Positions 1-58,284 of a stretch of DNA of 58,284 nucleotides are shown here, piece by piece. The position numbers were made by a program, and so were the translations under genes. Within the stretch, counting starts at the first letter, position 1. Each line of letters opens with the position of its first letter. Source of the stretch: Euprymna scolopes (lineage: Eukaryota); the NCBI GenBank assembly GCA_053919585.1, contig JBSSHM010000318.1. One strand, 5' to 3'. Under the pieces are notes generated by a model. That model had not been told where the DNA came from and searched no databases. It worked only from the letters and a program-made list of their open reading frames with translations.

Positions 1-852
1 CCACCTAGGAAGTAGATAGGTAAGACTGTAGACGCCCATCCTGGTACGGCTTGGCTACTAAAAATTTTACGTATAAAATCCAAATGCTTATCCCGATTGA
101 AAGTAAGAAAATGAGTAGTCCAATGACAGTAAAAATTCGTAGAGGTATGATGCTGAATGAGGTGAGACCATTCCATGCTAATGAAAGCATTTTGCTCAAT
201 GGATATTTTGTTTCACCGGCTGTTCGCTCTAATCTTTTGTATTCAATAACCGAATACTGAAACCCCAAAGTCATGACCACTCCCCGTAAGAAAGATTGTA
301 CTCTTGATATTGGCTGAGTGATTGTAAAGATTGCTCTCCCATTAAGCGAAAATCTGCATGATTGGGCAGTAATTTAATACCTAGATAATTCATTAAAGCA
401 TAGTATTTTTCAGCACTTACTCTTTTAAAGGTGGAATCAGCATCACGATTATTACGAACACCGAATACCATTTCATCCCCGTGGATATACTTTGCAATCA
501 TTTGTTCAATGACGGTGATGTCATCTTGCAAGTCAGCATCTATTGAAATGGCACAATCTACACGCCCCACAACACTCATCAGTCCAGCCATTAAAGCATT
601 TTGATGGCCAGTATTAGCAGCGAGCTTCAACCCTTTGATTAATGTGTTAGATTGATGATTATTAGTAATAATTTCCCATGTATCATCTTGACTACCATCA
701 TCCACGAAATAACAAAAACTTTTTATATGGATAATTTTTTTATCAATAAGTGTTTGTAAATAATTTTGTAGTGTGTGAATGGTGTGATTAAGCACCTCAT
801 GTTCATTAAAACACGGGACAACAATAGCGACAATAGGTTGTGATTTATTCAT
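1..852 (-). CDS. GtrB/YkoT-like family 2 glycosyltransferase (polyprenol-phosphate sugar transferase); two apparent -1 frameshifts; runs off the window
   Basis: Motifs VVPCFNE, VDDGSQD, GHQNAL, IDADLQD, HADFRL. Adding one base at the A3 run (291-293) restores YNLFLRGVV. Adding one at the A5 run (60-64) restores QAVPGWASTVLPIYFLG, the typical C-terminal TM segment. Confidence 0.85.
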
Positions 853-1051
853 GTTTTAGATATGCAGTTAAAAATTCCACGATGAATGACTATTATGACA
901 TATTGGATAAAGAATACTTTTGAAATCAGACTATAATTATTTTACAGGGATAAAACAGACAAAAACACAAAAGCAGAAAGTTAGTTTTATTCTTATGATG
1001 TAGATATGATATTGTACGGATTATTCTGAGTCTCATTAGGATTAAACAATT

Positions 1052-1826
1052 ATGAAAGCAGTGATTCTTGCCGGTGGGTTTGGTACACGTATTAGTGAAG
1101 AAACTCACACCAAACCAAAACCAATGATAGAAATTGGGGGCAAACCTATTTTGTGGCATATCATGAAAATTTACTCGCATTATGGGGTAAATGATTTCAT
1201 TATTTGTTGTGGATACAAGGGATATATTATTAAAGAATATTTTGCCAGCTATTTTTTGCATAATAGTGATATAACCTTTGATATGCAGAAGAATAAAATG
1301 CATATTCATAACAATCATTCAGAACCTTGGCAAGTCACCTTAATTGATACAGGTGTTGATACATTAACGGGTGGGCGATTAAAGAGAGTTTATCCACATA
1401 TTAAGGATTGTGAGTATATCCATTTTACTTATGGTGATGGATTATCTAATGTGGATATTAAAGAGCTTACTCGACATCACTTGAAGCATAAGCGTTTAGC
1501 AACTGTAACAGCAATTTACCCTCCCGGACGATTTGGTGCATTGGAATTGGAAGGTGATAGAGTCTGCTCGTTTATGGAAAAGCCAAGAGGAGATGGTTCA
1601 ATGGTTAATGGTGGTTTTTTTTGTGCTATCGCCTAAGCTATTGAATGACTACATTGAAGGAGATGAGTCCATATGGGAGCAAGAGTCCTTAATTCGCCTA
1701 TCTAAAGACAATCAGTTGACCGTTTACAGACATAATGGATTTTGGCAATCCATGGATACATTACGTGATAAGAATTTATTGCAGGAGTTATGGACAATCA
1801 ATCAAGCTCCGTGGAAGCATTGGTGA
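1052..1826 (+). CDS. rfbF: Glucose-1-phosphate cytidylyltransferase, split by one extra T in the T8 run at 1615-1622
   Basis: MKAVILAGGFGTRISEETHTKPKPM...TGGRLKR...NGGFF, continuing in the second frame as VLSP...GFWQSMDTLRDK...APWKHW. Confidence 0.9.
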
Positions 1827-1858
1827 TGGTGCATAATATGAAGATTTAAAAAACAGAT

Positions 1859-2926
1859 ATGAACAAAATTGTTAAACAGGATGTAGAATATATCCACAAT
1901 AAGTTTGTAAGCAGAGAAAAATTAAAAAATAGTACTATTATTATTACAGGTTGTGCTGGATTTTTAGGTTTTTATTTATTGCATTATTTACTTCATTATC
2001 AAAAAGATTTAGCGATAAAAAAAATTATTGGATTAGATAATTTTATGCTTAGCAAACCACAATGGATTGAGAATCTTAGCCAACAATATTCCTCTTTTTC
2101 ATTAATCAATTTTGATGTTATAAAAGATAATATTGCGGACATTGATGAGGCAGAAAATGCTAATTATATTATTCATATGGCCTCAATTGCTTCCCCTTCT
2201 TTTTATCGTCAATTCCCACTTGAGACCATGGAAGCCAATACCACGGGATTAAAAAAAATCATTGAGTTTTATAAAGATAAGCCAATTAAAGGTTTACTTA
2301 TGTTTTCCACCAGTGAAATTTATGGCGATCCAACACCTGAAAATATTCCTACGTCAGAGGAATATAGAGGTAATGTTGCTAGCATAGGTCCTCGTGCCTG
2401 TTATGACGAGGCCAAACGTTTTGCCGAAACGCTCTGCTATAACTACGCTAATGCCTACAATATGCCCATTACCTTAGTTCGTCCTTTTAATAATTATGGA
2501 CCAGGTATGTCTATTTATGATAAGAGAGTACCGGCAGATTTTGCCCAAGCGGTTATTCACAAAAGAGCAATAGAAATTCTTTCTGATGGACGTCCTACTA
2601 GAACATTTTGTTATATTGCTGATGCTATTGCAGGTTATTTATTAGCATTAACCTATGGAAAATTTGATGTATTTAATATCGGTTATGATGGTAATGAGCA
2701 TTCTATTATTGAGCTAGCCAAACAATATGTTACTATAGCCAAGTCATGTTTTAATTATGATATAGAGATTAAATTTGAACAACCCACTGATAAAGAATAT
2801 CTTACCGATAATCCTAATCGTCGTTGTCCCATTATTCGTAAAGCTCGTGAGCGACTAGCCTACCAACCGGAAATCACGCTTGAAGTGGGTTTAGAAAAAT
2901 ACTTAACATTTTTAATTGAAGCATAG
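1859..2926 (+). CDS. Extended SDR, NDP-glucuronate decarboxylase (UXS / ArnA C-terminal-like)
   Basis: GCAGFLG NAD motif; HMASIASP, STSEIYGDP, RACYDEAKR (YxxxK) and RPFNNYGPGM match UXS-type enzymes. Confidence 0.75.
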   Translation: MNKIVKQDVEYIHNKFVSREKLKNSTIIITGCAGFLGFYLLHYLLHYQKDLAIKKIIGLDNFMLSKPQWIENLSQQYSSFSLINFDVIKDNIADIDEAENANYIIHMASIASPSFYRQFPLETMEANTTGLKKIIEFYKDKPIKGLLMFSTSEIYGDPTPENIPTSEEYRGNVASIGPRACYDEAKRFAETLCYNYANAYNMPITLVRPFNNYGPGMSIYDKRVPADFAQAVIHKRAIEILSDGRPTRTFCYIADAIAGYLLALTYGKFDVFNIGYDGNEHSIIELAKQYVTIAKSCFNYDIEIKFEQPTDKEYLTDNPNRRCPIIRKARERLAYQPEITLEVGLEKYLTFLIEA

Positions 2927-2944
2927 AGAAAATAGAGAGCTATT

Positions 2945-4225
2945 TTGAACAGCATTATTATTGGATTAGGTTTTGTTGGATTAACCAGTGCATTAGGATT
3001 AGCTGAGGCTGGGCATAAGGTTATAGGTGTTGAACAGGATGCTAAAAAATTAAAACTTTTACAAAGTGGGGAAATCCCTTTTTTTGAGCCAGAACTTGCA
3101 GATAAGCTAGGGCAACATAAAGATAAGCATTTTTTTTTAGCACCAACCATTGATGAGGCATTAAATTTATGCTCTCCTGATATTGTGATGATCTGTGTTG
3201 GTACACCATCACAACAAGATGGAGCAGTAGACTTAAGCTATGTGATTAGTGCGGTGCAACAAACTTGTGATGCATTGGGTAAACAAGCATGCACAATATG
3301 TATTAAATCGACAGTTCCACCTTCTTCAGCTCGTGATGTTTTACAGCCTTTACTAGATGGCTATGATAATTTACGTTTAACGAATAACCCAGAATTTCTT
3401 AGAGAAGGTTACGCATGGCAAGATTTTATGCAACCGGATCGCATTGTCATTGGTAGCGATTGCTCACAAGCACTCAACACGTTAGAGAGGCTTTATCGTT
3501 CTTTTTCATCCCCCATACATAAAGTTAGCCTCACTGAAGCTGAATTTATTAAGTATTTATCTAATACTCTGCTTGCTACCCTCATCAGCTTTGCTAACGA
3601 GCAATCGCAAATAGCTGATACCGTTGGTGATATTAACATACAAAAAGTTTTCACTATTTTGCATGAAGATAAACGTTGGCATGATTCATCAGGTACAAAA
3701 AAAACTGTCAATATGGCAAGCTACGTTTATCCCGGATGTGGTTTTGGTGGGTATTGTTTACCTAAAGACTTGCAGGCACTCATTAACCAAGCAGAAAAGC
3801 AAGGATTTACTCCTAACTTATTAAAGCAAGTCAATGAAGTCAATATTGGTATGATAGATTATCATGCACAAAAAATTATTCATCATACCAAGCAAGATGA
3901 TAAGATAGCTATCCTAGGATTAGCCTTTAAACCAAATTCTGATGATGTGCGAGATACTCCAGCTCATAAAATCATTGCTGCATTATTAAACGGTGATAGG
4001 AAGAATATACAATGTTATGACCCCGAGGCAATGACGACTTTTACTGAACATTATGATTTTCCCATAGCATACAAACCTAGCCTTGAGGAATGTGTAACTG
4101 ATGCAGATGTTATTGTTATTTGTACAGCATGGCAAGAGTTTACACACTTAGAAGACTTAGCAAGTTTTACTAAAATTAAACAACAAGATAAATTTTTTGA
4201 CTTGCGTTATTTTTTAGCTACTTAG
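2945..4225 (+). CDS. Nucleotide-sugar (UDP-glucose/GDP-mannose family) 6-dehydrogenase
   Basis: GLGFVG, CVGTP, KSTVPP, NPEFLREG, catalytic GFGGYCLPKD, GLAFKPNSDDVRD; TTG start. Confidence 0.9.
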   Translation: MNSIIIGLGFVGLTSALGLAEAGHKVIGVEQDAKKLKLLQSGEIPFFEPELADKLGQHKDKHFFLAPTIDEALNLCSPDIVMICVGTPSQQDGAVDLSYVISAVQQTCDALGKQACTICIKSTVPPSSARDVLQPLLDGYDNLRLTNNPEFLREGYAWQDFMQPDRIVIGSDCSQALNTLERLYRSFSSPIHKVSLTEAEFIKYLSNTLLATLISFANEQSQIADTVGDINIQKVFTILHEDKRWHDSSGTKKTVNMASYVYPGCGFGGYCLPKDLQALINQAEKQGFTPNLLKQVNEVNIGMIDYHAQKIIHHTKQDDKIAILGLAFKPNSDDVRDTPAHKIIAALLNGDRKNIQCYDPEAMTTFTEHYDFPIAYKPSLEECVTDADVIVICTAWQEFTHLEDLASFTKIKQQDKFFDLRYFLAT

Positions 4226-4229
4226 AAAT

Positions 4230-4757
4230 ATGGAATTTATGCATAGCAAATTAGCAGGAGTTTTTTTGATTAAGCATGTGCAACATGCCGATGATCGTGG
4301 TTATTTTACACGGTTGTTTTGTAACAAGGAAATACAAGCAATTACTAGCAATTCAGCATTTGTGCAATCCAATTTTTGCCACACTCAACAAGCCCATACT
4401 TTCCGTGGTTTGCACTATCAAGTTGCCCCACACAGTGAAGCAAAAATAATCAAATGTATGAATGGCGAGATTATTGATGTGGTTGTGGATATGCGTGATG
4501 ATTCACCCACTTATCTACAGAGCTTAGAGATAAATTTAAAAGCAGATGAACCCATGATGATATTTGTTCCAGAGGGATTTGCCCATGGCTATCTTTCTTT
4601 ACAAGATGATACAAAAATTATTTATTTTACGAATAACCACTATCATCTCGAGGCAGAAAGAGGATTGAATCCCTTAGACCCTAAACTCAATTTAGAAGTT
4701 AAAGATAAAATTAAAATTTTGTCAGATAAAGACAAAAACGCCCCATTCTTGTCTTAA
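4230..4757 (+). CDS. RmlC/RfbC-family NDP-4-keto-sugar 3(,5)-epimerase
   Basis: DDRGYF, RGLHYQ, DVVVDMR, VPEGFAHGY, LSDKD. Confidence 0.85.
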   Translation: MEFMHSKLAGVFLIKHVQHADDRGYFTRLFCNKEIQAITSNSAFVQSNFCHTQQAHTFRGLHYQVAPHSEAKIIKCMNGEIIDVVVDMRDDSPTYLQSLEINLKADEPMMIFVPEGFAHGYLSLQDDTKIIYFTNNHYHLEAERGLNPLDPKLNLEVKDKIKILSDKDKNAPFLS

Positions 4758-4788
4758 CGCCTACTATCACAAATACATAAATATCTGC

Positions 4789-5193
4789 GTGCCTAAGATT
4801 GATAGAAGAATAACATTTATTTTTGTCGGCTTTTTGGGTGCAGGGTCAGATTTTGCCATATTTTGGTTTTTATATACGATCATTCTTCTTAATCCAATTA
4901 TTGCCAATATTATCTCTTTTCATATTGCGGTGATGGTTGGATTGATCTTGCAAGCACGATTGACTTTTGCTTTATCGCTTGGCATTAAGCAAATACTCAT
5001 GCGATACTCTTTTTCTTATATTATCCTTATGTATATTAACTTAGTGGCATCCTCTCTCATGTTATGGGCAGGCATTAGCTTTAGCACTATTTTGCCACTA
5101 TGGATTAAGTTATTTTCCATGGTGGTGATTGCCATTTGGAGTTACTTTATTCAAAAAAATATTATTTTCAAACAAGACTCTCTTGAAGTATGA
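4789..5193 (+). CDS. GtrA-family flippase
   Basis: 134 aa, four hydrophobic segments, F..VG...ANIISF...SYFIQKNIIF pattern, glycan-locus context. Confidence 0.8.
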   Translation: MPKIDRRITFIFVGFLGAGSDFAIFWFLYTIILLNPIIANIISFHIAVMVGLILQARLTFALSLGIKQILMRYSFSYIILMYINLVASSLMLWAGISFSTILPLWIKLFSMVVIAIWSYFIQKNIIFKQDSLEV

Positions 5194-6106
5194 CCATTCT
5201 TATTACTGGAGGAACAGGTTTTATAGGCAAACACCTCATTACTTATTTAACTAATCATTATCCCCATAAGCAGTTGATATTACTTGCTCGCAAAACTTCT
5301 GCTTGGCAATCCATTCATGCCATCACTCATAAGGTGCAAATCGCATATATTGAGCAAGGTATAGATGATTTATATCATCAAGATATAGAGGCGATTATCC
5401 ATCTTGCCACAGACTATGGCAAGAAAGATAAAAATAATCAGGTAAATATTCAGCAAATTAATCAAAGCAATGTTCAATTGGGTCTAGAACTATTAGCCTT
5501 AGCTGAATCCAAGCAAATTCCCTTTCTATATAGTGATACATTTTTATCCTTGCGGATAAAAATTATCCCTACATGAGGGAATACATACAATCTAAACGAC
5601 ATTTTTTTGAATGGCTATGCTACTATGCTCAGCAACAACGAGTTTGTGTGCATAATTTACGACTATTTCATCCGTTTGGAGAAGGCGATAAACCACAAAA
5701 ATTTTTCTCAACGATGATAAAAAAATGCCTAAACCATGAAGCTATTGATTTAACTGAAGGCTTACAGCAACGAGATTTTATCTACATACACGATGCTATC
5801 CAAGCTTTTAGCTGTGTGTTAGAGCATGCACTGAATACGCATGATAAAGAAAAGCAAAAAGAAAAAGTATGGTGGAATCACTATGAAGTGGGCTACGGCA
5901 CAGGCACATCCGTTCGTCAACTAGTGGAATGGATTAAACAATTTAGCCATTCTACCAGTCAGCTTAATTTTGGTGCAATTCCTATGCGTAAAGGTGAATT
6001 TGAGGGTGATTTTGCTAATCCTGAGGCACTCATAAATATTGGTTGGATACCACAATTTTCAGTTGAAACAGGAATTAAACAAGCCCTTGCTCAAAGCAAA
6101 CAATAA
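5190..6106 (+). CDS. RfbJ/RfbS-like CDP-4-keto-sugar reductase (SDR), split by a -1 frameshift at the T5 run 5541-5545
   Basis: GGTGFIG, IIHLATDYG; adding one T gives SDTFFILADKNYPYMREYIQSKRHF (YxxxK); NLRLFHPFG, QRDFIYIHD. Confidence 0.75.
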
Positions 6107-6281
6107 AAGATAAATAATCAGAGGCAAGCAAGATGATGAATTGCTTCTCCACGTAGGGTATGGATTGATAGGGATAGTAAGGATTTTGCCTATTTTGATG
6201 ATCCTTTTTTATACAATACTAACAAACAGCATAAAATTATACATACGATTTTGATTATTTTTTGAGCATTTAGGAGCAAGT

Positions 6282-7298
6282 ATGAGTGAATTTACACACA
6301 CACAGCACACCACTATCAATATTCAAGCACAAAATACCAATCTTGAAGTCTTAAAAAAACACTTCTCGCATTGCTTTACTAAAGATGGCGAGCTCGATTT
6401 TGCTAAGCTTAAAACAGAACTATCACAAAATAACGATATAAACTTTTCAAAAGAGAGTTACTCTTTAGACTGGTTAGGGAAAAGCTATGCACGACTGTTA
6501 GCAACAGATAACGCAACTACTTTCCTTACAGAAGATACAACACACAATAACAAAGCAGAAAACAAAAACTCAAATAATCTACTTATAAAGGGTGATAACC
6601 TTGAAGTATTAAAGCACCTCTCCCATGCCTATCACGAAAAGGTAAAAATGATATATATAGACCCACCCTACAACACAGGGGGTGATGGTTTTGTACATCA
6701 AGCATTACAAAACTCTCATTTAGATTTAAAAAGCTCATTAAGTGCAACAAACATTAGACTATTAAAAAATAAGTTTAATGATTATTTAATGCACAAGGCT
6801 ATGACTAAGTTTGAAATAGGATATAAAAAAGTATCTAACACTATCCATCCCACCAAATTCACTGATAGTAAAGGAAAAGTGTTAAAAGAAGTTGATGCAA
6901 GTGATATTGGCGTGCATGAATCAACAGAGTCAGTTGCTGAAAAATATTTTATAGATGAACTGTTTTATGACTCTGAACTAGAAAAACAAAATATTCAAGA
7001 AAATATTAAAGAAGTTATCGTTTTTACCAAAATACCCAAAAACTCAATTAAAATACCCGTAGCAGGTGGCAAAAGTTACTCGCCAGATTTTGCCTATGTA
7101 GTAAAAAATACAGATGGTAACAAAAAATTAAACTTTGTAATAGAAACAAAAAATGTAGTGAGTGAAGAACACTTAAGACAAGAAGAACAACAAAAAATAG
7201 AATCTGCTAAAAAGCTATTTAATAATGATATTAGCATCACATTTAAAAGTCAGTTTAAAAATAAAAGAATCGAAGAAATTTTGCAGGAATTGAGTTAA
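6282..7298 (+). pseudogene. In-frame chimera of type III R-M Mod N-terminus and Res C-terminal PD-(D/E)xK nuclease domain (deletion remnant)
   Basis: N-part ESYSLDWLGKSYAR, NLLIKGDNLEVLKHL, MIYIDPPYNTG; C-part FYDSELEK, VFTKIPKNSIKIPVAGGKSYSPDFAYV, VIETK; junction near 6695. Confidence 0.8.
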
Positions 7299-7309
7299 TT
7301 AAATGAATC

Positions 7310-8302
7310 ATGAAAAAGGATAGTTTCTCAAAAGAACAAAAATTAGTAAGCGTGGTGATTCCTGTGTTGAATGAGCAGGACAATATTGAACATACTTTTG
7401 CAGAGTTGCAAAAATTATTTGCTAAGTTATCTGAGTATCAGTTTGAATTAATTTTCACGGATAATGCTAGTACGGATGAGAGCTATGCGATGTTGCAGAC
7501 ATTACAACAGGCTCATCCTGATTTGGTTCGGGTGTTTCGTTTTTCAAAAAACTTTGGTTATCAGGCATCGATTTTGACAGGTTATAAAAAGGCACGAGGT
7601 GATGCCATTGTGCAATTAGATTGTGATTTACAAGACCCACCAGAGATGATTGCAGATTTTCTTAAGCTATGGGAGAATGGTTATGCGGTGGTATATGGCG
7701 TGCGTACAAAACGAGATGAAAATTGGTTGATGGAGAAAACACGCAAGCTATTTTATCGACTAGCGAATTTTCTTTCAGAAGAGCCGTTGCCATTAGATGC
7801 AGGAGATTTTCGTTTGATTGATCGCAAAATCATGCAGGCATTGAATTACTTTCATGATGCACAGCCGTATTTACGAGGGGCAATCTCACAAATGGGTTTT
7901 AAGCAAATTGGGGTGGAGTATGAGCGACACCGCCGTCTACATGGAAAGTCTAATTTTTCTATTTTTAGCTTAACCTCTCTTGCTTTGGATGGTATTTTAA
8001 ATCATTCTATTATGCCATTGAGAATTGCCAGTTTAATTGGTGTGATTGTTTTTCCGCTATCAATACTTGTGTTTTTTGGTTATTTTATTGCTAAATTTTT
8101 GTTTTCAGGCACTATTCCTCAAGGCTTTACTACCATTGTGCTAATGTTAATCATTAGTATTGGTTTAAATGCTTTATTGTTGGGAATTATTGGTGAGTAC
8201 ATGGGCAGAATTTATAAACAGGTAAAGAATAAACCCTTGACAATTATTGATAAACAATGTGATCAATACAGTGAGGAGGATAGTAACATTACCCCACCGT
8301 AA
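7310..8302 (+). CDS. GtrB/ArnC-like family 2 glycosyltransferase
   Basis: VVIPVLNE, DNASTD, FSKNFG, LDCDLQDPP, GDFRL, two C-terminal TMs ending LGIIGEYMGRIY. Confidence 0.9.
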   Translation: MKKDSFSKEQKLVSVVIPVLNEQDNIEHTFAELQKLFAKLSEYQFELIFTDNASTDESYAMLQTLQQAHPDLVRVFRFSKNFGYQASILTGYKKARGDAIVQLDCDLQDPPEMIADFLKLWENGYAVVYGVRTKRDENWLMEKTRKLFYRLANFLSEEPLPLDAGDFRLIDRKIMQALNYFHDAQPYLRGAISQMGFKQIGVEYERHRRLHGKSNFSIFSLTSLALDGILNHSIMPLRIASLIGVIVFPLSILVFFGYFIAKFLFSGTIPQGFTTIVLMLIISIGLNALLLGIIGEYMGRIYKQVKNKPLTIIDKQCDQYSEEDSNITPP

Positions 8303-8446
8303 ATGAGGGTTTAATGGGGTAGTGTGTAGGTTTATCTGTGGGGAGAGATTATTCACATTTAAAATCACCTCATTACCAATCACCTCATCAGCTAATCTAT
8401 ATAGAAAAAAAGACAAAATATTGAATGGGATAAGGCGTTATAGACG

Positions 8447-9535
8447 TTATAAATGGACATCTCTACGATGGTTTTGGGTTTTAGGCAATAGATAGTAATA
8501 GAGGGAGAGATAGAGCATGATAAAGATTAATAGTGCGGTTAAGGTGAGAGTAGAATTGTGATAAGTCAATAGTGAGGCAACCATAGGTAGGGTAGCGAAA
8601 AGGTATAGGAATAAGCTTGTCATGGTGTGTGCCCAGCGTTGGCTTTTTTTCTGATTGCGTTTGTGTGGCAAAATCACTCTTTTGTAAACGAGCATATGTA
8701 GGTGCAGACCATCGGGTTGTCCAGGGGACATTTTTCGTAATACTTTTTTTCGATACATAGAAAATAAAGTTTCAATAATCGGGTAGCTCATAATCAGGAA
8801 TCCACTCCAAGGAGTAATCATATTGTGGCGAGTAACTAATAAGACCGCAATTTCTGCTAAAACAAATCCGATGGTGTATGCCCCACCATCACCCATAAAA
8901 ATTTTTCCCCAGTAAAAATTCCATAGAAGAAAACCTAAAATGGCAAAGATGAGTAATAGGCAAGTGATGAGTATAAAATTATCGTCTAGACTTATGGCAA
9001 TGAGAGTAAAGGTACTTGCAGCAAGAATGCTTACACCACCCATCAAACCATTATAGCCATCAATAATATTGATAGAATGTGCAACACCGCCTACAGCAAA
9101 CATGGTGAATATCAAAGATAGCCACCACCATTGACTTAAGCCATCATCAAATAAGTAAACCCCCACACGATGTAATTGAGCATCAACAAATAACCAAGCA
9201 AGTCCGGCGGCAATAAAGGTGAACCATAGGCGTTTAGTGGGGGAGACTTTTTCGCTTATATCCTCACCAATGCCACTTAGAAAAGCAGGTAAAGCACAGA
9301 GAAAGAGTCCGATTAGGGATGAGTTTTGAACTAGTGTGGCACTGATTAACAAGGATAGATAGATAGCGATACCACCCAAACGAGGTACGGCTATTGAATG
9401 AAATTTTTGTGGAGAATGAGAGGGAGAATCTAATCCAATGGTGAATTTTTTTGCAAGCCATATGGTTAAGGCACAGCTGATGAAACTGATGGTTAAGGTG
9501 AGAATGCTTAGGGTTAACGGAATAGCAGTCAACAT
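8447..9535 (-). CDS. WecA/WbpL-like polyprenyl-phosphate HexNAc-1-phosphate transferase (MraY/Glycos_transf_4)
   Basis: PRLGG, NIIDGYNGL, IFMGDGG, PDGLHLH; polytopic membrane protein. Confidence 0.85.
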   Translation of the reverse strand: MLTAIPLTLSILTLTISFISCALTIWLAKKFTIGLDSPSHSPQKFHSIAVPRLGGIAIYLSLLISATLVQNSSLIGLFLCALPAFLSGIGEDISEKVSPTKRLWFTFIAAGLAWLFVDAQLHRVGVYLFDDGLSQWWWLSLIFTMFAVGGVAHSINIIDGYNGLMGGVSILAASTFTLIAISLDDNFILITCLLLIFAILGFLLWNFYWGKIFMGDGGAYTIGFVLAEIAVLLVTRHNMITPWSGFLIMSYPIIETLFSMYRKKVLRKMSPGQPDGLHLHMLVYKRVILPHKRNQKKSQRWAHTMTSLFLYLFATLPMVASLLTYHNSTLTLTALLIFIMLYLSLYYYLLPKTQNHRRDVHL

Positions 9536-9538
9536 AAT

Positions 9539-10678
9539 TTATTCAATTCTTTGCCAGCGATTACCACTTAATGCTTTGATTTTTCCTTGTAGTTCTAGAG
9601 TAAGGAGAAGTGTGGTAAGCGTTTCAGGTGAGAAAGAGGTGTGTTTGGCAATTTCTTCTGTGCGGATGATTTCATAACCCATTGCCGTTAGAATTTTTTG
9701 CTGCTCTGGTGAAAGCTGGTTTACTTCATTATCCCAATTGGGTAAGTTATTTTGGGTGGAATTAGGTATGACTTGTTTTAAAAGTGGTAGGTTAATCTCA
9801 TCGAGAATATCTTGGGTATTTTGTGTTAATTTTGCACCTTGTTGAATGAGGAGGTGACAACCTTCAGATAGTGGGCTTTGAATGGAACCTGGTACGGCAA
9901 AAACGTCTCTCCCTTGTTCGCCTGCTAATCTTGCTGTAATCATTGAACCACCTGTTCGTTTGCTCTCAATGACGATTACTCCATGTGTGGATAAGCCACA
10001 AATTAGTCGATTTCTTGGTGGAAAATTCCCGCCCTTGGGTTGTGTTCCTAAAGGCAGTTCGCTGACTAATAAGCCATTTTCTTTAATAATCGTATCGGCA
10101 ATTTTTTGATTGGATTTGGGGTAAATAATGTCAATTCCTGTACCCATAAAGGCAACGGTTACTCCCTTTGCAGATAAAGCTCCCATATGAGCACAGGTAT
10201 CAATACCTAATGCCAATCCACTGCATATTGATAATCCTTGCAAGCTGAGTTCATAGGCGAATTTTTGTGTGGTCTTTAAGCCAAATGGTGTGGCTTGTCG
10301 GCTACCAATAATGGCAATATTTGGATGCTCAAAAGCAGATAGGTTGCCACGTGCGTATAGAATAGCTGGTGGGTCAGGGAGTTCGCGAAAAGAAGGGGGG
10401 TAGGATGGGCAGTTATAACCAATAATATGATGAGTCTGGGATTGTGCTAGCCATGTTTTGATGGTATGAATAGTGTGTTGAGAACAGGGCGTTTGTGCGG
10501 CACGATGGATTTTTTCTGTGATACCAATTTGCTGCCATTCTACTGCTGTTTTTTGTAGTGCTTTATCGGCACTAGTGAAAGCTTCCATTAAGCATCCGAA
10601 TGTAAGTTTGCCAAGTCCTTTTGTAAAAGCAAGCTGCAAACATGAGGATAATGCAGGTTGAGTTAAGTCGTATGACAT
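9539..10678 (-). CDS. dprA: DNA-processing protein DprA
   Basis: IAIIGSR, SGLALGID, FPPRNRLI, SMITARLA.EQGRDVFAVPG, C-terminal winged helix. Confidence 0.95.
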   Translation of the reverse strand: MSYDLTQPALSSCLQLAFTKGLGKLTFGCLMEAFTSADKALQKTAVEWQQIGITEKIHRAAQTPCSQHTIHTIKTWLAQSQTHHIIGYNCPSYPPSFRELPDPPAILYARGNLSAFEHPNIAIIGSRQATPFGLKTTQKFAYELSLQGLSICSGLALGIDTCAHMGALSAKGVTVAFMGTGIDIIYPKSNQKIADTIIKENGLLVSELPLGTQPKGGNFPPRNRLICGLSTHGVIVIESKRTGGSMITARLAGEQGRDVFAVPGSIQSPLSEGCHLLIQQGAKLTQNTQDILDEINLPLLKQVIPNSTQNNLPNWDNEVNQLSPEQQKILTAMGYEIIRTEEIAKHTSFSPETLTTLLLTLELQGKIKALSGNRWQRIE

Positions 10679-10720
10679 AGGTTAGATGAGGATATCAATG
10701 AAATGGTGGTTGATTGGAAA

Positions 10721-11956
10721 TTATAATTTTACCTTGTATTGGCTTCGCTTATTGTCATTATTATGGTTTTCCATAGTCTTGATTTTTTCTAGTATAACAA
10801 TGCTTTCAATGTGATGTGTGTAGGGAAATTGATCAAATAAAGCAAGTTGGGTAATGCGGTGAGAATTTAGTGTGTTAAGGTTCGCTATTAATGTAAGGGG
10901 ATTGCAAGAAATGTAGATAATGCGTTGGAATTTTTGTAAAAACTGCAAAGTGTTATTATCAATTCCACTTCTTGGTGGATCAACCAGTACAGTAGAAAAT
11001 TGATAATCACTCAGAGGAATACTCTTTAAACGATTGAATGAGCGGTAGCCACTTAATGCTTGGGAAGTTTCTTCTGCTGATAGGCGGACAAAATGAATAT
11101 TGTGCATGTTGTTTTTTGCTTTTGCTAGATTGGCAAGTTTCAGTGATTCTCTCACCACTTCTGTTGCTAGCACTTGGCGAAATTGCTTAGCTAGAGCAAT
11201 AGTAAAATTACCATTTCCACAATATAGCTCAAGTAAATCCATATTTTGTTCAGGGTTGGAGGATAGATGTTTGCTTACCCATGCTAACATTTGTGTATTA
11301 ATGAGGGCATTGGGTTGTGTAAAGGTATTATCATCTTGTAAGTAGGTGTAGGTTTGTTCGCCTAGGGTTATTGTGTAGTCAATATAGCCTTGCTTACAAA
11401 ACCAGTGTTTTTTGTGTGAACGTACAATAATATTCCAGTGATATTTTTGCTGTAGTTCAGAGATTTTTTTTAGAAATTGTGGTTTTTTTTTCTCAATATC
11501 TTGACGATAGATAAGTGTAATGAGTAGTTCATTTTGTAAGTTAGTGCGAAAATTGATTTGTTGACAACGCTCGGCAAGAATGGGATGTTTATTGATTTCA
11601 GTCATTAAAATTGGCATGGCTTCACTAATGGCTAATGCAGAGTGTTGGCATGTTTGTATGGCTATGGGTTGTTTGTTTATGCGATCAAACATGGCATAAG
11701 CCAATTCGTGATCAAATTTGCGTATGGCAAATTCTATGCGATAGCGAAAATGACTGGCTGGTGAGTGAAAGAATTCTATCTCATCTAAATGTGGTGGTTG
11801 ATGATTTAAATGCTCAGAAAATTGAGAGAGCCAATAGTTTTTTTTATAGTGAGCTTGTTCAAGATAGCATTTTTCATCTGCTTGGCAAAATTTAAATTGT
11901 TGCCAATAGCTAGCATATTGCTGATTAGTTATGGTTGTAGTCTTTGAATTTTCCAT
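10721..11956 (-). CDS. trmA: tRNA/tmRNA (uracil-5)-methyltransferase
   Basis: FTQPN, LLELYCGNGNF, VDPPRSG, YISCNP, FDQFPYTHHIE; exact start uncertain. Confidence 0.9.
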   Translation of the reverse strand: MENSKTTTITNQQYASYWQQFKFCQADEKCYLEQAHYKKNYWLSQFSEHLNHQPPHLDEIEFFHSPASHFRYRIEFAIRKFDHELAYAMFDRINKQPIAIQTCQHSALAISEAMPILMTEINKHPILAERCQQINFRTNLQNELLITLIYRQDIEKKKPQFLKKISELQQKYHWNIIVRSHKKHWFCKQGYIDYTITLGEQTYTYLQDDNTFTQPNALINTQMLAWVSKHLSSNPEQNMDLLELYCGNGNFTIALAKQFRQVLATEVVRESLKLANLAKAKNNMHNIHFVRLSAEETSQALSGYRSFNRLKSIPLSDYQFSTVLVDPPRSGIDNNTLQFLQKFQRIIYISCNPLTLIANLNTLNSHRITQLALFDQFPYTHHIESIVILEKIKTMENHNNDNKRSQYKVKL

Positions 11957-12567
11957 TGTGAGGTAGCGTTGTCCCAGAGGTAACTTAGACGATCATGTAA
12001 GCGATTGGTACGACCTTGCCAAAATTCCCAGTAGTGAGGTTTTAAACGGTATCCAGCCCATTTTTCTGGGGTTGGGACATAATCTGGATATTGTGCTTCA
12101 AAAAGGGAAAAGTTTTTTTCTAGTTCTTCACGACTAGCAATGAAGTCGCTTTGTTCCGATGCGGCTGTGGCGTGTTGATTACCTAGGGGACGGCTTTGAA
12201 AATAATCATTAACGCACTCTCTATCTAATTCTATTATGTTGCCACTTACACGTACTTGACGATTAAATTCTCGCCAGAAAAAAAGTATTTGACCTTGTGG
12301 ATTGTTGCTAATATGTTTGCCTTTTTCACTATTTCTGTTGCCGTAGAAAACAAGTCCCTCCTCATCGAGTTGACGCAACAATAAATATCGAGCACCTACT
12401 TCTCCAGTGTGATCAGCAGTAGCTAGGCAACAAGCATGGTAATCAGGAATATTTTCCTGTTTTGCTTGATCTAACCACTCTTGGAGCTGTTCATGAGGTG
12501 TGGTTTTTAAGTCGCTTTTTTCTAGTTGAGAAAATGTATATTGCGTACGTGAGTGGTATAAAGACAT
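11929..12567 (-). CDS. pdxH: Pyridoxamine 5'-phosphate oxidase
   Basis: RQVRV, YFQSRP, ASEQS, EFWQGRTNRLHDR, RLQP. Confidence 0.95.
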   Translation of the reverse strand: MSLYHSRTQYTFSQLEKSDLKTTPHEQLQEWLDQAKQENIPDYHACCLATADHTGEVGARYLLLRQLDEEGLVFYGNRNSEKGKHISNNPQGQILFFWREFNRQVRVSGNIIELDRECVNDYFQSRPLGNQHATAASEQSDFIASREELEKNFSLFEAQYPDYVPTPEKWAGYRLKPHYWEFWQGRTNRLHDRLSYLWDNATSQWKIQRLQP

Positions 12568-12680
12568 AAGCGTAATATTTTTTGCTGTATTTTCGTAAAA
12601 AGTCAGTAAGCTAGTGTTGTATAAAATGCTAAAATATACAACGATTGTGAAATATAGAACACCATTAAAAATTATAAAAC

Positions 12681-14570
12681 ATGATAAAAAAATATGATGC
12701 TTCAGCGATTGAAGTATTAACGGGTTTAGATCCAGTGCGTAAGCGTCCAGGTATGTATACCAATACGCAAGATCCTAATCATATCGCACAGGAGGTGATT
12801 GATAATAGCGTTGATGAAGCTCTTGCCGGCTATGCTAATCAAATTAAGGTATTCATTGCTTTGGATGGTTCTATGCGTGTGGAGGATAATGGCAGAGGAA
12901 TGCCCGTGGATGAACACCCTGAGCAGAAACGTAGCGGGGTTGAGGTAATTCTTACAACGTTGCATGCAGGTGGTAAATTTTCTGATAGCAATTATCAATT
13001 TTCTGGGGGGTTGCATGGTGTGGGTATTTCGGTGGTGAATGCCTTAAGTAGCAAGTTACAAGTTCAGGTTAAGCGTGATTCAGGGTTGTATTCAATTGAT
13101 TTTAAGGATGGAGCTGCACTGACTCCTTTACAGTTGGTTGGTAAAGTTGGCAAAAATAATACAGGTACGATAGTGCATTTTCATCCTGATGAGGGGTTTT
13201 TTGAGAGAGCTAAATTTAATACGAAGAGTCTGAAAGCTTTTTTATGTGCCAAAGCAGTTTTGTGTGCAGGATTGAAAATTGAATTAGAGATTGAAGCCTT
13301 CGGTGAGGAATCCAATGAAAAAGTCTCTTGGCAGTATGAGGGAGGTATATCAGAGTATTTAAAAAGTTCATTAGTTAATTGTGTGCGTTTGCCTGATGAG
13401 GTGATTCATGCTGAAAGTAGTGATGATAGCGGTAGTGTTGATGTGGCACTGACGTGGTTGCCAGAGTTTGGTAGCATGATTAATGAAAGTTATGTCAATG
13501 CTGTGCCGACAACTGAGGGGGGCACACATGTGAATGGTTTACGTTCAGGTTTAACTGATGCCATTCGTGAATTTTTAGACATTCATCATTTATTACCACG
13601 TAGTATAAAAATTACGGCTGAAGATGTTTGCAAAAACCTTGTTTATGTGTTGGCTATTAAGATGAAAGACCCACAGTTTTTGGGACAGACAAAGGAGCGA
13701 CTATCTTCACGAGAGGTGGTGAGCCAAGTATCACAAGTGGTTAAGGATTGTTTATCCCTATGGCTCAATCAACATATGGATGTTGCTCGTAAGATTTGTG
13801 ACTTAATTATAGATAGTGCCAGACAACGGCAAAATAGCAGTCAAAAAACTGTGCGAAAAAAGGTTGCCAGTGGTCCTGCTTTACCGGGGAAACTAACCGA
13901 TTGTATCTCACAAGATATTGAACAAACAGAGTTATTTTTAGTTGAGGGGGATTCAGCAGGAGGGTCTGCCAGGCAGGCACGAGATAAAAGTTTTCAAGCG
14001 ATTATGCCTTTGCGTGGGAAAATTTTAAATACATGGGAAGTTTCGCCTCAGCAAGTACTTTCTTCAGATGAAATTCATGATATTTCTGTGGCAATAGGGG
14101 TTGAACCAAATGCGTTTAGTATGGAAAAGTTACGTTATGGTAAGATATGTATTTTAGCGGATGCGGATTCAGATGGTTTGCATATTGCGACGCTGTTATG
14201 TGCATTGTTTTTAAGGCATTTTCGTGTATTAGTGGAGAGAGGGCATATATTCATTGCTATGCCACCGCTATATCGTATAGACATGGGCAAGGAAACACGT
14301 TACGCCATTGATGCAGAGGAAAGAGATCATATTATTAATAGTTATTCAGGCAATGCAAATGTGCAAATTACTCGCTTTAAAGGTTTGGGAGAAATGAATC
14401 CATTACAACTTCGTGAATCCACCTTACATCCAGATACTAGACGCCTCATCCAATTAACAGTGGATGAGGAGAGTAACTCTATGGATATGATGGATAAATT
14501 ATTGGGAAAAAAACGTGTAATGGATAGAAAGATTTGGCTAGAAGAAAAAGGTGATCTAGCTGATGTCTAA
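12681..14570 (+). CDS. parE: DNA topoisomerase IV subunit B
   Basis: GLDPVRKRPGMY, DNSVDEALAG, LVEGDSAGGSA, PLRGKILNTWE, ILADADSDG, RFKGLGEMNP; 629 aa. Confidence 0.95.
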   Translation: MIKKYDASAIEVLTGLDPVRKRPGMYTNTQDPNHIAQEVIDNSVDEALAGYANQIKVFIALDGSMRVEDNGRGMPVDEHPEQKRSGVEVILTTLHAGGKFSDSNYQFSGGLHGVGISVVNALSSKLQVQVKRDSGLYSIDFKDGAALTPLQLVGKVGKNNTGTIVHFHPDEGFFERAKFNTKSLKAFLCAKAVLCAGLKIELEIEAFGEESNEKVSWQYEGGISEYLKSSLVNCVRLPDEVIHAESSDDSGSVDVALTWLPEFGSMINESYVNAVPTTEGGTHVNGLRSGLTDAIREFLDIHHLLPRSIKITAEDVCKNLVYVLAIKMKDPQFLGQTKERLSSREVVSQVSQVVKDCLSLWLNQHMDVARKICDLIIDSARQRQNSSQKTVRKKVASGPALPGKLTDCISQDIEQTELFLVEGDSAGGSARQARDKSFQAIMPLRGKILNTWEVSPQQVLSSDEIHDISVAIGVEPNAFSMEKLRYGKICILADADSDGLHIATLLCALFLRHFRVLVERGHIFIAMPPLYRIDMGKETRYAIDAEERDHIINSYSGNANVQITRFKGLGEMNPLQLRESTLHPDTRRLIQLTVDEESNSMDMMDKLLGKKRVMDRKIWLEEKGDLADV

Positions 14571-14644
14571 GATTAAACAACGTTTGTATATACTTATATA
14601 TTCTCATGAGTAGTAGCTTCCACATGGAATCATAGAAACAAGAT

Positions 14645-16279
14645 ATGTTTAAAGAAACTCTCGTTATTATTGGCTTTATTGATCGTATCAAAAGCATTTT
14701 GATTGCGATTTTACTTGCTTCAATTGGTAATAATGTTTTATTTATTATTCTGCCAATTAATCTTGAGATGAATGGCATATCTACTTCTGTGATTGGTTGG
14801 GTGATGGCAGGATATTCATTAGGTATCTTTTTGGGAAGTCAATATGGACATATTATAATTTCCCAAGTTGGACATATTCGTAGCTATGCTGCTGTTGGGG
14901 CAATGGTGAGTATGATTGCTAGCTTGCATGTATTTGTTGAGTATGAGTGGGCAGTTTTATTGATGCGTATTGTGGTGGGTATGGCAATGTCAATTATTTA
15001 TCTCACCCTAGAGAGTTGGCTTAATGCTACCAGTGAAAGCAATTCTCGAGGAACTATCTACTCGTTGTATCAATTCTCCTATGGTTTAGGTTTACTTGCT
15101 GCTCCATTTGTGGCAACGATTTTTGATCCAAGTGATTTACGTGCCTTTAGTTTGGTTACCCTATTTGTTTCATTATCACTGGTACCACTGGTGATGACGA
15201 ATTTTAAAACCCCACAAATTATTGGTAATCAAGAAAAACTACCGATCATAGAGATGGTTAGGGATACGCCTAGTGGAGCAGTAATGGCAATGTTTGCCGG
15301 TGGGTGTGTTTCTGCTCTAACCTCTTTACTGGCTTTATTTGGTACGTGGATGGAGTTAAGTGGTAGTCAATTATCTATATTAATGGCTGCGGCTATTGGA
15401 AGTTCTATCTTATTACAAATTCCCGTTGGTAAGCTGGCTGATAAATTTGATGCACGTTATTTGCTACTAGCTTTGAACATTGTTGCAACAATCAGTTCAT
15501 TTTTTGTGTTATGGTGTATTTATTTTGAAAGTAATTGGCTATGGATTGTTTTGTGTGCGGCAATTTTAGGAAGTTGTTTTTTCTGTATGTATCCATTGTG
15601 TATCAAGTTTGTTTTCAATCAAATGGATGCTGAAAAATCAATTCCTGCAATGAGTACATTATTGATTATTTTTAGTATTGGTGCAGTAGTAGGACCAATT
15701 GTTGCTTCCTTATTTATGCAGTTTATTGCTCCATGGGGACTCTTTATTTTCTTTTTTATCAGTATGCTAATTGCTTCCTTATTTATGCTTTATCGAGTGT
15801 TACGTAGCAGTTCACCAGAGCTTGATGAAGAAAGTGTTCCCTATATGATCACGATAAAAATGCTCCGCCCAATGAGTGTCAATCTTGATCCAAGAATGGA
15901 TTATTTGATGACTAAAATGGATAATACCGCCATTAAAACCTTAGCTAATACCATTGCAATATCTCCAGTTAAAACTCAAACACTCATTGAGAGTTATACA
16001 GAATATTTAGAAGGGTTTACTCCGGAGGAGATACTGACATCACTAGTGTTGCATAAACCTCGTTTATCTAAGACAATTATTCGTGCGATGCGTAATATTC
16101 ATCCAGATAAAGAAATTGATTTTGCCTATGCCTTAAGAGATTTGATTTCACTCAATAAATCCAATATTAATCAGTTACTGCTTAAAGGCTTAATCCATAA
16201 AGTCGATGATGAGTTAATGATGCAAATTAAGGCATTATTTGAAGAATTTATTACACCTCTAAATGAGAATAATAGTTAG
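14645..16279 (+). CDS. MFS transporter (YcaD-like) with a soluble C-terminal extension of about 130 aa
   Basis: VGHIRSY, ESWLN...RG, QIPVGKLADKFD, about 12 TM segments. Confidence 0.85.
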   Translation: MFKETLVIIGFIDRIKSILIAILLASIGNNVLFIILPINLEMNGISTSVIGWVMAGYSLGIFLGSQYGHIIISQVGHIRSYAAVGAMVSMIASLHVFVEYEWAVLLMRIVVGMAMSIIYLTLESWLNATSESNSRGTIYSLYQFSYGLGLLAAPFVATIFDPSDLRAFSLVTLFVSLSLVPLVMTNFKTPQIIGNQEKLPIIEMVRDTPSGAVMAMFAGGCVSALTSLLALFGTWMELSGSQLSILMAAAIGSSILLQIPVGKLADKFDARYLLLALNIVATISSFFVLWCIYFESNWLWIVLCAAILGSCFFCMYPLCIKFVFNQMDAEKSIPAMSTLLIIFSIGAVVGPIVASLFMQFIAPWGLFIFFFISMLIASLFMLYRVLRSSSPELDEESVPYMITIKMLRPMSVNLDPRMDYLMTKMDNTAIKTLANTIAISPVKTQTLIESYTEYLEGFTPEEILTSLVLHKPRLSKTIIRAMRNIHPDKEIDFAYALRDLISLNKSNINQLLLKGLIHKVDDELMMQIKALFEEFITPLNENNS

Positions 16280-16324
16280 GTTTTAACTGATTAAAAAGAG
16301 GGTGCATATTAATTTTAGTCAGAT

Positions 16325-17794
16325 TTAGACATTTTCTTGATGTCTATGAGCAATGGATTTAAGATATTCTTGTGTAACATCACCGGTGCTGTATTTTCCA
16401 TCAAAACAAGAGGTATCAAAATCGTGAATAGAGGGATTTGAACCACTGGTTTTGACTGCGGTAATTAAATCATCAAGGTCTTGATAAATGACCCTGTCTG
16501 CACCAATTTTTTCAGCAACTTTTTCAGGAGTTTTCATCTGATAAGCAATCAGGTCTTCTTGATTAGGCATATCAATACCGTAAACATAGGGGAAAAATAT
16601 CGGTGGAGAAGCGGAAGCGATATAGACTTTTTTTGAACCTGCTTGACGGGCCAGTGAGACAATCTCTTTGGAGGTGGTTCCTCGTACAATGGAATCATCT
16701 ACAAGCATAACTTTTTTTCCTTTAAATTCTGAGGTAACGGGGTTGAGTTTACGTTTGACTGATTTTTTTCTTGTCTTTTGTCCAGGCATGATAAAAGTTC
16801 TGCCAATGTAACGGTTTTTAATAAGTCCTTCGGTATAGTCAATATTTAATACTTTTGCCATTTCTAGAGCACTGGTGCGACTGGTATCAGGTATGGGCAT
16901 AATGACATCAATATCTTCAGGTGACATGACACGTTTGATTTTTTCTGCTAAATAGTGTCCCATGTTTTTTCTAGCTTGATGTACGGATAGACCATCTACA
17001 ATGGAGTCTGGACGAGAGAAATAAACATATTCAAAAATGCATGGGCTGTAGAATTGTGTGCTAGTGCATTGATGACTAAGTAGTTGTCCATCTAGTGTAA
17101 TGTAGATGGCTTCACCTGGTTTGACGTCTCGTTCGATTTCAAAATCTTGTGTCGTTAAGGCAATGCTTTCAGAGGCTACTGCCCATTCGGTTGTGCCTTT
17201 GTATTCTCGTTTTCCTAAAATTAATGGACGTAATCCATGTGGATCACGAAAAGCAATGATGCCATAGCCAACAATTAAGCCAACTGTAGCATAGGCACCT
17301 TTCGCTCGTTTATTTACCCCTTCAATCGCTTTAAACAATGCTTCAGGTTGTAGCTTAAGATCTCCATGTGTATAGAGTTCATCAGCAAAAAGATTGAGAA
17401 GTACTTCTGAATCTGAGCGAGTATTAATGTGCCGTTTATCTCTAGCAGAGAGTTCACTGGCTAGTTGACTGGAATTGATTAGGTTGCCATTGTGGGACAG
17501 TGCAATACCATAGGGAGAGTTAACATATAGAGGTTGTGCTTCTTTTTTGGTGTAGCATCCAGCAGTTGGGTAGCGAACATGCCCAATACCGATATGACCG
17601 CTAAGATAATTCATATGACGTGTTCGATAGACTTCTCGTACATACCCATTATTTTTACGTAACTTTAATTCATTTTTATCTAAAGTTGCAATGCCAGTGG
17701 AGTCTTGACCACGGTGTTGGAGGAGGGTTAGTCCATCAAATAATAATTGGTTAACTTGTCTTTTAGGAGAATAAATGCCGATAATACCACACAT
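16325..17794 (-). CDS. purF: Amidophosphoribosyltransferase
   Basis: MCGI, LQHRGQD, HVRYPTAG, CIFEYVYF, VDDSIVRGTT. Confidence 0.97.
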   Translation of the reverse strand: MCGIIGIYSPKRQVNQLLFDGLTLLQHRGQDSTGIATLDKNELKLRKNNGYVREVYRTRHMNYLSGHIGIGHVRYPTAGCYTKKEAQPLYVNSPYGIALSHNGNLINSSQLASELSARDKRHINTRSDSEVLLNLFADELYTHGDLKLQPEALFKAIEGVNKRAKGAYATVGLIVGYGIIAFRDPHGLRPLILGKREYKGTTEWAVASESIALTTQDFEIERDVKPGEAIYITLDGQLLSHQCTSTQFYSPCIFEYVYFSRPDSIVDGLSVHQARKNMGHYLAEKIKRVMSPEDIDVIMPIPDTSRTSALEMAKVLNIDYTEGLIKNRYIGRTFIMPGQKTRKKSVKRKLNPVTSEFKGKKVMLVDDSIVRGTTSKEIVSLARQAGSKKVYIASASPPIFFPYVYGIDMPNQEDLIAYQMKTPEKVAEKIGADRVIYQDLDDLITAVKTSGSNPSIHDFDTSCFDGKYSTGDVTQEYLKSIAHRHQENV

Positions 17795-17898
17795 GAGATA
17801 ATGTTTAAAATATTGTTGGAATAGAAAGATGATAGAAGGGGAAGAGAGTAGTGGTTGTTAATGTGAGAGTTTCTATCATTATGCTGGTTGTTTATTTT

Positions 17899-18669
17899 TT
17901 ATCGCCACTTTCGTAGTGTCGCAAAGACATCTACGGGTTTATCAAGCAGTTGTTCTGCGTAGTCTTCACATGCTGCTTTTATCTCAGGTTGATCACAACG
18001 CCAAAAAGGGTTAACTAAATGTTCGGTTTCTACTGTGCTACAGCCATTATAGAGATGATTTTGTTTGCATAATTCAATGTGTGTGTAAATATGCGAGTTA
18101 TTTTTTTCAACTTTTTTGGCAAAATAAAGATTCTCTAAGGTATAGTCATGTCCATAGTAAAGCATGGTTTTACTAGGCAGTTGCATGATTTTTTTTGTTG
18201 AGGACCAAAAAGTTTGGGCATCTCCTTCAAATAGCCCTCCAGCTCCGGCTCCAAATACGGTATCACCAACAAAGCAAAGTTGCTTTTCAGCACTGTAATA
18301 ACAGATGTGATCAAGGGTGTGTCCAGGCGTTTCAATAACTTCAAAGTGAGTATGCACACCTTCACTTAATATTTTGTCCCCTTCTTGCAATGGATGAGTA
18401 ATAAATTTGCATGGTGATTCCTTAGGACCGTAAACTTTACTGTTTGGAAATTCTTTTAGTAGTGTAGGTATGCCATCAGTATGATCGTAATGATGATGGG
18501 TGATGAGAATATCACAGACAGAAAGAGAATGTTTTTTGAGATAGTTTATGATGGGTTCTGCATAACCTGGATCAACAATAGTTGCTACAGATTGCTCTTC
18601 TGATTGCATAATCCATATAAGATTATTCATCCCAGATTCAAATCCAGCAGGAACAGAATTTATTTGCAT
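17899..18669 (-). CDS. gloB: Hydroxyacylglutathione hydrolase (glyoxalase II)
   Basis: THHHYDH, TPGHT.DH, GDT.F, GHDYT. Confidence 0.85.
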   Translation of the reverse strand: MQINSVPAGFESGMNNLIWIMQSEEQSVATIVDPGYAEPIINYLKKHSLSVCDILITHHHYDHTDGIPTLLKEFPNSKVYGPKESPCKFITHPLQEGDKILSEGVHTHFEVIETPGHTLDHICYYSAEKQLCFVGDTVFGAGAGGLFEGDAQTFWSSTKKIMQLPSKTMLYYGHDYTLENLYFAKKVEKNNSHIYTHIELCKQNHLYNGCSTVETEHLVNPFWRCDQPEIKAACEDYAEQLLDKPVDVFATLRKWR

Positions 18670-18803
18670 TATATTAAGTACAGCAAAGAAAGGATTAATC
18701 GCTCAAAATGATGCCCTATAATTTAAATCATAGATACATTTTTTTACATTTGACTTGATTAAATTATAGCATAGTCAAGTTAGTCAAAATTACAATTTTT
18801 CTC

Positions 18804-19751
18804 ATGAGTTTATCGTATTTAGAGTATTTAAAAAAATTTACCACTGTTGTAGCAGATACTGGAGATATTGAGGCAATAAAAAGGACGCACCCTCAGGATT
18901 CAACAACGAATCCGTCATTAATTCTTGCGGTAGCTAAGCAAACTCAATATGAGCCTTTTGTTCGACAAATTATTCAAGAATCAGGGCAAGATATTTCATT
19001 GTGTATGCAGTTATTATTGGTAGGTTTTGGTGAGCAGATAGTCAAAGTGATTCCAGGTCGGGTATCAATAGAAGTTGATGCACGATTATCTTATGATAGG
19101 CAACAAACTATTTCTTATGCACAAAAAATTATTGATTTATTTGCTAAGAGAGGCATTGATCGTTCACGCGTATTGATTAAAATCGCCTCAACTTGGGAAG
19201 GTGTTCAAGCAGCTAAGGAGTTGGAGAAACAAGGAATTCATTGCAATCTTACGTTGTTATTTAGTTTTGCACAAGCTGTGATTTGTGCTGAGGCAGGTGT
19301 AACGCTTATTTCACCCTTTGTTGGCAGAATATTAGATTGGTATCGTGATAATCAAAACTTTATTTCAACGGATCCTCAAGAGGATCCTGGTGTGAAGTTT
19401 GTCACAAAGGTTTATCATTATTATAAAAAACATGGCTATCAAACAGAAATTATGGGAGCAAGTTTTCGTAATAGTGGAGAGATTATGCAATTATCGGGCT
19501 GTGATTTGCTCACCATTTCACCTGTCTTGATAGAAGAGCTAGATGGTAGTATCATGGAAGATAATTATCAAGCGGCAAAGTTATCTAAGCAAGACTCTAA
19601 TAAGCTTGGTGGCAATAAGCTTAGCTATAATCAACAGCAATTTATTGATCATCATAATCAAGATTTAATGGCAAAAGAAAAGCTAGCAGAAGGAATTGAA
19701 CGTTTTTGCCAAGACACCATTCAGCTTGAGGAATATATTAGGCAATTATAA
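18804..19751 (+). CDS. tal: Transaldolase
   Basis: VVADTGD, TTNPSL, LIKIASTWEG, LISPFVGRI, MGASFRN. Confidence 0.95.
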   Translation: MSLSYLEYLKKFTTVVADTGDIEAIKRTHPQDSTTNPSLILAVAKQTQYEPFVRQIIQESGQDISLCMQLLLVGFGEQIVKVIPGRVSIEVDARLSYDRQQTISYAQKIIDLFAKRGIDRSRVLIKIASTWEGVQAAKELEKQGIHCNLTLLFSFAQAVICAEAGVTLISPFVGRILDWYRDNQNFISTDPQEDPGVKFVTKVYHYYKKHGYQTEIMGASFRNSGEIMQLSGCDLLTISPVLIEELDGSIMEDNYQAAKLSKQDSNKLGGNKLSYNQQQFIDHHNQDLMAKEKLAEGIERFCQDTIQLEEYIRQL

Positions 19752-19791
19752 AAAAAAGTTAACCCTAGTATCCCCATAATAAAAAAACCCA

Positions 19792-19825
19792 AACAATAAC
19801 GTCAATATATATTGACGTTATTGTT
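19792..19825. repeat. Perfect 34-bp palindrome AACAATAACGTCAATATATATTGACGTTATTGTT
   Basis: The 17-bp arms are exact reverse complements with no loop; lies between tal and the imelysin operon. Confidence 0.95.
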
Positions 19826-19840
19826 AAAGTTAGTTATACT
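19812..19840 (+). promoter_or_regulatory. Sigma70-type promoter of the imelysin operon
   Basis: TTGACG - 17 bp - TATACT, about 110 bp upstream of the ORF at 19953. Confidence 0.7.
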
Positions 19841-19952
19841 TTACAGATAAGGCTGGGTGATATTTTCACCTAATTTTATTTAAAAATTTAAAAAAGAGGA
19901 TAAGTTTGCTTTCTGGCAAGTTTGTGCTTCAACATTTATTTATTATCTGTAG

Positions 19953-21263
19953 ATGAGATTCATGAAAAATATACTTTATAAAAATGCTATTTCAATAGCT
20001 ATTCTCCTGGGTTATCTTTTTATTGCGACAGGCTGTACAACTATGCCACAAAAAAATGATGTTTCTGCACAAGCAGTTTTAAGCAATTATGCCGATATTG
20101 CTCATGCTGGTTACAGTGATTCGCTCATCACTGCAGAGCGTTTAAATAAAGCAATTGAATCTTTTTTAGATAAGCCTAGTCAAGCTAGCTTAAAGCAGGC
20201 AAAAGAAGCTTGGTTAAAGGCGAGAGTTCCCTATCAACAAACCGAAGTGTATCGCTTTGGTAATGCAATTGTTGATGATTGGGAAGTAAGAGTCAATTCT
20301 TGGCCATTAGATGAGGGGTTAATTGACTATGTTGATGTTAAATACTATGGTGAAGAAAGTGATGATAATAGTTTATATACGGCGAATGTTATTGCTAACT
20401 CTTCATTTATAGTGAATGGAAAGAAAATTGATGCCACACGAATTACTCCTGAATTATTAGCTGATAAATTGCAAGAAGCTGGTGGTATTGAGGCGAATGT
20501 TGCTACGGGTTACCATGCTATTGAGTTTTTATTGTGGGGACAAGATTTAAATGGTAATGAAGCAGGAAAAGGAGTGCGTCCTTATACAGATTATAGTCTT
20601 GAAAATTGTACCAATGGTAATTGTGATAGGCGTCGAGCATATTTACAAGCAGCATCAACTCTTTTGGTGGATGATCTCAAGGAAATGGTTGATAATTGGG
20701 CAAGTCAAGGGAAGGCTCGTCAGGGGCTTATTGAAGGTGATGAAAAAAGTGGTTTGCGTACAATTCTTCAAGGAATGGGTTCATTATCTTATGGTGAGCT
20801 TGCAGGTGAGCGCATGAAATTAGGCTTGCTTCTTGGTGATCCAGAGGAAGAACATGATTGTTTTTCTGATAACACGCATAACTCGTATTATTATGATGCA
20901 TTAGGTATTCAAAATATATACTTAGGAAAATACACTAGGATTGATGGAAAAGTGGTAAGTGGTCCAGCTATCTCAGTGTTAGTCAGCGGAAAAAACGGTG
21001 AGGTGGATAAACAGTTGAAAAAAGATTTAGATGATACGATGCAAGCGATGCAAGAATTAGTTGATAGAGCTGAGAATGTTGAAGCTTATGATCAAATGAT
21101 TGCCTCGGGTAATAGTGTGGGCAATGCTGTGGTAAAAAAAGCTATTGATTCATTACTTAAACAGACAAAATCAATTGAGCGGGCAATTACTGCTCTTGAT
21201 TTAGGGAATGTTGAGATAGAGGGTTCTGATAGCTTAGATAATCCTAATAGTGTTTTTCAGTAA
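19953..21263 (+). CDS. Imelysin-family (IrpA/IcmP-like, peptidase M75) lipoprotein
   Basis: Lipobox IATGC; WPLDEGLIDYV, ATGYHAIEFLLWGQD (GxHxxE), EEEHDCFSDNT. Confidence 0.9.
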   Translation: MRFMKNILYKNAISIAILLGYLFIATGCTTMPQKNDVSAQAVLSNYADIAHAGYSDSLITAERLNKAIESFLDKPSQASLKQAKEAWLKARVPYQQTEVYRFGNAIVDDWEVRVNSWPLDEGLIDYVDVKYYGEESDDNSLYTANVIANSSFIVNGKKIDATRITPELLADKLQEAGGIEANVATGYHAIEFLLWGQDLNGNEAGKGVRPYTDYSLENCTNGNCDRRRAYLQAASTLLVDDLKEMVDNWASQGKARQGLIEGDEKSGLRTILQGMGSLSYGELAGERMKLGLLLGDPEEEHDCFSDNTHNSYYYDALGIQNIYLGKYTRIDGKVVSGPAISVLVSGKNGEVDKQLKKDLDDTMQAMQELVDRAENVEAYDQMIASGNSVGNAVVKKAIDSLLKQTKSIERAITALDLGNVEIEGSDSLDNPNSVFQ

Positions 21264-21272
21264 GAAAAAATT

Positions 21273-22895
21273 ATGTCTATTTTTGTTGTTTCAATGAAAA
21301 AATATTCGCTTATACATGCTAACATAAAAATGTTAGCATGTGCTTTTGTGTTGTTGATTCCTTTAGCAGCAATGACTCAGCAGGTGGATAAAACAGAGTC
21401 TGTTATGCCTTTGCGTAAAGATTTGTCAAAGAAAGATAAGCAAAGAGTATGGAAAATCACTAGACCCACTAACAATTTTTCTCAGGCAGAGAAATTTGAA
21501 CTTATGCAGGGAGGTGCGGGGACTTCCCAGAAAATGATTAATCAAAATTCCTTTTCTAATCCTTCGGCAAATTTAACGTTTGAAGAGCAACAAAATTTTT
21601 TGTTAGGTAATGGAATGTTTAGAAAAATTTGGGTATCTTCTCCATCATCAACTCATGCTTCTGATGGTTTAGGACCAATTTTTAATGCACGTTCTTGTCA
21701 GAGTTGTCATGTGAAAGATGGTCGTGGACGTCCTCCAGAGCCAGATGAACATAGTGTTTCAATGTTTCTTCGTTTAAGCTATGATGCAGATACAAAGTTA
21801 AGTATTGGTCATATAGATATTCGTGATATTCAACAAATAAATAGTTCAGAAACAAAAAAAATTACTAAGTATATACAGCGTAATCATCCAGATCCCACTT
21901 ATGGTGGACAGTTACAAGATTTGGCTGTTCCAGGACTTAAGGCAGAGGGAAAAATGAAGGTTTTATATGAAGAGAAGATGGTTACTTTGGCAGATGGAAC
22001 AACTGTATCTCTTCGATATCCACACTATAGCGTTAAGAAATTGACTTATGGTCCATTGCATAAAAAAACAACCTTATCACCACGAGTGGCTAACCCAATG
22101 ATTGGTTTAGGGTTAGTTGAGGCAATCCATCCAAGTGATATATTGGCACTATCTGATCCGCATGATCAAGATAAAGATGGTATATCAGGAAAGGTTGGTT
22201 TGGCAATAGATGATAAAACAGGAAAGATTGTGCTTGCACGTTTTGGTTGGAAGGCACAAGTTTCTTCCATTAAAAAACAAAGTGCAGGTGCTTTTGCTGG
22301 GGATATTGGTATCTCAACACCAGAAGTTCCAAATTCCTATGGTGATTGTACGAAAAAACAAAAAGAATGTTTTGATTTTCCTACCGGTGTGCAAAAAAAA
22401 TTAGGGAATACGGAAGCACCGGATCCTATTTTGGATTTGGTTACTTTTTATTCTCAAAATTTAGCAGTGCCTGCGCGACGTAATGTGGATGATAAACAAG
22501 TGTTAAATGGAAAAAAATTGTTTTATAAAAATGGTTGTATTGCTTGCCATTCACCCAAATTTGTAACTAGGCGAGATGCGTTAAATAAAGCTCAATCTTT
22601 TCAGTTAATTTGGCCATATTCTGATTTTTTATTGCATGATATGGGAGAAGGATTAGCAGATAACCAGTCGGTTGGTGTTGCCAATGGACGGGAATGGCGT
22701 ACACCACCTTTATGGGGAATAGGGTTAACTAAAACTGTAAGTGATCATACTTTTTTTCTTCATGATGGTCGAGCAAGAAACCTAACTGAAGCTATTTTGT
22801 GGCATGGTGGTGAAGCGAAAGTTGCTAGAGATCGTTTTGCTAAATTAAACAAATCTGATCGAAAGGATTTGATTAAATTTTTAGAGAGTTTATAG
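21273..22895 (+). CDS. Di-haem oxidoreductase (DHOR) family protein
   Basis: Two CxxCH motifs (CQSCH, CIACH); DGLGP, RFGWKA, LLHDMG, WRTPPLWG, LHDGRAR. Confidence 0.9.
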   Translation: MSIFVVSMKKYSLIHANIKMLACAFVLLIPLAAMTQQVDKTESVMPLRKDLSKKDKQRVWKITRPTNNFSQAEKFELMQGGAGTSQKMINQNSFSNPSANLTFEEQQNFLLGNGMFRKIWVSSPSSTHASDGLGPIFNARSCQSCHVKDGRGRPPEPDEHSVSMFLRLSYDADTKLSIGHIDIRDIQQINSSETKKITKYIQRNHPDPTYGGQLQDLAVPGLKAEGKMKVLYEEKMVTLADGTTVSLRYPHYSVKKLTYGPLHKKTTLSPRVANPMIGLGLVEAIHPSDILALSDPHDQDKDGISGKVGLAIDDKTGKIVLARFGWKAQVSSIKKQSAGAFAGDIGISTPEVPNSYGDCTKKQKECFDFPTGVQKKLGNTEAPDPILDLVTFYSQNLAVPARRNVDDKQVLNGKKLFYKNGCIACHSPKFVTRRDALNKAQSFQLIWPYSDFLLHDMGEGLADNQSVGVANGREWRTPPLWGIGLTKTVSDHTFFLHDGRARNLTEAILWHGGEAKVARDRFAKLNKSDRKDLIKFLESL

Positions 22896-22902
22896 TTTAA
22901 AA

Positions 22903-23967
22903 ATGCGTTACTTTCAATTTAGTACTTTTTTTCTGGGCTTGTTTGTTGTTAATGTTTTTGCTGGAAATATTGAGCAAAAAATATTGCAGCATACATTAAA
23001 TGACTATATTCAACCAAACTATCAAAATCTTGTCAAGGCAACAAAGGGTTTTGAGGAAAAAACCAATCAATTATGTCGCCTTGCCAATCATAATAATTTA
23101 CAAGAAAGTCGAGACTATTTTTATCAAGTTGTTGAGGCATGGGGTAGTATTGAATGGTTACGTGTTGGTCCAGTTATATCAAATAATCGCACGGAACGTT
23201 TTTTCTTTTTCCCCGATAGGAAGGGAATTGGGTTGCGTCAAGTTCAGTCTATATTAGCAAAAGAAAATCCTCAGGCTCTTCAATTGTCTTCTTTGCAGAA
23301 GATGAGTGTTGCGGTGCAAGGAATTGGTGCGGCAGAATATTTGTTATTTGGACGTCGTGCCGAATCGCTAGAAAAGAAAAATTCTTTTCGTTGTCGTTAT
23401 ATACAAACTGTTGCTAAAAATCTTAGTCAAATGGCTATGAAAATTCATCAAGAATGGATAGATGATTCTCAGTTAATTGAGAATTTTCTCAAACCAAGTT
23501 TAACTAACCCAAACTATATTTCTAATAAAGAAGCCATGAATTTTTTAGTTGGGACGTTAATACATGGCTTGCAGGCAATTAATGATTCGCGTATCGGGGT
23601 TTTTCTGCGTCAGCCACCAAAAAAAGATCGACCAAAGTCAGCACCGCTATGGCGTTCGCAATCAACTATGCGTTTACTTACATCTAATTTACAAGGATTA
23701 AGAATGCTATTTGCCAAGAGCCAAATTGCAACACTTTTACCACCTGAAAGTGATTTAGAAAATACCATTTATTTTGACTTTGCACAGGTAATTAAGACTT
23801 CTTCATCATTGAATCTACCCATCTCAGCAATACTTAAAGATAGCGATAAACGACAAACTATACAGTATTTACAGCTGAATATAAGTTTTCTTATTGAACT
23901 ATTAAGCGAGCAATTTTCAACAGCTACAGGATTGACAACGGGTTTTTCTTATAATGATGGTGACTAA
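22903..23967 (+). CDS. Second imelysin-like secreted protein
   Basis: Signal peptide; FFPDRKG, SVAVQG...EYLLF, C-terminal GFSYNDGD; lacks the His of GxHxxE. Confidence 0.8.
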   Translation: MRYFQFSTFFLGLFVVNVFAGNIEQKILQHTLNDYIQPNYQNLVKATKGFEEKTNQLCRLANHNNLQESRDYFYQVVEAWGSIEWLRVGPVISNNRTERFFFFPDRKGIGLRQVQSILAKENPQALQLSSLQKMSVAVQGIGAAEYLLFGRRAESLEKKNSFRCRYIQTVAKNLSQMAMKIHQEWIDDSQLIENFLKPSLTNPNYISNKEAMNFLVGTLIHGLQAINDSRIGVFLRQPPKKDRPKSAPLWRSQSTMRLLTSNLQGLRMLFAKSQIATLLPPESDLENTIYFDFAQVIKTSSSLNLPISAILKDSDKRQTIQYLQLNISFLIELLSEQFSTATGLTTGFSYNDGD

Positions 23968-24026
23968 ATGATGGTGACTAAATGATGGTGACTAAATGAT
24001 GGTGACTAAATGATGGTGACTAAATG
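23953..24026 (+). repeat. 14-bp tandem repeat (AATGATGGTGACTA) x5 plus AATG
   Basis: Exact copies starting at 23953, 23967, 23981, 23995 and 24009. Confidence 0.97.
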
Positions 24027-25104
24027 TCATAGTGATTATGAATTGCCAAGGCGACAATTCATAAAGCATCTTGGAGCGACAATATTTCTTGCTTTGGCAC
24101 CAAGACGATTACGTGCCGAATTGGATGTTCAGGAAAATTTATATATTAGTGCTTATAAAAATCAGCATAACCAATTTGGTGTTGCCTTGATTAATGATCA
24201 AGGTATCATTATCAAAAGCTACCGCCTCCCAGAACGTGGTCATGGTTCGGCGATAAGCAGAAAAATAAATAAAGTTGTGACCTTTGCCAGACGCCCAGGA
24301 AATTTTGCTTTAGCTATAGATTTAACAGGGAATCAAAAGCCTATTTTCTTTGAAACCCCATCATACTCACATTTTTACGGACATGGGGTATTTTCAGAGA
24401 ATGGAAAGTTATTATTTGCAACAGAAAACAAGTATGAAGATGGTGAGGGTTTAATTGGTATTTATGATACAGAAAAGCAATTTCAACGAGTTGGTGAATT
24501 TAGCACATATGGGATTGGTCCGCATGAAATAATACTTATGCCAGATAAAAAAACATTGTGTGTTGCTAATGGGGGGATACTCACTCATCCAGATACAGGA
24601 AGAACGAAATTGAACTTGCATACTATGCATTCTTCTATTGTTTTTATCAATTCTCACACTGGTCAGTTACAAGGAAAATATAAAGTTGATGATGCGTTGA
24701 AAAGATTATCTTTACGGCATATGGATGTTGCAGTAAATGGAAGAGTGTGGATAGGAGGACAATACGAAGGAGATGCTCGTGAAAAAGTCCCATTAATCGC
24801 TAGCATTGATCAAACAAATGGTTTATATTTCCATGCGATTCCAGAGCAAGTTTTATCAAAGTTCTCAAATTATGTAGGTTCAGTATCGTGCCATTCACAT
24901 AAAGATGCTATTGCTTTTTCTTCCCCAAAAGGAAATGCATTAATTACCATTAATGGCAAAGGAGAAGTATTGAGTAATGAAAAGATTGAAAGAGTTTGTG
25001 GTGTATCAGAATTTGACAAGAGTTTTATTTATACAAGTATGACAGGGATGTTTGGTCATCATCATTATCAAAACTATTGGGATAATCACCTAAGAAAAGT
25101 TTGA
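24010..25104 (+). CDS. DUF1513-family Tat-exported beta-propeller protein
   Basis: Tat motif RRQFIK; RGHG, FARRPG, HFYGHG.FS, GIGPHE, ANGGI.THPD, WDNHL. Confidence 0.85.
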   Translation: MMVTKCHSDYELPRRQFIKHLGATIFLALAPRRLRAELDVQENLYISAYKNQHNQFGVALINDQGIIIKSYRLPERGHGSAISRKINKVVTFARRPGNFALAIDLTGNQKPIFFETPSYSHFYGHGVFSENGKLLFATENKYEDGEGLIGIYDTEKQFQRVGEFSTYGIGPHEIILMPDKKTLCVANGGILTHPDTGRTKLNLHTMHSSIVFINSHTGQLQGKYKVDDALKRLSLRHMDVAVNGRVWIGGQYEGDAREKVPLIASIDQTNGLYFHAIPEQVLSKFSNYVGSVSCHSHKDAIAFSSPKGNALITINGKGEVLSNEKIERVCGVSEFDKSFIYTSMTGMFGHHHYQNYWDNHLRKV

Positions 25105-25176
25105 CGTATGGGATTTGGATGATTAAATGAGTGTACATTATGGTGTGGGTATATTGATTAATTTAAGAGAAAAAAT

Positions 25177-25539
25177 ATGATAGGAAATACTATATCTCTT
25201 CCGAAAGGGTGTAAGTTACAAAGTGATATTTCAGTAGTTGATATACTGGGTAATGTGATTATTTGGTTTCTTTTATCCGTAGTTACGCTTGGTTTGGCAA
25301 TGTTTGTTTATTTTTACTATCATACTAAGTTTGTCATCAATCATACATTTATTGTCGATCGTGATGGAAAAAAGATTGGCAAACTTAGATGTGAGTTAAA
25401 TTTAGGGCATGCAATTGGTAATGGGGTTATTTGGATGTTATTGACAATCCTTACTTTGGGGATTGCCTTATTCTTTTATTTTTATAAAGTCACCGCTTTT
25501 ATTATCAGTAAAACAGAAATAGAGATGTTTGATGATTAA
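25177..25539 (+). CDS. Small membrane protein with internal two-fold repeat (DUF898/YjgN-related)
   Basis: Repeated GNxxIWxLLxxxTLGxAxFxYFY hairpin. Confidence 0.6.
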   Translation: MIGNTISLPKGCKLQSDISVVDILGNVIIWFLLSVVTLGLAMFVYFYYHTKFVINHTFIVDRDGKKIGKLRCELNLGHAIGNGVIWMLLTILTLGIALFFYFYKVTAFIISKTEIEMFDD

Positions 25540-25638
25540 GGAGTTGATTTCATTAGTATTTTTCTTTATTTTTTACATGTAAAAATGAAGAAAATTAGTA
25601 TGCAGTATGTAAAATTTTGCTAGAAGAGTTCAAAGAAA

Positions 25639-25899
25639 TCAAACTCTAAACGACTTGACTCTCTTTCCCCAATTATATTTATATGTACGGCGTTCACCGG
25701 CAGGGATAGTTTTATTTTCACATGTAAGATAATAAGGTTTTCAGTCAAAACAACCAACACCTACCCAAGTAACATACAAGCTGTATTTAGTTTCATTGTT
25801 AACGGTTATAATTCCACCATCACCACTGCCAGCAAAACTTAAAGATGAAAATAAACTTATTGCTGAAAGAAGCAATAGTTAAAATAATTTTTTTCTCAT
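25639..25899 (-). pseudogene. Decayed small secreted protein with two in-frame stops
   Basis: Own translation: MRKKLF*LLLLSAISLFSSLSFA-GSGDGGIITVNNETKYSLYVTWVGVGCFD*KPYYLTCENKTIPAGERRTYKYNWGKRVKSFRV*. Confidence 0.6.
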
Positions 25900-26194
25900 A
25901 ATATAAAATTCTCTATATATTAAATTGTTATTGTTTCCCTATTCATTTTTTTTGAGATTTAGAGAGCTTCAAAGTCAACAGACAATTGTAAACCATCATT
26001 TTTTGTATTGGATTTTATGGAGACTGCAAAATAAGTAAGATATGCAGGGTAAATTTATTATTTTTCTTATTTAACTTTGCAATTTTTTTTTCGTGCTTTT
26101 ATTTTATTAAAATTATGATACAGCTTAATATTTATATCAATGCTATATTAAGCTGATTAATAAGTACACTTGTATGGAAAAACTCTTGATGTAT

Positions 26195-27550
26195 CTATAA
26201 AATATATTCGCTTAAATCTTGATCATCAGCTAAATGTTGCAGTTCTTCACTGACCATTTTAGCGGTGATGGTTACAGTGGAATTTATATGATCAGGAGCT
26301 TGAAAAGAAATATCTGCCAAAAGCTTTTCTAGGACGGTATGTAGCCGACGAGCACCAATATTTTCGTTTTTTTCATTAACCTGATAAGAAATTTCAGCAA
26401 TTTTTTGAATAGCTGATCGTTGCCACTTTAATACTACTCCATCAGCCTCTAGAAGTGCAGAATATTGTTTGAGTAGTGAGTGTTTGGGTTCAGAAAGAAT
26501 TTTCTCAAAATCTTCAGTAGTCAATGAATTCAATTCCACTCGTATGGGTAGTCTGCCCTGCAATTCTGCAATAAGATCGCTGGGTTTACTTTGATGAAAT
26601 GCGCCACTAGCGATAAAGAGAATATGATCGCTATTAACTGATCCATATTTAGTTTGTACGGTAGTACCTTCAATGAGAGGCAGTAAATCACGTTGTACGC
26701 CTTCTCTTGAAACATCTCCTTTAATTTCACCTCCACGAGTAATTTTATCAATTTCATCTAAGAAGACTATACCACCTTGCTCAACGGATTCAATGGTAAG
26801 TTGGCGAACTTCTTCTTCCTCAACTAAGTTTTGAGCTTGTTGAATTTGCAGTTCTTGTTTAGCCTCCTTTACCGTCATTTTTTTGCGTTTGGGTTGTTGG
26901 TTGTTGATTTGCTTAAACATATCTTGTAGTTGATCGCCAATATCTTCTAGTCCTGGCGGGCCCATGACATGTAAGTTTGCTTTTTGAGGATGTGTTTTGA
27001 TGGTGATTTCTTTGTCATCTAGATCGCCTAGTCTGAGTTGCTGGCGCAGTTTTTCCTTAGTTTTTGTTCGGTTTTCTTGTTTAGTTTTTTCATTTTCATC
27101 TTCATCTGTATGATTTGAAGGAGCTGAAGGTAAGAGAATATTGAGTAGCTCTTCCTCAGCTTTTTTTTCTGCTTCAATTTGTGCTTTAACCATAGCCTTG
27201 TCGTGACATTTTTGATAAGCAGCATGGGTGAGATCACGGATAATGCTTTCTACATCTTTGCCAACATAACCCACTTGGGTAAATTTAGTGGCTTCAACTT
27301 TAATAAATGGTGCATCAATCATTTTGGCAAGACGTCTGGATATTTCAGTTTTGCCCACACCTGTTGGACCAATCATTAAGATATTTTTTGGCATAATTTC
27401 TTGTTGTAGGTCTTGGCGGACTTGCATACGTCGCCAACGATTACGCAAGGCAACTGCCATGGCTTTCTTGGCATTATGTTGTCCAATAATATAACCATCA
27501 AGAATGGAAACAATTTGTTGAGGGGTGAGATCTTGGGCTTGTTGTGCCAT
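26195..27550 (-). CDS. hslU: ATP-dependent protease ATPase subunit HslU
   Basis: ALRNRWRR, MIGPTGVGKTE, DEIDKI, REGVQRDLLP, NIGARRL. Confidence 0.97.
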   Translation of the reverse strand: MAQQAQDLTPQQIVSILDGYIIGQHNAKKAMAVALRNRWRRMQVRQDLQQEIMPKNILMIGPTGVGKTEISRRLAKMIDAPFIKVEATKFTQVGYVGKDVESIIRDLTHAAYQKCHDKAMVKAQIEAEKKAEEELLNILLPSAPSNHTDEDENEKTKQENRTKTKEKLRQQLRLGDLDDKEITIKTHPQKANLHVMGPPGLEDIGDQLQDMFKQINNQQPKRKKMTVKEAKQELQIQQAQNLVEEEEVRQLTIESVEQGGIVFLDEIDKITRGGEIKGDVSREGVQRDLLPLIEGTTVQTKYGSVNSDHILFIASGAFHQSKPSDLIAELQGRLPIRVELNSLTTEDFEKILSEPKHSLLKQYSALLEADGVVLKWQRSAIQKIAEISYQVNEKNENIGARRLHTVLEKLLADISFQAPDHINSTVTITAKMVSEELQHLADDQDLSEYIL

Positions 27551-27635
27551 AGTGAAATAAATCTTTGTTAATGTTAAATAAAAATAGTACTCTTATGCAA
27601 AATATGGGGGTGTGTTTGCGATTTTAAATAATTTG

Positions 27636-28139
27636 TTATCCTTTTTTGAGATTTGCGTTGCCTATGTATCCACCAAATATTTCACACAAGATGCTAATTG
27701 ATTGAAAAGGGTCAGCTAAATCGTACTGTGTAGGAGAGATTTCATATATTTGCGACCCGGCGAAACTTTTTAATTTTGTTAATTTAATGCGTTTTGTATC
27801 ATCAAGAAAATCTTGTTTATCTTGGATATTTGCTCGGTCATTTAGATAAATAAAACAGTTAGTTCCTTTGTAGGATTTGAAATTTTTTTGTAGTTCAAGA
27901 ATATAGTTTCCATTCACTCCAAGATAAATTTTAAAATCTCCTTTAGTCCTGTACAGGAAACTGTCCCATGTTTTGTTTTTACGAAATGTACCGTATGCAA
28001 TGAATTCTTGTATATCAGAATTTCGTACGCTTTCATCAAGAACAGGTGGTGGGAATAGGTGGGGGTATAAAATAAGCATCAAACCTGCACCGCCGATAAA
28101 AATACTGATAGGTAATATAGGAGAGAGGATTTTCTTCAT
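27636..28139 (-). CDS. Membrane-anchored DM13-domain protein
   Basis: N-terminal TM; C-terminal LKSFAGSQIYEI...SISILCEIFGGYIGNANL resembles the DM13 pattern. Confidence 0.6.
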   Translation of the reverse strand: MKKILSPILPISIFIGGAGLMLILYPHLFPPPVLDESVRNSDIQEFIAYGTFRKNKTWDSFLYRTKGDFKIYLGVNGNYILELQKNFKSYKGTNCFIYLNDRANIQDKQDFLDDTKRIKLTKLKSFAGSQIYEISPTQYDLADPFQSISILCEIFGGYIGNANLKKG

Positions 28140-28423
28140 GACTTATAGATAAATATTTTTGATGATCGTAAAGATGAGAATAGGGTATTGAGTTTTTAGA
28201 TAGGAAGATGTCCTATTGACACAATAATTACGTGAGCAATGGAAAGATAACAGGACAGCGAACTATTTTATAACTTATATCTTTATTATACAAATAACTG
28301 TTCAATCAAAGCTCCTATTATTTATGGGGCAAGAGATTTGTCTAATAAAAATATTTGAGTAATTAATGCTAGGTTAATAGAGTGTGATTAGCTTTTGTTA
28401 ATGTAAAAATTTCTTATTAACGA

Positions 28424-28717
28424 TTATGAATCAAGAAGAGTAAATGGATCCATTTGTTGATAGATATCTTGCCAATAAGCCTCACTCTCATTTTCTATCA
28501 GCATTAATGGGTCATCTTTTGATAATTTATTTTCTAGCGTAGGTATAGTACTGGTACTTGGCATCAGTACCCAAAGTATGATGCAGGCAGCAAGTGCCTG
28601 CCAGTAACGACGAAAGCGTTGGTTTTCTAGTTGGGGATATTGTGGTAAATCAGTAATTGCCTGCAGGCGTTGATGAAAATCAGCTGTTGGTTCAGGAGGA
28701 GAGTATAAATTTTTCAT
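28424..28717 (-). CDS. Putative single-TM anti-sigma factor
   Basis: Directly downstream of the ECF sigma; PPEP...F..RL..I, then RRYWQALAACIILWV TM; start taken at MKNLYS. Confidence 0.6.
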   Translation of the reverse strand: MKNLYSPPEPTADFHQRLQAITDLPQYPQLENQRFRRYWQALAACIILWVLMPSTSTIPTLENKLSKDDPLMLIENESEAYWQDIYQQMDPFTLLDS

Positions 28718-28742
28718 GATATGTGTGTAATGGATTGTATGC

Positions 28743-29288
28743 TTACATGAGACTGAGTTGAAGTTTATGACGTGCTCGGTATAAGTGTCCTTCAACTTGA
28801 CGAATACTTAAGTTCAATAAAGTAGCAATCTCTTTTTGAGAATGATGCTCAAAGTAAAATAGTGAGATTACATTGCGTTGTATGATTGAAAGTTGTTTGA
28901 GGCTTTGATAAAGTTGTTTTTTCGATTCTTCACTAATTAAAGCGGTTTGTGTGGGGTTGAAGTCATCATTTATTTCACTGTTATCAATCTCATCAACAGC
29001 TACTGTGTGATTATCTTTGCGTTGTAGATCAATCGCCTGATTTTTAGCAATTTGGAATAACCAAGTTTTAAATGTCGCATGGTTGTTTGCTTTGTAATGG
29101 TGAGGAAATTGCCACAGTTTTTTAAAAACTTCCTGCACAATGTCTTCGGCAACTGCTTGATCTAACACCATATGCCAGCAAAAATTATACAGAGGTTTTT
29201 GGTAACGATTTAGCAACTCTCCAAATGCTTCTTTATCGCCTTTTTGTATAGCAAGCATACACTGATGGTCTTGAAAATTAATAGGCAT
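28743..29288 (-). CDS. ECF RNA polymerase sigma factor
   Basis: GDKEAFGEL, AEDIVQEVF, FKTWLFQIAKN, EIA..L...VEGHLYRAR. Confidence 0.92.
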   Translation of the reverse strand: MPINFQDHQCMLAIQKGDKEAFGELLNRYQKPLYNFCWHMVLDQAVAEDIVQEVFKKLWQFPHHYKANNHATFKTWLFQIAKNQAIDLQRKDNHTVAVDEIDNSEINDDFNPTQTALISEESKKQLYQSLKQLSIIQRNVISLFYFEHHSQKEIATLLNLSIRQVEGHLYRARHKLQLSLM

Positions 29289-29409
29289 TGTTTGGGTATT
29301 AATTCTTAAGTTGATTCGTGCTTTAGATGAAAAGTTAATTATATAACGAGTTCACAAAGAGAGACCAAGTATGTGAACCCGTTACAAGATGGTTCAAGTG
29401 AAAGTCAAT

Positions 29410-29949
29410 TTATTGATGCTTGATAAATTCTTCTTGACTGATTTTGCCATCTCCATCAACATCAATGCGCTTAAACATCTCTTTCTTTTTACCACGAAAA
29501 TATTCTTCTTTACTTAAAAATCCATCTTTATCTTCATCATTTTGAGTGAAATTCTCTTTGCTTTTGGCAATAAGGGTTTCTGTTTTTATTGGGAAAGAAG
29601 TATCTTTGGTGATTCCTAATGCACGTGCTGCCCAACGGTGGCGACGCTTGGGTTTTTCATCTTCGTTAATTTCACCATTTTTATCATCATCCATGCGTTT
29701 AAGGATTTTTTCAGTTAACGCTAATTGCTCTGACAATGAAATTTTATCATCGTCATTTTTATCTAAACGATAAAAACTTTTCATGATAAATTTATCATGT
29801 GATCGAAAATTCTTCTTATGCTTGTCGTAGCGATGTTTGTAATTATCATCATGGTGGTGGTCATCATTCTCATGATCAAACCAGCCAGCATGAACTGAAG
29901 TCGTCAATAAAGCAATAACGAGAATAATAAATATATTTTTGTATTTCAT
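29410..29949 (-). CDS. Secreted EF-hand protein with a His/Asp-rich N-terminus
   Basis: Signal peptide MKYKNIF...VHA; EF loops DKNDDDKISLSE, DDDKNGEINEDE, DEDKDGFLSKEE, DVDGDGKISQEE. Confidence 0.85.
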   Translation of the reverse strand: MKYKNIFIILVIALLTTSVHAGWFDHENDDHHHDDNYKHRYDKHKKNFRSHDKFIMKSFYRLDKNDDDKISLSEQLALTEKILKRMDDDKNGEINEDEKPKRRHRWAARALGITKDTSFPIKTETLIAKSKENFTQNDEDKDGFLSKEEYFRGKKKEMFKRIDVDGDGKISQEEFIKHQ

Positions 29950-30301
29950 GAAACTCTCCAATTTACAATGTTGAATAAAAGAGAAATATAACCCTAAGCA
30001 ATTTCTCAAATGTTTTAACCGCATGGCTTATTAATCAGTATGAACTCGTTTAAATTTATATGATTATTTTGATGGGTTTGTACTTTATACGTTTAGCAAA
30101 AGAAAATCCCATGAATTTTTTAAGTAATTCGTTGGTTTTTTATAAATATAGATGCTTAAGTGTTTGTAATTAATTGTTAAATTTGTGTATACTTTTTTTC
30201 ATTTTAATTAGCAAACTTTAGATAATTTATCCTAGTATTTTTTTCCTGTCAGGGTATTGGTCAATATGTAATCCCCCAGAAAAATACAGCCAATGTTTAG
30301 C

Positions 30302-30348
30302 AAAAATTAACAAAAAGAACTCAATAAAGGGTTTTATGCAAAGGTCTC
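30302..30348 (+). mobile_element. IS5-family (IS1106-like) terminal remnant, copy 1
   Basis: Ends TTTATGCAAAGGTCTC, whose reverse complement GAGACCTTTGCATAAA resembles the IS1106-type IR; a degenerate direct copy lies at 31085-31130. Confidence 0.55.
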
Positions 30349-30639
30349 CATCTACTGAACAAGAGGTTACAATTGACGCTTCATGGCTTGATGAAGTAAC
30401 CTGTGACTTGGCACAAAATATTGGTGATGTTAAAATTGCTAAATCTAACTAACCTTATTATTGAAGTGCTTGACAACCCAAGGTATAGTTACCCTTCTGG
30501 AAGTGGTGTAATCGGAAAATTGACAGGTGTTTGTTTCACATACAGAGTTAAAGATAGGAATGGAAAGTATTTCATTGAGTGGGATTGTGGTGCTAATTTA
30601 TCAACAGACACAATAGAGGCAAAATGGAAAATTGTCTAG
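30349..30639 (+). pseudogene. 5'-truncated, frameshifted cassette ORF remnant of unknown function
   Basis: Open frame starts right at the IS end (PSTEQEVTIDASWLDEV...), shifts into LIIEVLDNPRY...KWKIV, and its stop abuts the attC. Confidence 0.45.
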
Positions 30640-30688
30640 TCTAACAAGGCACTCCAGCGGACTGCCCAACTGAGTTTAAACGTTACGA
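30639..30688 (+). mobile_element. Integron attC-like recombination site (shortened)
   Basis: R'' GTCTAAC, 5 nt, L'' ACTC(C)AG with an extra base, 12-nt centre, L' CTGAGT, 6 nt, R' GTTACGA. Confidence 0.65.
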
Positions 30689-30699
30689 GTAAAAAGCAT

Positions 30700-30942
30700 A
30701 TGGAAGAATTACTTAAACAAATTGAAAGCTTAGTAGATTCAGGTAGCTACCTTATCAGTCTCTATGTTGCTCTAGCAATTCTTGATATAAAGATCTTTTG
30801 TACTGACGTTGTTGCATCTGCAAGAGTTTGGTTACAAAGCGTTAAAGACAATCGTAATTTCATCAATAACTATGAGTATTTTATGAAACGCCATGAAAAT
30901 GGTGTTCCTTCGTATATTGTTGGAATACCAGTCATTGGATAA
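30700..30942 (+). CDS. Short cassette-type hypothetical ORF, probably internally deleted
   Basis: ATG 11 nt after the attC core site; 80 aa; abrupt ALAILDI/KIFC junction. Confidence 0.45.
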   Translation: MEELLKQIESLVDSGSYLISLYVALAILDIKIFCTDVVASARVWLQSVKDNRNFINNYEYFMKRHENGVPSYIVGIPVIG

Positions 30943-31084
30943 AACATCATAATATGTTTCAAAGCTAAAATCAGGAGTAAAGTAAAAGGGCAATTGTGAG
31001 AAATATGGAATTTTGTGAAGTAACATAATAAATACAACACTCCAAATTGAGCCAAATTGGGTTAACCTCTTTAAGGTTCAAACA

Positions 31085-31130
31085 AAAAATTAGCGACAAG
31101 AATTCAAAAAAGGTTTTGTGTAAAAGTCTC
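31085..31130 (+). mobile_element. IS5-family terminal remnant, copy 2 (degenerate)
   Basis: AAAAATTAGCGACAAGAATTCAAAAAAGGTTTTGTGTAAAAGTCTC aligns with 30302-30348 at roughly 80% identity by eye. Confidence 0.5.
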
Positions 31131-31212
31131 CTTCAATATCAGCAATAAAAGTAGTAAATGGGTGCTTGAAGGCGAGAGTAAGGTAAGCATTGTTTACCTC
31201 TATAGCATTATT

Positions 31213-32154
31213 TTATAACCATTCTCTTGGTTTGAGGTAGTCATTGAGTCTGCCTTCAGGAGAGTTAGAATCAGGTTGATAGTTGTATTGCCAGCTAGCA
31301 TGTTTGGGCATAGACATGAGAATAGACTCGGTACGCCCACCAGATTGTAAACCAAATACGGTCCCTCGATCATAGAGTAAATTAAACTCTACATAACGTC
31401 CTCTTCGGTAAAGTTGGAAATCTTTTTGTTGTTGAGTAAAGGGTTTTTGGTAATGTTTTTTCACAATAGAAAAATAACTTTCTAAAAATGTATTGCCAAC
31501 TTGTTGGATAAAGTTGAATGCCTGATCAAATTCCCAACCACATTCAGTATTTAAATCATCAAAAAATAATCCACCGACACCTCGGGTTTCATCACGATGT
31601 TTAAGATAGAAATAATCATCACACTGTTTTTTAAAGTCAGGATAAACATGCTCTCCATAGGGTTGACAACATTTTTGAGCTTGTTGATGCCAATAGATGA
31701 TATCTTCGTCTATAGGATAGTAAGGAGTGAGGTCAAAACCACCACCAAACCACCATACATTTTTATTTAAGTCATCAGGGTTATCATTGGTTTGAACAGT
31801 AAATAGACGAACATTAGCATGTGCAGTGGGTACAAGAGGGTTGTATGGATGCATCACAATGGAAACTCCCATTGCTTGGAATGGTTTGCCGGCAAGTTCT
31901 GAGCGAATAATAGAGGCTGAGGGTGGAAGAGAGTTACCTTTTACATGTGAGAAATTTGCACCACCACGTTCAATAACTTCGCCTTCTATTAATGAAGAAA
32001 TACCGTTACCATTAAGTTTTTCATGGTTGCCCTTTTTCCATTTGTCGATGATAACGCATTCAGGGTTATCAATGCTAGCAAATGTATTGATAAAATTACT
32101 TTGAAAGTTAAGCAAGTAATTTTTAATATTTTCAATGCAGGGTGTGGTCATCAT
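31213..32154 (-). CDS. hemF: Oxygen-dependent coproporphyrinogen III oxidase
   Basis: HP.NP.VPTAHANVR, WFGGGFDLTP, RGVGGLFFDD, RRGRYVEFNL. Confidence 0.97.
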   Translation of the reverse strand: MMTTPCIENIKNYLLNFQSNFINTFASIDNPECVIIDKWKKGNHEKLNGNGISSLIEGEVIERGGANFSHVKGNSLPPSASIIRSELAGKPFQAMGVSIVMHPYNPLVPTAHANVRLFTVQTNDNPDDLNKNVWWFGGGFDLTPYYPIDEDIIYWHQQAQKCCQPYGEHVYPDFKKQCDDYFYLKHRDETRGVGGLFFDDLNTECGWEFDQAFNFIQQVGNTFLESYFSIVKKHYQKPFTQQQKDFQLYRRGRYVEFNLLYDRGTVFGLQSGGRTESILMSMPKHASWQYNYQPDSNSPEGRLNDYLKPREWL

Positions 32155-32225
32155 ATTTTTAGATACAAGTTAAAATTATAAAGCTGTCATTATAATTTTA
32201 AGGTGTAAAAAGCAGACATAAACTG

Positions 32226-33557
32226 ATGAAAAAAATTGATATTGCTATTGTTGGTGCTGGAGTGAGTGGTACTGCATTGTATTATGCGTTAAGTAAATAT
32301 GTGAAGAATATCTCTTTATTATTGCTTGATAAACGATCAGAAATTGCTGCAGGAAACTCTCGGGCAACGAATAATTCACAGACTTTACATGCAGGAGAGA
32401 TTGAAACAAATTATGATTATCAAAAAGCATTAAAGCTACGTGCAGGAGCATTATCGTTGCGTCAGTATTGCATGTCCTTGCCAAATCGAGAAGAGGTTAT
32501 TCATAGCATGCCAAAAATGGTGCTTGCTGTAGGTGATGAGGAGATTAATCATTTACAAGAACGTTATAAAGAGTTTAAGGAGGGTTTTCCTCGCTTACAA
32601 TGGTTAGAATGGGAGGATATTCGCAAAATTGAGCCACAGGTCGCTCATAAAGATGGTTATCGACGCCCTGATGTCATTGCTGCAATGGGATACAAAGAAA
32701 GTTATAGTGCTATCAATTATGGGCTTTTGGCAAAATCATTTGTCAGTCAATCTAAGTTATTGCAGGAAAAAAATGGTATTGATAGTGAGATTTTTTTGAA
32801 TGCTCGTTTAATTGATATAAAGAAAAATCAAGAGGGCTACACTTTACTGATTAAGCGTTATGGCTTAATAGAAAAAATGCATTGTAAGTTTTTAGTCACT
32901 GCCTCAGGTGCCTATAGTTTATACATGGCACATAAACTTGGTTTAGCAGAAGATTATTCATTGCTTTCTGCTGGAGGGAATTTTTATTTTTCTTCATTAG
33001 CCTTGCGTGGAAAGGTGTATACTATTCAGCAAAAAGGATTGCCTTTTGCTGCTGTACATGGTGATGCTGATATTACTCAGGATAGGCGTACACGGTTTGG
33101 ACCAACCTTGTTACCGCTTCCAAAAATGGAGCGTTATATTGATGGAGGTTATCGTGATTATTTACAATGTGTAAAAATTAAATCAAAGTTCCCAAGCACA
33201 ATGTTTTCTTTATTAGGCAATCCGATTATTAGACGCTATGCGTTATATGATATGCCTTTTGGCAAGAATTTATTTGTTAGGCAAGTGAGAAAAATCATAC
33301 CGGATATGCGTTTAAAGCATTTAACTTTTGCTAAAGGATTTGGTGGTTCTCGCCCATTATTAGTTAATCATGTTAAAGGAAAATTAGTTTTTGGTGAAAC
33401 AAAAATTACACAAGATTCAGCTATTTTTAATGTTGCTCCTGCAACTGGAGCATCAACATGTTTAAATGTAGCAATGAATGATTTAAAGTATATTGTTCAA
33501 GCATTAGATTTATCTTATGATGATAGTTTTGAACATGAGAATTTGGCTTTGGCATAA
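32226..33557 (+). CDS. FAD-dependent oxidoreductase, malate:quinone oxidoreductase-like (Helicobacter/Campylobacter type)
   Basis: GAGVSG, NNSQTLHAGEIETNY, KVYT.Q...LPFAAVHGD, RFGPT, GFGG.RP, PATGASTCL. Confidence 0.7.
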   Translation: MKKIDIAIVGAGVSGTALYYALSKYVKNISLLLLDKRSEIAAGNSRATNNSQTLHAGEIETNYDYQKALKLRAGALSLRQYCMSLPNREEVIHSMPKMVLAVGDEEINHLQERYKEFKEGFPRLQWLEWEDIRKIEPQVAHKDGYRRPDVIAAMGYKESYSAINYGLLAKSFVSQSKLLQEKNGIDSEIFLNARLIDIKKNQEGYTLLIKRYGLIEKMHCKFLVTASGAYSLYMAHKLGLAEDYSLLSAGGNFYFSSLALRGKVYTIQQKGLPFAAVHGDADITQDRRTRFGPTLLPLPKMERYIDGGYRDYLQCVKIKSKFPSTMFSLLGNPIIRRYALYDMPFGKNLFVRQVRKIIPDMRLKHLTFAKGFGGSRPLLVNHVKGKLVFGETKITQDSAIFNVAPATGASTCLNVAMNDLKYIVQALDLSYDDSFEHENLALA

Positions 33558-33579
33558 AAAATAATAAAATCAACTTGTT

Positions 33580-34404
33580 ATGAAAAAAATAAAAGAATGG
33601 AATAATCGATTTAAAGAAGAAATTGCATGTATTAAGGATCGTGATCCAGCTTCTCCACATTCAAAAATTATTGGTACAATGCAAATTGTGCTGACTTATC
33701 CAGGGTTTCAAGCAATTATTTTCTATCGTATAGCTAATTGGTTCTGGCGTAAAGGATGGCACTTTATTGCGAGTGTTATTTCATATATCTCTCGATTTAT
33801 TACCTTAATTGAGATTCATCCTGGTGCAACCATTGGTAAACGTTTTTTTATTGATCATGGTATAGGAGTTGTTATCGGTGAGACGACAGAGATTGAGGAT
33901 GATTGCACAATTTATCAAGGGGTCACTTTAGGAGGGACTAGTTTAGTACAAGAAAAACGTCATCCAACATTATTATCTGGAGTCATTGTGGGTGCCGGTG
34001 CGAAGGTATTGGGACCTATTGTATTAGGAGAAAATTCACGTGTTGGTTCTAATTCTGTGGTATTAAAAGATGTTCCAGATGGAACAACGGTAGTGGGAAT
34101 TCCTGCTAAACCAGTTGGATTGGATAGAGTCAGCAAGAGAAAGATGGTTGATAAATTAGAGTTTGAAGCTTATGGTGTTGCTTATGATCATCCCAATCCG
34201 GAGTTTGAAGCAATTAGTCTTTTAGCAGATCGCTTGAGTAAGCTTGAAAAACAGTTTAAACAAAATTATGCTAATAATCAAGTTCAAGCGAAAAGTACGA
34301 CTAAGTCTACGACAGTTAAAAAGAAAGCCGAGACAAAGGTGGTCAGTAAAAATAAAAAGGCAGATAGTAAAACTGGTACTAAAACAACCAAAAAAGATGG
34401 GTAA
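33580..34404 (+). CDS. cysE: Serine O-acetyltransferase with a Lys/Thr-rich tail
   Basis: RDPA, IEIHPGATIG.RFFIDHG, GVTLGGT, RHPT, VGIPAK. Confidence 0.92.
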   Translation: MKKIKEWNNRFKEEIACIKDRDPASPHSKIIGTMQIVLTYPGFQAIIFYRIANWFWRKGWHFIASVISYISRFITLIEIHPGATIGKRFFIDHGIGVVIGETTEIEDDCTIYQGVTLGGTSLVQEKRHPTLLSGVIVGAGAKVLGPIVLGENSRVGSNSVVLKDVPDGTTVVGIPAKPVGLDRVSKRKMVDKLEFEAYGVAYDHPNPEFEAISLLADRLSKLEKQFKQNYANNQVQAKSTTKSTTVKKKAETKVVSKNKKADSKTGTKTTKKDG

Positions 34405-34432
34405 TTTATTAGAATAAATTTTCTACTAGTTT

Positions 34433-35041
34433 ATGGACATTGCTGTACAAAAAAAACAATTGCGGGTGGTTTTTTGTGATAAGAGGAAAGAGGTATCTAA
34501 AGCTAAACAGATTATTGACTCCATTAAGTTTAGTAGATTGGTTGAGTGTAGTTTATTGTCAGAATTAACGAATAAGCGTATAGCACTTTTTGCCTCTACT
34601 CGATCTGAGTTGAATCTATATAAGGTTGCATGTTTATTGAAAATGAGAGGCAATCAAATATTTTTACCTCTTGTTAAGAAGAAAGATTATCCTCTGGTTT
34701 TTTGCCAAGCACCTGTATCAAATTGGAGATTATTGCCAAGAAAGTATTTTAATATTCCAGAGCCAGTATGCCGAAGAGATTATTTAGCAAAACAATTAGA
34801 TGTTATTTTTACCCCATTAGTAGCTTTTGATTCATATGCCAATCGCTTGGGTATGGGAGGAGGATTTTATGATCGGACATTGGCAGCTAATATAAAGAAA
34901 AGATTTTCATCTGCACCGATAACAATAGGTGTTGGATATGATTTTCAGCGATATAATGGCAAGTTACCTACTGAGGAAACTGATTTTCGTTTGGATGCTG
35001 TGATGACTCCGTCTTATATGATTTTTGAAGGTGGAGTGTAG
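34433..35041 (+). CDS. ygfA: 5-formyltetrahydrofolate cyclo-ligase
   Basis: IPEP, PLVAFD..ANRLGMGGGFYDRTL. Confidence 0.9.
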   Translation: MDIAVQKKQLRVVFCDKRKEVSKAKQIIDSIKFSRLVECSLLSELTNKRIALFASTRSELNLYKVACLLKMRGNQIFLPLVKKKDYPLVFCQAPVSNWRLLPRKYFNIPEPVCRRDYLAKQLDVIFTPLVAFDSYANRLGMGGGFYDRTLAANIKKRFSSAPITIGVGYDFQRYNGKLPTEETDFRLDAVMTPSYMIFEGGV

Positions 35042-35296
35042 GGTGGTGAAATATTTAGGTTGCAAAATAGCAACTAATACTAAAATTTTAGGAAGTATTT
35101 TTTTATCCACTTAAAATTATCTTCCCATGTCTTATCCCTGTTGGTATTTTTTATCCCATCCACACTAACATAGTTAAAATCATCTTCAAAATATTTATTT
35201 ATGATAAATTTTGCTTTTTTAAATGATTTTTCTTATACATACTTACTCTATTTTTCAAATTTCTGAGTTTTTAGGATATTAATCGTAAACGATTAT

Positions 35297-36085
35297 TTAA
35301 GAAAACAATTGTTTTAATGCTTTGCCTGGAGAGGGTTGACTCATAAAACTTTCTCCAATCAGGAAAGAATAAATATTATTATCGTTCATCATTTTAATAT
35401 CTTCCTGAGTTTGAATTCCACTTTCAGTGATGATGATGGAGTCTTCAGGGATAAAATATTTTCCCTGAATGGTGGTTTGTAAATCAACCTCAAACGTATT
35501 TAAATTGCGATTATTAATTCCCATTAGTTTTGGAGAGAGATTATTAGCAATATCAATTTCCATCAAACTATGAGTCTCAACTAATACATCTAGCCCTAGC
35601 TCTGTTGCGCAGTGAAAGAGTTCATTCAGCTGTTGTGTACCTAGAGCAGCAACAATTAGTAAAATACAATCTGCTCCAATTGCTCGTGAATGAAAAATTT
35701 GTAGTGGATCGATGATGAAATCTTTGCGAATAATGGGTAAAGTTGTATAGGCTTGTACATCTTGTAAATCTTTTACTGTTCCTTGAAAAAAATTTTCATC
35801 GGTGAGTACAGATAGACAACAAGCTCCGGCTTCCTCATATTCTTGAGCAATTAAGGGCGCGATGTATTGTTCAACAAAAACCCCTTTGCTGGGTGAGGAC
35901 TTTTTGCACTCAGCAATGACGGCATTTTTCTTATCGTTAACTTTTTTTTCAATAGCTTGAGTGAATCCTCTACAGGGTGTCTGTTGTTCAATTAGCTCAC
36001 GTAGAGATTCAATGGAATAGGTGTGTTTGAGAAGTTGCACTTCTTTTTTTTTATGATTAATAATATTTTTTAATATCGAGTGCAT
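35297..36085 (-). CDS. trpC: Indole-3-glycerol phosphate synthase
   Basis: IAECKKSSPSKG, SVLTD.NFFQG, RKDFI, GINNRNL, ESGI. Confidence 0.97.
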   Translation of the reverse strand: MHSILKNIINHKKKEVQLLKHTYSIESLRELIEQQTPCRGFTQAIEKKVNDKKNAVIAECKKSSPSKGVFVEQYIAPLIAQEYEEAGACCLSVLTDENFFQGTVKDLQDVQAYTTLPIIRKDFIIDPLQIFHSRAIGADCILLIVAALGTQQLNELFHCATELGLDVLVETHSLMEIDIANNLSPKLMGINNRNLNTFEVDLQTTIQGKYFIPEDSIIITESGIQTQEDIKMMNDNNIYSFLIGESFMSQPSPGKALKQLFS

Positions 36086-36117
36086 AGTGTGTTTTTGTAT
36101 AAGTTAAGAGGTTAATA

Positions 36118-37143
36118 TTATTTTATAAATGATTGAGTGTAGTGAATAAATTCTTCAAATTTAGTTAGTACTTTTCCATTTTGTAAAATTTCACGTGCAT
36201 AGTTGATGCCTTCTGCATAGCTAGAAACTTTTTTCCCTACATATAAAGCAGCGGCTGAGTTTAGTATGACTATATCGCTAGCGGCTCCTTTTTCACCTGA
36301 CATTACTGTACGCATCATCAGTAAGCTTTCTTCAGCACTATTAATGATGATGTCATTCAAGTTTTCATGAGCACAAGAGTAGTCTTTTGGATCAATTACC
36401 CAAGTTGTGATAGTGTTATTTTTTAGTTCGGCTACATCAGTTTTTTCAGCAATGGATATTTCATCTAAATGATCACGAGAATGTACCACCATACTGTGGT
36501 GACTATCAAGCATTTTTAATACCTGTGCGATTTTTTCAACCCATTGTTTAGAAAACACCCCGATAACTTGATTTTCTACTCCGGCTGGATTAGTGAGGGG
36601 ACCTAGCAGATTAAATATGGTGCGAATTCCCATCTCTTTACGGGCATTAATGGCGTGGCGCATGGCACTGTGATGTTTGGGTGCAAATAAAAAACCCACT
36701 TGATGATTTTCAATACATTTTGCGACTTGTTCAGCATTAAGATCTAAATTTACTCCAGCAGCGGCAAGTACATCAGAAGATCCAGAAGCAGAGGTATTAG
36801 AGCGATTTCCGTGTTTAGCTACTGGTACACCTGCTGCGGCACAAACAAAGGCACAGCAAGTTGAGACATTGAAAGTTGATGAACCATCGCCACAACCGAC
36901 TGTGTCCACTAATTCATTTTGGTTATTAACCGTTACTTTTGTCGCTAATGCACGCATGACTTTTGTAGCAGCGACAATTTCTTCCCAACTTTCGCCCTTT
37001 GCTCTGAGTGCAACTAATAGTGAAGCAATTTGCACATCTGTTGCCTCTCCATTCATGATAGAATTCATGAGTGCAGTCATTTGTTGCTCAGTTAGGTCAT
37101 TGCCTTCTAAAATCTTGTTAAGCGTTCCTCTAAAATTTTCCAT
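36118..37143 (-). CDS. trpD: Anthranilate phosphoribosyltransferase
   Basis: FNVST, KHGNR, GSSDVL, RTIFNLLGPLTNP, LDEIS; GTGGD motif altered (see findings). Confidence 0.95.
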   Translation of the reverse strand: MENFRGTLNKILEGNDLTEQQMTALMNSIMNGEATDVQIASLLVALRAKGESWEEIVAATKVMRALATKVTVNNQNELVDTVGCGDGSSTFNVSTCCAFVCAAAGVPVAKHGNRSNTSASGSSDVLAAAGVNLDLNAEQVAKCIENHQVGFLFAPKHHSAMRHAINARKEMGIRTIFNLLGPLTNPAGVENQVIGVFSKQWVEKIAQVLKMLDSHHSMVVHSRDHLDEISIAEKTDVAELKNNTITTWVIDPKDYSCAHENLNDIIINSAEESLLMMRTVMSGEKGAASDIVILNSAAALYVGKKVSSYAEGINYAREILQNGKVLTKFEEFIHYTQSFIK

Positions 37144-37229
37144 GGTAATTATCCTTTCACGTATATAATCTTACAATTAATTATAAGATTAAAAAACATT
37201 GCAAAATAAGTAACAACTTTAACTAACTC

Positions 37230-38261
37230 ATGGCATTAAATGAAAATCTTAGTGCTCAAGTGATTGAGCCTAAAGATATTGATCGGGCAATTCGTCCTAA
37301 AGAGTTGACAGAATACATTGGACAAACTAAAGTTCGCAATCAAATGAGTATCTTTTTGCAAGCAGCAAAAGGGCGTTCAGAAGTGTTGGATCATGTATTG
37401 TTATATGGTCCGCCAGGTTTGGGGAAAACTACCCTTGCCATGATTGTGGCAAATGAAATGCAAGCAACTTTACACAGTACTTCTGGTCCTGCCTTAGAAA
37501 AGCCGGGAGATTTAGCAGCAATCATGACTCGCTTAGAACCCGGTGATGTCTTATTTATAGATGAAATACATCGTATGAGTGCGGTAATGGAAGAAGTGTT
37601 GTATCCGGCGATGGAAGATTTTCACTTAGATATTATGATTGGTGATGGTCCTGCGGCACAATCGGTGAAAATTGATGTGGCACCTTTTACACTTGTTGGT
37701 GCAACAACTCGTGCAGGCCTGCTCACGGCACCATTGCGTGATCGTTTTGGTATTATTCAGCGTTTGGAATATTACTCTTTTGATGAGTTAGCACAAATTA
37801 TTACACGTTCAGCAGGATTATTGCGTATCCCTATTGATCCTAAAGGTGCTTTGGAAATTGCCAAGCGTTCACGAGGTACTCCTAGAATTGCTAATCGATT
37901 ACTACGTCGAGTACGTGATTTTGCTGAGGTTAACAGTGACGGTATTGTGGGTCAAGAGATTGCAGATTCTTCACTTAAAATATTAGAGGTGGATAGTAAA
38001 GGTTTGGATAAATTAGACACACTTTTTATTCAAACTATTATTGAAAAGTTTCAAGGTGGTCCTGTAGGAATTGAAACGATTGCTTCTGCGATTGGCGAAG
38101 ATAAAGGTACGTTAGAAGATGTAATTGAGCCTTTTTTGATTCAGCTTGGTATGATTCAACGAACTCCTCGAGGGCGTATTGTTGCACCAATTGCTTATCA
38201 GCACTTTGGTTTATCTCCTTATCAGAAAAATTCAAAATGTGAGGAAAGTTTTCAGCAATAA
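37230..38261 (+). CDS. ruvB: Holliday junction helicase RuvB
   Basis: [40 protein letters not shown]. Confidence 0.97.
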
Positions 38262-38297
38262 AATTTGTTGTAATTACTTTATTTTTTAGAATTTATT

Positions 38298-39203
38298 ATG
38301 TTTAAGTTTACTCGTCATATATTTTGTCTATCGTCCTTGTGCATAAGTATGTTTACATACAGTTCTTTTGCAAGTACGTTAACAAATTCTGCTTTGCCTA
38401 AATGGCAAGTGGGAGCTGGTTTATTTTATGGTTCTATACCACACTATCCAGCTTCTAATCATCGTTATCTTATCATCACGCCAACCCCTCTATTTATCTA
38501 TCGTTTTAAAAAGGTAACCTTAGAGCAAAGAGAAATTGGCATAGATATCAGTGAAACTTTTCGCCTTAATCTTACTTTTGGGTTTAGTCCACCAGTGGGG
38601 GGAAATACTCGTTCTGCAGCAGAATTTTCTAAAGAATCTGCTGACCCAAGTAAAGAGGTGTTTACTCAAGATAACTTTCATCGTAGAGGAATGGATGCTA
38701 TACCTCCACTATTAAAATTAGGTGCTCAGGTGGTGTACCATGCTCATCCACATATTGATATTTCATTGCCATTATTTTTAAATTTAGGAATTGATAAAAT
38801 AGCATATCAAGGTTATGAGGTACATCCTGAGATAGAATTTTCATTACAACCTCATGCCAAACAAAGAGAGAGGTTTAATTTAGAGAGTGCGATTGAGATA
38901 CGCTATGGAAGTCAGCATGTAAGTGATCTTTATTATCAAGTTAATCCAAAGGAAGTCATCACTGGTAGAGAGGCTTATGATGCAAAGGATGGGGAGTTGT
39001 CCCGCTTGTTTAGGCTTACGTTAACATATCGGCATCAATTTAATTATAATAATTCAATTCGATGGTTTATGGGACTTGTTCACAGTGATTATAGCCATAG
39101 TGCTAACGTGAATAGTCCTTTACATATAGTGAATGAAAGTACTGCTCTGTATATAGGATTAGGGTATTATTTTTACAGTAGTCAAAGCAAAGTTAATCAA
39201 TAA
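38298..39203 (+). CDS. MipA/OmpV-family outer-membrane protein
   Basis: Signal peptide; WQVGAG...PHYPAS, RRGM, YYQV...YDAK.G, SPL, aromatic C-terminal strand. Confidence 0.7.
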   Translation: MFKFTRHIFCLSSLCISMFTYSSFASTLTNSALPKWQVGAGLFYGSIPHYPASNHRYLIITPTPLFIYRFKKVTLEQREIGIDISETFRLNLTFGFSPPVGGNTRSAAEFSKESADPSKEVFTQDNFHRRGMDAIPPLLKLGAQVVYHAHPHIDISLPLFLNLGIDKIAYQGYEVHPEIEFSLQPHAKQRERFNLESAIEIRYGSQHVSDLYYQVNPKEVITGREAYDAKDGELSRLFRLTLTYRHQFNYNNSIRWFMGLVHSDYSHSANVNSPLHIVNESTALYIGLGYYFYSSQSKVNQ

Positions 39204-39325
39204 AAAATCAAAAGTATTGAATTAAAAAACGTATAATTGAGTTAAATTTACTAAGTTTTTTTATTTTCAAGTTAGAAAAACATTTAGAATTAATGTTTAA
39301 AGCGTAACCTTTAGGTAAGATTTAC

Positions 39326-39790
39326 ATGAGTCAGGCACAACATATTATTGAAGCTATTCTAGCTAACCTCCAAGAATCACTTGGTGTAAAAGTGCTTCCG
39401 CAGAGCGAACTATTGCAAGCACTTATTGTGATACAAAAAAAATTAGGCTATATTCCAAAAAATAGTCTCTCAGTGATTGCTAAAGTATTTAATATTTCTC
39501 GTGCGGATGTACACGGTGTGGTGACATTCTATGATGATTTGAATTTACAGGATAAGCCTCCTCCTAAAGCAAAACATGTGTTAAAAATATGTCAAGCAGA
39601 AGCATGTCAATCCATGGGGGTTCGTGAAATTATGAGGCAACTTAAACAGCGCTATCCATTGGATGGAGATAGTGTAAAAATTGAAAAAGTATATTGCTTG
39701 GGAAATTGTGCACTTGCTCCAACGGTAATTTTAGATGGTGAACCATACGGTAATATTACTTATGATCAAATTACTGATCTTATTGGATAG
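39326..39790 (+). CDS. fdsG: NAD-dependent formate dehydrogenase gamma subunit (NuoE-like)
   Basis: SRADVHGVVTFY, CQAEAC, CLGNC [2Fe-2S]. Confidence 0.88.
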   Translation: MSQAQHIIEAILANLQESLGVKVLPQSELLQALIVIQKKLGYIPKNSLSVIAKVFNISRADVHGVVTFYDDLNLQDKPPPKAKHVLKICQAEACQSMGVREIMRQLKQRYPLDGDSVKIEKVYCLGNCALAPTVILDGEPYGNITYDQITDLIG

Positions 39791-39852
39791 GATTATCAGA
39801 TATTTAAATTATTCTCTATTGTAGGGATGTGGTTACAGTTTTGTAAATAATT

Positions 39853-41376
39853 ATGAATAACATTTATATTGGCATAGAAACTGGGACACTCTCAATCGGT
39901 GTTAAACAATTCATTGCACCCTTACAAAAAATTGCTCAAAAAGAAAATTATCAACTTATTGAAACAGGTGGATTTGGTCTCTATGCCTACGAACCTATGA
40001 TTGAAGTTGAGCATGATGGTATTCGTCATGCATTTATCAATGTGGATGAAGATAGTCTTAATTTTCTCATTGAAAATGGCAAGCCAAATATAACACATTC
40101 TAAGTATGCCGGTAAAACGCAAGATTTACCTTTTTTAAAATGTCAAAATCGCTTCACTTTTAGACGAGTTGGTCTGCATGCTCCAACTTGTGTAGAAAAC
40201 TATCAAAAGGAACAGGGTTTTGTGGCACTTAAACAAGCACTTGATAACGATCCGCAATTGATTATTGATGAAATCAAAGCAAGTGGCTTGCGTGGGCGTG
40301 GTGGTGCAGGGTTTCCAACCGGCATAAAATTACAAACTGTTAAGGATTCGCAAGCCAAACAAAAATATGTAGTTTGTAATGCAGATGAGGGCGATAGTGG
40401 TACTTTTGCCGATCGTATGCTGATAGAGGGCGACCCGCTTTGTTTAGTTGAGGGAATGTTGTTATCTGCTAGAGCGGTGGGTGCAACGCAAGGGTTTATT
40501 TACCTTCGTTCAGAATATCCCTTAGCACAAGAAAGGATACAGCAGGCAATTGATCATGCTTACCAAACAGGTTTTCTTGGTAAAAACATTTTAGGAAAAG
40601 GATTTGATTTTGATTTAAAAATTCACCAAGGAGCTGGTGCCTATATTTGTGGTGAGGAAACATCACTCATAGAAAGCCTAGAAGGAAAGAGAGGGACAAT
40701 ACGTTTTAAACCACCTCTGCCTGCGATAGAGGGGCTCTTTGCTTCACCTACTGCACTCAATAATGTTATCACCCTAGCGACTTTACCTGAAATTATCCGA
40801 CAAGGTGGCAAGGCTTATGCAGACTTAGGGTATGAAAAATCTAAAGGAACACTGACTATTCAATTGGCAGGTAATATTAAAAATGGTGGATTATATGAAA
40901 TGCCATTTGGTACATCATTAAAAATTTTATTGGAGGATATAGGTGAAGGAACTCGCACAGGGAGACCAATCAAGGCTGTACAAGTAGGTGGTCCACTGGG
41001 TGCATATTTTCCAAAAGAATTATTTGACTTACCATTGGATTATGAGACATTTGCAGCAAAAGGAGGAATGGTTGGACATGGTGGAATAGTTGTATTTGAT
41101 GATACGGTGGATTTATCAGAGCAAGCAAAGTTTGCTTTTGAGTTTTGTGCACATGAATCTTGTGGAAAGTGTACTCCTTGTCGCATAGGTTCTACTAGAG
41201 GTGTAGAATTGATAGAAAAAATACAACAAAGAGAGAGCCTCATGAGTAACATTGAGGTAGTAGATGATTTATGTGAATTAATGGAAGAAACTTCACTTTG
41301 TGCTCTTGGCGGTATGACACCTTATCCAGTTAAGAGTGCCATTAAACATTTTCCAAAAGATTTTGGAGTAGAATAA
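39853..41376 (+). CDS. fdsB: NAD-dependent formate dehydrogenase beta subunit (NuoF-like)
   Basis: GLRGRGGAGFP, NADEGDSGTFADR, GAGAYICGEET, ESCGKCTPCRIG. Confidence 0.9.
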   Translation: MNNIYIGIETGTLSIGVKQFIAPLQKIAQKENYQLIETGGFGLYAYEPMIEVEHDGIRHAFINVDEDSLNFLIENGKPNITHSKYAGKTQDLPFLKCQNRFTFRRVGLHAPTCVENYQKEQGFVALKQALDNDPQLIIDEIKASGLRGRGGAGFPTGIKLQTVKDSQAKQKYVVCNADEGDSGTFADRMLIEGDPLCLVEGMLLSARAVGATQGFIYLRSEYPLAQERIQQAIDHAYQTGFLGKNILGKGFDFDLKIHQGAGAYICGEETSLIESLEGKRGTIRFKPPLPAIEGLFASPTALNNVITLATLPEIIRQGGKAYADLGYEKSKGTLTIQLAGNIKNGGLYEMPFGTSLKILLEDIGEGTRTGRPIKAVQVGGPLGAYFPKELFDLPLDYETFAAKGGMVGHGGIVVFDDTVDLSEQAKFAFEFCAHESCGKCTPCRIGSTRGVELIEKIQQRESLMSNIEVVDDLCELMEETSLCALGGMTPYPVKSAIKHFPKDFGVE

Positions 41377-41413
41377 AAGTTTTAAGTAATTAAATATAAA
41401 AGGACATGCAATC

Positions 41414-44254
41414 ATGTTAAATATTGAGCAAAGCAGTAAAGTTCAAAAGATTACGGAATTAACGCCCCTTTTTAGTGAGGTGGGTAATAAGGATTATGGT
41501 ACACCAGAATCAATCTCTGAGGAATTGATTAATCTAACCATTGATGGAAGAACTATCCAGACTAGAGTGGGAAATTCTATTTTACGAGCGTGTATAGAAG
41601 CCGGTATCCATGTGCCTAAGCTTTGTGCAACAGATAGTGTAGATGCTTTTGGTTCATGTAGATTATGTGTGGTGAATACTAATATGCACCGTAAACCAGT
41701 TGCTTCTTGCCACACATTGGTAGCAGAAGGTATGGAAGTTAGCACGCAAAATGCTAAACTTGCTAAGTTACGCAAAGGCATTATGGAATTGTATATTTCT
41801 GATCACCCTTTAGATTGCTTAACCTGTCCTGCTAATGGAGATTGTGAGTTAGAGGATATGGCTGGTGTGGTTGGTTTACGTGAAGTACGTTATGATACCC
41901 AAACAGGGAAAAACCATCTGAAATTAAAAAAAGATAAAAGCAACCCATACTTTACCTATGATGCGAGTAAATGTATTCTTTGTTCTCGTTGTGTGCGTGC
42001 ATGTGATGAGGTGCAGGGGACCTTTGCTCTAACCATTGAAAAAAGAGGATTTAATTCTCATGTTTCACCTTCACAAAGTCAGCCTTTTATTGATTCTGAG
42101 TGTGTCTCTTGTGGGGCTTGTGTGCAAGCTTGTCCAACGGCAAGCTTGATGGAAAATACGGTAATTGAAAATGGTATAGCTGATAATAAAAAAATGACAA
42201 CTTGTGCCTATTGTGGAGTTGGTTGTTCCTTTTGGGCAGAGCATAAAGGTGAGCAAGTTATTCGTATGACTCCTGCTAAGCAAGGTCAGGCAAACGAGGG
42301 GCATTCCTGTGTGAAAGGTCGTTTTGCATGGACCTATGCAACAAGTGAGGATCGGGTTACCTCTCCTATGATTCGTGAGAGCATTAATGATGAATGGAGA
42401 GAAGTGAGTTGGCATGAGGCACTTGAGTTTGCAGCACGCAAATTTAAAACGTTGCAAACAAAGTATAGCAAGGATTGTTTAGGGAGCATCACTTCATCTC
42501 GTTGTACCAATGAAGAAACCTATTTGGTGCAAAAACTTACTCGTGCAGCAATGGGCAGTAATAATGTGGATACCTGTGCTCGAGTATGTCATTCACCAAC
42601 CGGTTATGGTTTAAAAAACACCTTTGGAACTTCTGCTGGAACACAAAATTTTAAATCCATTAATAAAGCAGATGTGGTGATGTTTATTGGTGCGAATCCC
42701 ACTGATGCTCATCCGGTATTTGGTAGCCGTGTGAAGCAACAATTACGTAAAGGAAGCAAGCTGATTGTTATTGATCCAAGAAAAATAGATTTAGTGAAAT
42801 CTGTTCGTATTAAAGCGGATTATCATTTACCACTTAGACCAGGGACCAATGTGGCCATTCTTAATGCAATGGCTCATGTTATTGTAAAAAATGATTTGCA
42901 GGATAAATCGTTTATAAAAGAGCGTTGCGATTCCACTTTATATAATAATTGGCTAGAGCTTATCAAACAGCCTAAAAACTCACCTGAAGCAGTGGCTCAA
43001 TATACAGGCGTTGAAGCACAGGTTATTCATGATGCGGCGGTGCTTTATGCCACAGGCGGTAATGCTGCCATTTATTATGGCTTAGGAGTAACAGAACATT
43101 CACAAGGCTCATCTACGGTCATGGCAATTGCTAATTTAGCGATGCTGACAGGGAATATAGGAAGAGAGGGGGTAGGGGTTAACCCATTGCGTGGTCAAAA
43201 CAATGTGCAAGGCTCATGTGATATGGGTTCATTTCCGCATGAATTTCCTGGTTATCGTCATGTAAGTGATCAAGCCACTCGAGAGCAACTATCTCATGAT
43301 TGGCAAGTTGAGTTGCGTGCAGAACCAGGGCTTAGATTGCCTAATATGCTAGATGCGGCTATAGCAGGAGAATTTAAGGGCATGTACATTCAAGGTGAAG
43401 ATCCAGCTCAATCTGATCCAAACACCTTACATGTTGCACAAGCTCTTAGCTCAATGGAATGTGTGGTTGTGCAAGATTTGTTTTTAAATGAAACGGCCAA
43501 ATATGCTCATGTATTTTTCCCAGGGAGTTCCTTTTTAGAAAAAGATGGTACCTTTACTAATGCAGAACGTCGCATTAGTCGTGTGCGTAAAGTCACTCAG
43601 CCTTTATCCGGTATGGCTGATTGGGAAATTACACAAGCTTTTTCAAATGCATTAGGTTACTCAATGAATTATGCTCATCCGAGTGAAATCATGGATGAAA
43701 TTGCTCGTCTTACGCCGAGTTTTGCCAACGTCAACTACAATCTTTTAGAAGAAAAAGGTTCGATTCAATGGCCTTGTAATAATGAAAACCCTGATGGTAC
43801 ACCATTGATGCATGTGGAAAAATTTGTTATTGGTAAGGGGCAATTTATGTTGACGGAATACATCCCAACACTTGAAAAAACAGGTGCTAAATACCCATTA
43901 TTGCTAACTACAGGACGCATCCTCTCACAATATAATGTAGGGACACAAACAAGACGAACAGAAAACAGCCAATGGCATGCTGAGGATGTTTTAGAAATTA
44001 ACTTCAGTGATGCAGAAAGTCGTGGTATCAAGCATGGTGATTGGATTAGTTTAGATAGCCGTGTGGCAAAAACTAAGTTGCGTGCAGTGGCTTCAGATCG
44101 AATACCACCGGGTGTGGTTTATACAACTTTTCATCATCCAGATAGTGGAGTGAATGTGATTACTACTGAGCTTTCTGATTGGGCAACTAATTGTCCTGAA
44201 TATAAAGTGACTGCTGTACAAGTAAGTAAGCTCTATGAAAGGGTTTCTGATTAG
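41414..44254 (+). CDS. fdsA: Formate dehydrogenase alpha subunit (Mo-bisPGD, Cys ligand)
   Basis: N-terminal Fe-S motifs, CAYCGVGC, CARVCH, PLRGQNNVQG, TNCPEYKVTAV. Confidence 0.92.
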   Translation: MLNIEQSSKVQKITELTPLFSEVGNKDYGTPESISEELINLTIDGRTIQTRVGNSILRACIEAGIHVPKLCATDSVDAFGSCRLCVVNTNMHRKPVASCHTLVAEGMEVSTQNAKLAKLRKGIMELYISDHPLDCLTCPANGDCELEDMAGVVGLREVRYDTQTGKNHLKLKKDKSNPYFTYDASKCILCSRCVRACDEVQGTFALTIEKRGFNSHVSPSQSQPFIDSECVSCGACVQACPTASLMENTVIENGIADNKKMTTCAYCGVGCSFWAEHKGEQVIRMTPAKQGQANEGHSCVKGRFAWTYATSEDRVTSPMIRESINDEWREVSWHEALEFAARKFKTLQTKYSKDCLGSITSSRCTNEETYLVQKLTRAAMGSNNVDTCARVCHSPTGYGLKNTFGTSAGTQNFKSINKADVVMFIGANPTDAHPVFGSRVKQQLRKGSKLIVIDPRKIDLVKSVRIKADYHLPLRPGTNVAILNAMAHVIVKNDLQDKSFIKERCDSTLYNNWLELIKQPKNSPEAVAQYTGVEAQVIHDAAVLYATGGNAAIYYGLGVTEHSQGSSTVMAIANLAMLTGNIGREGVGVNPLRGQNNVQGSCDMGSFPHEFPGYRHVSDQATREQLSHDWQVELRAEPGLRLPNMLDAAIAGEFKGMYIQGEDPAQSDPNTLHVAQALSSMECVVVQDLFLNETAKYAHVFFPGSSFLEKDGTFTNAERRISRVRKVTQPLSGMADWEITQAFSNALGYSMNYAHPSEIMDEIARLTPSFANVNYNLLEEKGSIQWPCNNENPDGTPLMHVEKFVIGKGQFMLTEYIPTLEKTGAKYPLLLTTGRILSQYNVGTQTRRTENSQWHAEDVLEINFSDAESRGIKHGDWISLDSRVAKTKLRAVASDRIPPGVVYTTFHHPDSGVNVITTELSDWATNCPEYKVTAVQVSKLYERVSD

Positions 44255-44275
44255 TATTATTTCTTAAGGCATTAG

Positions 44276-44479
44276 ATGAATAGATCAAAGTTGATAGTAA
44301 TGGTAGAAAATATTTTTGCGAATTTTTCTGCGTATCCGAAAGATCAGCAAACACAACAAACTATTATGCATATTCAACAGTTTTGGACACCCGCCATGTG
44401 TCAACAGCTAAAACAAGAGGAAAACGATAGCAATATTATTGATGTATCACTCATGCAAACCATTCTTAAGCAGATTTAA
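44276..44479 (+). CDS. fdsD: Formate dehydrogenase delta subunit
   Basis: KL..M..NI..NF...HIQQFWTPAM pattern; follows fdsA. Confidence 0.75.
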   Translation: MNRSKLIVMVENIFANFSAYPKDQQTQQTIMHIQQFWTPAMCQQLKQEENDSNIIDVSLMQTILKQI

Positions 44480-44565
44480 AATTGTTTGTTACCTTAGGGT
44501 AAAATGATGGATGTGTAACGCTGTTTGTAATAGTAAGAAAAAATTTTTCGTGCGAAGCTCTCTTT

Positions 44566-45345
44566 ATGTCATTATCACAGTATCTTGTTAGAAAAATAAA
44601 AAATGATGCGGGAACTTTTGCTATACAAAAAGAAACGGATCAAGTTGCCATTGAAGAGCCACTAATTATTCGGTATTCTCATAGCAATTTTCCAGAAAAA
44701 CTACACAATCTTGCTACGCTCTTACGTACACCAACTGATGATTATCATTTAGCATGTGGGTTTTTATTTGCAGAGGGTTATTTAGATTCCCCTAAACATA
44801 TTGAGATGACCCATTATTGTGATCAAGATGATGCAATAACGATTATCAGTGATCAGCTTATTACTATTGCTGAACGCCCCCATCTTACTCATTCCGGTTG
44901 TGGAAGTTGTGCTTTAGAAACTCTGGATAATTTGTATCAACATCTTAGTGAGGTGAAGCAATGGATACCTTCCTCAGAATTTTTATTTGAGTTAATTAAC
45001 CAGCCTCCGTATCAGCCTCTTTTTCAACAAAGTGGTGGCACGCATGCTACACTGATTTTGGATGAACGGGTTAACGTACTCAGTCAAGATGAGGATGTTG
45101 GCAGACACAATGCTTTGGATAAAGCGATTGGAAAATTGTGGGTAAAAGAAGAACTTGATCAAGCAAAAATTGCTTGGGTGAGTGGTAGAGTAGGATTTGA
45201 GTTGGTACAAAAATGTATCAATGCAGGAATCCCTAACTTGATTTCAATTGGTGCACCGACGTCATTATCGATTGCCTATGCTAAAAAATATGGGCTAGGA
45301 CTTTATGCCTTTGCACGTAATAAAAGTGTTAATCAATATTGTTAA
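44566..45345 (+). CDS. fdhD: FDH sulfurtransferase FdhD/FdsC
   Basis: EEPL, GFLFAEG, CGSC, GGTHA, EDVGRHNALDK, SGR, APTSL. Confidence 0.9.
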   Translation: MSLSQYLVRKIKNDAGTFAIQKETDQVAIEEPLIIRYSHSNFPEKLHNLATLLRTPTDDYHLACGFLFAEGYLDSPKHIEMTHYCDQDDAITIISDQLITIAERPHLTHSGCGSCALETLDNLYQHLSEVKQWIPSSEFLFELINQPPYQPLFQQSGGTHATLILDERVNVLSQDEDVGRHNALDKAIGKLWVKEELDQAKIAWVSGRVGFELVQKCINAGIPNLISIGAPTSLSIAYAKKYGLGLYAFARNKSVNQYC

Positions 45346-45356
45346 ACTTAACTAGC

Positions 45357-45701
45357 TTATAGATATGAGCTAAAATGATTTTTTTCATCAACAAGAATAC
45401 ATTTTGCTTGAGGGGGACTCTCTGCTAAAGTAAAGCCGATGATAATAATTTCTTCATCTTTTTTGATGAGATGGGAGGCAGCTCCGTTCATGCAAATAAT
45501 ACCGCTATCCTTCTTTCCTTCAATAATATAGGTTTCTAGTCTAGCACCGCTGGTATTACTGACAACTAGGACTTTTTCATGGACCATAAGTCCTGTTTTT
45601 TCTAATAAGGATTGATCAATTGTTATGCTACCAATATAGCTAAGATTCGCTTCAGTTACCCGAGCTTTATGAATTTTTGCGTGCATAAAAAAACGCATCA
45701 T
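45357..45701 (-). CDS. panD: Aspartate 1-decarboxylase
   Basis: KIH.A.VT, Y.GSITID self-cleavage site, R.ETY, NGAA. Confidence 0.93.
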   Translation of the reverse strand: MMRFFMHAKIHKARVTEANLSYIGSITIDQSLLEKTGLMVHEKVLVVSNTSGARLETYIIEGKKDSGIICMNGAASHLIKKDEEIIIIGFTLAESPPQAKCILVDEKNHFSSYL

Positions 45702-45732
45702 TGCTCCTCAGTATTTATGATTAGGATTGTTT

Positions 45733-46284
45733 CTATTGCTTCCATTTAATGGAGCAACCCATGCTGGGTATTTGTTCGGATGGTCCTTTTCCTGTATCAA
45801 GTATCTCCTGCATAGCTATGATTAAATCTCTTCTTGCATCGCTTCTTGCTTCTTTTCCAGAAGAATCTAATCTGCCACGGTATTGCAGAGTCAACTCTTT
45901 ATCAAAACCAAAAAAATCAGGAGTGCATACAGCCCCCCATTGTTTAGCTACTTCTTGAGTTTCATCATAGAGATAGGGAAAGGGATAATTATTTTCTTTG
46001 GAGACTCGTTGCATATTTTCATAGGAGTCATCAGGGTAAGCAATCGCATCATTGGAATTAATAAGTGCCATGTTTATTCCCATTGTTTTAAGTATTTTTG
46101 CATCATTAATCAGTGCACGTTGAATGGCGATAACATAGGGACAGTGATTACAAGCAAAGACAATAACTAGACCATTTTCACCTATTAAATCATCTAGGGA
46201 ATAATGCTTACCATCCACACTGAGTAGATTAAAATTTTTTGGTTGCCAGCCAAAGTCACAGATTGGAGTTTTTGTTAGAACCAT
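45733..46284 (-). CDS. Thioredoxin-fold (AhpC/TSA, redoxin) protein
   Basis: CNHCPYV, YPDDS, AVCTPDFF, YRGRLD, SMGCSIKWK. Confidence 0.88.
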   Translation of the reverse strand: MVLTKTPICDFGWQPKNFNLLSVDGKHYSLDDLIGENGLVIVFACNHCPYVIAIQRALINDAKILKTMGINMALINSNDAIAYPDDSYENMQRVSKENNYPFPYLYDETQEVAKQWGAVCTPDFFGFDKELTLQYRGRLDSSGKEARSDARRDLIIAMQEILDTGKGPSEQIPSMGCSIKWKQ

Positions 46285-46383
46285 AGTTTTTCTAAGTTTA
46301 CTTTTTTAATAAATTAATAATTCATGATAACTGTTAATTTTACGATATATGGAAGCTTATTATTTTGTCATGGATAATAGGTA

Positions 46384-47949
46384 TTATTTTTTTTCTGGAT
46401 ATAAATTAGCTGGATCATCTTTGAGTTCAGAAAAGTCTTGCATCTCACTCCAATTAAAAATTTGAATAGCCTCTTCTTCTTTATAATTATCCACGTTAAT
46501 ACTATCGATAACGTTACTATTAATTCCTAACCAGTCTAAAAAGAAATGGATAAACTTAAAACCACTAAGTGGTTTTTTTTGAATTATTCTGTTGTTATCA
46601 TCGCTAGATAGCCTAGCAAAGGGAATTTCATAATTTGATTTATGTTTTACACCTACTCGTAAAATATTTCCTTTATCTGCATAGTTATTAAGTCCATGAT
46701 CAGATAAATACATCATAGAAAAGGATTCTCCAGACTTTTTTAATAGGTTAAATATTTTTCGTAAAAAATTGTCAGTTTGTGTAATGCTAGATAAATAGCA
46801 TGAGAGGTCTTTGTTTTCCAGATTATAAATATCTGCTGAAACTCTATTGCAAAATCTGGGGTGTGACCCCATTAGATGCAAGATAATTAGTTTGTGATTT
46901 CTATTGATGTTGCTGTTTATTACTTTTTCAAAGTAAGGAATTAATTCATCATCCATGGTATTTGAACTCTCATAATCACCACTTTTTAACATTTTAACAT
47001 GTTTACTTAATGTGGCAATTTTAGATATGAGAGTATCCTGTTTGCCCAAAAAACCTTGATTAGATAACCAATAGGTTTCAAAACCGCCTTGTTTAGCAAA
47101 GTCGATAATATTTTTTTTGGGTTCAATTGAAATTCCTGTACTAAAGCTAAACATTCTTGTTAAAGACCCCACTGAATTAGGAGCAGCTGATATAAAACCA
47201 TCAATAAATAATCCATTGGTTTTTTTAAAAAAAGGCGTGGTGTTAATGGGGTAGCCATAAACAGACATATAATCTTTTCTTGCACTCTCACCTATTATCA
47301 GAACGTATGTATCATATTTAGGGTTGACGGAGGTTACTTGTAAATTCATGGGATTTTCTATATTCGTAAAATTTTCTATGAACTCATCATACGATTTAAC
47401 GGCATTTTGTGCAGCATTGATCCAATCTTTGATGGGAGAGTGGTACGAATATAGAAGAAGTGCCCCGATAAATACAGCAAGGCTTTTTCCTGCTACTTTC
47501 TGGGGAGTGATGAAGTCTATTTTGATATATATATAAGCAATGAGAATTCCCAGTAGTAAGTAAATATATATTATGCTAGGTGTTGACTCTATAAATTCTC
47601 CTGTCTCCAGTAGATTTGTAGTTAGTAAGGAAGCCACAATGCCTATATTTGGTAGCCCGTACATCACCCCAACTGGGGTATATAATACACTGAATATAAA
47701 AATAGGCAGAAGGAAAAAATATTTCAGGACGCTAATTTTTGATAAAGATAGAATAATGATGGTGAAGGATAGAATATATAGCTCATACTCAACAGAATAA
47801 AATCTTGCATTATTGGCTAATACTTTTGAAACAAACATAGCCATCACTATCGAGATTATTATCGTTAGTACGTGTTTGATGTAAATATTATTTAAAAATT
47901 TAGTAAAAGTTGGTGAAATTTTTTGTAACATTTTTGGTATTGATAACAT
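46384..47949 (-). CDS. Phosphoethanolamine transferase (YbiP/OpgE-like)
   Basis: N-terminal TMs; IIGESAR.DY, WLSNQG, HLMGSH, YLSDHG. Confidence 0.85.
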   Translation of the reverse strand: MLSIPKMLQKISPTFTKFLNNIYIKHVLTIIISIVMAMFVSKVLANNARFYSVEYELYILSFTIIILSLSKISVLKYFFLLPIFIFSVLYTPVGVMYGLPNIGIVASLLTTNLLETGEFIESTPSIIYIYLLLGILIAYIYIKIDFITPQKVAGKSLAVFIGALLLYSYHSPIKDWINAAQNAVKSYDEFIENFTNIENPMNLQVTSVNPKYDTYVLIIGESARKDYMSVYGYPINTTPFFKKTNGLFIDGFISAAPNSVGSLTRMFSFSTGISIEPKKNIIDFAKQGGFETYWLSNQGFLGKQDTLISKIATLSKHVKMLKSGDYESSNTMDDELIPYFEKVINSNINRNHKLIILHLMGSHPRFCNRVSADIYNLENKDLSCYLSSITQTDNFLRKIFNLLKKSGESFSMMYLSDHGLNNYADKGNILRVGVKHKSNYEIPFARLSSDDNNRIIQKKPLSGFKFIHFFLDWLGINSNVIDSINVDNYKEEEAIQIFNWSEMQDFSELKDDPANLYPEKK

Positions 47950-48083
47950 TTCTGATAAACATATACTATGAAGGAGGCAGTTATAAAGTAGTCACTAGAT
48001 TATACTTAATGTAAAGATATAAAAAACGCTTTATTTTCTTAAACAGAATTTTAATACTATATTTTTTTATCACCATTGTTTGT

Positions 48084-48686
48084 ATGGCTCTGGATATGTC
48101 CTTAGAAATAAGAAGAAAATTGCTTCATTTGAGTTCTTTATGGATTCCTGTTGTTGTATTTTTTCTAAATAAAGATCAGGCATTGTATGTGTTTGTTATT
48201 TTTACAGTTTGTCTGTTGATTTTTGATATTGTTCGTTATTTTTCATTAATGATCTCTTATGTTTCATGCTTAGAAAAGCTTTTTTTAAGAGAGAGAGAGG
48301 CAATGGGTTTTCGCTTAAGTGGAGGAAGTTGGATGTTAATAGCTGCCATGGTAACTACATTATTTTTTGACAAGAGTATAGCTTTTGTAGGAATGTTGGT
48401 GCTGATTATTAGCGATACCTTGGCGGCATTAGTTGGTACAAGGTGGGGGAGCATTCGTCTTTTTGGCAAATCTTTGCAAGGGAGCTTAGCTTTTTTTGTC
48501 AGTTCTTGGTTGTGTATAGTTCTCTCTAGCTGGTTGTTTGGTTTCTCTGATTGGTATGTTATTGCTTTATTGGTATCATTAGTGGCAACATTCGTTGAAC
48601 TTTTTTCTGCATATTTACGTATAGATGATAATTTTTCCATCCCTGTATCGGTATGTTTATCAATATATTGGCTACTTGCATTATAA
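48084..48686 (+). CDS. CTP-dependent polyprenol/phytol/dolichol kinase-like membrane protein
   Basis: RKLLH, SDTLAALVG..WG, KSLQGS, DDNF.IP. Confidence 0.75.
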   Translation: MALDMSLEIRRKLLHLSSLWIPVVVFFLNKDQALYVFVIFTVCLLIFDIVRYFSLMISYVSCLEKLFLREREAMGFRLSGGSWMLIAAMVTTLFFDKSIAFVGMLVLIISDTLAALVGTRWGSIRLFGKSLQGSLAFFVSSWLCIVLSSWLFGFSDWYVIALLVSLVATFVELFSAYLRIDDNFSIPVSVCLSIYWLLAL

Positions 48687-48744
48687 AATTCTTGTATAAA
48701 CTAGATAAAATTAATAATAGGAATCATTTAGGCATGAAAGTTAT

Positions 48745-50103
48745 ATGAATCAGTTAATAGAAGTTGATGCAGTGGTTGTAGGAGCAGGACCGGTAGGTAT
48801 CGTTACGGCTTTGTTATTAGCTAAGAAAGGAATTCGGTGTGTATTACTTGAGAAAAACCATCCTCTTAAATCCTCAAGTAATAAGCATGAAAATGGATCA
48901 GTCAAAGATTATAAACAGGGTTTTGATGGGCGAACATTGGCATTAAATATTGAGAGTGAGAGATTATTGTCCTCAATAGATTGTTTGCCAGAGATTGAAT
49001 TATGTGAAGAGATTCAGAAAATTCGGGTGACTCAACAGGGACATTTTGGTAGTTGTCTATTGGAAAGCGAGCAAGAGTATTTGCAGTATTTTGGTTTGAC
49101 TGTTAACTCCACTGAATTGGGAGAGAAAATGCAACAAAGTCTATTGGCTGAGTACAAAAAAGACACTTATCTCCAATATTTTGAAAGTGTTAAGATTAAT
49201 GATATTAGACAAGATTCTACCATTCAAGATGAATACCCTGTCAGTTTAAGTATTGGTTATAAGGAGGGTAAAGAGAGTGTTATTCACACTAAAATTTTAA
49301 TTGCTGCAGATGGGACAAACTCACAAGTTCGACAGCATTTTGATTTTCCGACAACATCAGTAGATTATCAGCAGATTGCGACATTAACAAAAGTTACTCA
49401 TCAAAAGAAGCATTTAAATATTGCACATGAGCGGTTTTTAAAAAATGGTGTGTTAGCATTATTGCCAACTGCTATAAAAACTAATCATCAACATTTAGGG
49501 ATGCAATCAGGTTTTGTCTCTTCTGTTGTGTGGTTACAAAATAATGTTGAAAGTATGGACACAAAGGCACTTTCTGAGGAAGAATTACTACGTGTTTTAC
49601 AAAAACGTTTTGGTGAACAATATGGCAAGTTTATTGAATTAACCCCTGTTACAAATTACGCAATGCGTGAAATTGTGGCAACGCAAACGCATCATCAAAA
49701 CATAATTTTAATTGGTAATGCTGCACACAGTTTACATCCAGTTGCTGGTCAAGGATTGAATTTGGGTTTAAAAGATGTTCAGCAATTGCTTCATCATATT
49801 GGGTTAACGGGATGTACTCAGGAGAGTTTGCGAAATTTTTCTATCATTCAGAAAAAAAATGTATCGCAAATACAATGCTTTGTAAACAAGTTATTAGAGG
49901 GATTTTCTTCTTTTCACCCCATGTCTGTATTGAGTAGAAGTTTATTGATGATTGCTTTTGAGAAGTGTGCGGTAGTCAGACGTCCACTTTTATATCAATT
50001 GTCTGGAGTACAAGAACCTGCTATGTATCTGGAACAAATTCCTACTGCTCTACAAAATAAATTGGAACGGATTAAAAGGCAAGTAGATAAGTTATTGTTT
50101 TAA
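48745..50103 (+). CDS. ubiH: UbiH-like FAD-dependent ubiquinone hydroxylase
   Basis: GAGPVG, DGRTLAL, AADG..S.VR, AHERF, GNAAHSLHPVAGQGLNLG. Confidence 0.75.
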   Translation: MNQLIEVDAVVVGAGPVGIVTALLLAKKGIRCVLLEKNHPLKSSSNKHENGSVKDYKQGFDGRTLALNIESERLLSSIDCLPEIELCEEIQKIRVTQQGHFGSCLLESEQEYLQYFGLTVNSTELGEKMQQSLLAEYKKDTYLQYFESVKINDIRQDSTIQDEYPVSLSIGYKEGKESVIHTKILIAADGTNSQVRQHFDFPTTSVDYQQIATLTKVTHQKKHLNIAHERFLKNGVLALLPTAIKTNHQHLGMQSGFVSSVVWLQNNVESMDTKALSEEELLRVLQKRFGEQYGKFIELTPVTNYAMREIVATQTHHQNIILIGNAAHSLHPVAGQGLNLGLKDVQQLLHHIGLTGCTQESLRNFSIIQKKNVSQIQCFVNKLLEGFSSFHPMSVLSRSLLMIAFEKCAVVRRPLLYQLSGVQEPAMYLEQIPTALQNKLERIKRQVDKLLF

Positions 50104-50133
50104 AATTAAATTATGTGAGAAATAGAGAAAAAT

Positions 50134-51400
50134 ATGCAAGTAGATGTAGTCATCATAGGTGGTAATATTACTGGTTCTGTTGCGGCTTTGGTGTTAGAAA
50201 AATTAGGATTATCTGTTGCCATTATTGAAAGAACTCCACCAAGCACAATGAGCTACAGTGCTGAACAGTCTTACGGGATTAGAGTGAGTTCGATCATTCC
50301 AGTGGTGAAAAATTTTCTACAACAGCTAGGAGTATGGGAGAAATTATTGCCAGAACGCATACAATCTATACGAAGTATGCAGGTATGGGAAAGTGATTTA
50401 CAACACTCGCTTAAGTTTGGGGAAAATACGATACAGCATTCACCAGTTGCATGGACAATTGAGAACAATCATATTCAAAATATTTGTTGGCAATTACTCA
50501 ATGATACTTCTTGTGAGAAAATTATTGGTCAATGGCAGAAAATCGATAGACTAACTGATTCAACAGGTAATTGTTCAGGATATGAGTTAAAGATTGTTGA
50601 AAAGGAAGATGCTAGTGAACATACAAGAATCTTACGAACGAAATTATTAATTGCTGCGGATGGTGCAAAATCATCTGTACGGAAATGGAGTGGAATTTTA
50701 TCGCATACCAAACCCTATCAACAACATTGTATAGTTGGTAATGTCCGCACTAAGCAAGCCCATCAGCAAATTGCATGGGCAACGTTACCATAAAGGATTA
50801 GCTTTTGCTTTTTTACCCTTAGCTAATGAGTATTGTTCCATTGCTTGGTATGTGAGTGAAAAGGAGAGTAAAGAGATTTTATCAGAAACTGTTGTGCGAC
50901 AAAAACAACTTATGTTTGAGGCATCAGGTGGTATGCTTGGGGGAATTGAGGAAATACAAGAATTAGCAGCATTTCCAATTATTCGTTTCCGATGCTGCAA
51001 AAATTTATAATGAAAATGTTGTACTAATTGGCGATGCAATTCGTACTATTCACCCTATGGCAGGGCAGGGTGTAAATTTGGGGCTTTGCGATGTGGCAGT
51101 ATTAAGTAATATTCTACAAGATGCATTACAACACAACATTTCTATTGATGAACCACTTCTACTTAAGAAATATGCACGAAGGAGAAGTGAATATAAATTA
51201 TTACAATTTGGAATGGATAGTATTCATACATTTTTTAACAGCTCAATAATAGCTGATTTCAGACCGACATTATTGCAAAAATTAGATGCTTTATCTATTG
51301 GTAAGCAGTGGGCTTACTGAAGTAGCAATGGGGCTTCATAGTGATGTACCAATCTCTCTAAAAAGATATAATAGATTAAATTTGTTTAGTATTAACCATG
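50134..51400 (+). CDS. UbiI/UbiF-like FAD-dependent hydroxylase interrupted by three apparent +1 frameshifts; 3' end approximate
   Basis: RVSSI, AADGAKSSVR. Removing single bases at about 50778, 50987 and 51310 gives WQRY..., IIRSDAAKIYNENVVLIGDAIRTIHPMAGQGVNLG and KQWLTEVAMG. Confidence 0.75.
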
Positions 51401-53587
51401 AGTCGTACAAACCATTATCCAGAAGATCCAAACTCACATCAGGAAAAAAAGATTTATGCAGAACCCGTTCCTAGCAGAGAATACATTAAACAAGTTCTTG
51501 AGAAAGCAGAAAAAGATTATAAAATCAAAAATTTAATTGAGAACATTGGTGTATTGCCACAACATGAAGAAGGTTTTAGGAATCGTCTTAAAGCTATGAT
51601 TCGTGATGGTGAGATTATTCAAACAAAGAAAAAACACTATAAAATTGCCAACACATTACCAACTATTAAAGGTAGGGTGACAGGGCATCCAGATGGCTAT
51701 GGTTTTATTGTCACTAGTGAAGTCCCAGATAAGTTATTCTGTCCTGCTCGTGAAATGCATAAGGTGATGCATGGTGATGATGTATTGGTAAAGATTGTAT
51801 CGCAGTCACGATCTGGTCGATCAGAAGTTATTATTGATAAAGTATTAAAGCATAATACACATTCTGTGGTGGGTAAATTGTATACTGAAGGTCAGATAAC
51901 TTTTGTGCGTTCATTGAATAAGAAGCAACCAGATGTTATGGTAATGAATCCACCTAAGAAGGCAGTTAGTGACTATGTGTGTATTGAAATTACGCATCAG
52001 CCAACGATTAAGTCACCGGCTATGGGTAAAATCTCAGAAGTGATTAATCCTGCTAAGAAAATAGATATTTTATTGGCAATTAAATCACATCAGCTTCCCC
52101 ATGAATGGAATAGAGAGCAACGTAAGTATACTAAGAAATATCACAAGCGTATCTCAAAGAAAGAATGTGAAATTGAAATAAACAAAGGAAGAAAAGATAT
52201 TTGTCATCTACCGTTTTTTACTATTGATGGTAAGGATGCAAAGGATTTTGATGATGCCGTTTACTGTAAGGAATTGGATAATGGTGGTTGGAAACTCATT
52301 GTTTCTATTGCTGATGTATCACATTATATTCATCCTGATGACCCTTTGGATAAAGAGGCTCAAAGGCGTGGTAATTCCATTTATTTTCCAGGTCATGTTA
52401 TTCCGATGTTGCCAGAAGAACTTTCTAATGGGATATGTTCACTAAATCCTCATGTGAGCCGTTTTAGTTTAAGTTGTGAAATGGAAATTAATGTTCATGG
52501 AGAAGTAGAAAAATTTAGTTTTTATCCAAGTATTATCAAATCTGCTGCGCGTTTTACCTATAAACAAGTTAATATTTTATTTAAAAATAAAAGTCATAAA
52601 AATTGGAAAGATTATTCAGAAAAAACTCAACATTCATTGCTAAGTTTATTTGACTTATATAAAGCACAAAAAAAATCCAGAATTAAAAGAGGAGCAATTG
52701 ATGTTGAAACAGCAAATCTTGAGTTTTCTATTTCAGCCAAAGGTAAAATTAAAAAAATTAGACGACATAAATTAAAGGTATCACATCGTATTATTGAAGA
52801 ATGCATGTTGATGGCAAATGTGTGTGCAGCACGTTTTTTAGAGCAACATGACAAGGCTTTTCTTTATCGAGTGCATGATCAACCTAAGTTGCAAAAAGTA
52901 CAAGCACTTAGAGAACTATTGGATGACTTAGATATTAATTTTGATAGAAGTGAAATACCTAGCCCGAATGCTTTTGCACAAGTGCTACATTATGCAAAAA
53001 AAACGACCTATAAAAATATTGTACAAACTGCGGTATTACGCTCTTTCAAAAAAGCAAAGTATAGTTTAGATAATATAGGACATTTTGGGTTAAATTATCC
53101 TTCATATACACACTTTACCTCCCCAATACGTCGCTATCCAGATGTGATTGTACATCGTGCTATCAAAGAGGTGATTTCATATCAAGAGCAAATAGATATG
53201 CAGACACGAAGGGCACAATTATCCCATCTTGCTGAACACCTTTCTTATACAGAAAGGCGTGCAGATGAAGCTACTCGTGAAGTAACAGAGCGTCTTAAAT
53301 GTGAATATGCTAGCCATCATATTGGAGATGTTTTTGAAGGTACTGTGAGTAATGTAACCAGTTTTGGGTTATTTATTGATTTAGACAAGATCTATACAGA
53401 GGGCTTATTACATATTTCATCTTTAGGTTCAGATTATTTCATTTATGATGAAATTCATCATTGTTTGCGTGGTGAAAAAAGTGGTAAACATTATGAGATT
53501 GGCACACGATTAAATGTTTGTCTCACTCGTGTAAGTATTGAAGATAGTAGAATATACTTAGATTTAGTTAAGCGGGCTAAAGATTAA
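51398..53587 (+). CDS. rnr: Ribonuclease R
   Basis: HPDGYGF, TIDG.DAKDFDDA, IADVSHY, HFTSPIRRYPD, C-terminal S1 domain; adjacent to rlmB. Confidence 0.95.
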   Translation: MSRTNHYPEDPNSHQEKKIYAEPVPSREYIKQVLEKAEKDYKIKNLIENIGVLPQHEEGFRNRLKAMIRDGEIIQTKKKHYKIANTLPTIKGRVTGHPDGYGFIVTSEVPDKLFCPAREMHKVMHGDDVLVKIVSQSRSGRSEVIIDKVLKHNTHSVVGKLYTEGQITFVRSLNKKQPDVMVMNPPKKAVSDYVCIEITHQPTIKSPAMGKISEVINPAKKIDILLAIKSHQLPHEWNREQRKYTKKYHKRISKKECEIEINKGRKDICHLPFFTIDGKDAKDFDDAVYCKELDNGGWKLIVSIADVSHYIHPDDPLDKEAQRRGNSIYFPGHVIPMLPEELSNGICSLNPHVSRFSLSCEMEINVHGEVEKFSFYPSIIKSAARFTYKQVNILFKNKSHKNWKDYSEKTQHSLLSLFDLYKAQKKSRIKRGAIDVETANLEFSISAKGKIKKIRRHKLKVSHRIIEECMLMANVCAARFLEQHDKAFLYRVHDQPKLQKVQALRELLDDLDINFDRSEIPSPNAFAQVLHYAKKTTYKNIVQTAVLRSFKKAKYSLDNIGHFGLNYPSYTHFTSPIRRYPDVIVHRAIKEVISYQEQIDMQTRRAQLSHLAEHLSYTERRADEATREVTERLKCEYASHHIGDVFEGTVSNVTSFGLFIDLDKIYTEGLLHISSLGSDYFIYDEIHHCLRGEKSGKHYEIGTRLNVCLTRVSIEDSRIYLDLVKRAKD

Positions 53588-54396
53588 TGAGTGAAAAAAC
53601 AATGGTTGTGGTTTATGGGGTTCATGCCGTACAGGCACTACTCACTCAGCGCCCACAAGATGTCATCTCTTTACATAGCCAGCAAGATAATAAAAATCTC
53701 CGTATAGAATCGTTAATTGAGAAGGCGAGAGCATTAGGTATTAAGCTTAATTTCACTACTGAAGATAGCTTGCAACAACTCACTTCAAAGGCTTTCTCAC
53801 ATATTAAAGTTGTGCATCAAGGCATTGTTGCAATAGCAAAACCCAATAAGCCATTAAGTGAAAAGCAATTACAGCAGGATTGTCAGCGTGTAGGTAATAA
53901 TCCCGAGTCTCAATTATGGCTTGTACTAGATAATATTCAAGACCCACAAAATCTTGGTGCTATTTTGCGTAATGCTGAATCTTGTGCTTGTAATGGTATT
54001 ATTTCTCCAAGTCATCATAGTGCACCGCTGAATCAAACTGCACGGAAAATTGCCAGTGGGGCTGCTGAATTAGTAAAATTTTATCAAGTTAGCAATCTTG
54101 CTCGTGCGATTACCCATTTACAACAAGCAGCTATATGGACAATTGGTTTGGATGCAGAGCAGCAGGATGAACAAATAAAAAATACAGCATCCTCGCAAAA
54201 TCTATTTAACATAGATTTAACAGGGAATATTGCTTTTATACTTGGTTCAGAGGGTTCAGGATTAAGACAAAAAACTAAACACTATTGTGATCAAATTGCA
54301 CATTTACCTATGTTAGGCAATACTCAAAGTTTAAATGTTTCCCATGCTACCACAGTTGCTCTTTTTGAGACAATACGGCAACGACAACATAAGTAA
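53587..54396 (+). CDS. rlmB: 23S rRNA (Gm2251) methyltransferase
   Basis: YGVHAV, HQGIVA, DPQNLGAILR, GSEGSGLR, SLNVS. Confidence 0.92.
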   Translation: MSEKTMVVVYGVHAVQALLTQRPQDVISLHSQQDNKNLRIESLIEKARALGIKLNFTTEDSLQQLTSKAFSHIKVVHQGIVAIAKPNKPLSEKQLQQDCQRVGNNPESQLWLVLDNIQDPQNLGAILRNAESCACNGIISPSHHSAPLNQTARKIASGAAELVKFYQVSNLARAITHLQQAAIWTIGLDAEQQDEQIKNTASSQNLFNIDLTGNIAFILGSEGSGLRQKTKHYCDQIAHLPMLGNTQSLNVSHATTVALFETIRQRQHK

Positions 54397-54427
54397 TAAC
54401 ATAAAAAGTTATTGAATAACATGATAA

Positions 54428-55606
54428 CTAATTTTCATAAGATATATCACTTTCAGAAAGAATCTTGAGATATTCTTTAAACATAAAAATGCGATTACGT
54501 TTTTGTCCAGTTATTTCGGTAAGTATTTTTAATTCGGTGAAATTTGTTAATAGTTGTTGTGAAATTTGGGCACTGAATCCTAAATGTTCTTGAATATCGC
54601 TTGCATCAATAAAGACTTCACTGAATAATAAATCTAATAACTGTAAACCTTTCTCTGTTCTTCGACCTAATGCATTTGGGATAATTTCACCCTTTAGGTA
54701 ATTTTGATAGGAAAGTAAATTTTCTGTTACTTGAATGCCATTGAGAGCAGTTTTCTCCACTGCAGTTAAAAAGAAAGCAATCCACTTAATTAAACCACTA
54801 AGATTATTTCTTCCTATATTAAGATAGTGATAATAGCTTGTGCGATGTGCTTCAAAAAAATCAGAGATATATAAAATAGGTTGTTCAATTACTTTTTTTT
54901 CTAAAAGATAGAGAGGCACGAGCATCCTACCAATTCGTCCATTACCATCTAGGAAAGGATGAATAGTTTCAAATTGATAGTGAATTAATGCTACTTTAAT
55001 TAAGTGTGAAAGCATGATACTATCATCTTGAATATATTTTTCTAATTGGCTCATCAAGTCTAAAACATGTATCTCACTTGGTGGGACAAAATGTGCATTT
55101 TGCAGATTATTCCCACCAATCCAATTTTGGCTATGTCTAAATTCTCCTGGGAGTTTATTCTTTCCTCTTACTTGGTTAAGTAGGCAGTGGTGAGCATCTC
55201 GAATTACTCGATTGCATAAGGGAAGTTTTGTTAACTGTTTGGTTGCAGTATTTGTAGCAGTAATATAAGCATTGAGTTCTTCCCAATCATCACGATTTTC
55301 AGTAACATTAACGGCTTTTTTAAAAGCATCTTCAAGTGTGGTTTGCGTTCCTTCAATGCGACTTGACTGCATGGCTTCTTTATTAATATAAGCCATGATA
55401 AATTGCGTAGGTGAGGGTATTCTCTTAATTAATGATGAAAAATTTCCTAAAGCAAGTGAGCTTTTTTCAACTTGTGCGGTAATGGATGCGGGTAAATGAG
55501 TAATAATTGCCTCTGTTATGGTAAAAATATTTTCAGGTAGAAAATATTGATAGCCTGTTGTTGATTTTATCCAATTTCCAGTTTGAATAGAGGTTTTTGA
55601 ATACAT
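54428..55606 (-). CDS. Fic-family AMPylase with N-terminal inhibitory motif and C-terminal HTH
   Basis: HPFLDGNGRIGR; SSRIEG (S/TxxxEG); LTEITGQKRNRIF. Confidence 0.92.
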   Translation of the reverse strand: MYSKTSIQTGNWIKSTTGYQYFLPENIFTITEAIITHLPASITAQVEKSSLALGNFSSLIKRIPSPTQFIMAYINKEAMQSSRIEGTQTTLEDAFKKAVNVTENRDDWEELNAYITATNTATKQLTKLPLCNRVIRDAHHCLLNQVRGKNKLPGEFRHSQNWIGGNNLQNAHFVPPSEIHVLDLMSQLEKYIQDDSIMLSHLIKVALIHYQFETIHPFLDGNGRIGRMLVPLYLLEKKVIEQPILYISDFFEAHRTSYYHYLNIGRNNLSGLIKWIAFFLTAVEKTALNGIQVTENLLSYQNYLKGEIIPNALGRRTEKGLQLLDLLFSEVFIDASDIQEHLGFSAQISQQLLTNFTELKILTEITGQKRNRIFMFKEYLKILSESDISYEN

Positions 55607-55620
55607 ACACGATGTGTTGT

Positions 55621-55731
55621 TTATAATTCCAAAAAAGCAATTAATTCATATTATAAGAAATTATAATTCCAAAAAAGCTATTAACTCATATTATAAGAAA
55701 TTATCATTCCAATAAAACTTTCAAATCATAT
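55621..55731. repeat. 40-bp tandem direct repeat (2 near-exact copies plus 1 degenerate) upstream of fic
   Basis: TTATAATTCCAAAAAAGCwATTAAyTCATATTATAAGAAA at 55621 and 55661; degenerate third copy from 55701. Confidence 0.9.
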
Positions 55732-55742
55732 CGTGTTAGGAA

Positions 55743-56150
55743 TTAATGGATTGGAGTTTTATTTTTCATAGTAGTGAGGAATTTTTGCAGTGTTTCATCT
55801 AGAGTATAAAAATCACTGGATTGGTTAGTGTATATATTAGTTGTTGTTTGTAGATGAGTTGGGGTGGTTAAGGAACCTGCTGAGATACAAATAGTATTCT
55901 CGTTATCGGATTTCCAAAATAGACTTGAGCCACAATTTTTACAAAATCCTCTTTGTGCATGATCGTTTTCTACCCGATACCATCGGATAGAATGCTGGTT
56001 TTTAATAGTAATATTACTAAGACTTACTTTAGTATATGCAGCATAATTACCATGGAATTTTCGACAACCTTCACAATGACAATTTATCACATGGCGTGGA
56101 TTCTTAATGGAAAAAGTAATGGTTTTACACAAGCAAGATCCTGTATTCAC
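55743..56150 (-). CDS. GFA (glutathione-dependent formaldehyde-activating / CENP-V) family protein
   Basis: GSCLC, CHCEGCRK, RGFCKNCGSSLFW; GTG start overlaps the upstream TGA (GTGA). Confidence 0.85.
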   Translation of the reverse strand: MNTGSCLCKTITFSIKNPRHVINCHCEGCRKFHGNYAAYTKVSLSNITIKNQHSIRWYRVENDHAQRGFCKNCGSSLFWKSDNENTICISAGSLTTPTHLQTTTNIYTNQSSDFYTLDETLQKFLTTMKNKTPIH

Positions 56151-56899
56151 AGTATGCTTTGAATTTTTTGATAGATATTTGGTGCACTGCTTTGGGTATA
56201 TATCCAACTGAGCCATTTTTTATAAAATGCATTGGTGAGAATATGCATATTATCCATTTTTTGTTGAATATCTTGTTTAATTTTTTTAATGGTTTGCATT
56301 GAACCATTATTTGGTTGAATATCATGCCTATAGATATCTAACCATTTTTCTAACATTGTTGCATCAATTTCAATATGTGCTTGTGTACCAAGCATGGTAT
56401 TGATCACAAAGGCTTGGTTGGGACAATAGGTCGTTTTGTATAGGTGAGTAGATTGTGCAGGAATAGTGAATTGTTCACCGTGCCACGTTAGGACTTGAAT
56501 ATTTTTTGGCAAGCAATGAAGCCAATCTTGAGCAAGTTCATTATCACAAAAAGAAATTTGATGCCAACCGATCTCTTTTTGTTCCATACGAGTAACTGTT
56601 CCTCCTAAAGCTTTACTAATGAGTTGAGCGCCTAGGCAATGTCCAAGTACGGGAATATTTTTTTGCTTAGCAATACGAATAAGATTTACTTCTTCCTCTA
56701 TCCATGGTAATGGGTCATTGACGCTCATGGTTCCACCCCAAAATACCAGTCCTCCAATATTTTCATGGATATCATTTGGTATTGCATTGCCTTCATCAAT
56801 TTTAATAATTTTATGGGGTATAGTTAATTGCTTGAGTAAGCCAGTTAAATGTGGTGCTTTTATCCATGACTCGTGTCGAAATAAAAGTAATTTTTTCAT
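56147..56899 (-). CDS. Class I glutamine amidotransferase-like protein
   Basis: GGTMSVND, LGHCLGAQL, EIGW, WHGE, Q.HIE (Cys-His-Glu triad). Confidence 0.88.
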   Translation of the reverse strand: MKKLLLFRHESWIKAPHLTGLLKQLTIPHKIIKIDEGNAIPNDIHENIGGLVFWGGTMSVNDPLPWIEEEVNLIRIAKQKNIPVLGHCLGAQLISKALGGTVTRMEQKEIGWHQISFCDNELAQDWLHCLPKNIQVLTWHGEQFTIPAQSTHLYKTTYCPNQAFVINTMLGTQAHIEIDATMLEKWLDIYRHDIQPNNGSMQTIKKIKQDIQQKMDNMHILTNAFYKKWLSWIYTQSSAPNIYQKIQSIL

Positions 56900-56922
56900 T
56901 TTGAATGAATTATGATTAAAAA

Positions 56923-58284
56923 TTATTCAATCCCAAGTGCTTTTTTTCTTTGTGTAGCCCATGTGCTAATAAGATGATCCACTGCTAATCCAATAAAGGC
57001 AACGCATAGCCCTAATATGAGACCATTGCCCATGCCTTTTTCATCAGATAGCGATTTAAGAATGAGTTGTCCTAAGTCATCAGTACCAATCATCGCTCCG
57101 ATAATCACCATAAATAGTGAAAACATAACCGTTTGGTTAATTCCAAGCATGATATGTGGAAAGGCTAGAGGAATTTCTATTCTAAGGAGTCGTTGTAAGC
57201 GATTGACTCCAGACATGGATCCAGCATCTTGTAAGGTTGATGGGACATTTCTTAATCCTTCAACGGTGTAGCGGGTGGAGGGTATGGTTGCATAGACGAT
57301 GACAGCAATTAGCACGGAAGTGTCTGTAACGCCAAATAACATGATTACTGGTATAAGATAAATAAAAGAGGGAAAAGTTTGGAATGTATCGCAAACTAAT
57401 AAGATAAAGTGACTGGCTTTGTTATTTTGTGCACACAAAATTCCGACACCACATCCTATAATCGTAGAGATAATCACTGCAAATGTTACCATGTAAGTGG
57501 TAATGAGGGCTCTGTCCCACCATGGAGTGAGTGCAATAAATAGTAAAAAGCCACCAACGGTCAGTGTTGATTTTATACCTCCAATAATATACCCAATACC
57601 CATGACTAATGCAAATGTTGCAATCACGGGCATATTTAAGTAGGCTTTTTTCATTGGAATGAGAATCTGATTAATCAGGAAATAATTGAAAGCCTGTAGA
57701 TTATGATACCAATTTTCAACTATCCAATCTACTCCTGCCTGCCAAAGTTCTTGACTAGTTAATCCTTTAGTGTGTGGAATAATATACAGATAGTTAATAT
57801 CATTAAAAACAAATGAGCCAATATATGCGAGTATAACACTGATGAGTAGACTAATTAGAAAATATATGCTGTATTTGTGTTTTTGAAAAAAGGTATAGTT
57901 TGCATGGTAATTAACAGGTTTATTTGCCCAAGCAAGTGACAGTTTATCGAGTATTAAAGCGATGAGTACAATTGAAATTCCAAGTTCTAAAGCTTGTCCA
58001 ATTTTTAATTGATTAAGTGCAGAAATTAGGTTAAACCCGAGCCCTTTAGCTCCAATAAAAGAGGCAATGACGGCCATGGCTAGGCACTGCATAATGACCT
58101 GATTAATGCCGATAAGAATATCTTTTCTAGCGGTTGGGATTTGTACTTTAAATAAGAGTTGTTTTTGTGTGCAGCCACTCATTACTCCTGCTTCAGTAAC
58201 CTCAGGAGTAACTTTTTTCAAACCTAATAAAGTTAGACGTACCATAGGTGGTGTAGCAAAAATTACTGTTGCGATTGCTCCAGC
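56923..58284 (-). CDS. Double-domain ProW-like (betaine/proline/methylamine-oxide) ABC permease, 5' part outside the window
   Basis: Two EAA-like loops (EAGVMSG, DAGSMSG), QTFPSFIYLIP, two GINQ motifs. Confidence 0.88.
   Translation of the reverse strand, partial: AGAIATVIFATPPMVRLTLLGLKKVTPEVTEAGVMSGCTQKQLLFKVQIPTARKDILIGINQVIMQCLAMAVIASFIGAKGLGFNLISALNQLKIGQALELGISIVLIALILDKLSLAWANKPVNYHANYTFFQKHKYSIYFLISLLISVILAYIGSFVFNDINYLYIIPHTKGLTSQELWQAGVDWIVENWYHNLQAFNYFLINQILIPMKKAYLNMPVIATFALVMGIGYIIGGIKSTLTVGGFLLFIALTPWWDRALITTYMVTFAVIISTIIGCGVGILCAQNNKASHFILLVCDTFQTFPSFIYLIPVIMLFGVTDTSVLIAVIVYATIPSTRYTVEGLRNVPSTLQDAGSMSGVNRLQRLLRIEIPLAFPHIMLGINQTVMFSLFMVIIGAMIGTDDLGQLILKSLSDEKGMGNGLILGLCVAFIGLAVDHLISTWATQRKKALGIE

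What the first reader, a model, noticed from the sequence alone, without database searches (positions are those of the whole stretch)
1052..6106. Apparent CDP-pentose (L-lyxose/D-ribopyranose-type) pathway built without RfbG
Seen: a co-oriented run of rfbF, UXS-type decarboxylase, 6-dehydrogenase, RmlC-type epimerase, gtrA and an RfbJ/RfbS-like reductase, with no rfbG/H/I in the run. Known: RfbF is normally followed by the CDP-glucose 4,6-dehydratase RfbG/DdhB. DdhA+DdhB plus a 3-epimerase and a 4-reductase is the proposed CDP-6-deoxy-gulose route. Dehydrogenase plus decarboxylase normally makes UDP-pentoses. Inference: that pair replaces the dehydratase here, giving CDP-Glc -> CDP-GlcA -> CDP-4-keto-pentose -> C3 epimer -> C4 reduction. 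The product would be a CDP-pentose such as L-lyxopyranose (gulo homomorph) or D-ribopyranose (allo homomorph). I do not know of a characterised pathway of this form.
Basis: partly seen in the sequence, partly recalled or inferred. Interest (0 to 1): 0.75.

Follow-up and report, generated by a model that had tools for sequence, protein, structure and literature searches.

The report
CDP-linked pentose sugar pathway cluster
This bacterial gene cluster looks built to turn CDP-glucose into an unusual five-carbon sugar for the cell surface by an undescribed CDP-based route whose three core genes recur in hundreds of species, although two genes of this copy carry frameshifts.

Summary
The gene run is real: rfbF, a UXS-type decarboxylase, a nucleotide-sugar 6-dehydrogenase, an RmlC-like epimerase, GtrA and a second SDR. 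An ArnC/GtrB-like GT2 follows. rfbF and the second SDR are each split by a one-base indel in a T run. A dead restriction-modification remnant sits between the SDR and the GT2.

The CDP-pentose reading passed every test I could run.
- The 1859 SDR carries the full UXS signature and is not a 4,6-dehydratase.
- In 83 loci chosen only by this SDR, the dehydrogenase lies directly downstream in 81.
- An RfbF lies in 66 of the 83; the 61 scanned all match only TIGR02623. A CDP-glucose 4,6-dehydratase lies nearby in at most 3.
- Two high-confidence cytosine contacts of a solved CDP-binding SDR (8V4G) are invariant in 84 of 84 members. Human UXS1 has other residues there.
- Frequent neighbours are enzymes that act on 4-keto sugars.

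No paper in the searched library describes CDP-glucuronate or a CDP-pentose pathway. Known analogues use UDP (Arn, UXS) or TDP (CalS8/CalS9). The sugar's stereochemistry, the acceptor and activity in this genome are unproven. The host is an uncultured gammaproteobacterium, apparently co-assembled with a squid genome.

Verdict: a new variant of a known kind.

The parts
5..852 (-). Degraded second copy of the ArnC/GtrB-like GT2, spread over three reading frames. It is also split in relative L001.
   Evidence: tblastn of the L001 GT2 and of the L001 small ORFs hits frames -1, -3 and -2. NCBIfam PgfS/ArnC match for 271-852.
1052..1826 (+). rfbF, glucose-1-phosphate cytidylyltransferase, interrupted by a +1 frameshift in a run of eight T at 1615-1622.
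   Evidence: TIGR02623 scores 329 bits (residues 1-191) and 94 bits (C-terminal piece). L001 RfbF residues 19-209 align in frame 2 at 86% identity and residues 207-273 in frame 3 at 78%. DNA read.
1859..2926 (+). UXS-type NAD-dependent decarboxylase, proposed CDP-glucuronate decarboxylase. It has an N-terminal helix and a cytosine-type nucleotide pocket.
   Evidence: human UXS1 E 1.6e-48; 8V4G E 5e-24, aligned from residue 1. (invariant residues). (model pLDDT 87, helix 3-15, best folds UXS1 and 8V4G/8V4H).
2945..4225 (+). Nucleotide-sugar 6-dehydrogenase, proposed CDP-glucose 6-dehydrogenase. The GGYCLPKD stretch, which I take from my own knowledge to hold the family's catalytic Cys, is present.
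   Evidence: TIGR03026 350 bits, and no UDP-glucose dehydrogenase equivalog reached. The three UDPG_MGDP_dh Pfam domains. Best solved relatives score only about 200 bits. It lies directly downstream of the SDR in 81 of 83 loci.
4230..4757 (+). RmlC-like cupin epimerase, proposed 3-epimerase of the CDP-4-keto-pentose.
   Evidence: PF00908 E 1.5e-53. TIGR01221 scores 141 bits, below its cutoff of 155.75. Solved relatives are RmlC and 3-epimerases.
4789..5193 (+). GtrA-family small membrane protein, a putative helper for translocating a lipid-linked sugar.
   Evidence: PF04138 E 6e-14. Same position in L001 and L087.
5190..6106 (+). Second extended SDR, proposed NADPH-dependent C4 reductase, interrupted by a -1 frameshift in a run of five T at 5541-5545.
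   Evidence: Pfam Epimerase positions 1-113 and 140-229 fall on the two pieces. The L001 SDR (305 aa, intact) aligns as residues 1-122 in frame 3 and 122-303 in frame 2. DNA read.
6282..7298 (+). Dead type III restriction-modification remnant: a methylase N-terminal fragment fused to the endonuclease C-terminus. It is inserted in the operon and is not part of the pathway.
   Evidence: PF19778, plus NF012027 positions 790-982 of 986 and NF008572 positions 7-87. Absent at this site in L001 and L087.
7310..8302 (+). GT2 of the ArnC/GtrB/PgfS type, a polyprenyl-phosphate glycosyltransferase. It is intact and 82% identical to the L001 copy.
   Evidence: PF00535. NCBIfam PgfS 220 bits and ArnC 146 bits, both below cutoff. 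tblastn.
8447..9535 (-). WecA/MraY-family phosphoglycosyl transferase flanking the cluster. The same flank is present in L001; its link to the pathway is not shown.
   Evidence: TIGR02380 99 bits, below cutoff. 72% identity to the L001 neighbour.

Best explanation
The cluster encodes a CDP-based counterpart of the UDP-glucuronate decarboxylation pathways.

Proposed steps:
1. RfbF makes CDP-glucose from CTP and glucose-1-phosphate.
2. The dehydrogenase oxidises C6 to give CDP-glucuronate.
3. The UXS-type SDR oxidises C4 and decarboxylates, giving a CDP-4-keto-pentose.
4. The RmlC-like enzyme inverts C3.
5. The second SDR reduces C4 with NADPH, giving a CDP-pentose (D-ribo or L-lyxo configuration).
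6. In this lineage the ArnC/GtrB-like GT2 then loads the pentose onto undecaprenyl phosphate.
7. GtrA helps move it across the membrane, and an ArnT-like GT-C enzyme puts it on a periplasmic acceptor such as LPS. That enzyme is seen beside the cluster in relative L001 and would lie beyond the window's start here.

What is shown: gene identities, catalytic signatures, the conserved gene triad, and the cytosine-type pocket.
What is inferred: every substrate and product, release of the 4-keto intermediate, use of a CDP-sugar by the GT2, and the acceptor.

In this genome rfbF and the reductase each carry a one-base homopolymer frameshift. The pathway is therefore probably switched off or recently lost here.
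For: Gene identities.

UXS signature and best solved relative.

Conserved triad, from 83 non-redundant loci chosen only by the SDR and spanning Bacteroidota, Bacillota, Campylobacterota, Chloroflexota, Pseudomonadota, Planctomycetota and archaea:
- The dehydrogenase is directly downstream in 81.
- RfbF is present in 66, and in 54 of the 64 loci with at least 3 kb on both flanks. It is directly upstream in 41.
- All 61 RfbF-likes scanned match only TIGR02623 at E <= 1e-60.
- Only 3 of the 45 nearby SDRs are CDP-glucose 4,6-dehydratases.

Cytosine pocket:
- D227 and S242 align with high confidence to Asp212 and Thr227 of CDP-bound 8V4G. Y314 aligns to Tyr295 with low confidence.
- All three are invariant in 84 of 84 members. 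Human UXS1 has Asn, Gly and a gap.
- The family shares the atypical N-terminal helix of 8V4G.

Neighbours that act on 4-keto sugars: DegT aminotransferase in 28 loci, RmlC-like in 28, TPP enzyme in 10, sugar C-methyltransferase in 7.

Cofactor motifs read from the sequence:
- The decarboxylase has an acidic residue after strand 2 (Asp60; Asp or Glu in 84 of 84), as NAD-binding enzymes do.
- SDR2 has Arg there, as NADP-binding enzymes do.

Lipid-carrier branch: GtrA and the GT2 are conserved in L001 and L087. A PMT_2/ArnT-like membrane protein lies beside the L001 cluster.
Against: - No biochemistry. Nucleotide specificity rests on gene context and on three aligned residues, one of them in a low-confidence part of the alignment.
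- The UXS gate residues E153 and R248 are conserved. In human UXS1 they hold back the 4-keto intermediate, so the enzyme might release CDP-xylose, which an RmlC-type enzyme cannot use. ArnA and EvdS6 show that active-site architecture does not predict this.
- About a fifth of the loci have no RfbF within 10 kb.
- From my own knowledge, characterised polyprenyl-phosphate GT2s use UDP- or GDP-sugars; a CDP donor was not tested here.
- rfbF and SDR2 are frameshifted here, and the GT-C partner is not in the window.
Confidence: 0.65

Rival explanations
1. This is an ordinary UDP pathway. The dehydrogenase and decarboxylase work on UDP-glucose and UDP-glucuronate, as in Ugd/UXS or Ugd/ArnA. The neighbouring rfbF supplies CDP-glucose for an unrelated branch or sugar.
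For: The dehydrogenase and decarboxylase belong to families whose characterised members mostly use UDP-sugars. 17 of the 83 loci lack an RfbF in the fetched DNA.
Against: UDP-glucose is a housekeeping metabolite, yet a dedicated RfbF equivalog accompanies the pair in 84% of well-flanked loci. No CDP-glucose 4,6-dehydratase is there to consume its product. D227 and S242 match a CDP-bound structure and differ from UDP-specific UXS1. The dehydrogenase reaches no UDP-glucose dehydrogenase equivalog cutoff.
Confidence: 0.15
2. The cluster is a dead relic in this bacterium. The frameshifts in rfbF and the reductase, the decayed second GT2 and the inserted restriction-modification remnant mean that no product is made, whatever the ancestral pathway was.
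For: There are two homopolymer frameshifts plus a 1.2-kb insertion within about 6 kb. The other roughly 45 genes of the window show no split. This is compatible with the best explanation for the ancestral function.
Against: Both broken genes are otherwise well preserved (RfbF pieces 86% and 78% identical to L001, with no further stops). The breaks are therefore very recent, reversible (slippage in a T run), or consensus errors of the assembly. No reads could be obtained.
Confidence: 0.45
3. The UXS-like SDR does not decarboxylate. It acts as a C4 epimerase of the uronate, or as a 4,6-dehydratase, so the product stays a hexose derivative.
For: All of these enzymes share the extended-SDR fold and hit the same Pfam models.
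Against: S152, E153 and R248 are the residues that set UXS apart. Uronate 4-epimerases have Ser and Thr in place of the Glu and Arg. From my own knowledge, 4,6-dehydratases have an Asp-Glu pair. The best solved relative is UXS1 by about 80 bits.
Confidence: 0.05

Closest known systems
Arn pathway of lipid A modification (Ugd, ArnA, ArnB, ArnC, ArnE/F, ArnT)
   Same: A 6-dehydrogenase plus an SDR decarboxylase makes a 4-keto-pentose. A GT2 puts the finished pentose on undecaprenyl phosphate, small membrane proteins help flip it, and a GT-C enzyme transfers it in the periplasm.
   Different: The nucleotide here is proposed to be CDP, made by a dedicated RfbF. The 4-keto-pentose is epimerised and reduced rather than aminated and formylated. 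GtrA takes the place of ArnE/F. The GT2 falls below the ArnC cutoff (146 bits against 529).
CalS8/CalS9 (and AtmS8/S9): TDP-glucose dehydrogenase plus TDP-glucuronate decarboxylase of the calicheamicin aminopentose route; also EvdS6 of everninomicin (PMC10338323)
   Same: These show that the dehydrogenase/decarboxylase pair can run on a nucleotide other than UDP. They also show that the released 4-keto-pentose feeds aminotransferases, TPP enzymes and epimerase/reductase steps, including a proposed L-lyxose route.
   Different: They use TDP or UDP, not CDP, and belong to actinomycete secondary metabolism rather than surface glycans. CalS8 is only a distant relative of this dehydrogenase (97 bits).
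CDP-6-deoxyhexose pathways: RfbF/RfbG, and C. jejuni HS:41 CDP-fucofuranose / CDP-6-deoxy-altrofuranose (PMC12369002)
   Same: They start with RfbF and CDP-glucose, then use an RmlC-type epimerase and an NADPH C4 reductase on a CDP-4-keto sugar.
   Different: There the 4-keto sugar comes from a 4,6-dehydratase and keeps six carbons. Here the dehydratase is replaced by dehydrogenase plus decarboxylase, so a carbon is lost.
UDP-xylose synthase (human UXS1; C. jejuni HS15.19, PMC10615251)
   Same: Same catalytic signature (S/T, S, E, Y, K, R) and fold. It is the best solved relative.
   Different: This family adds an N-terminal helix. It has Asp, Ser and Tyr where a CDP-bound SDR (8V4G) contacts cytosine; UXS1 has Asn, Gly and a gap.
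C. jejuni HS5.17 CDP-6-fructose reductase (PDB 8V4G/8V4H, PMC10918830)
   Same: Second-best solved relative. It shares the atypical N-terminal helix and the cytosine-contacting Asp and Thr/Ser (and probably the Tyr).
   Different: HS5.17 is an NADPH reductase of an open-chain sugar and lacks the UXS decarboxylase residues.

Membership tests
Glucose-1-phosphate cytidylyltransferase (RfbF, TIGR02623) | Score above the curated equivalog cutoff (300.25 bits) | tested here: met
   The N-terminal piece alone scores 329 bits and the C-terminal piece 94 bits. The intact L001 orthologue scores 437 bits.
Glucose-1-phosphate cytidylyltransferase (RfbF, TIGR02623) | One uninterrupted reading frame | tested here: not met
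   The frame changes at the run of eight T at 1615-1622.
UXS group of NDP-glucuronate decarboxylases | SDR triad Thr/Ser-Tyr-Lys plus the group-specific Ser119, Glu120 and Arg277 (human UXS1 numbering, PMC3438964) | tested here: met
   T151, S152, E153, Y182, K186 and R248 align to these residues. They are invariant in 84 of 84 members, with position 151 either Ser or Thr.
UXS group of NDP-glucuronate decarboxylases | Substrate is UDP-glucuronate | tested here: inconclusive
   Not assayed. The nucleotide-pocket residues differ from UXS1 and match a CDP-bound SDR. No NCBIfam equivalog cutoff is reached.
CDP-glucose 4,6-dehydratase (RfbG, TIGR02622) | Score above cutoff (278 bits), with an Asp-Glu pair after the catalytic Thr | tested here: not met
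   The 1859 SDR scores 45 bits and the motif reads Ser-Glu. No other SDR is in the window.
UDP-glucose 6-dehydrogenase | An equivalog cutoff reached (TuaD 700, AglM 670, PRK15057 757 bits) | tested here: not met
   Scores are 253, 268 and 91 bits. Only the broad subfamily TIGR03026 is passed, at 350 bits.
UDPG_MGDP_dh dehydrogenases (two-step C6 oxidation) | Three Pfam domains and the catalytic Cys | tested here: met
   PF03721, PF00984 and PF03720 all score above cutoff. The GGYCLPKD stretch is read in the translation; that this Cys is the catalytic one rests on my own knowledge of the family.
dTDP-4-dehydrorhamnose 3,5-epimerase (RmlC, TIGR01221) | Score above cutoff (155.75 bits) | tested here: not met
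   141 bits. It is a member of the Pfam superfamily PF00908 only.
CDP-abequose / CDP-paratose synthase (RfbJ/RfbS) | Specific sequence relationship to RfbJ or RfbS | tested here: inconclusive
   Neither the fragments nor the intact L001 orthologue gave a family-level match. No RfbJ or RfbS reference sequence was at hand.
Arn-type lipid-carrier sugar modification system | Polyprenyl-phosphate GT2, plus a small membrane helper, plus a GT-C transferase | tested here: inconclusive
   The GT2 and GtrA are present. A GT-C (PMT_2/ArnT-like) is seen only in relative L001, and weakly (Pfam E 7e-4, atlas score 0.99). It is not in this window.

The most novel reading that the evidence does not exclude
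RfbF, a CDP-glucose 6-dehydrogenase and a CDP-glucuronate decarboxylase form an unrecognised, very widespread three-gene unit. It is found in more than 500 species of bacteria and archaea, including Campylobacter jejuni capsule loci, Helicobacter, Prevotella/Bacteroides and Bacillus/Priestia. The unit makes a CDP-4-keto-pentose hub from which epimerases, reductases, aminotransferases, C-methyltransferases and TPP enzymes build a family of CDP-pentoses for surface glycans. These would be two new enzyme activities and a new class of activated sugars.
Probability: 0.55. Interest if true: 0.75.

Novelty: new variant of a known kind. Interest (0 to 1): 0.66.

Why it matters
Pentoses in bacterial glycans are thought to come from UDP-glucuronate or, in a few antibiotic pathways, from TDP-glucuronate. 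A CDP-based route would add two enzyme activities: CDP-glucose 6-dehydrogenase and CDP-glucuronate decarboxylase. It would also add a new set of activated sugars.

It would explain an rfbF that lacks its usual dehydratase partner in hundreds of genomes. It would correct the routine annotation of these genes as 'UDP-glucuronate decarboxylase' or 'UDP-glucose dehydrogenase'.

It also points to uncharacterised sugars in capsule loci of culturable organisms such as Campylobacter jejuni, where the prediction can be tested directly. The invariant Asp at position 227 gives a simple sequence marker for telling the CDP type from the UDP type.

Tried and rejected
- Sequencing runs that hold the stretch: none was listed. 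The two frameshifts could therefore not be checked against reads, and read laying was not used.
- Exact-protein look-up of the window SDR: not on record.
- Literature searches for CDP-glucuronate, CDP-glucose 6-dehydrogenase, CDP-xylose, CDP-pentose, CDP-ribose, CDP-lyxose, CDP-arabinose and CDP-4-keto-pentose. The only hits were CDP-xylose, where checked the crystallographic ligand of CDP-glucose 4,6-dehydratase, and a phage preprint that leaves UDP- versus CDP-arabinose open, by a different route.
- Atlas search for the second SDR: only generic 'epimerase/dehydratase' clusters.
- Sequencing error as the cause of the frameshifts: considered less likely, not excluded. The other candidate split genes in the window turned out to be separate genes, namely a sigma factor with its neighbour and GFA with a GATase.
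- Phase variation: possible in principle, but runs of 7/8 and 5/6 T are short and no read data exist.
- tRNA and Rfam scans of the window: nothing found.
- Nucleotide-pocket analysis of the dehydrogenase: not attempted, because no CDP-bound relative is solved.
- The rest of this genome could not be searched for rfbG or an ArnT-like gene.


Full report
**What is there**

On the + strand the window carries these genes:
- rfbF, 1052-1826.
- A UXS-type SDR, 1859-2926.
- A nucleotide-sugar 6-dehydrogenase, 2945-4225.
- An RmlC-like cupin, 4230-4757.
- GtrA, 4789-5193.
- A second extended SDR, 5190-6106.
- After a 1.2-kb insert, an ArnC/GtrB/PgfS-like GT2, 7310-8302.

The insert (6282-7298) is a dead type III restriction-modification remnant. 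It joins a methylase N-terminal fragment to the last 190 residues of the endonuclease.

Upstream on the minus strand lies a decayed second copy of the GT2, spread over three frames (5-852). Downstream lie a WecA-like gene, dprA, trmA, pdxH and parE.

rfbF changes frame at a run of eight T at 1615-1622. The second SDR changes frame at a run of five T at 5541-5545. In both places the intact relative L001 reads through with TTT TTT.

The other roughly 45 genes of the window show no such split. The candidate pairs I checked are separate genes.

Two indels falling in this 5-kb stretch of a 58-kb window would be unlikely for random consensus errors. My rough estimate is below 1%. On the other hand both genes are otherwise well preserved: the RfbF pieces are 86% and 78% identical to L001. 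The breaks are therefore recent, reversible, or errors. No reads were available to decide.

**The organism**

ParE is 78-82% identical to four metagenome proteins and about 62% identical to other Gammaproteobacteria. Notes of this scan on other pieces of the same genome describe a squid chromosome. On those unchecked notes, this contig looks like an uncultured low-GC gammaproteobacterium assembled along with a squid.

**The 1859 SDR is a decarboxylase**

- Its best solved relative is human UDP-xylose synthase (E 1.6e-48, 169 bits). The next family scores 88 bits.
- The paper on human UXS1 names Thr118, Tyr147 and Lys151, plus Ser119, Glu120 and Arg277, as the marks of the UXS group. It states that uronate 4-epimerases have Ser and Thr in place of the Glu and Arg (PMC3438964).
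- These residues align to T151, Y182, K186, S152, E153 and R248. They are invariant in 84 of 84 family members, with position 151 either Ser or Thr.
- The CDP-glucose 4,6-dehydratase model scores only 45 bits.

**The gene triad is conserved**

A scan of one genome per species with patterns from this SDR alone found at least 568 relatives. I kept the 80 best loci plus those fetched by protein look-ups. In 83 non-redundant loci from many bacterial phyla and from archaea:
- The dehydrogenase lies directly downstream on the same strand in 81.
- An RfbF homologue is present in 66, and in 54 of the 64 loci with at least 3 kb on both sides. It is directly upstream in 41.
- All 61 RfbF homologues scanned match TIGR02623 and nothing else at E <= 1e-60.
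- Of the 45 other SDRs within 7 kb, only 3 match the CDP-glucose 4,6-dehydratase model.

In most of these loci, then, RfbF has no dehydratase partner. The dehydrogenase is the obvious consumer of CDP-glucose.

The window itself holds no other SDR and no DegT-type gene. The C. jejuni capsule locus L002 has the triad, an RmlC, four unassigned SDRs and two flavin mutases, and again no dehydratase.

**Residue evidence for cytidine**

The second-best solved relative is 8V4G, the C. jejuni HS5.17 CDP-6-fructose reductase solved with CDP bound. According to the paper (PMC10918830):
- Cytosine is held by the side chain of Asp212 and by the backbone amides of Phe226 and Thr227.
- The Thr227 hydroxyl lies near the cytosine carbonyl.
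- Tyr295 stacks on the ring.
- A long N-terminal helix before the Rossmann fold is unique to that enzyme.

In the phmmer alignment Asp212 and Thr227 fall on D227 and S242 with high posterior probability. Tyr295 falls on Y314 with low posterior probability. All three are invariant in 84 of 84 members. Human UXS1 has Asn, Gly and a gap at these places.

An acidic side chain that accepts hydrogen bonds from the cytosine amino group is a common way to prefer cytosine over uracil. That statement is my inference from general knowledge.

The family also has a conserved N-terminal extension (D8 invariant). The AlphaFold model folds it as a confident helix, residues 3-15 (mean pLDDT 87). 8V4H gives the highest TM-score by query length because it covers that helix.

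**What follows the decarboxylase**

Near the triad the commonest further genes are DegT aminotransferases (28 loci), RmlC-like epimerases (28), a DRL-type oxidoreductase (20), TPP enzymes (10), HMGL-like enzymes (8) and sugar C-methyltransferases (7).

Aminotransferases, RmlC-type epimerases, TPP enzymes and C-methyltransferases act on 4-keto sugars. The EvdS6 paper describes exactly these fates for an NDP-4-keto-pentose, including a proposed route to L-lyxose by C3 epimerisation and inverting C4 reduction (PMC10338323). This argues that the family releases the 4-keto-pentose at least in part.

The conserved Glu-Arg gate could argue the opposite. That paper notes, however, that active-site architecture does not predict which product is released.

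In this window the tailoring enzymes are the RmlC-like protein and the second SDR. The RmlC-like protein scores 141 bits, below the RmlC cutoff. The second SDR has Arg after strand 2, as NADP-dependent SDRs do; the decarboxylase has Asp, as NAD-dependent ones do.

C5 of a pentose carries no substituent, so the epimerase can change only C3. This step is inference.

**The lipid-carrier branch**

The two closest relatives have UXS-like SDRs 76% identical to the window's. They show the same order: rfbF, SDR, dehydrogenase, (methyltransferase), RmlC-like, GtrA, SDR, GT2 (L001 and L087).

In L001 a 470-residue membrane protein with six or more hydrophobic segments sits just upstream. It matches PMT_2 weakly (E 7e-4) and lies among ArnT/PMT_2 clusters in the atlas search.

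The design therefore resembles the Arn pathway: make the pentose, load it on undecaprenyl phosphate, flip it, and transfer it in the periplasm. In the window the place where that gene would lie is beyond the first base.

**Comparison with what is known**

Searches of 8.4 million papers and preprints found no CDP-glucuronate, no CDP-glucose 6-dehydrogenase and no CDP-pentose pathway. The known relatives are:
- The UDP routes: Ugd/UXS, the Arn pathway, and C. jejuni HS:15 (PMC10615251).
- The TDP route of calicheamicin (CalS8/CalS9; the CalS8 structure is a weak hit of the dehydrogenase).
- The CDP-6-deoxyhexose routes that use a 4,6-dehydratase (C. jejuni HS:41, PMC12369002).

The present system combines the nucleotide of the CDP-6-deoxyhexose routes with the chemistry of the UDP and TDP routes. 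I therefore class it as a new variant of a known kind. Papers outside the open-access library could not be searched.

**Verdict**

The copy in this window is probably not working at present.

Noticed in passing
window 6282-7298: An ORF fuses an N-terminal fragment of a DNA adenine methylase to the last ~190 residues of a type III restriction endonuclease. It is a dead restriction-modification system, inserted between two genes of the sugar operon and absent at this site in the two closest relatives.
   Followed up: partly
window 5-852 (minus strand); L001 8238-8997: A second ArnC/GtrB-like GT2 copy lies divergent from the operon. It is broken into three frames in the window and is also split into two ORFs in relative L001, so this copy may have decayed before the lineages split (or both assemblies err).
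   Followed up: partly
L002-L004 (Campylobacter jejuni capsule loci), about 9188-17990: A C. jejuni capsule type carries rfbF, the UXS-like SDR, the dehydrogenase, an RmlC, four unassigned SDRs, a flavin amine-oxidase-type mutase and a UDP-galactopyranose mutase, with no 4,6-dehydratase. It is a culturable system in which a CDP-pentose (perhaps furanose) could be sought.
   Followed up: partly
L001 12379-13062; L087 3955-5022: Relative L001 has a class I methyltransferase between the dehydrogenase and the RmlC-like gene. L087 has only two short unassigned ORFs there, and the window has nothing. The sugar may be methylated in some relatives.
   Followed up: no
L087 797-1571: In the second close relative rfbF is also called as two pieces (70 and 175 residues). 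That contig is a metagenome assembly whose name gives 2.83x coverage, so this may be an assembly error rather than biology.
   Followed up: no
whole window: The window is a dense bacterial contig (about 35% G+C, parE of the Gram-negative type, no tRNA or Rfam match) inside a genome that other notes of the scan describe as squid. Its closest ParE relatives are four metagenome proteins at 78-82% identity.
   Followed up: partly
loci L026, L039 and about 18 others, near the triad: A DRL-type oxidoreductase (PF21135) accompanies the triad in 20 of 83 loci. TPP enzymes (10 loci) and HMGL-like enzymes (8) also recur, which hints at branched-chain pentoses made from the same hub.
   Followed up: no
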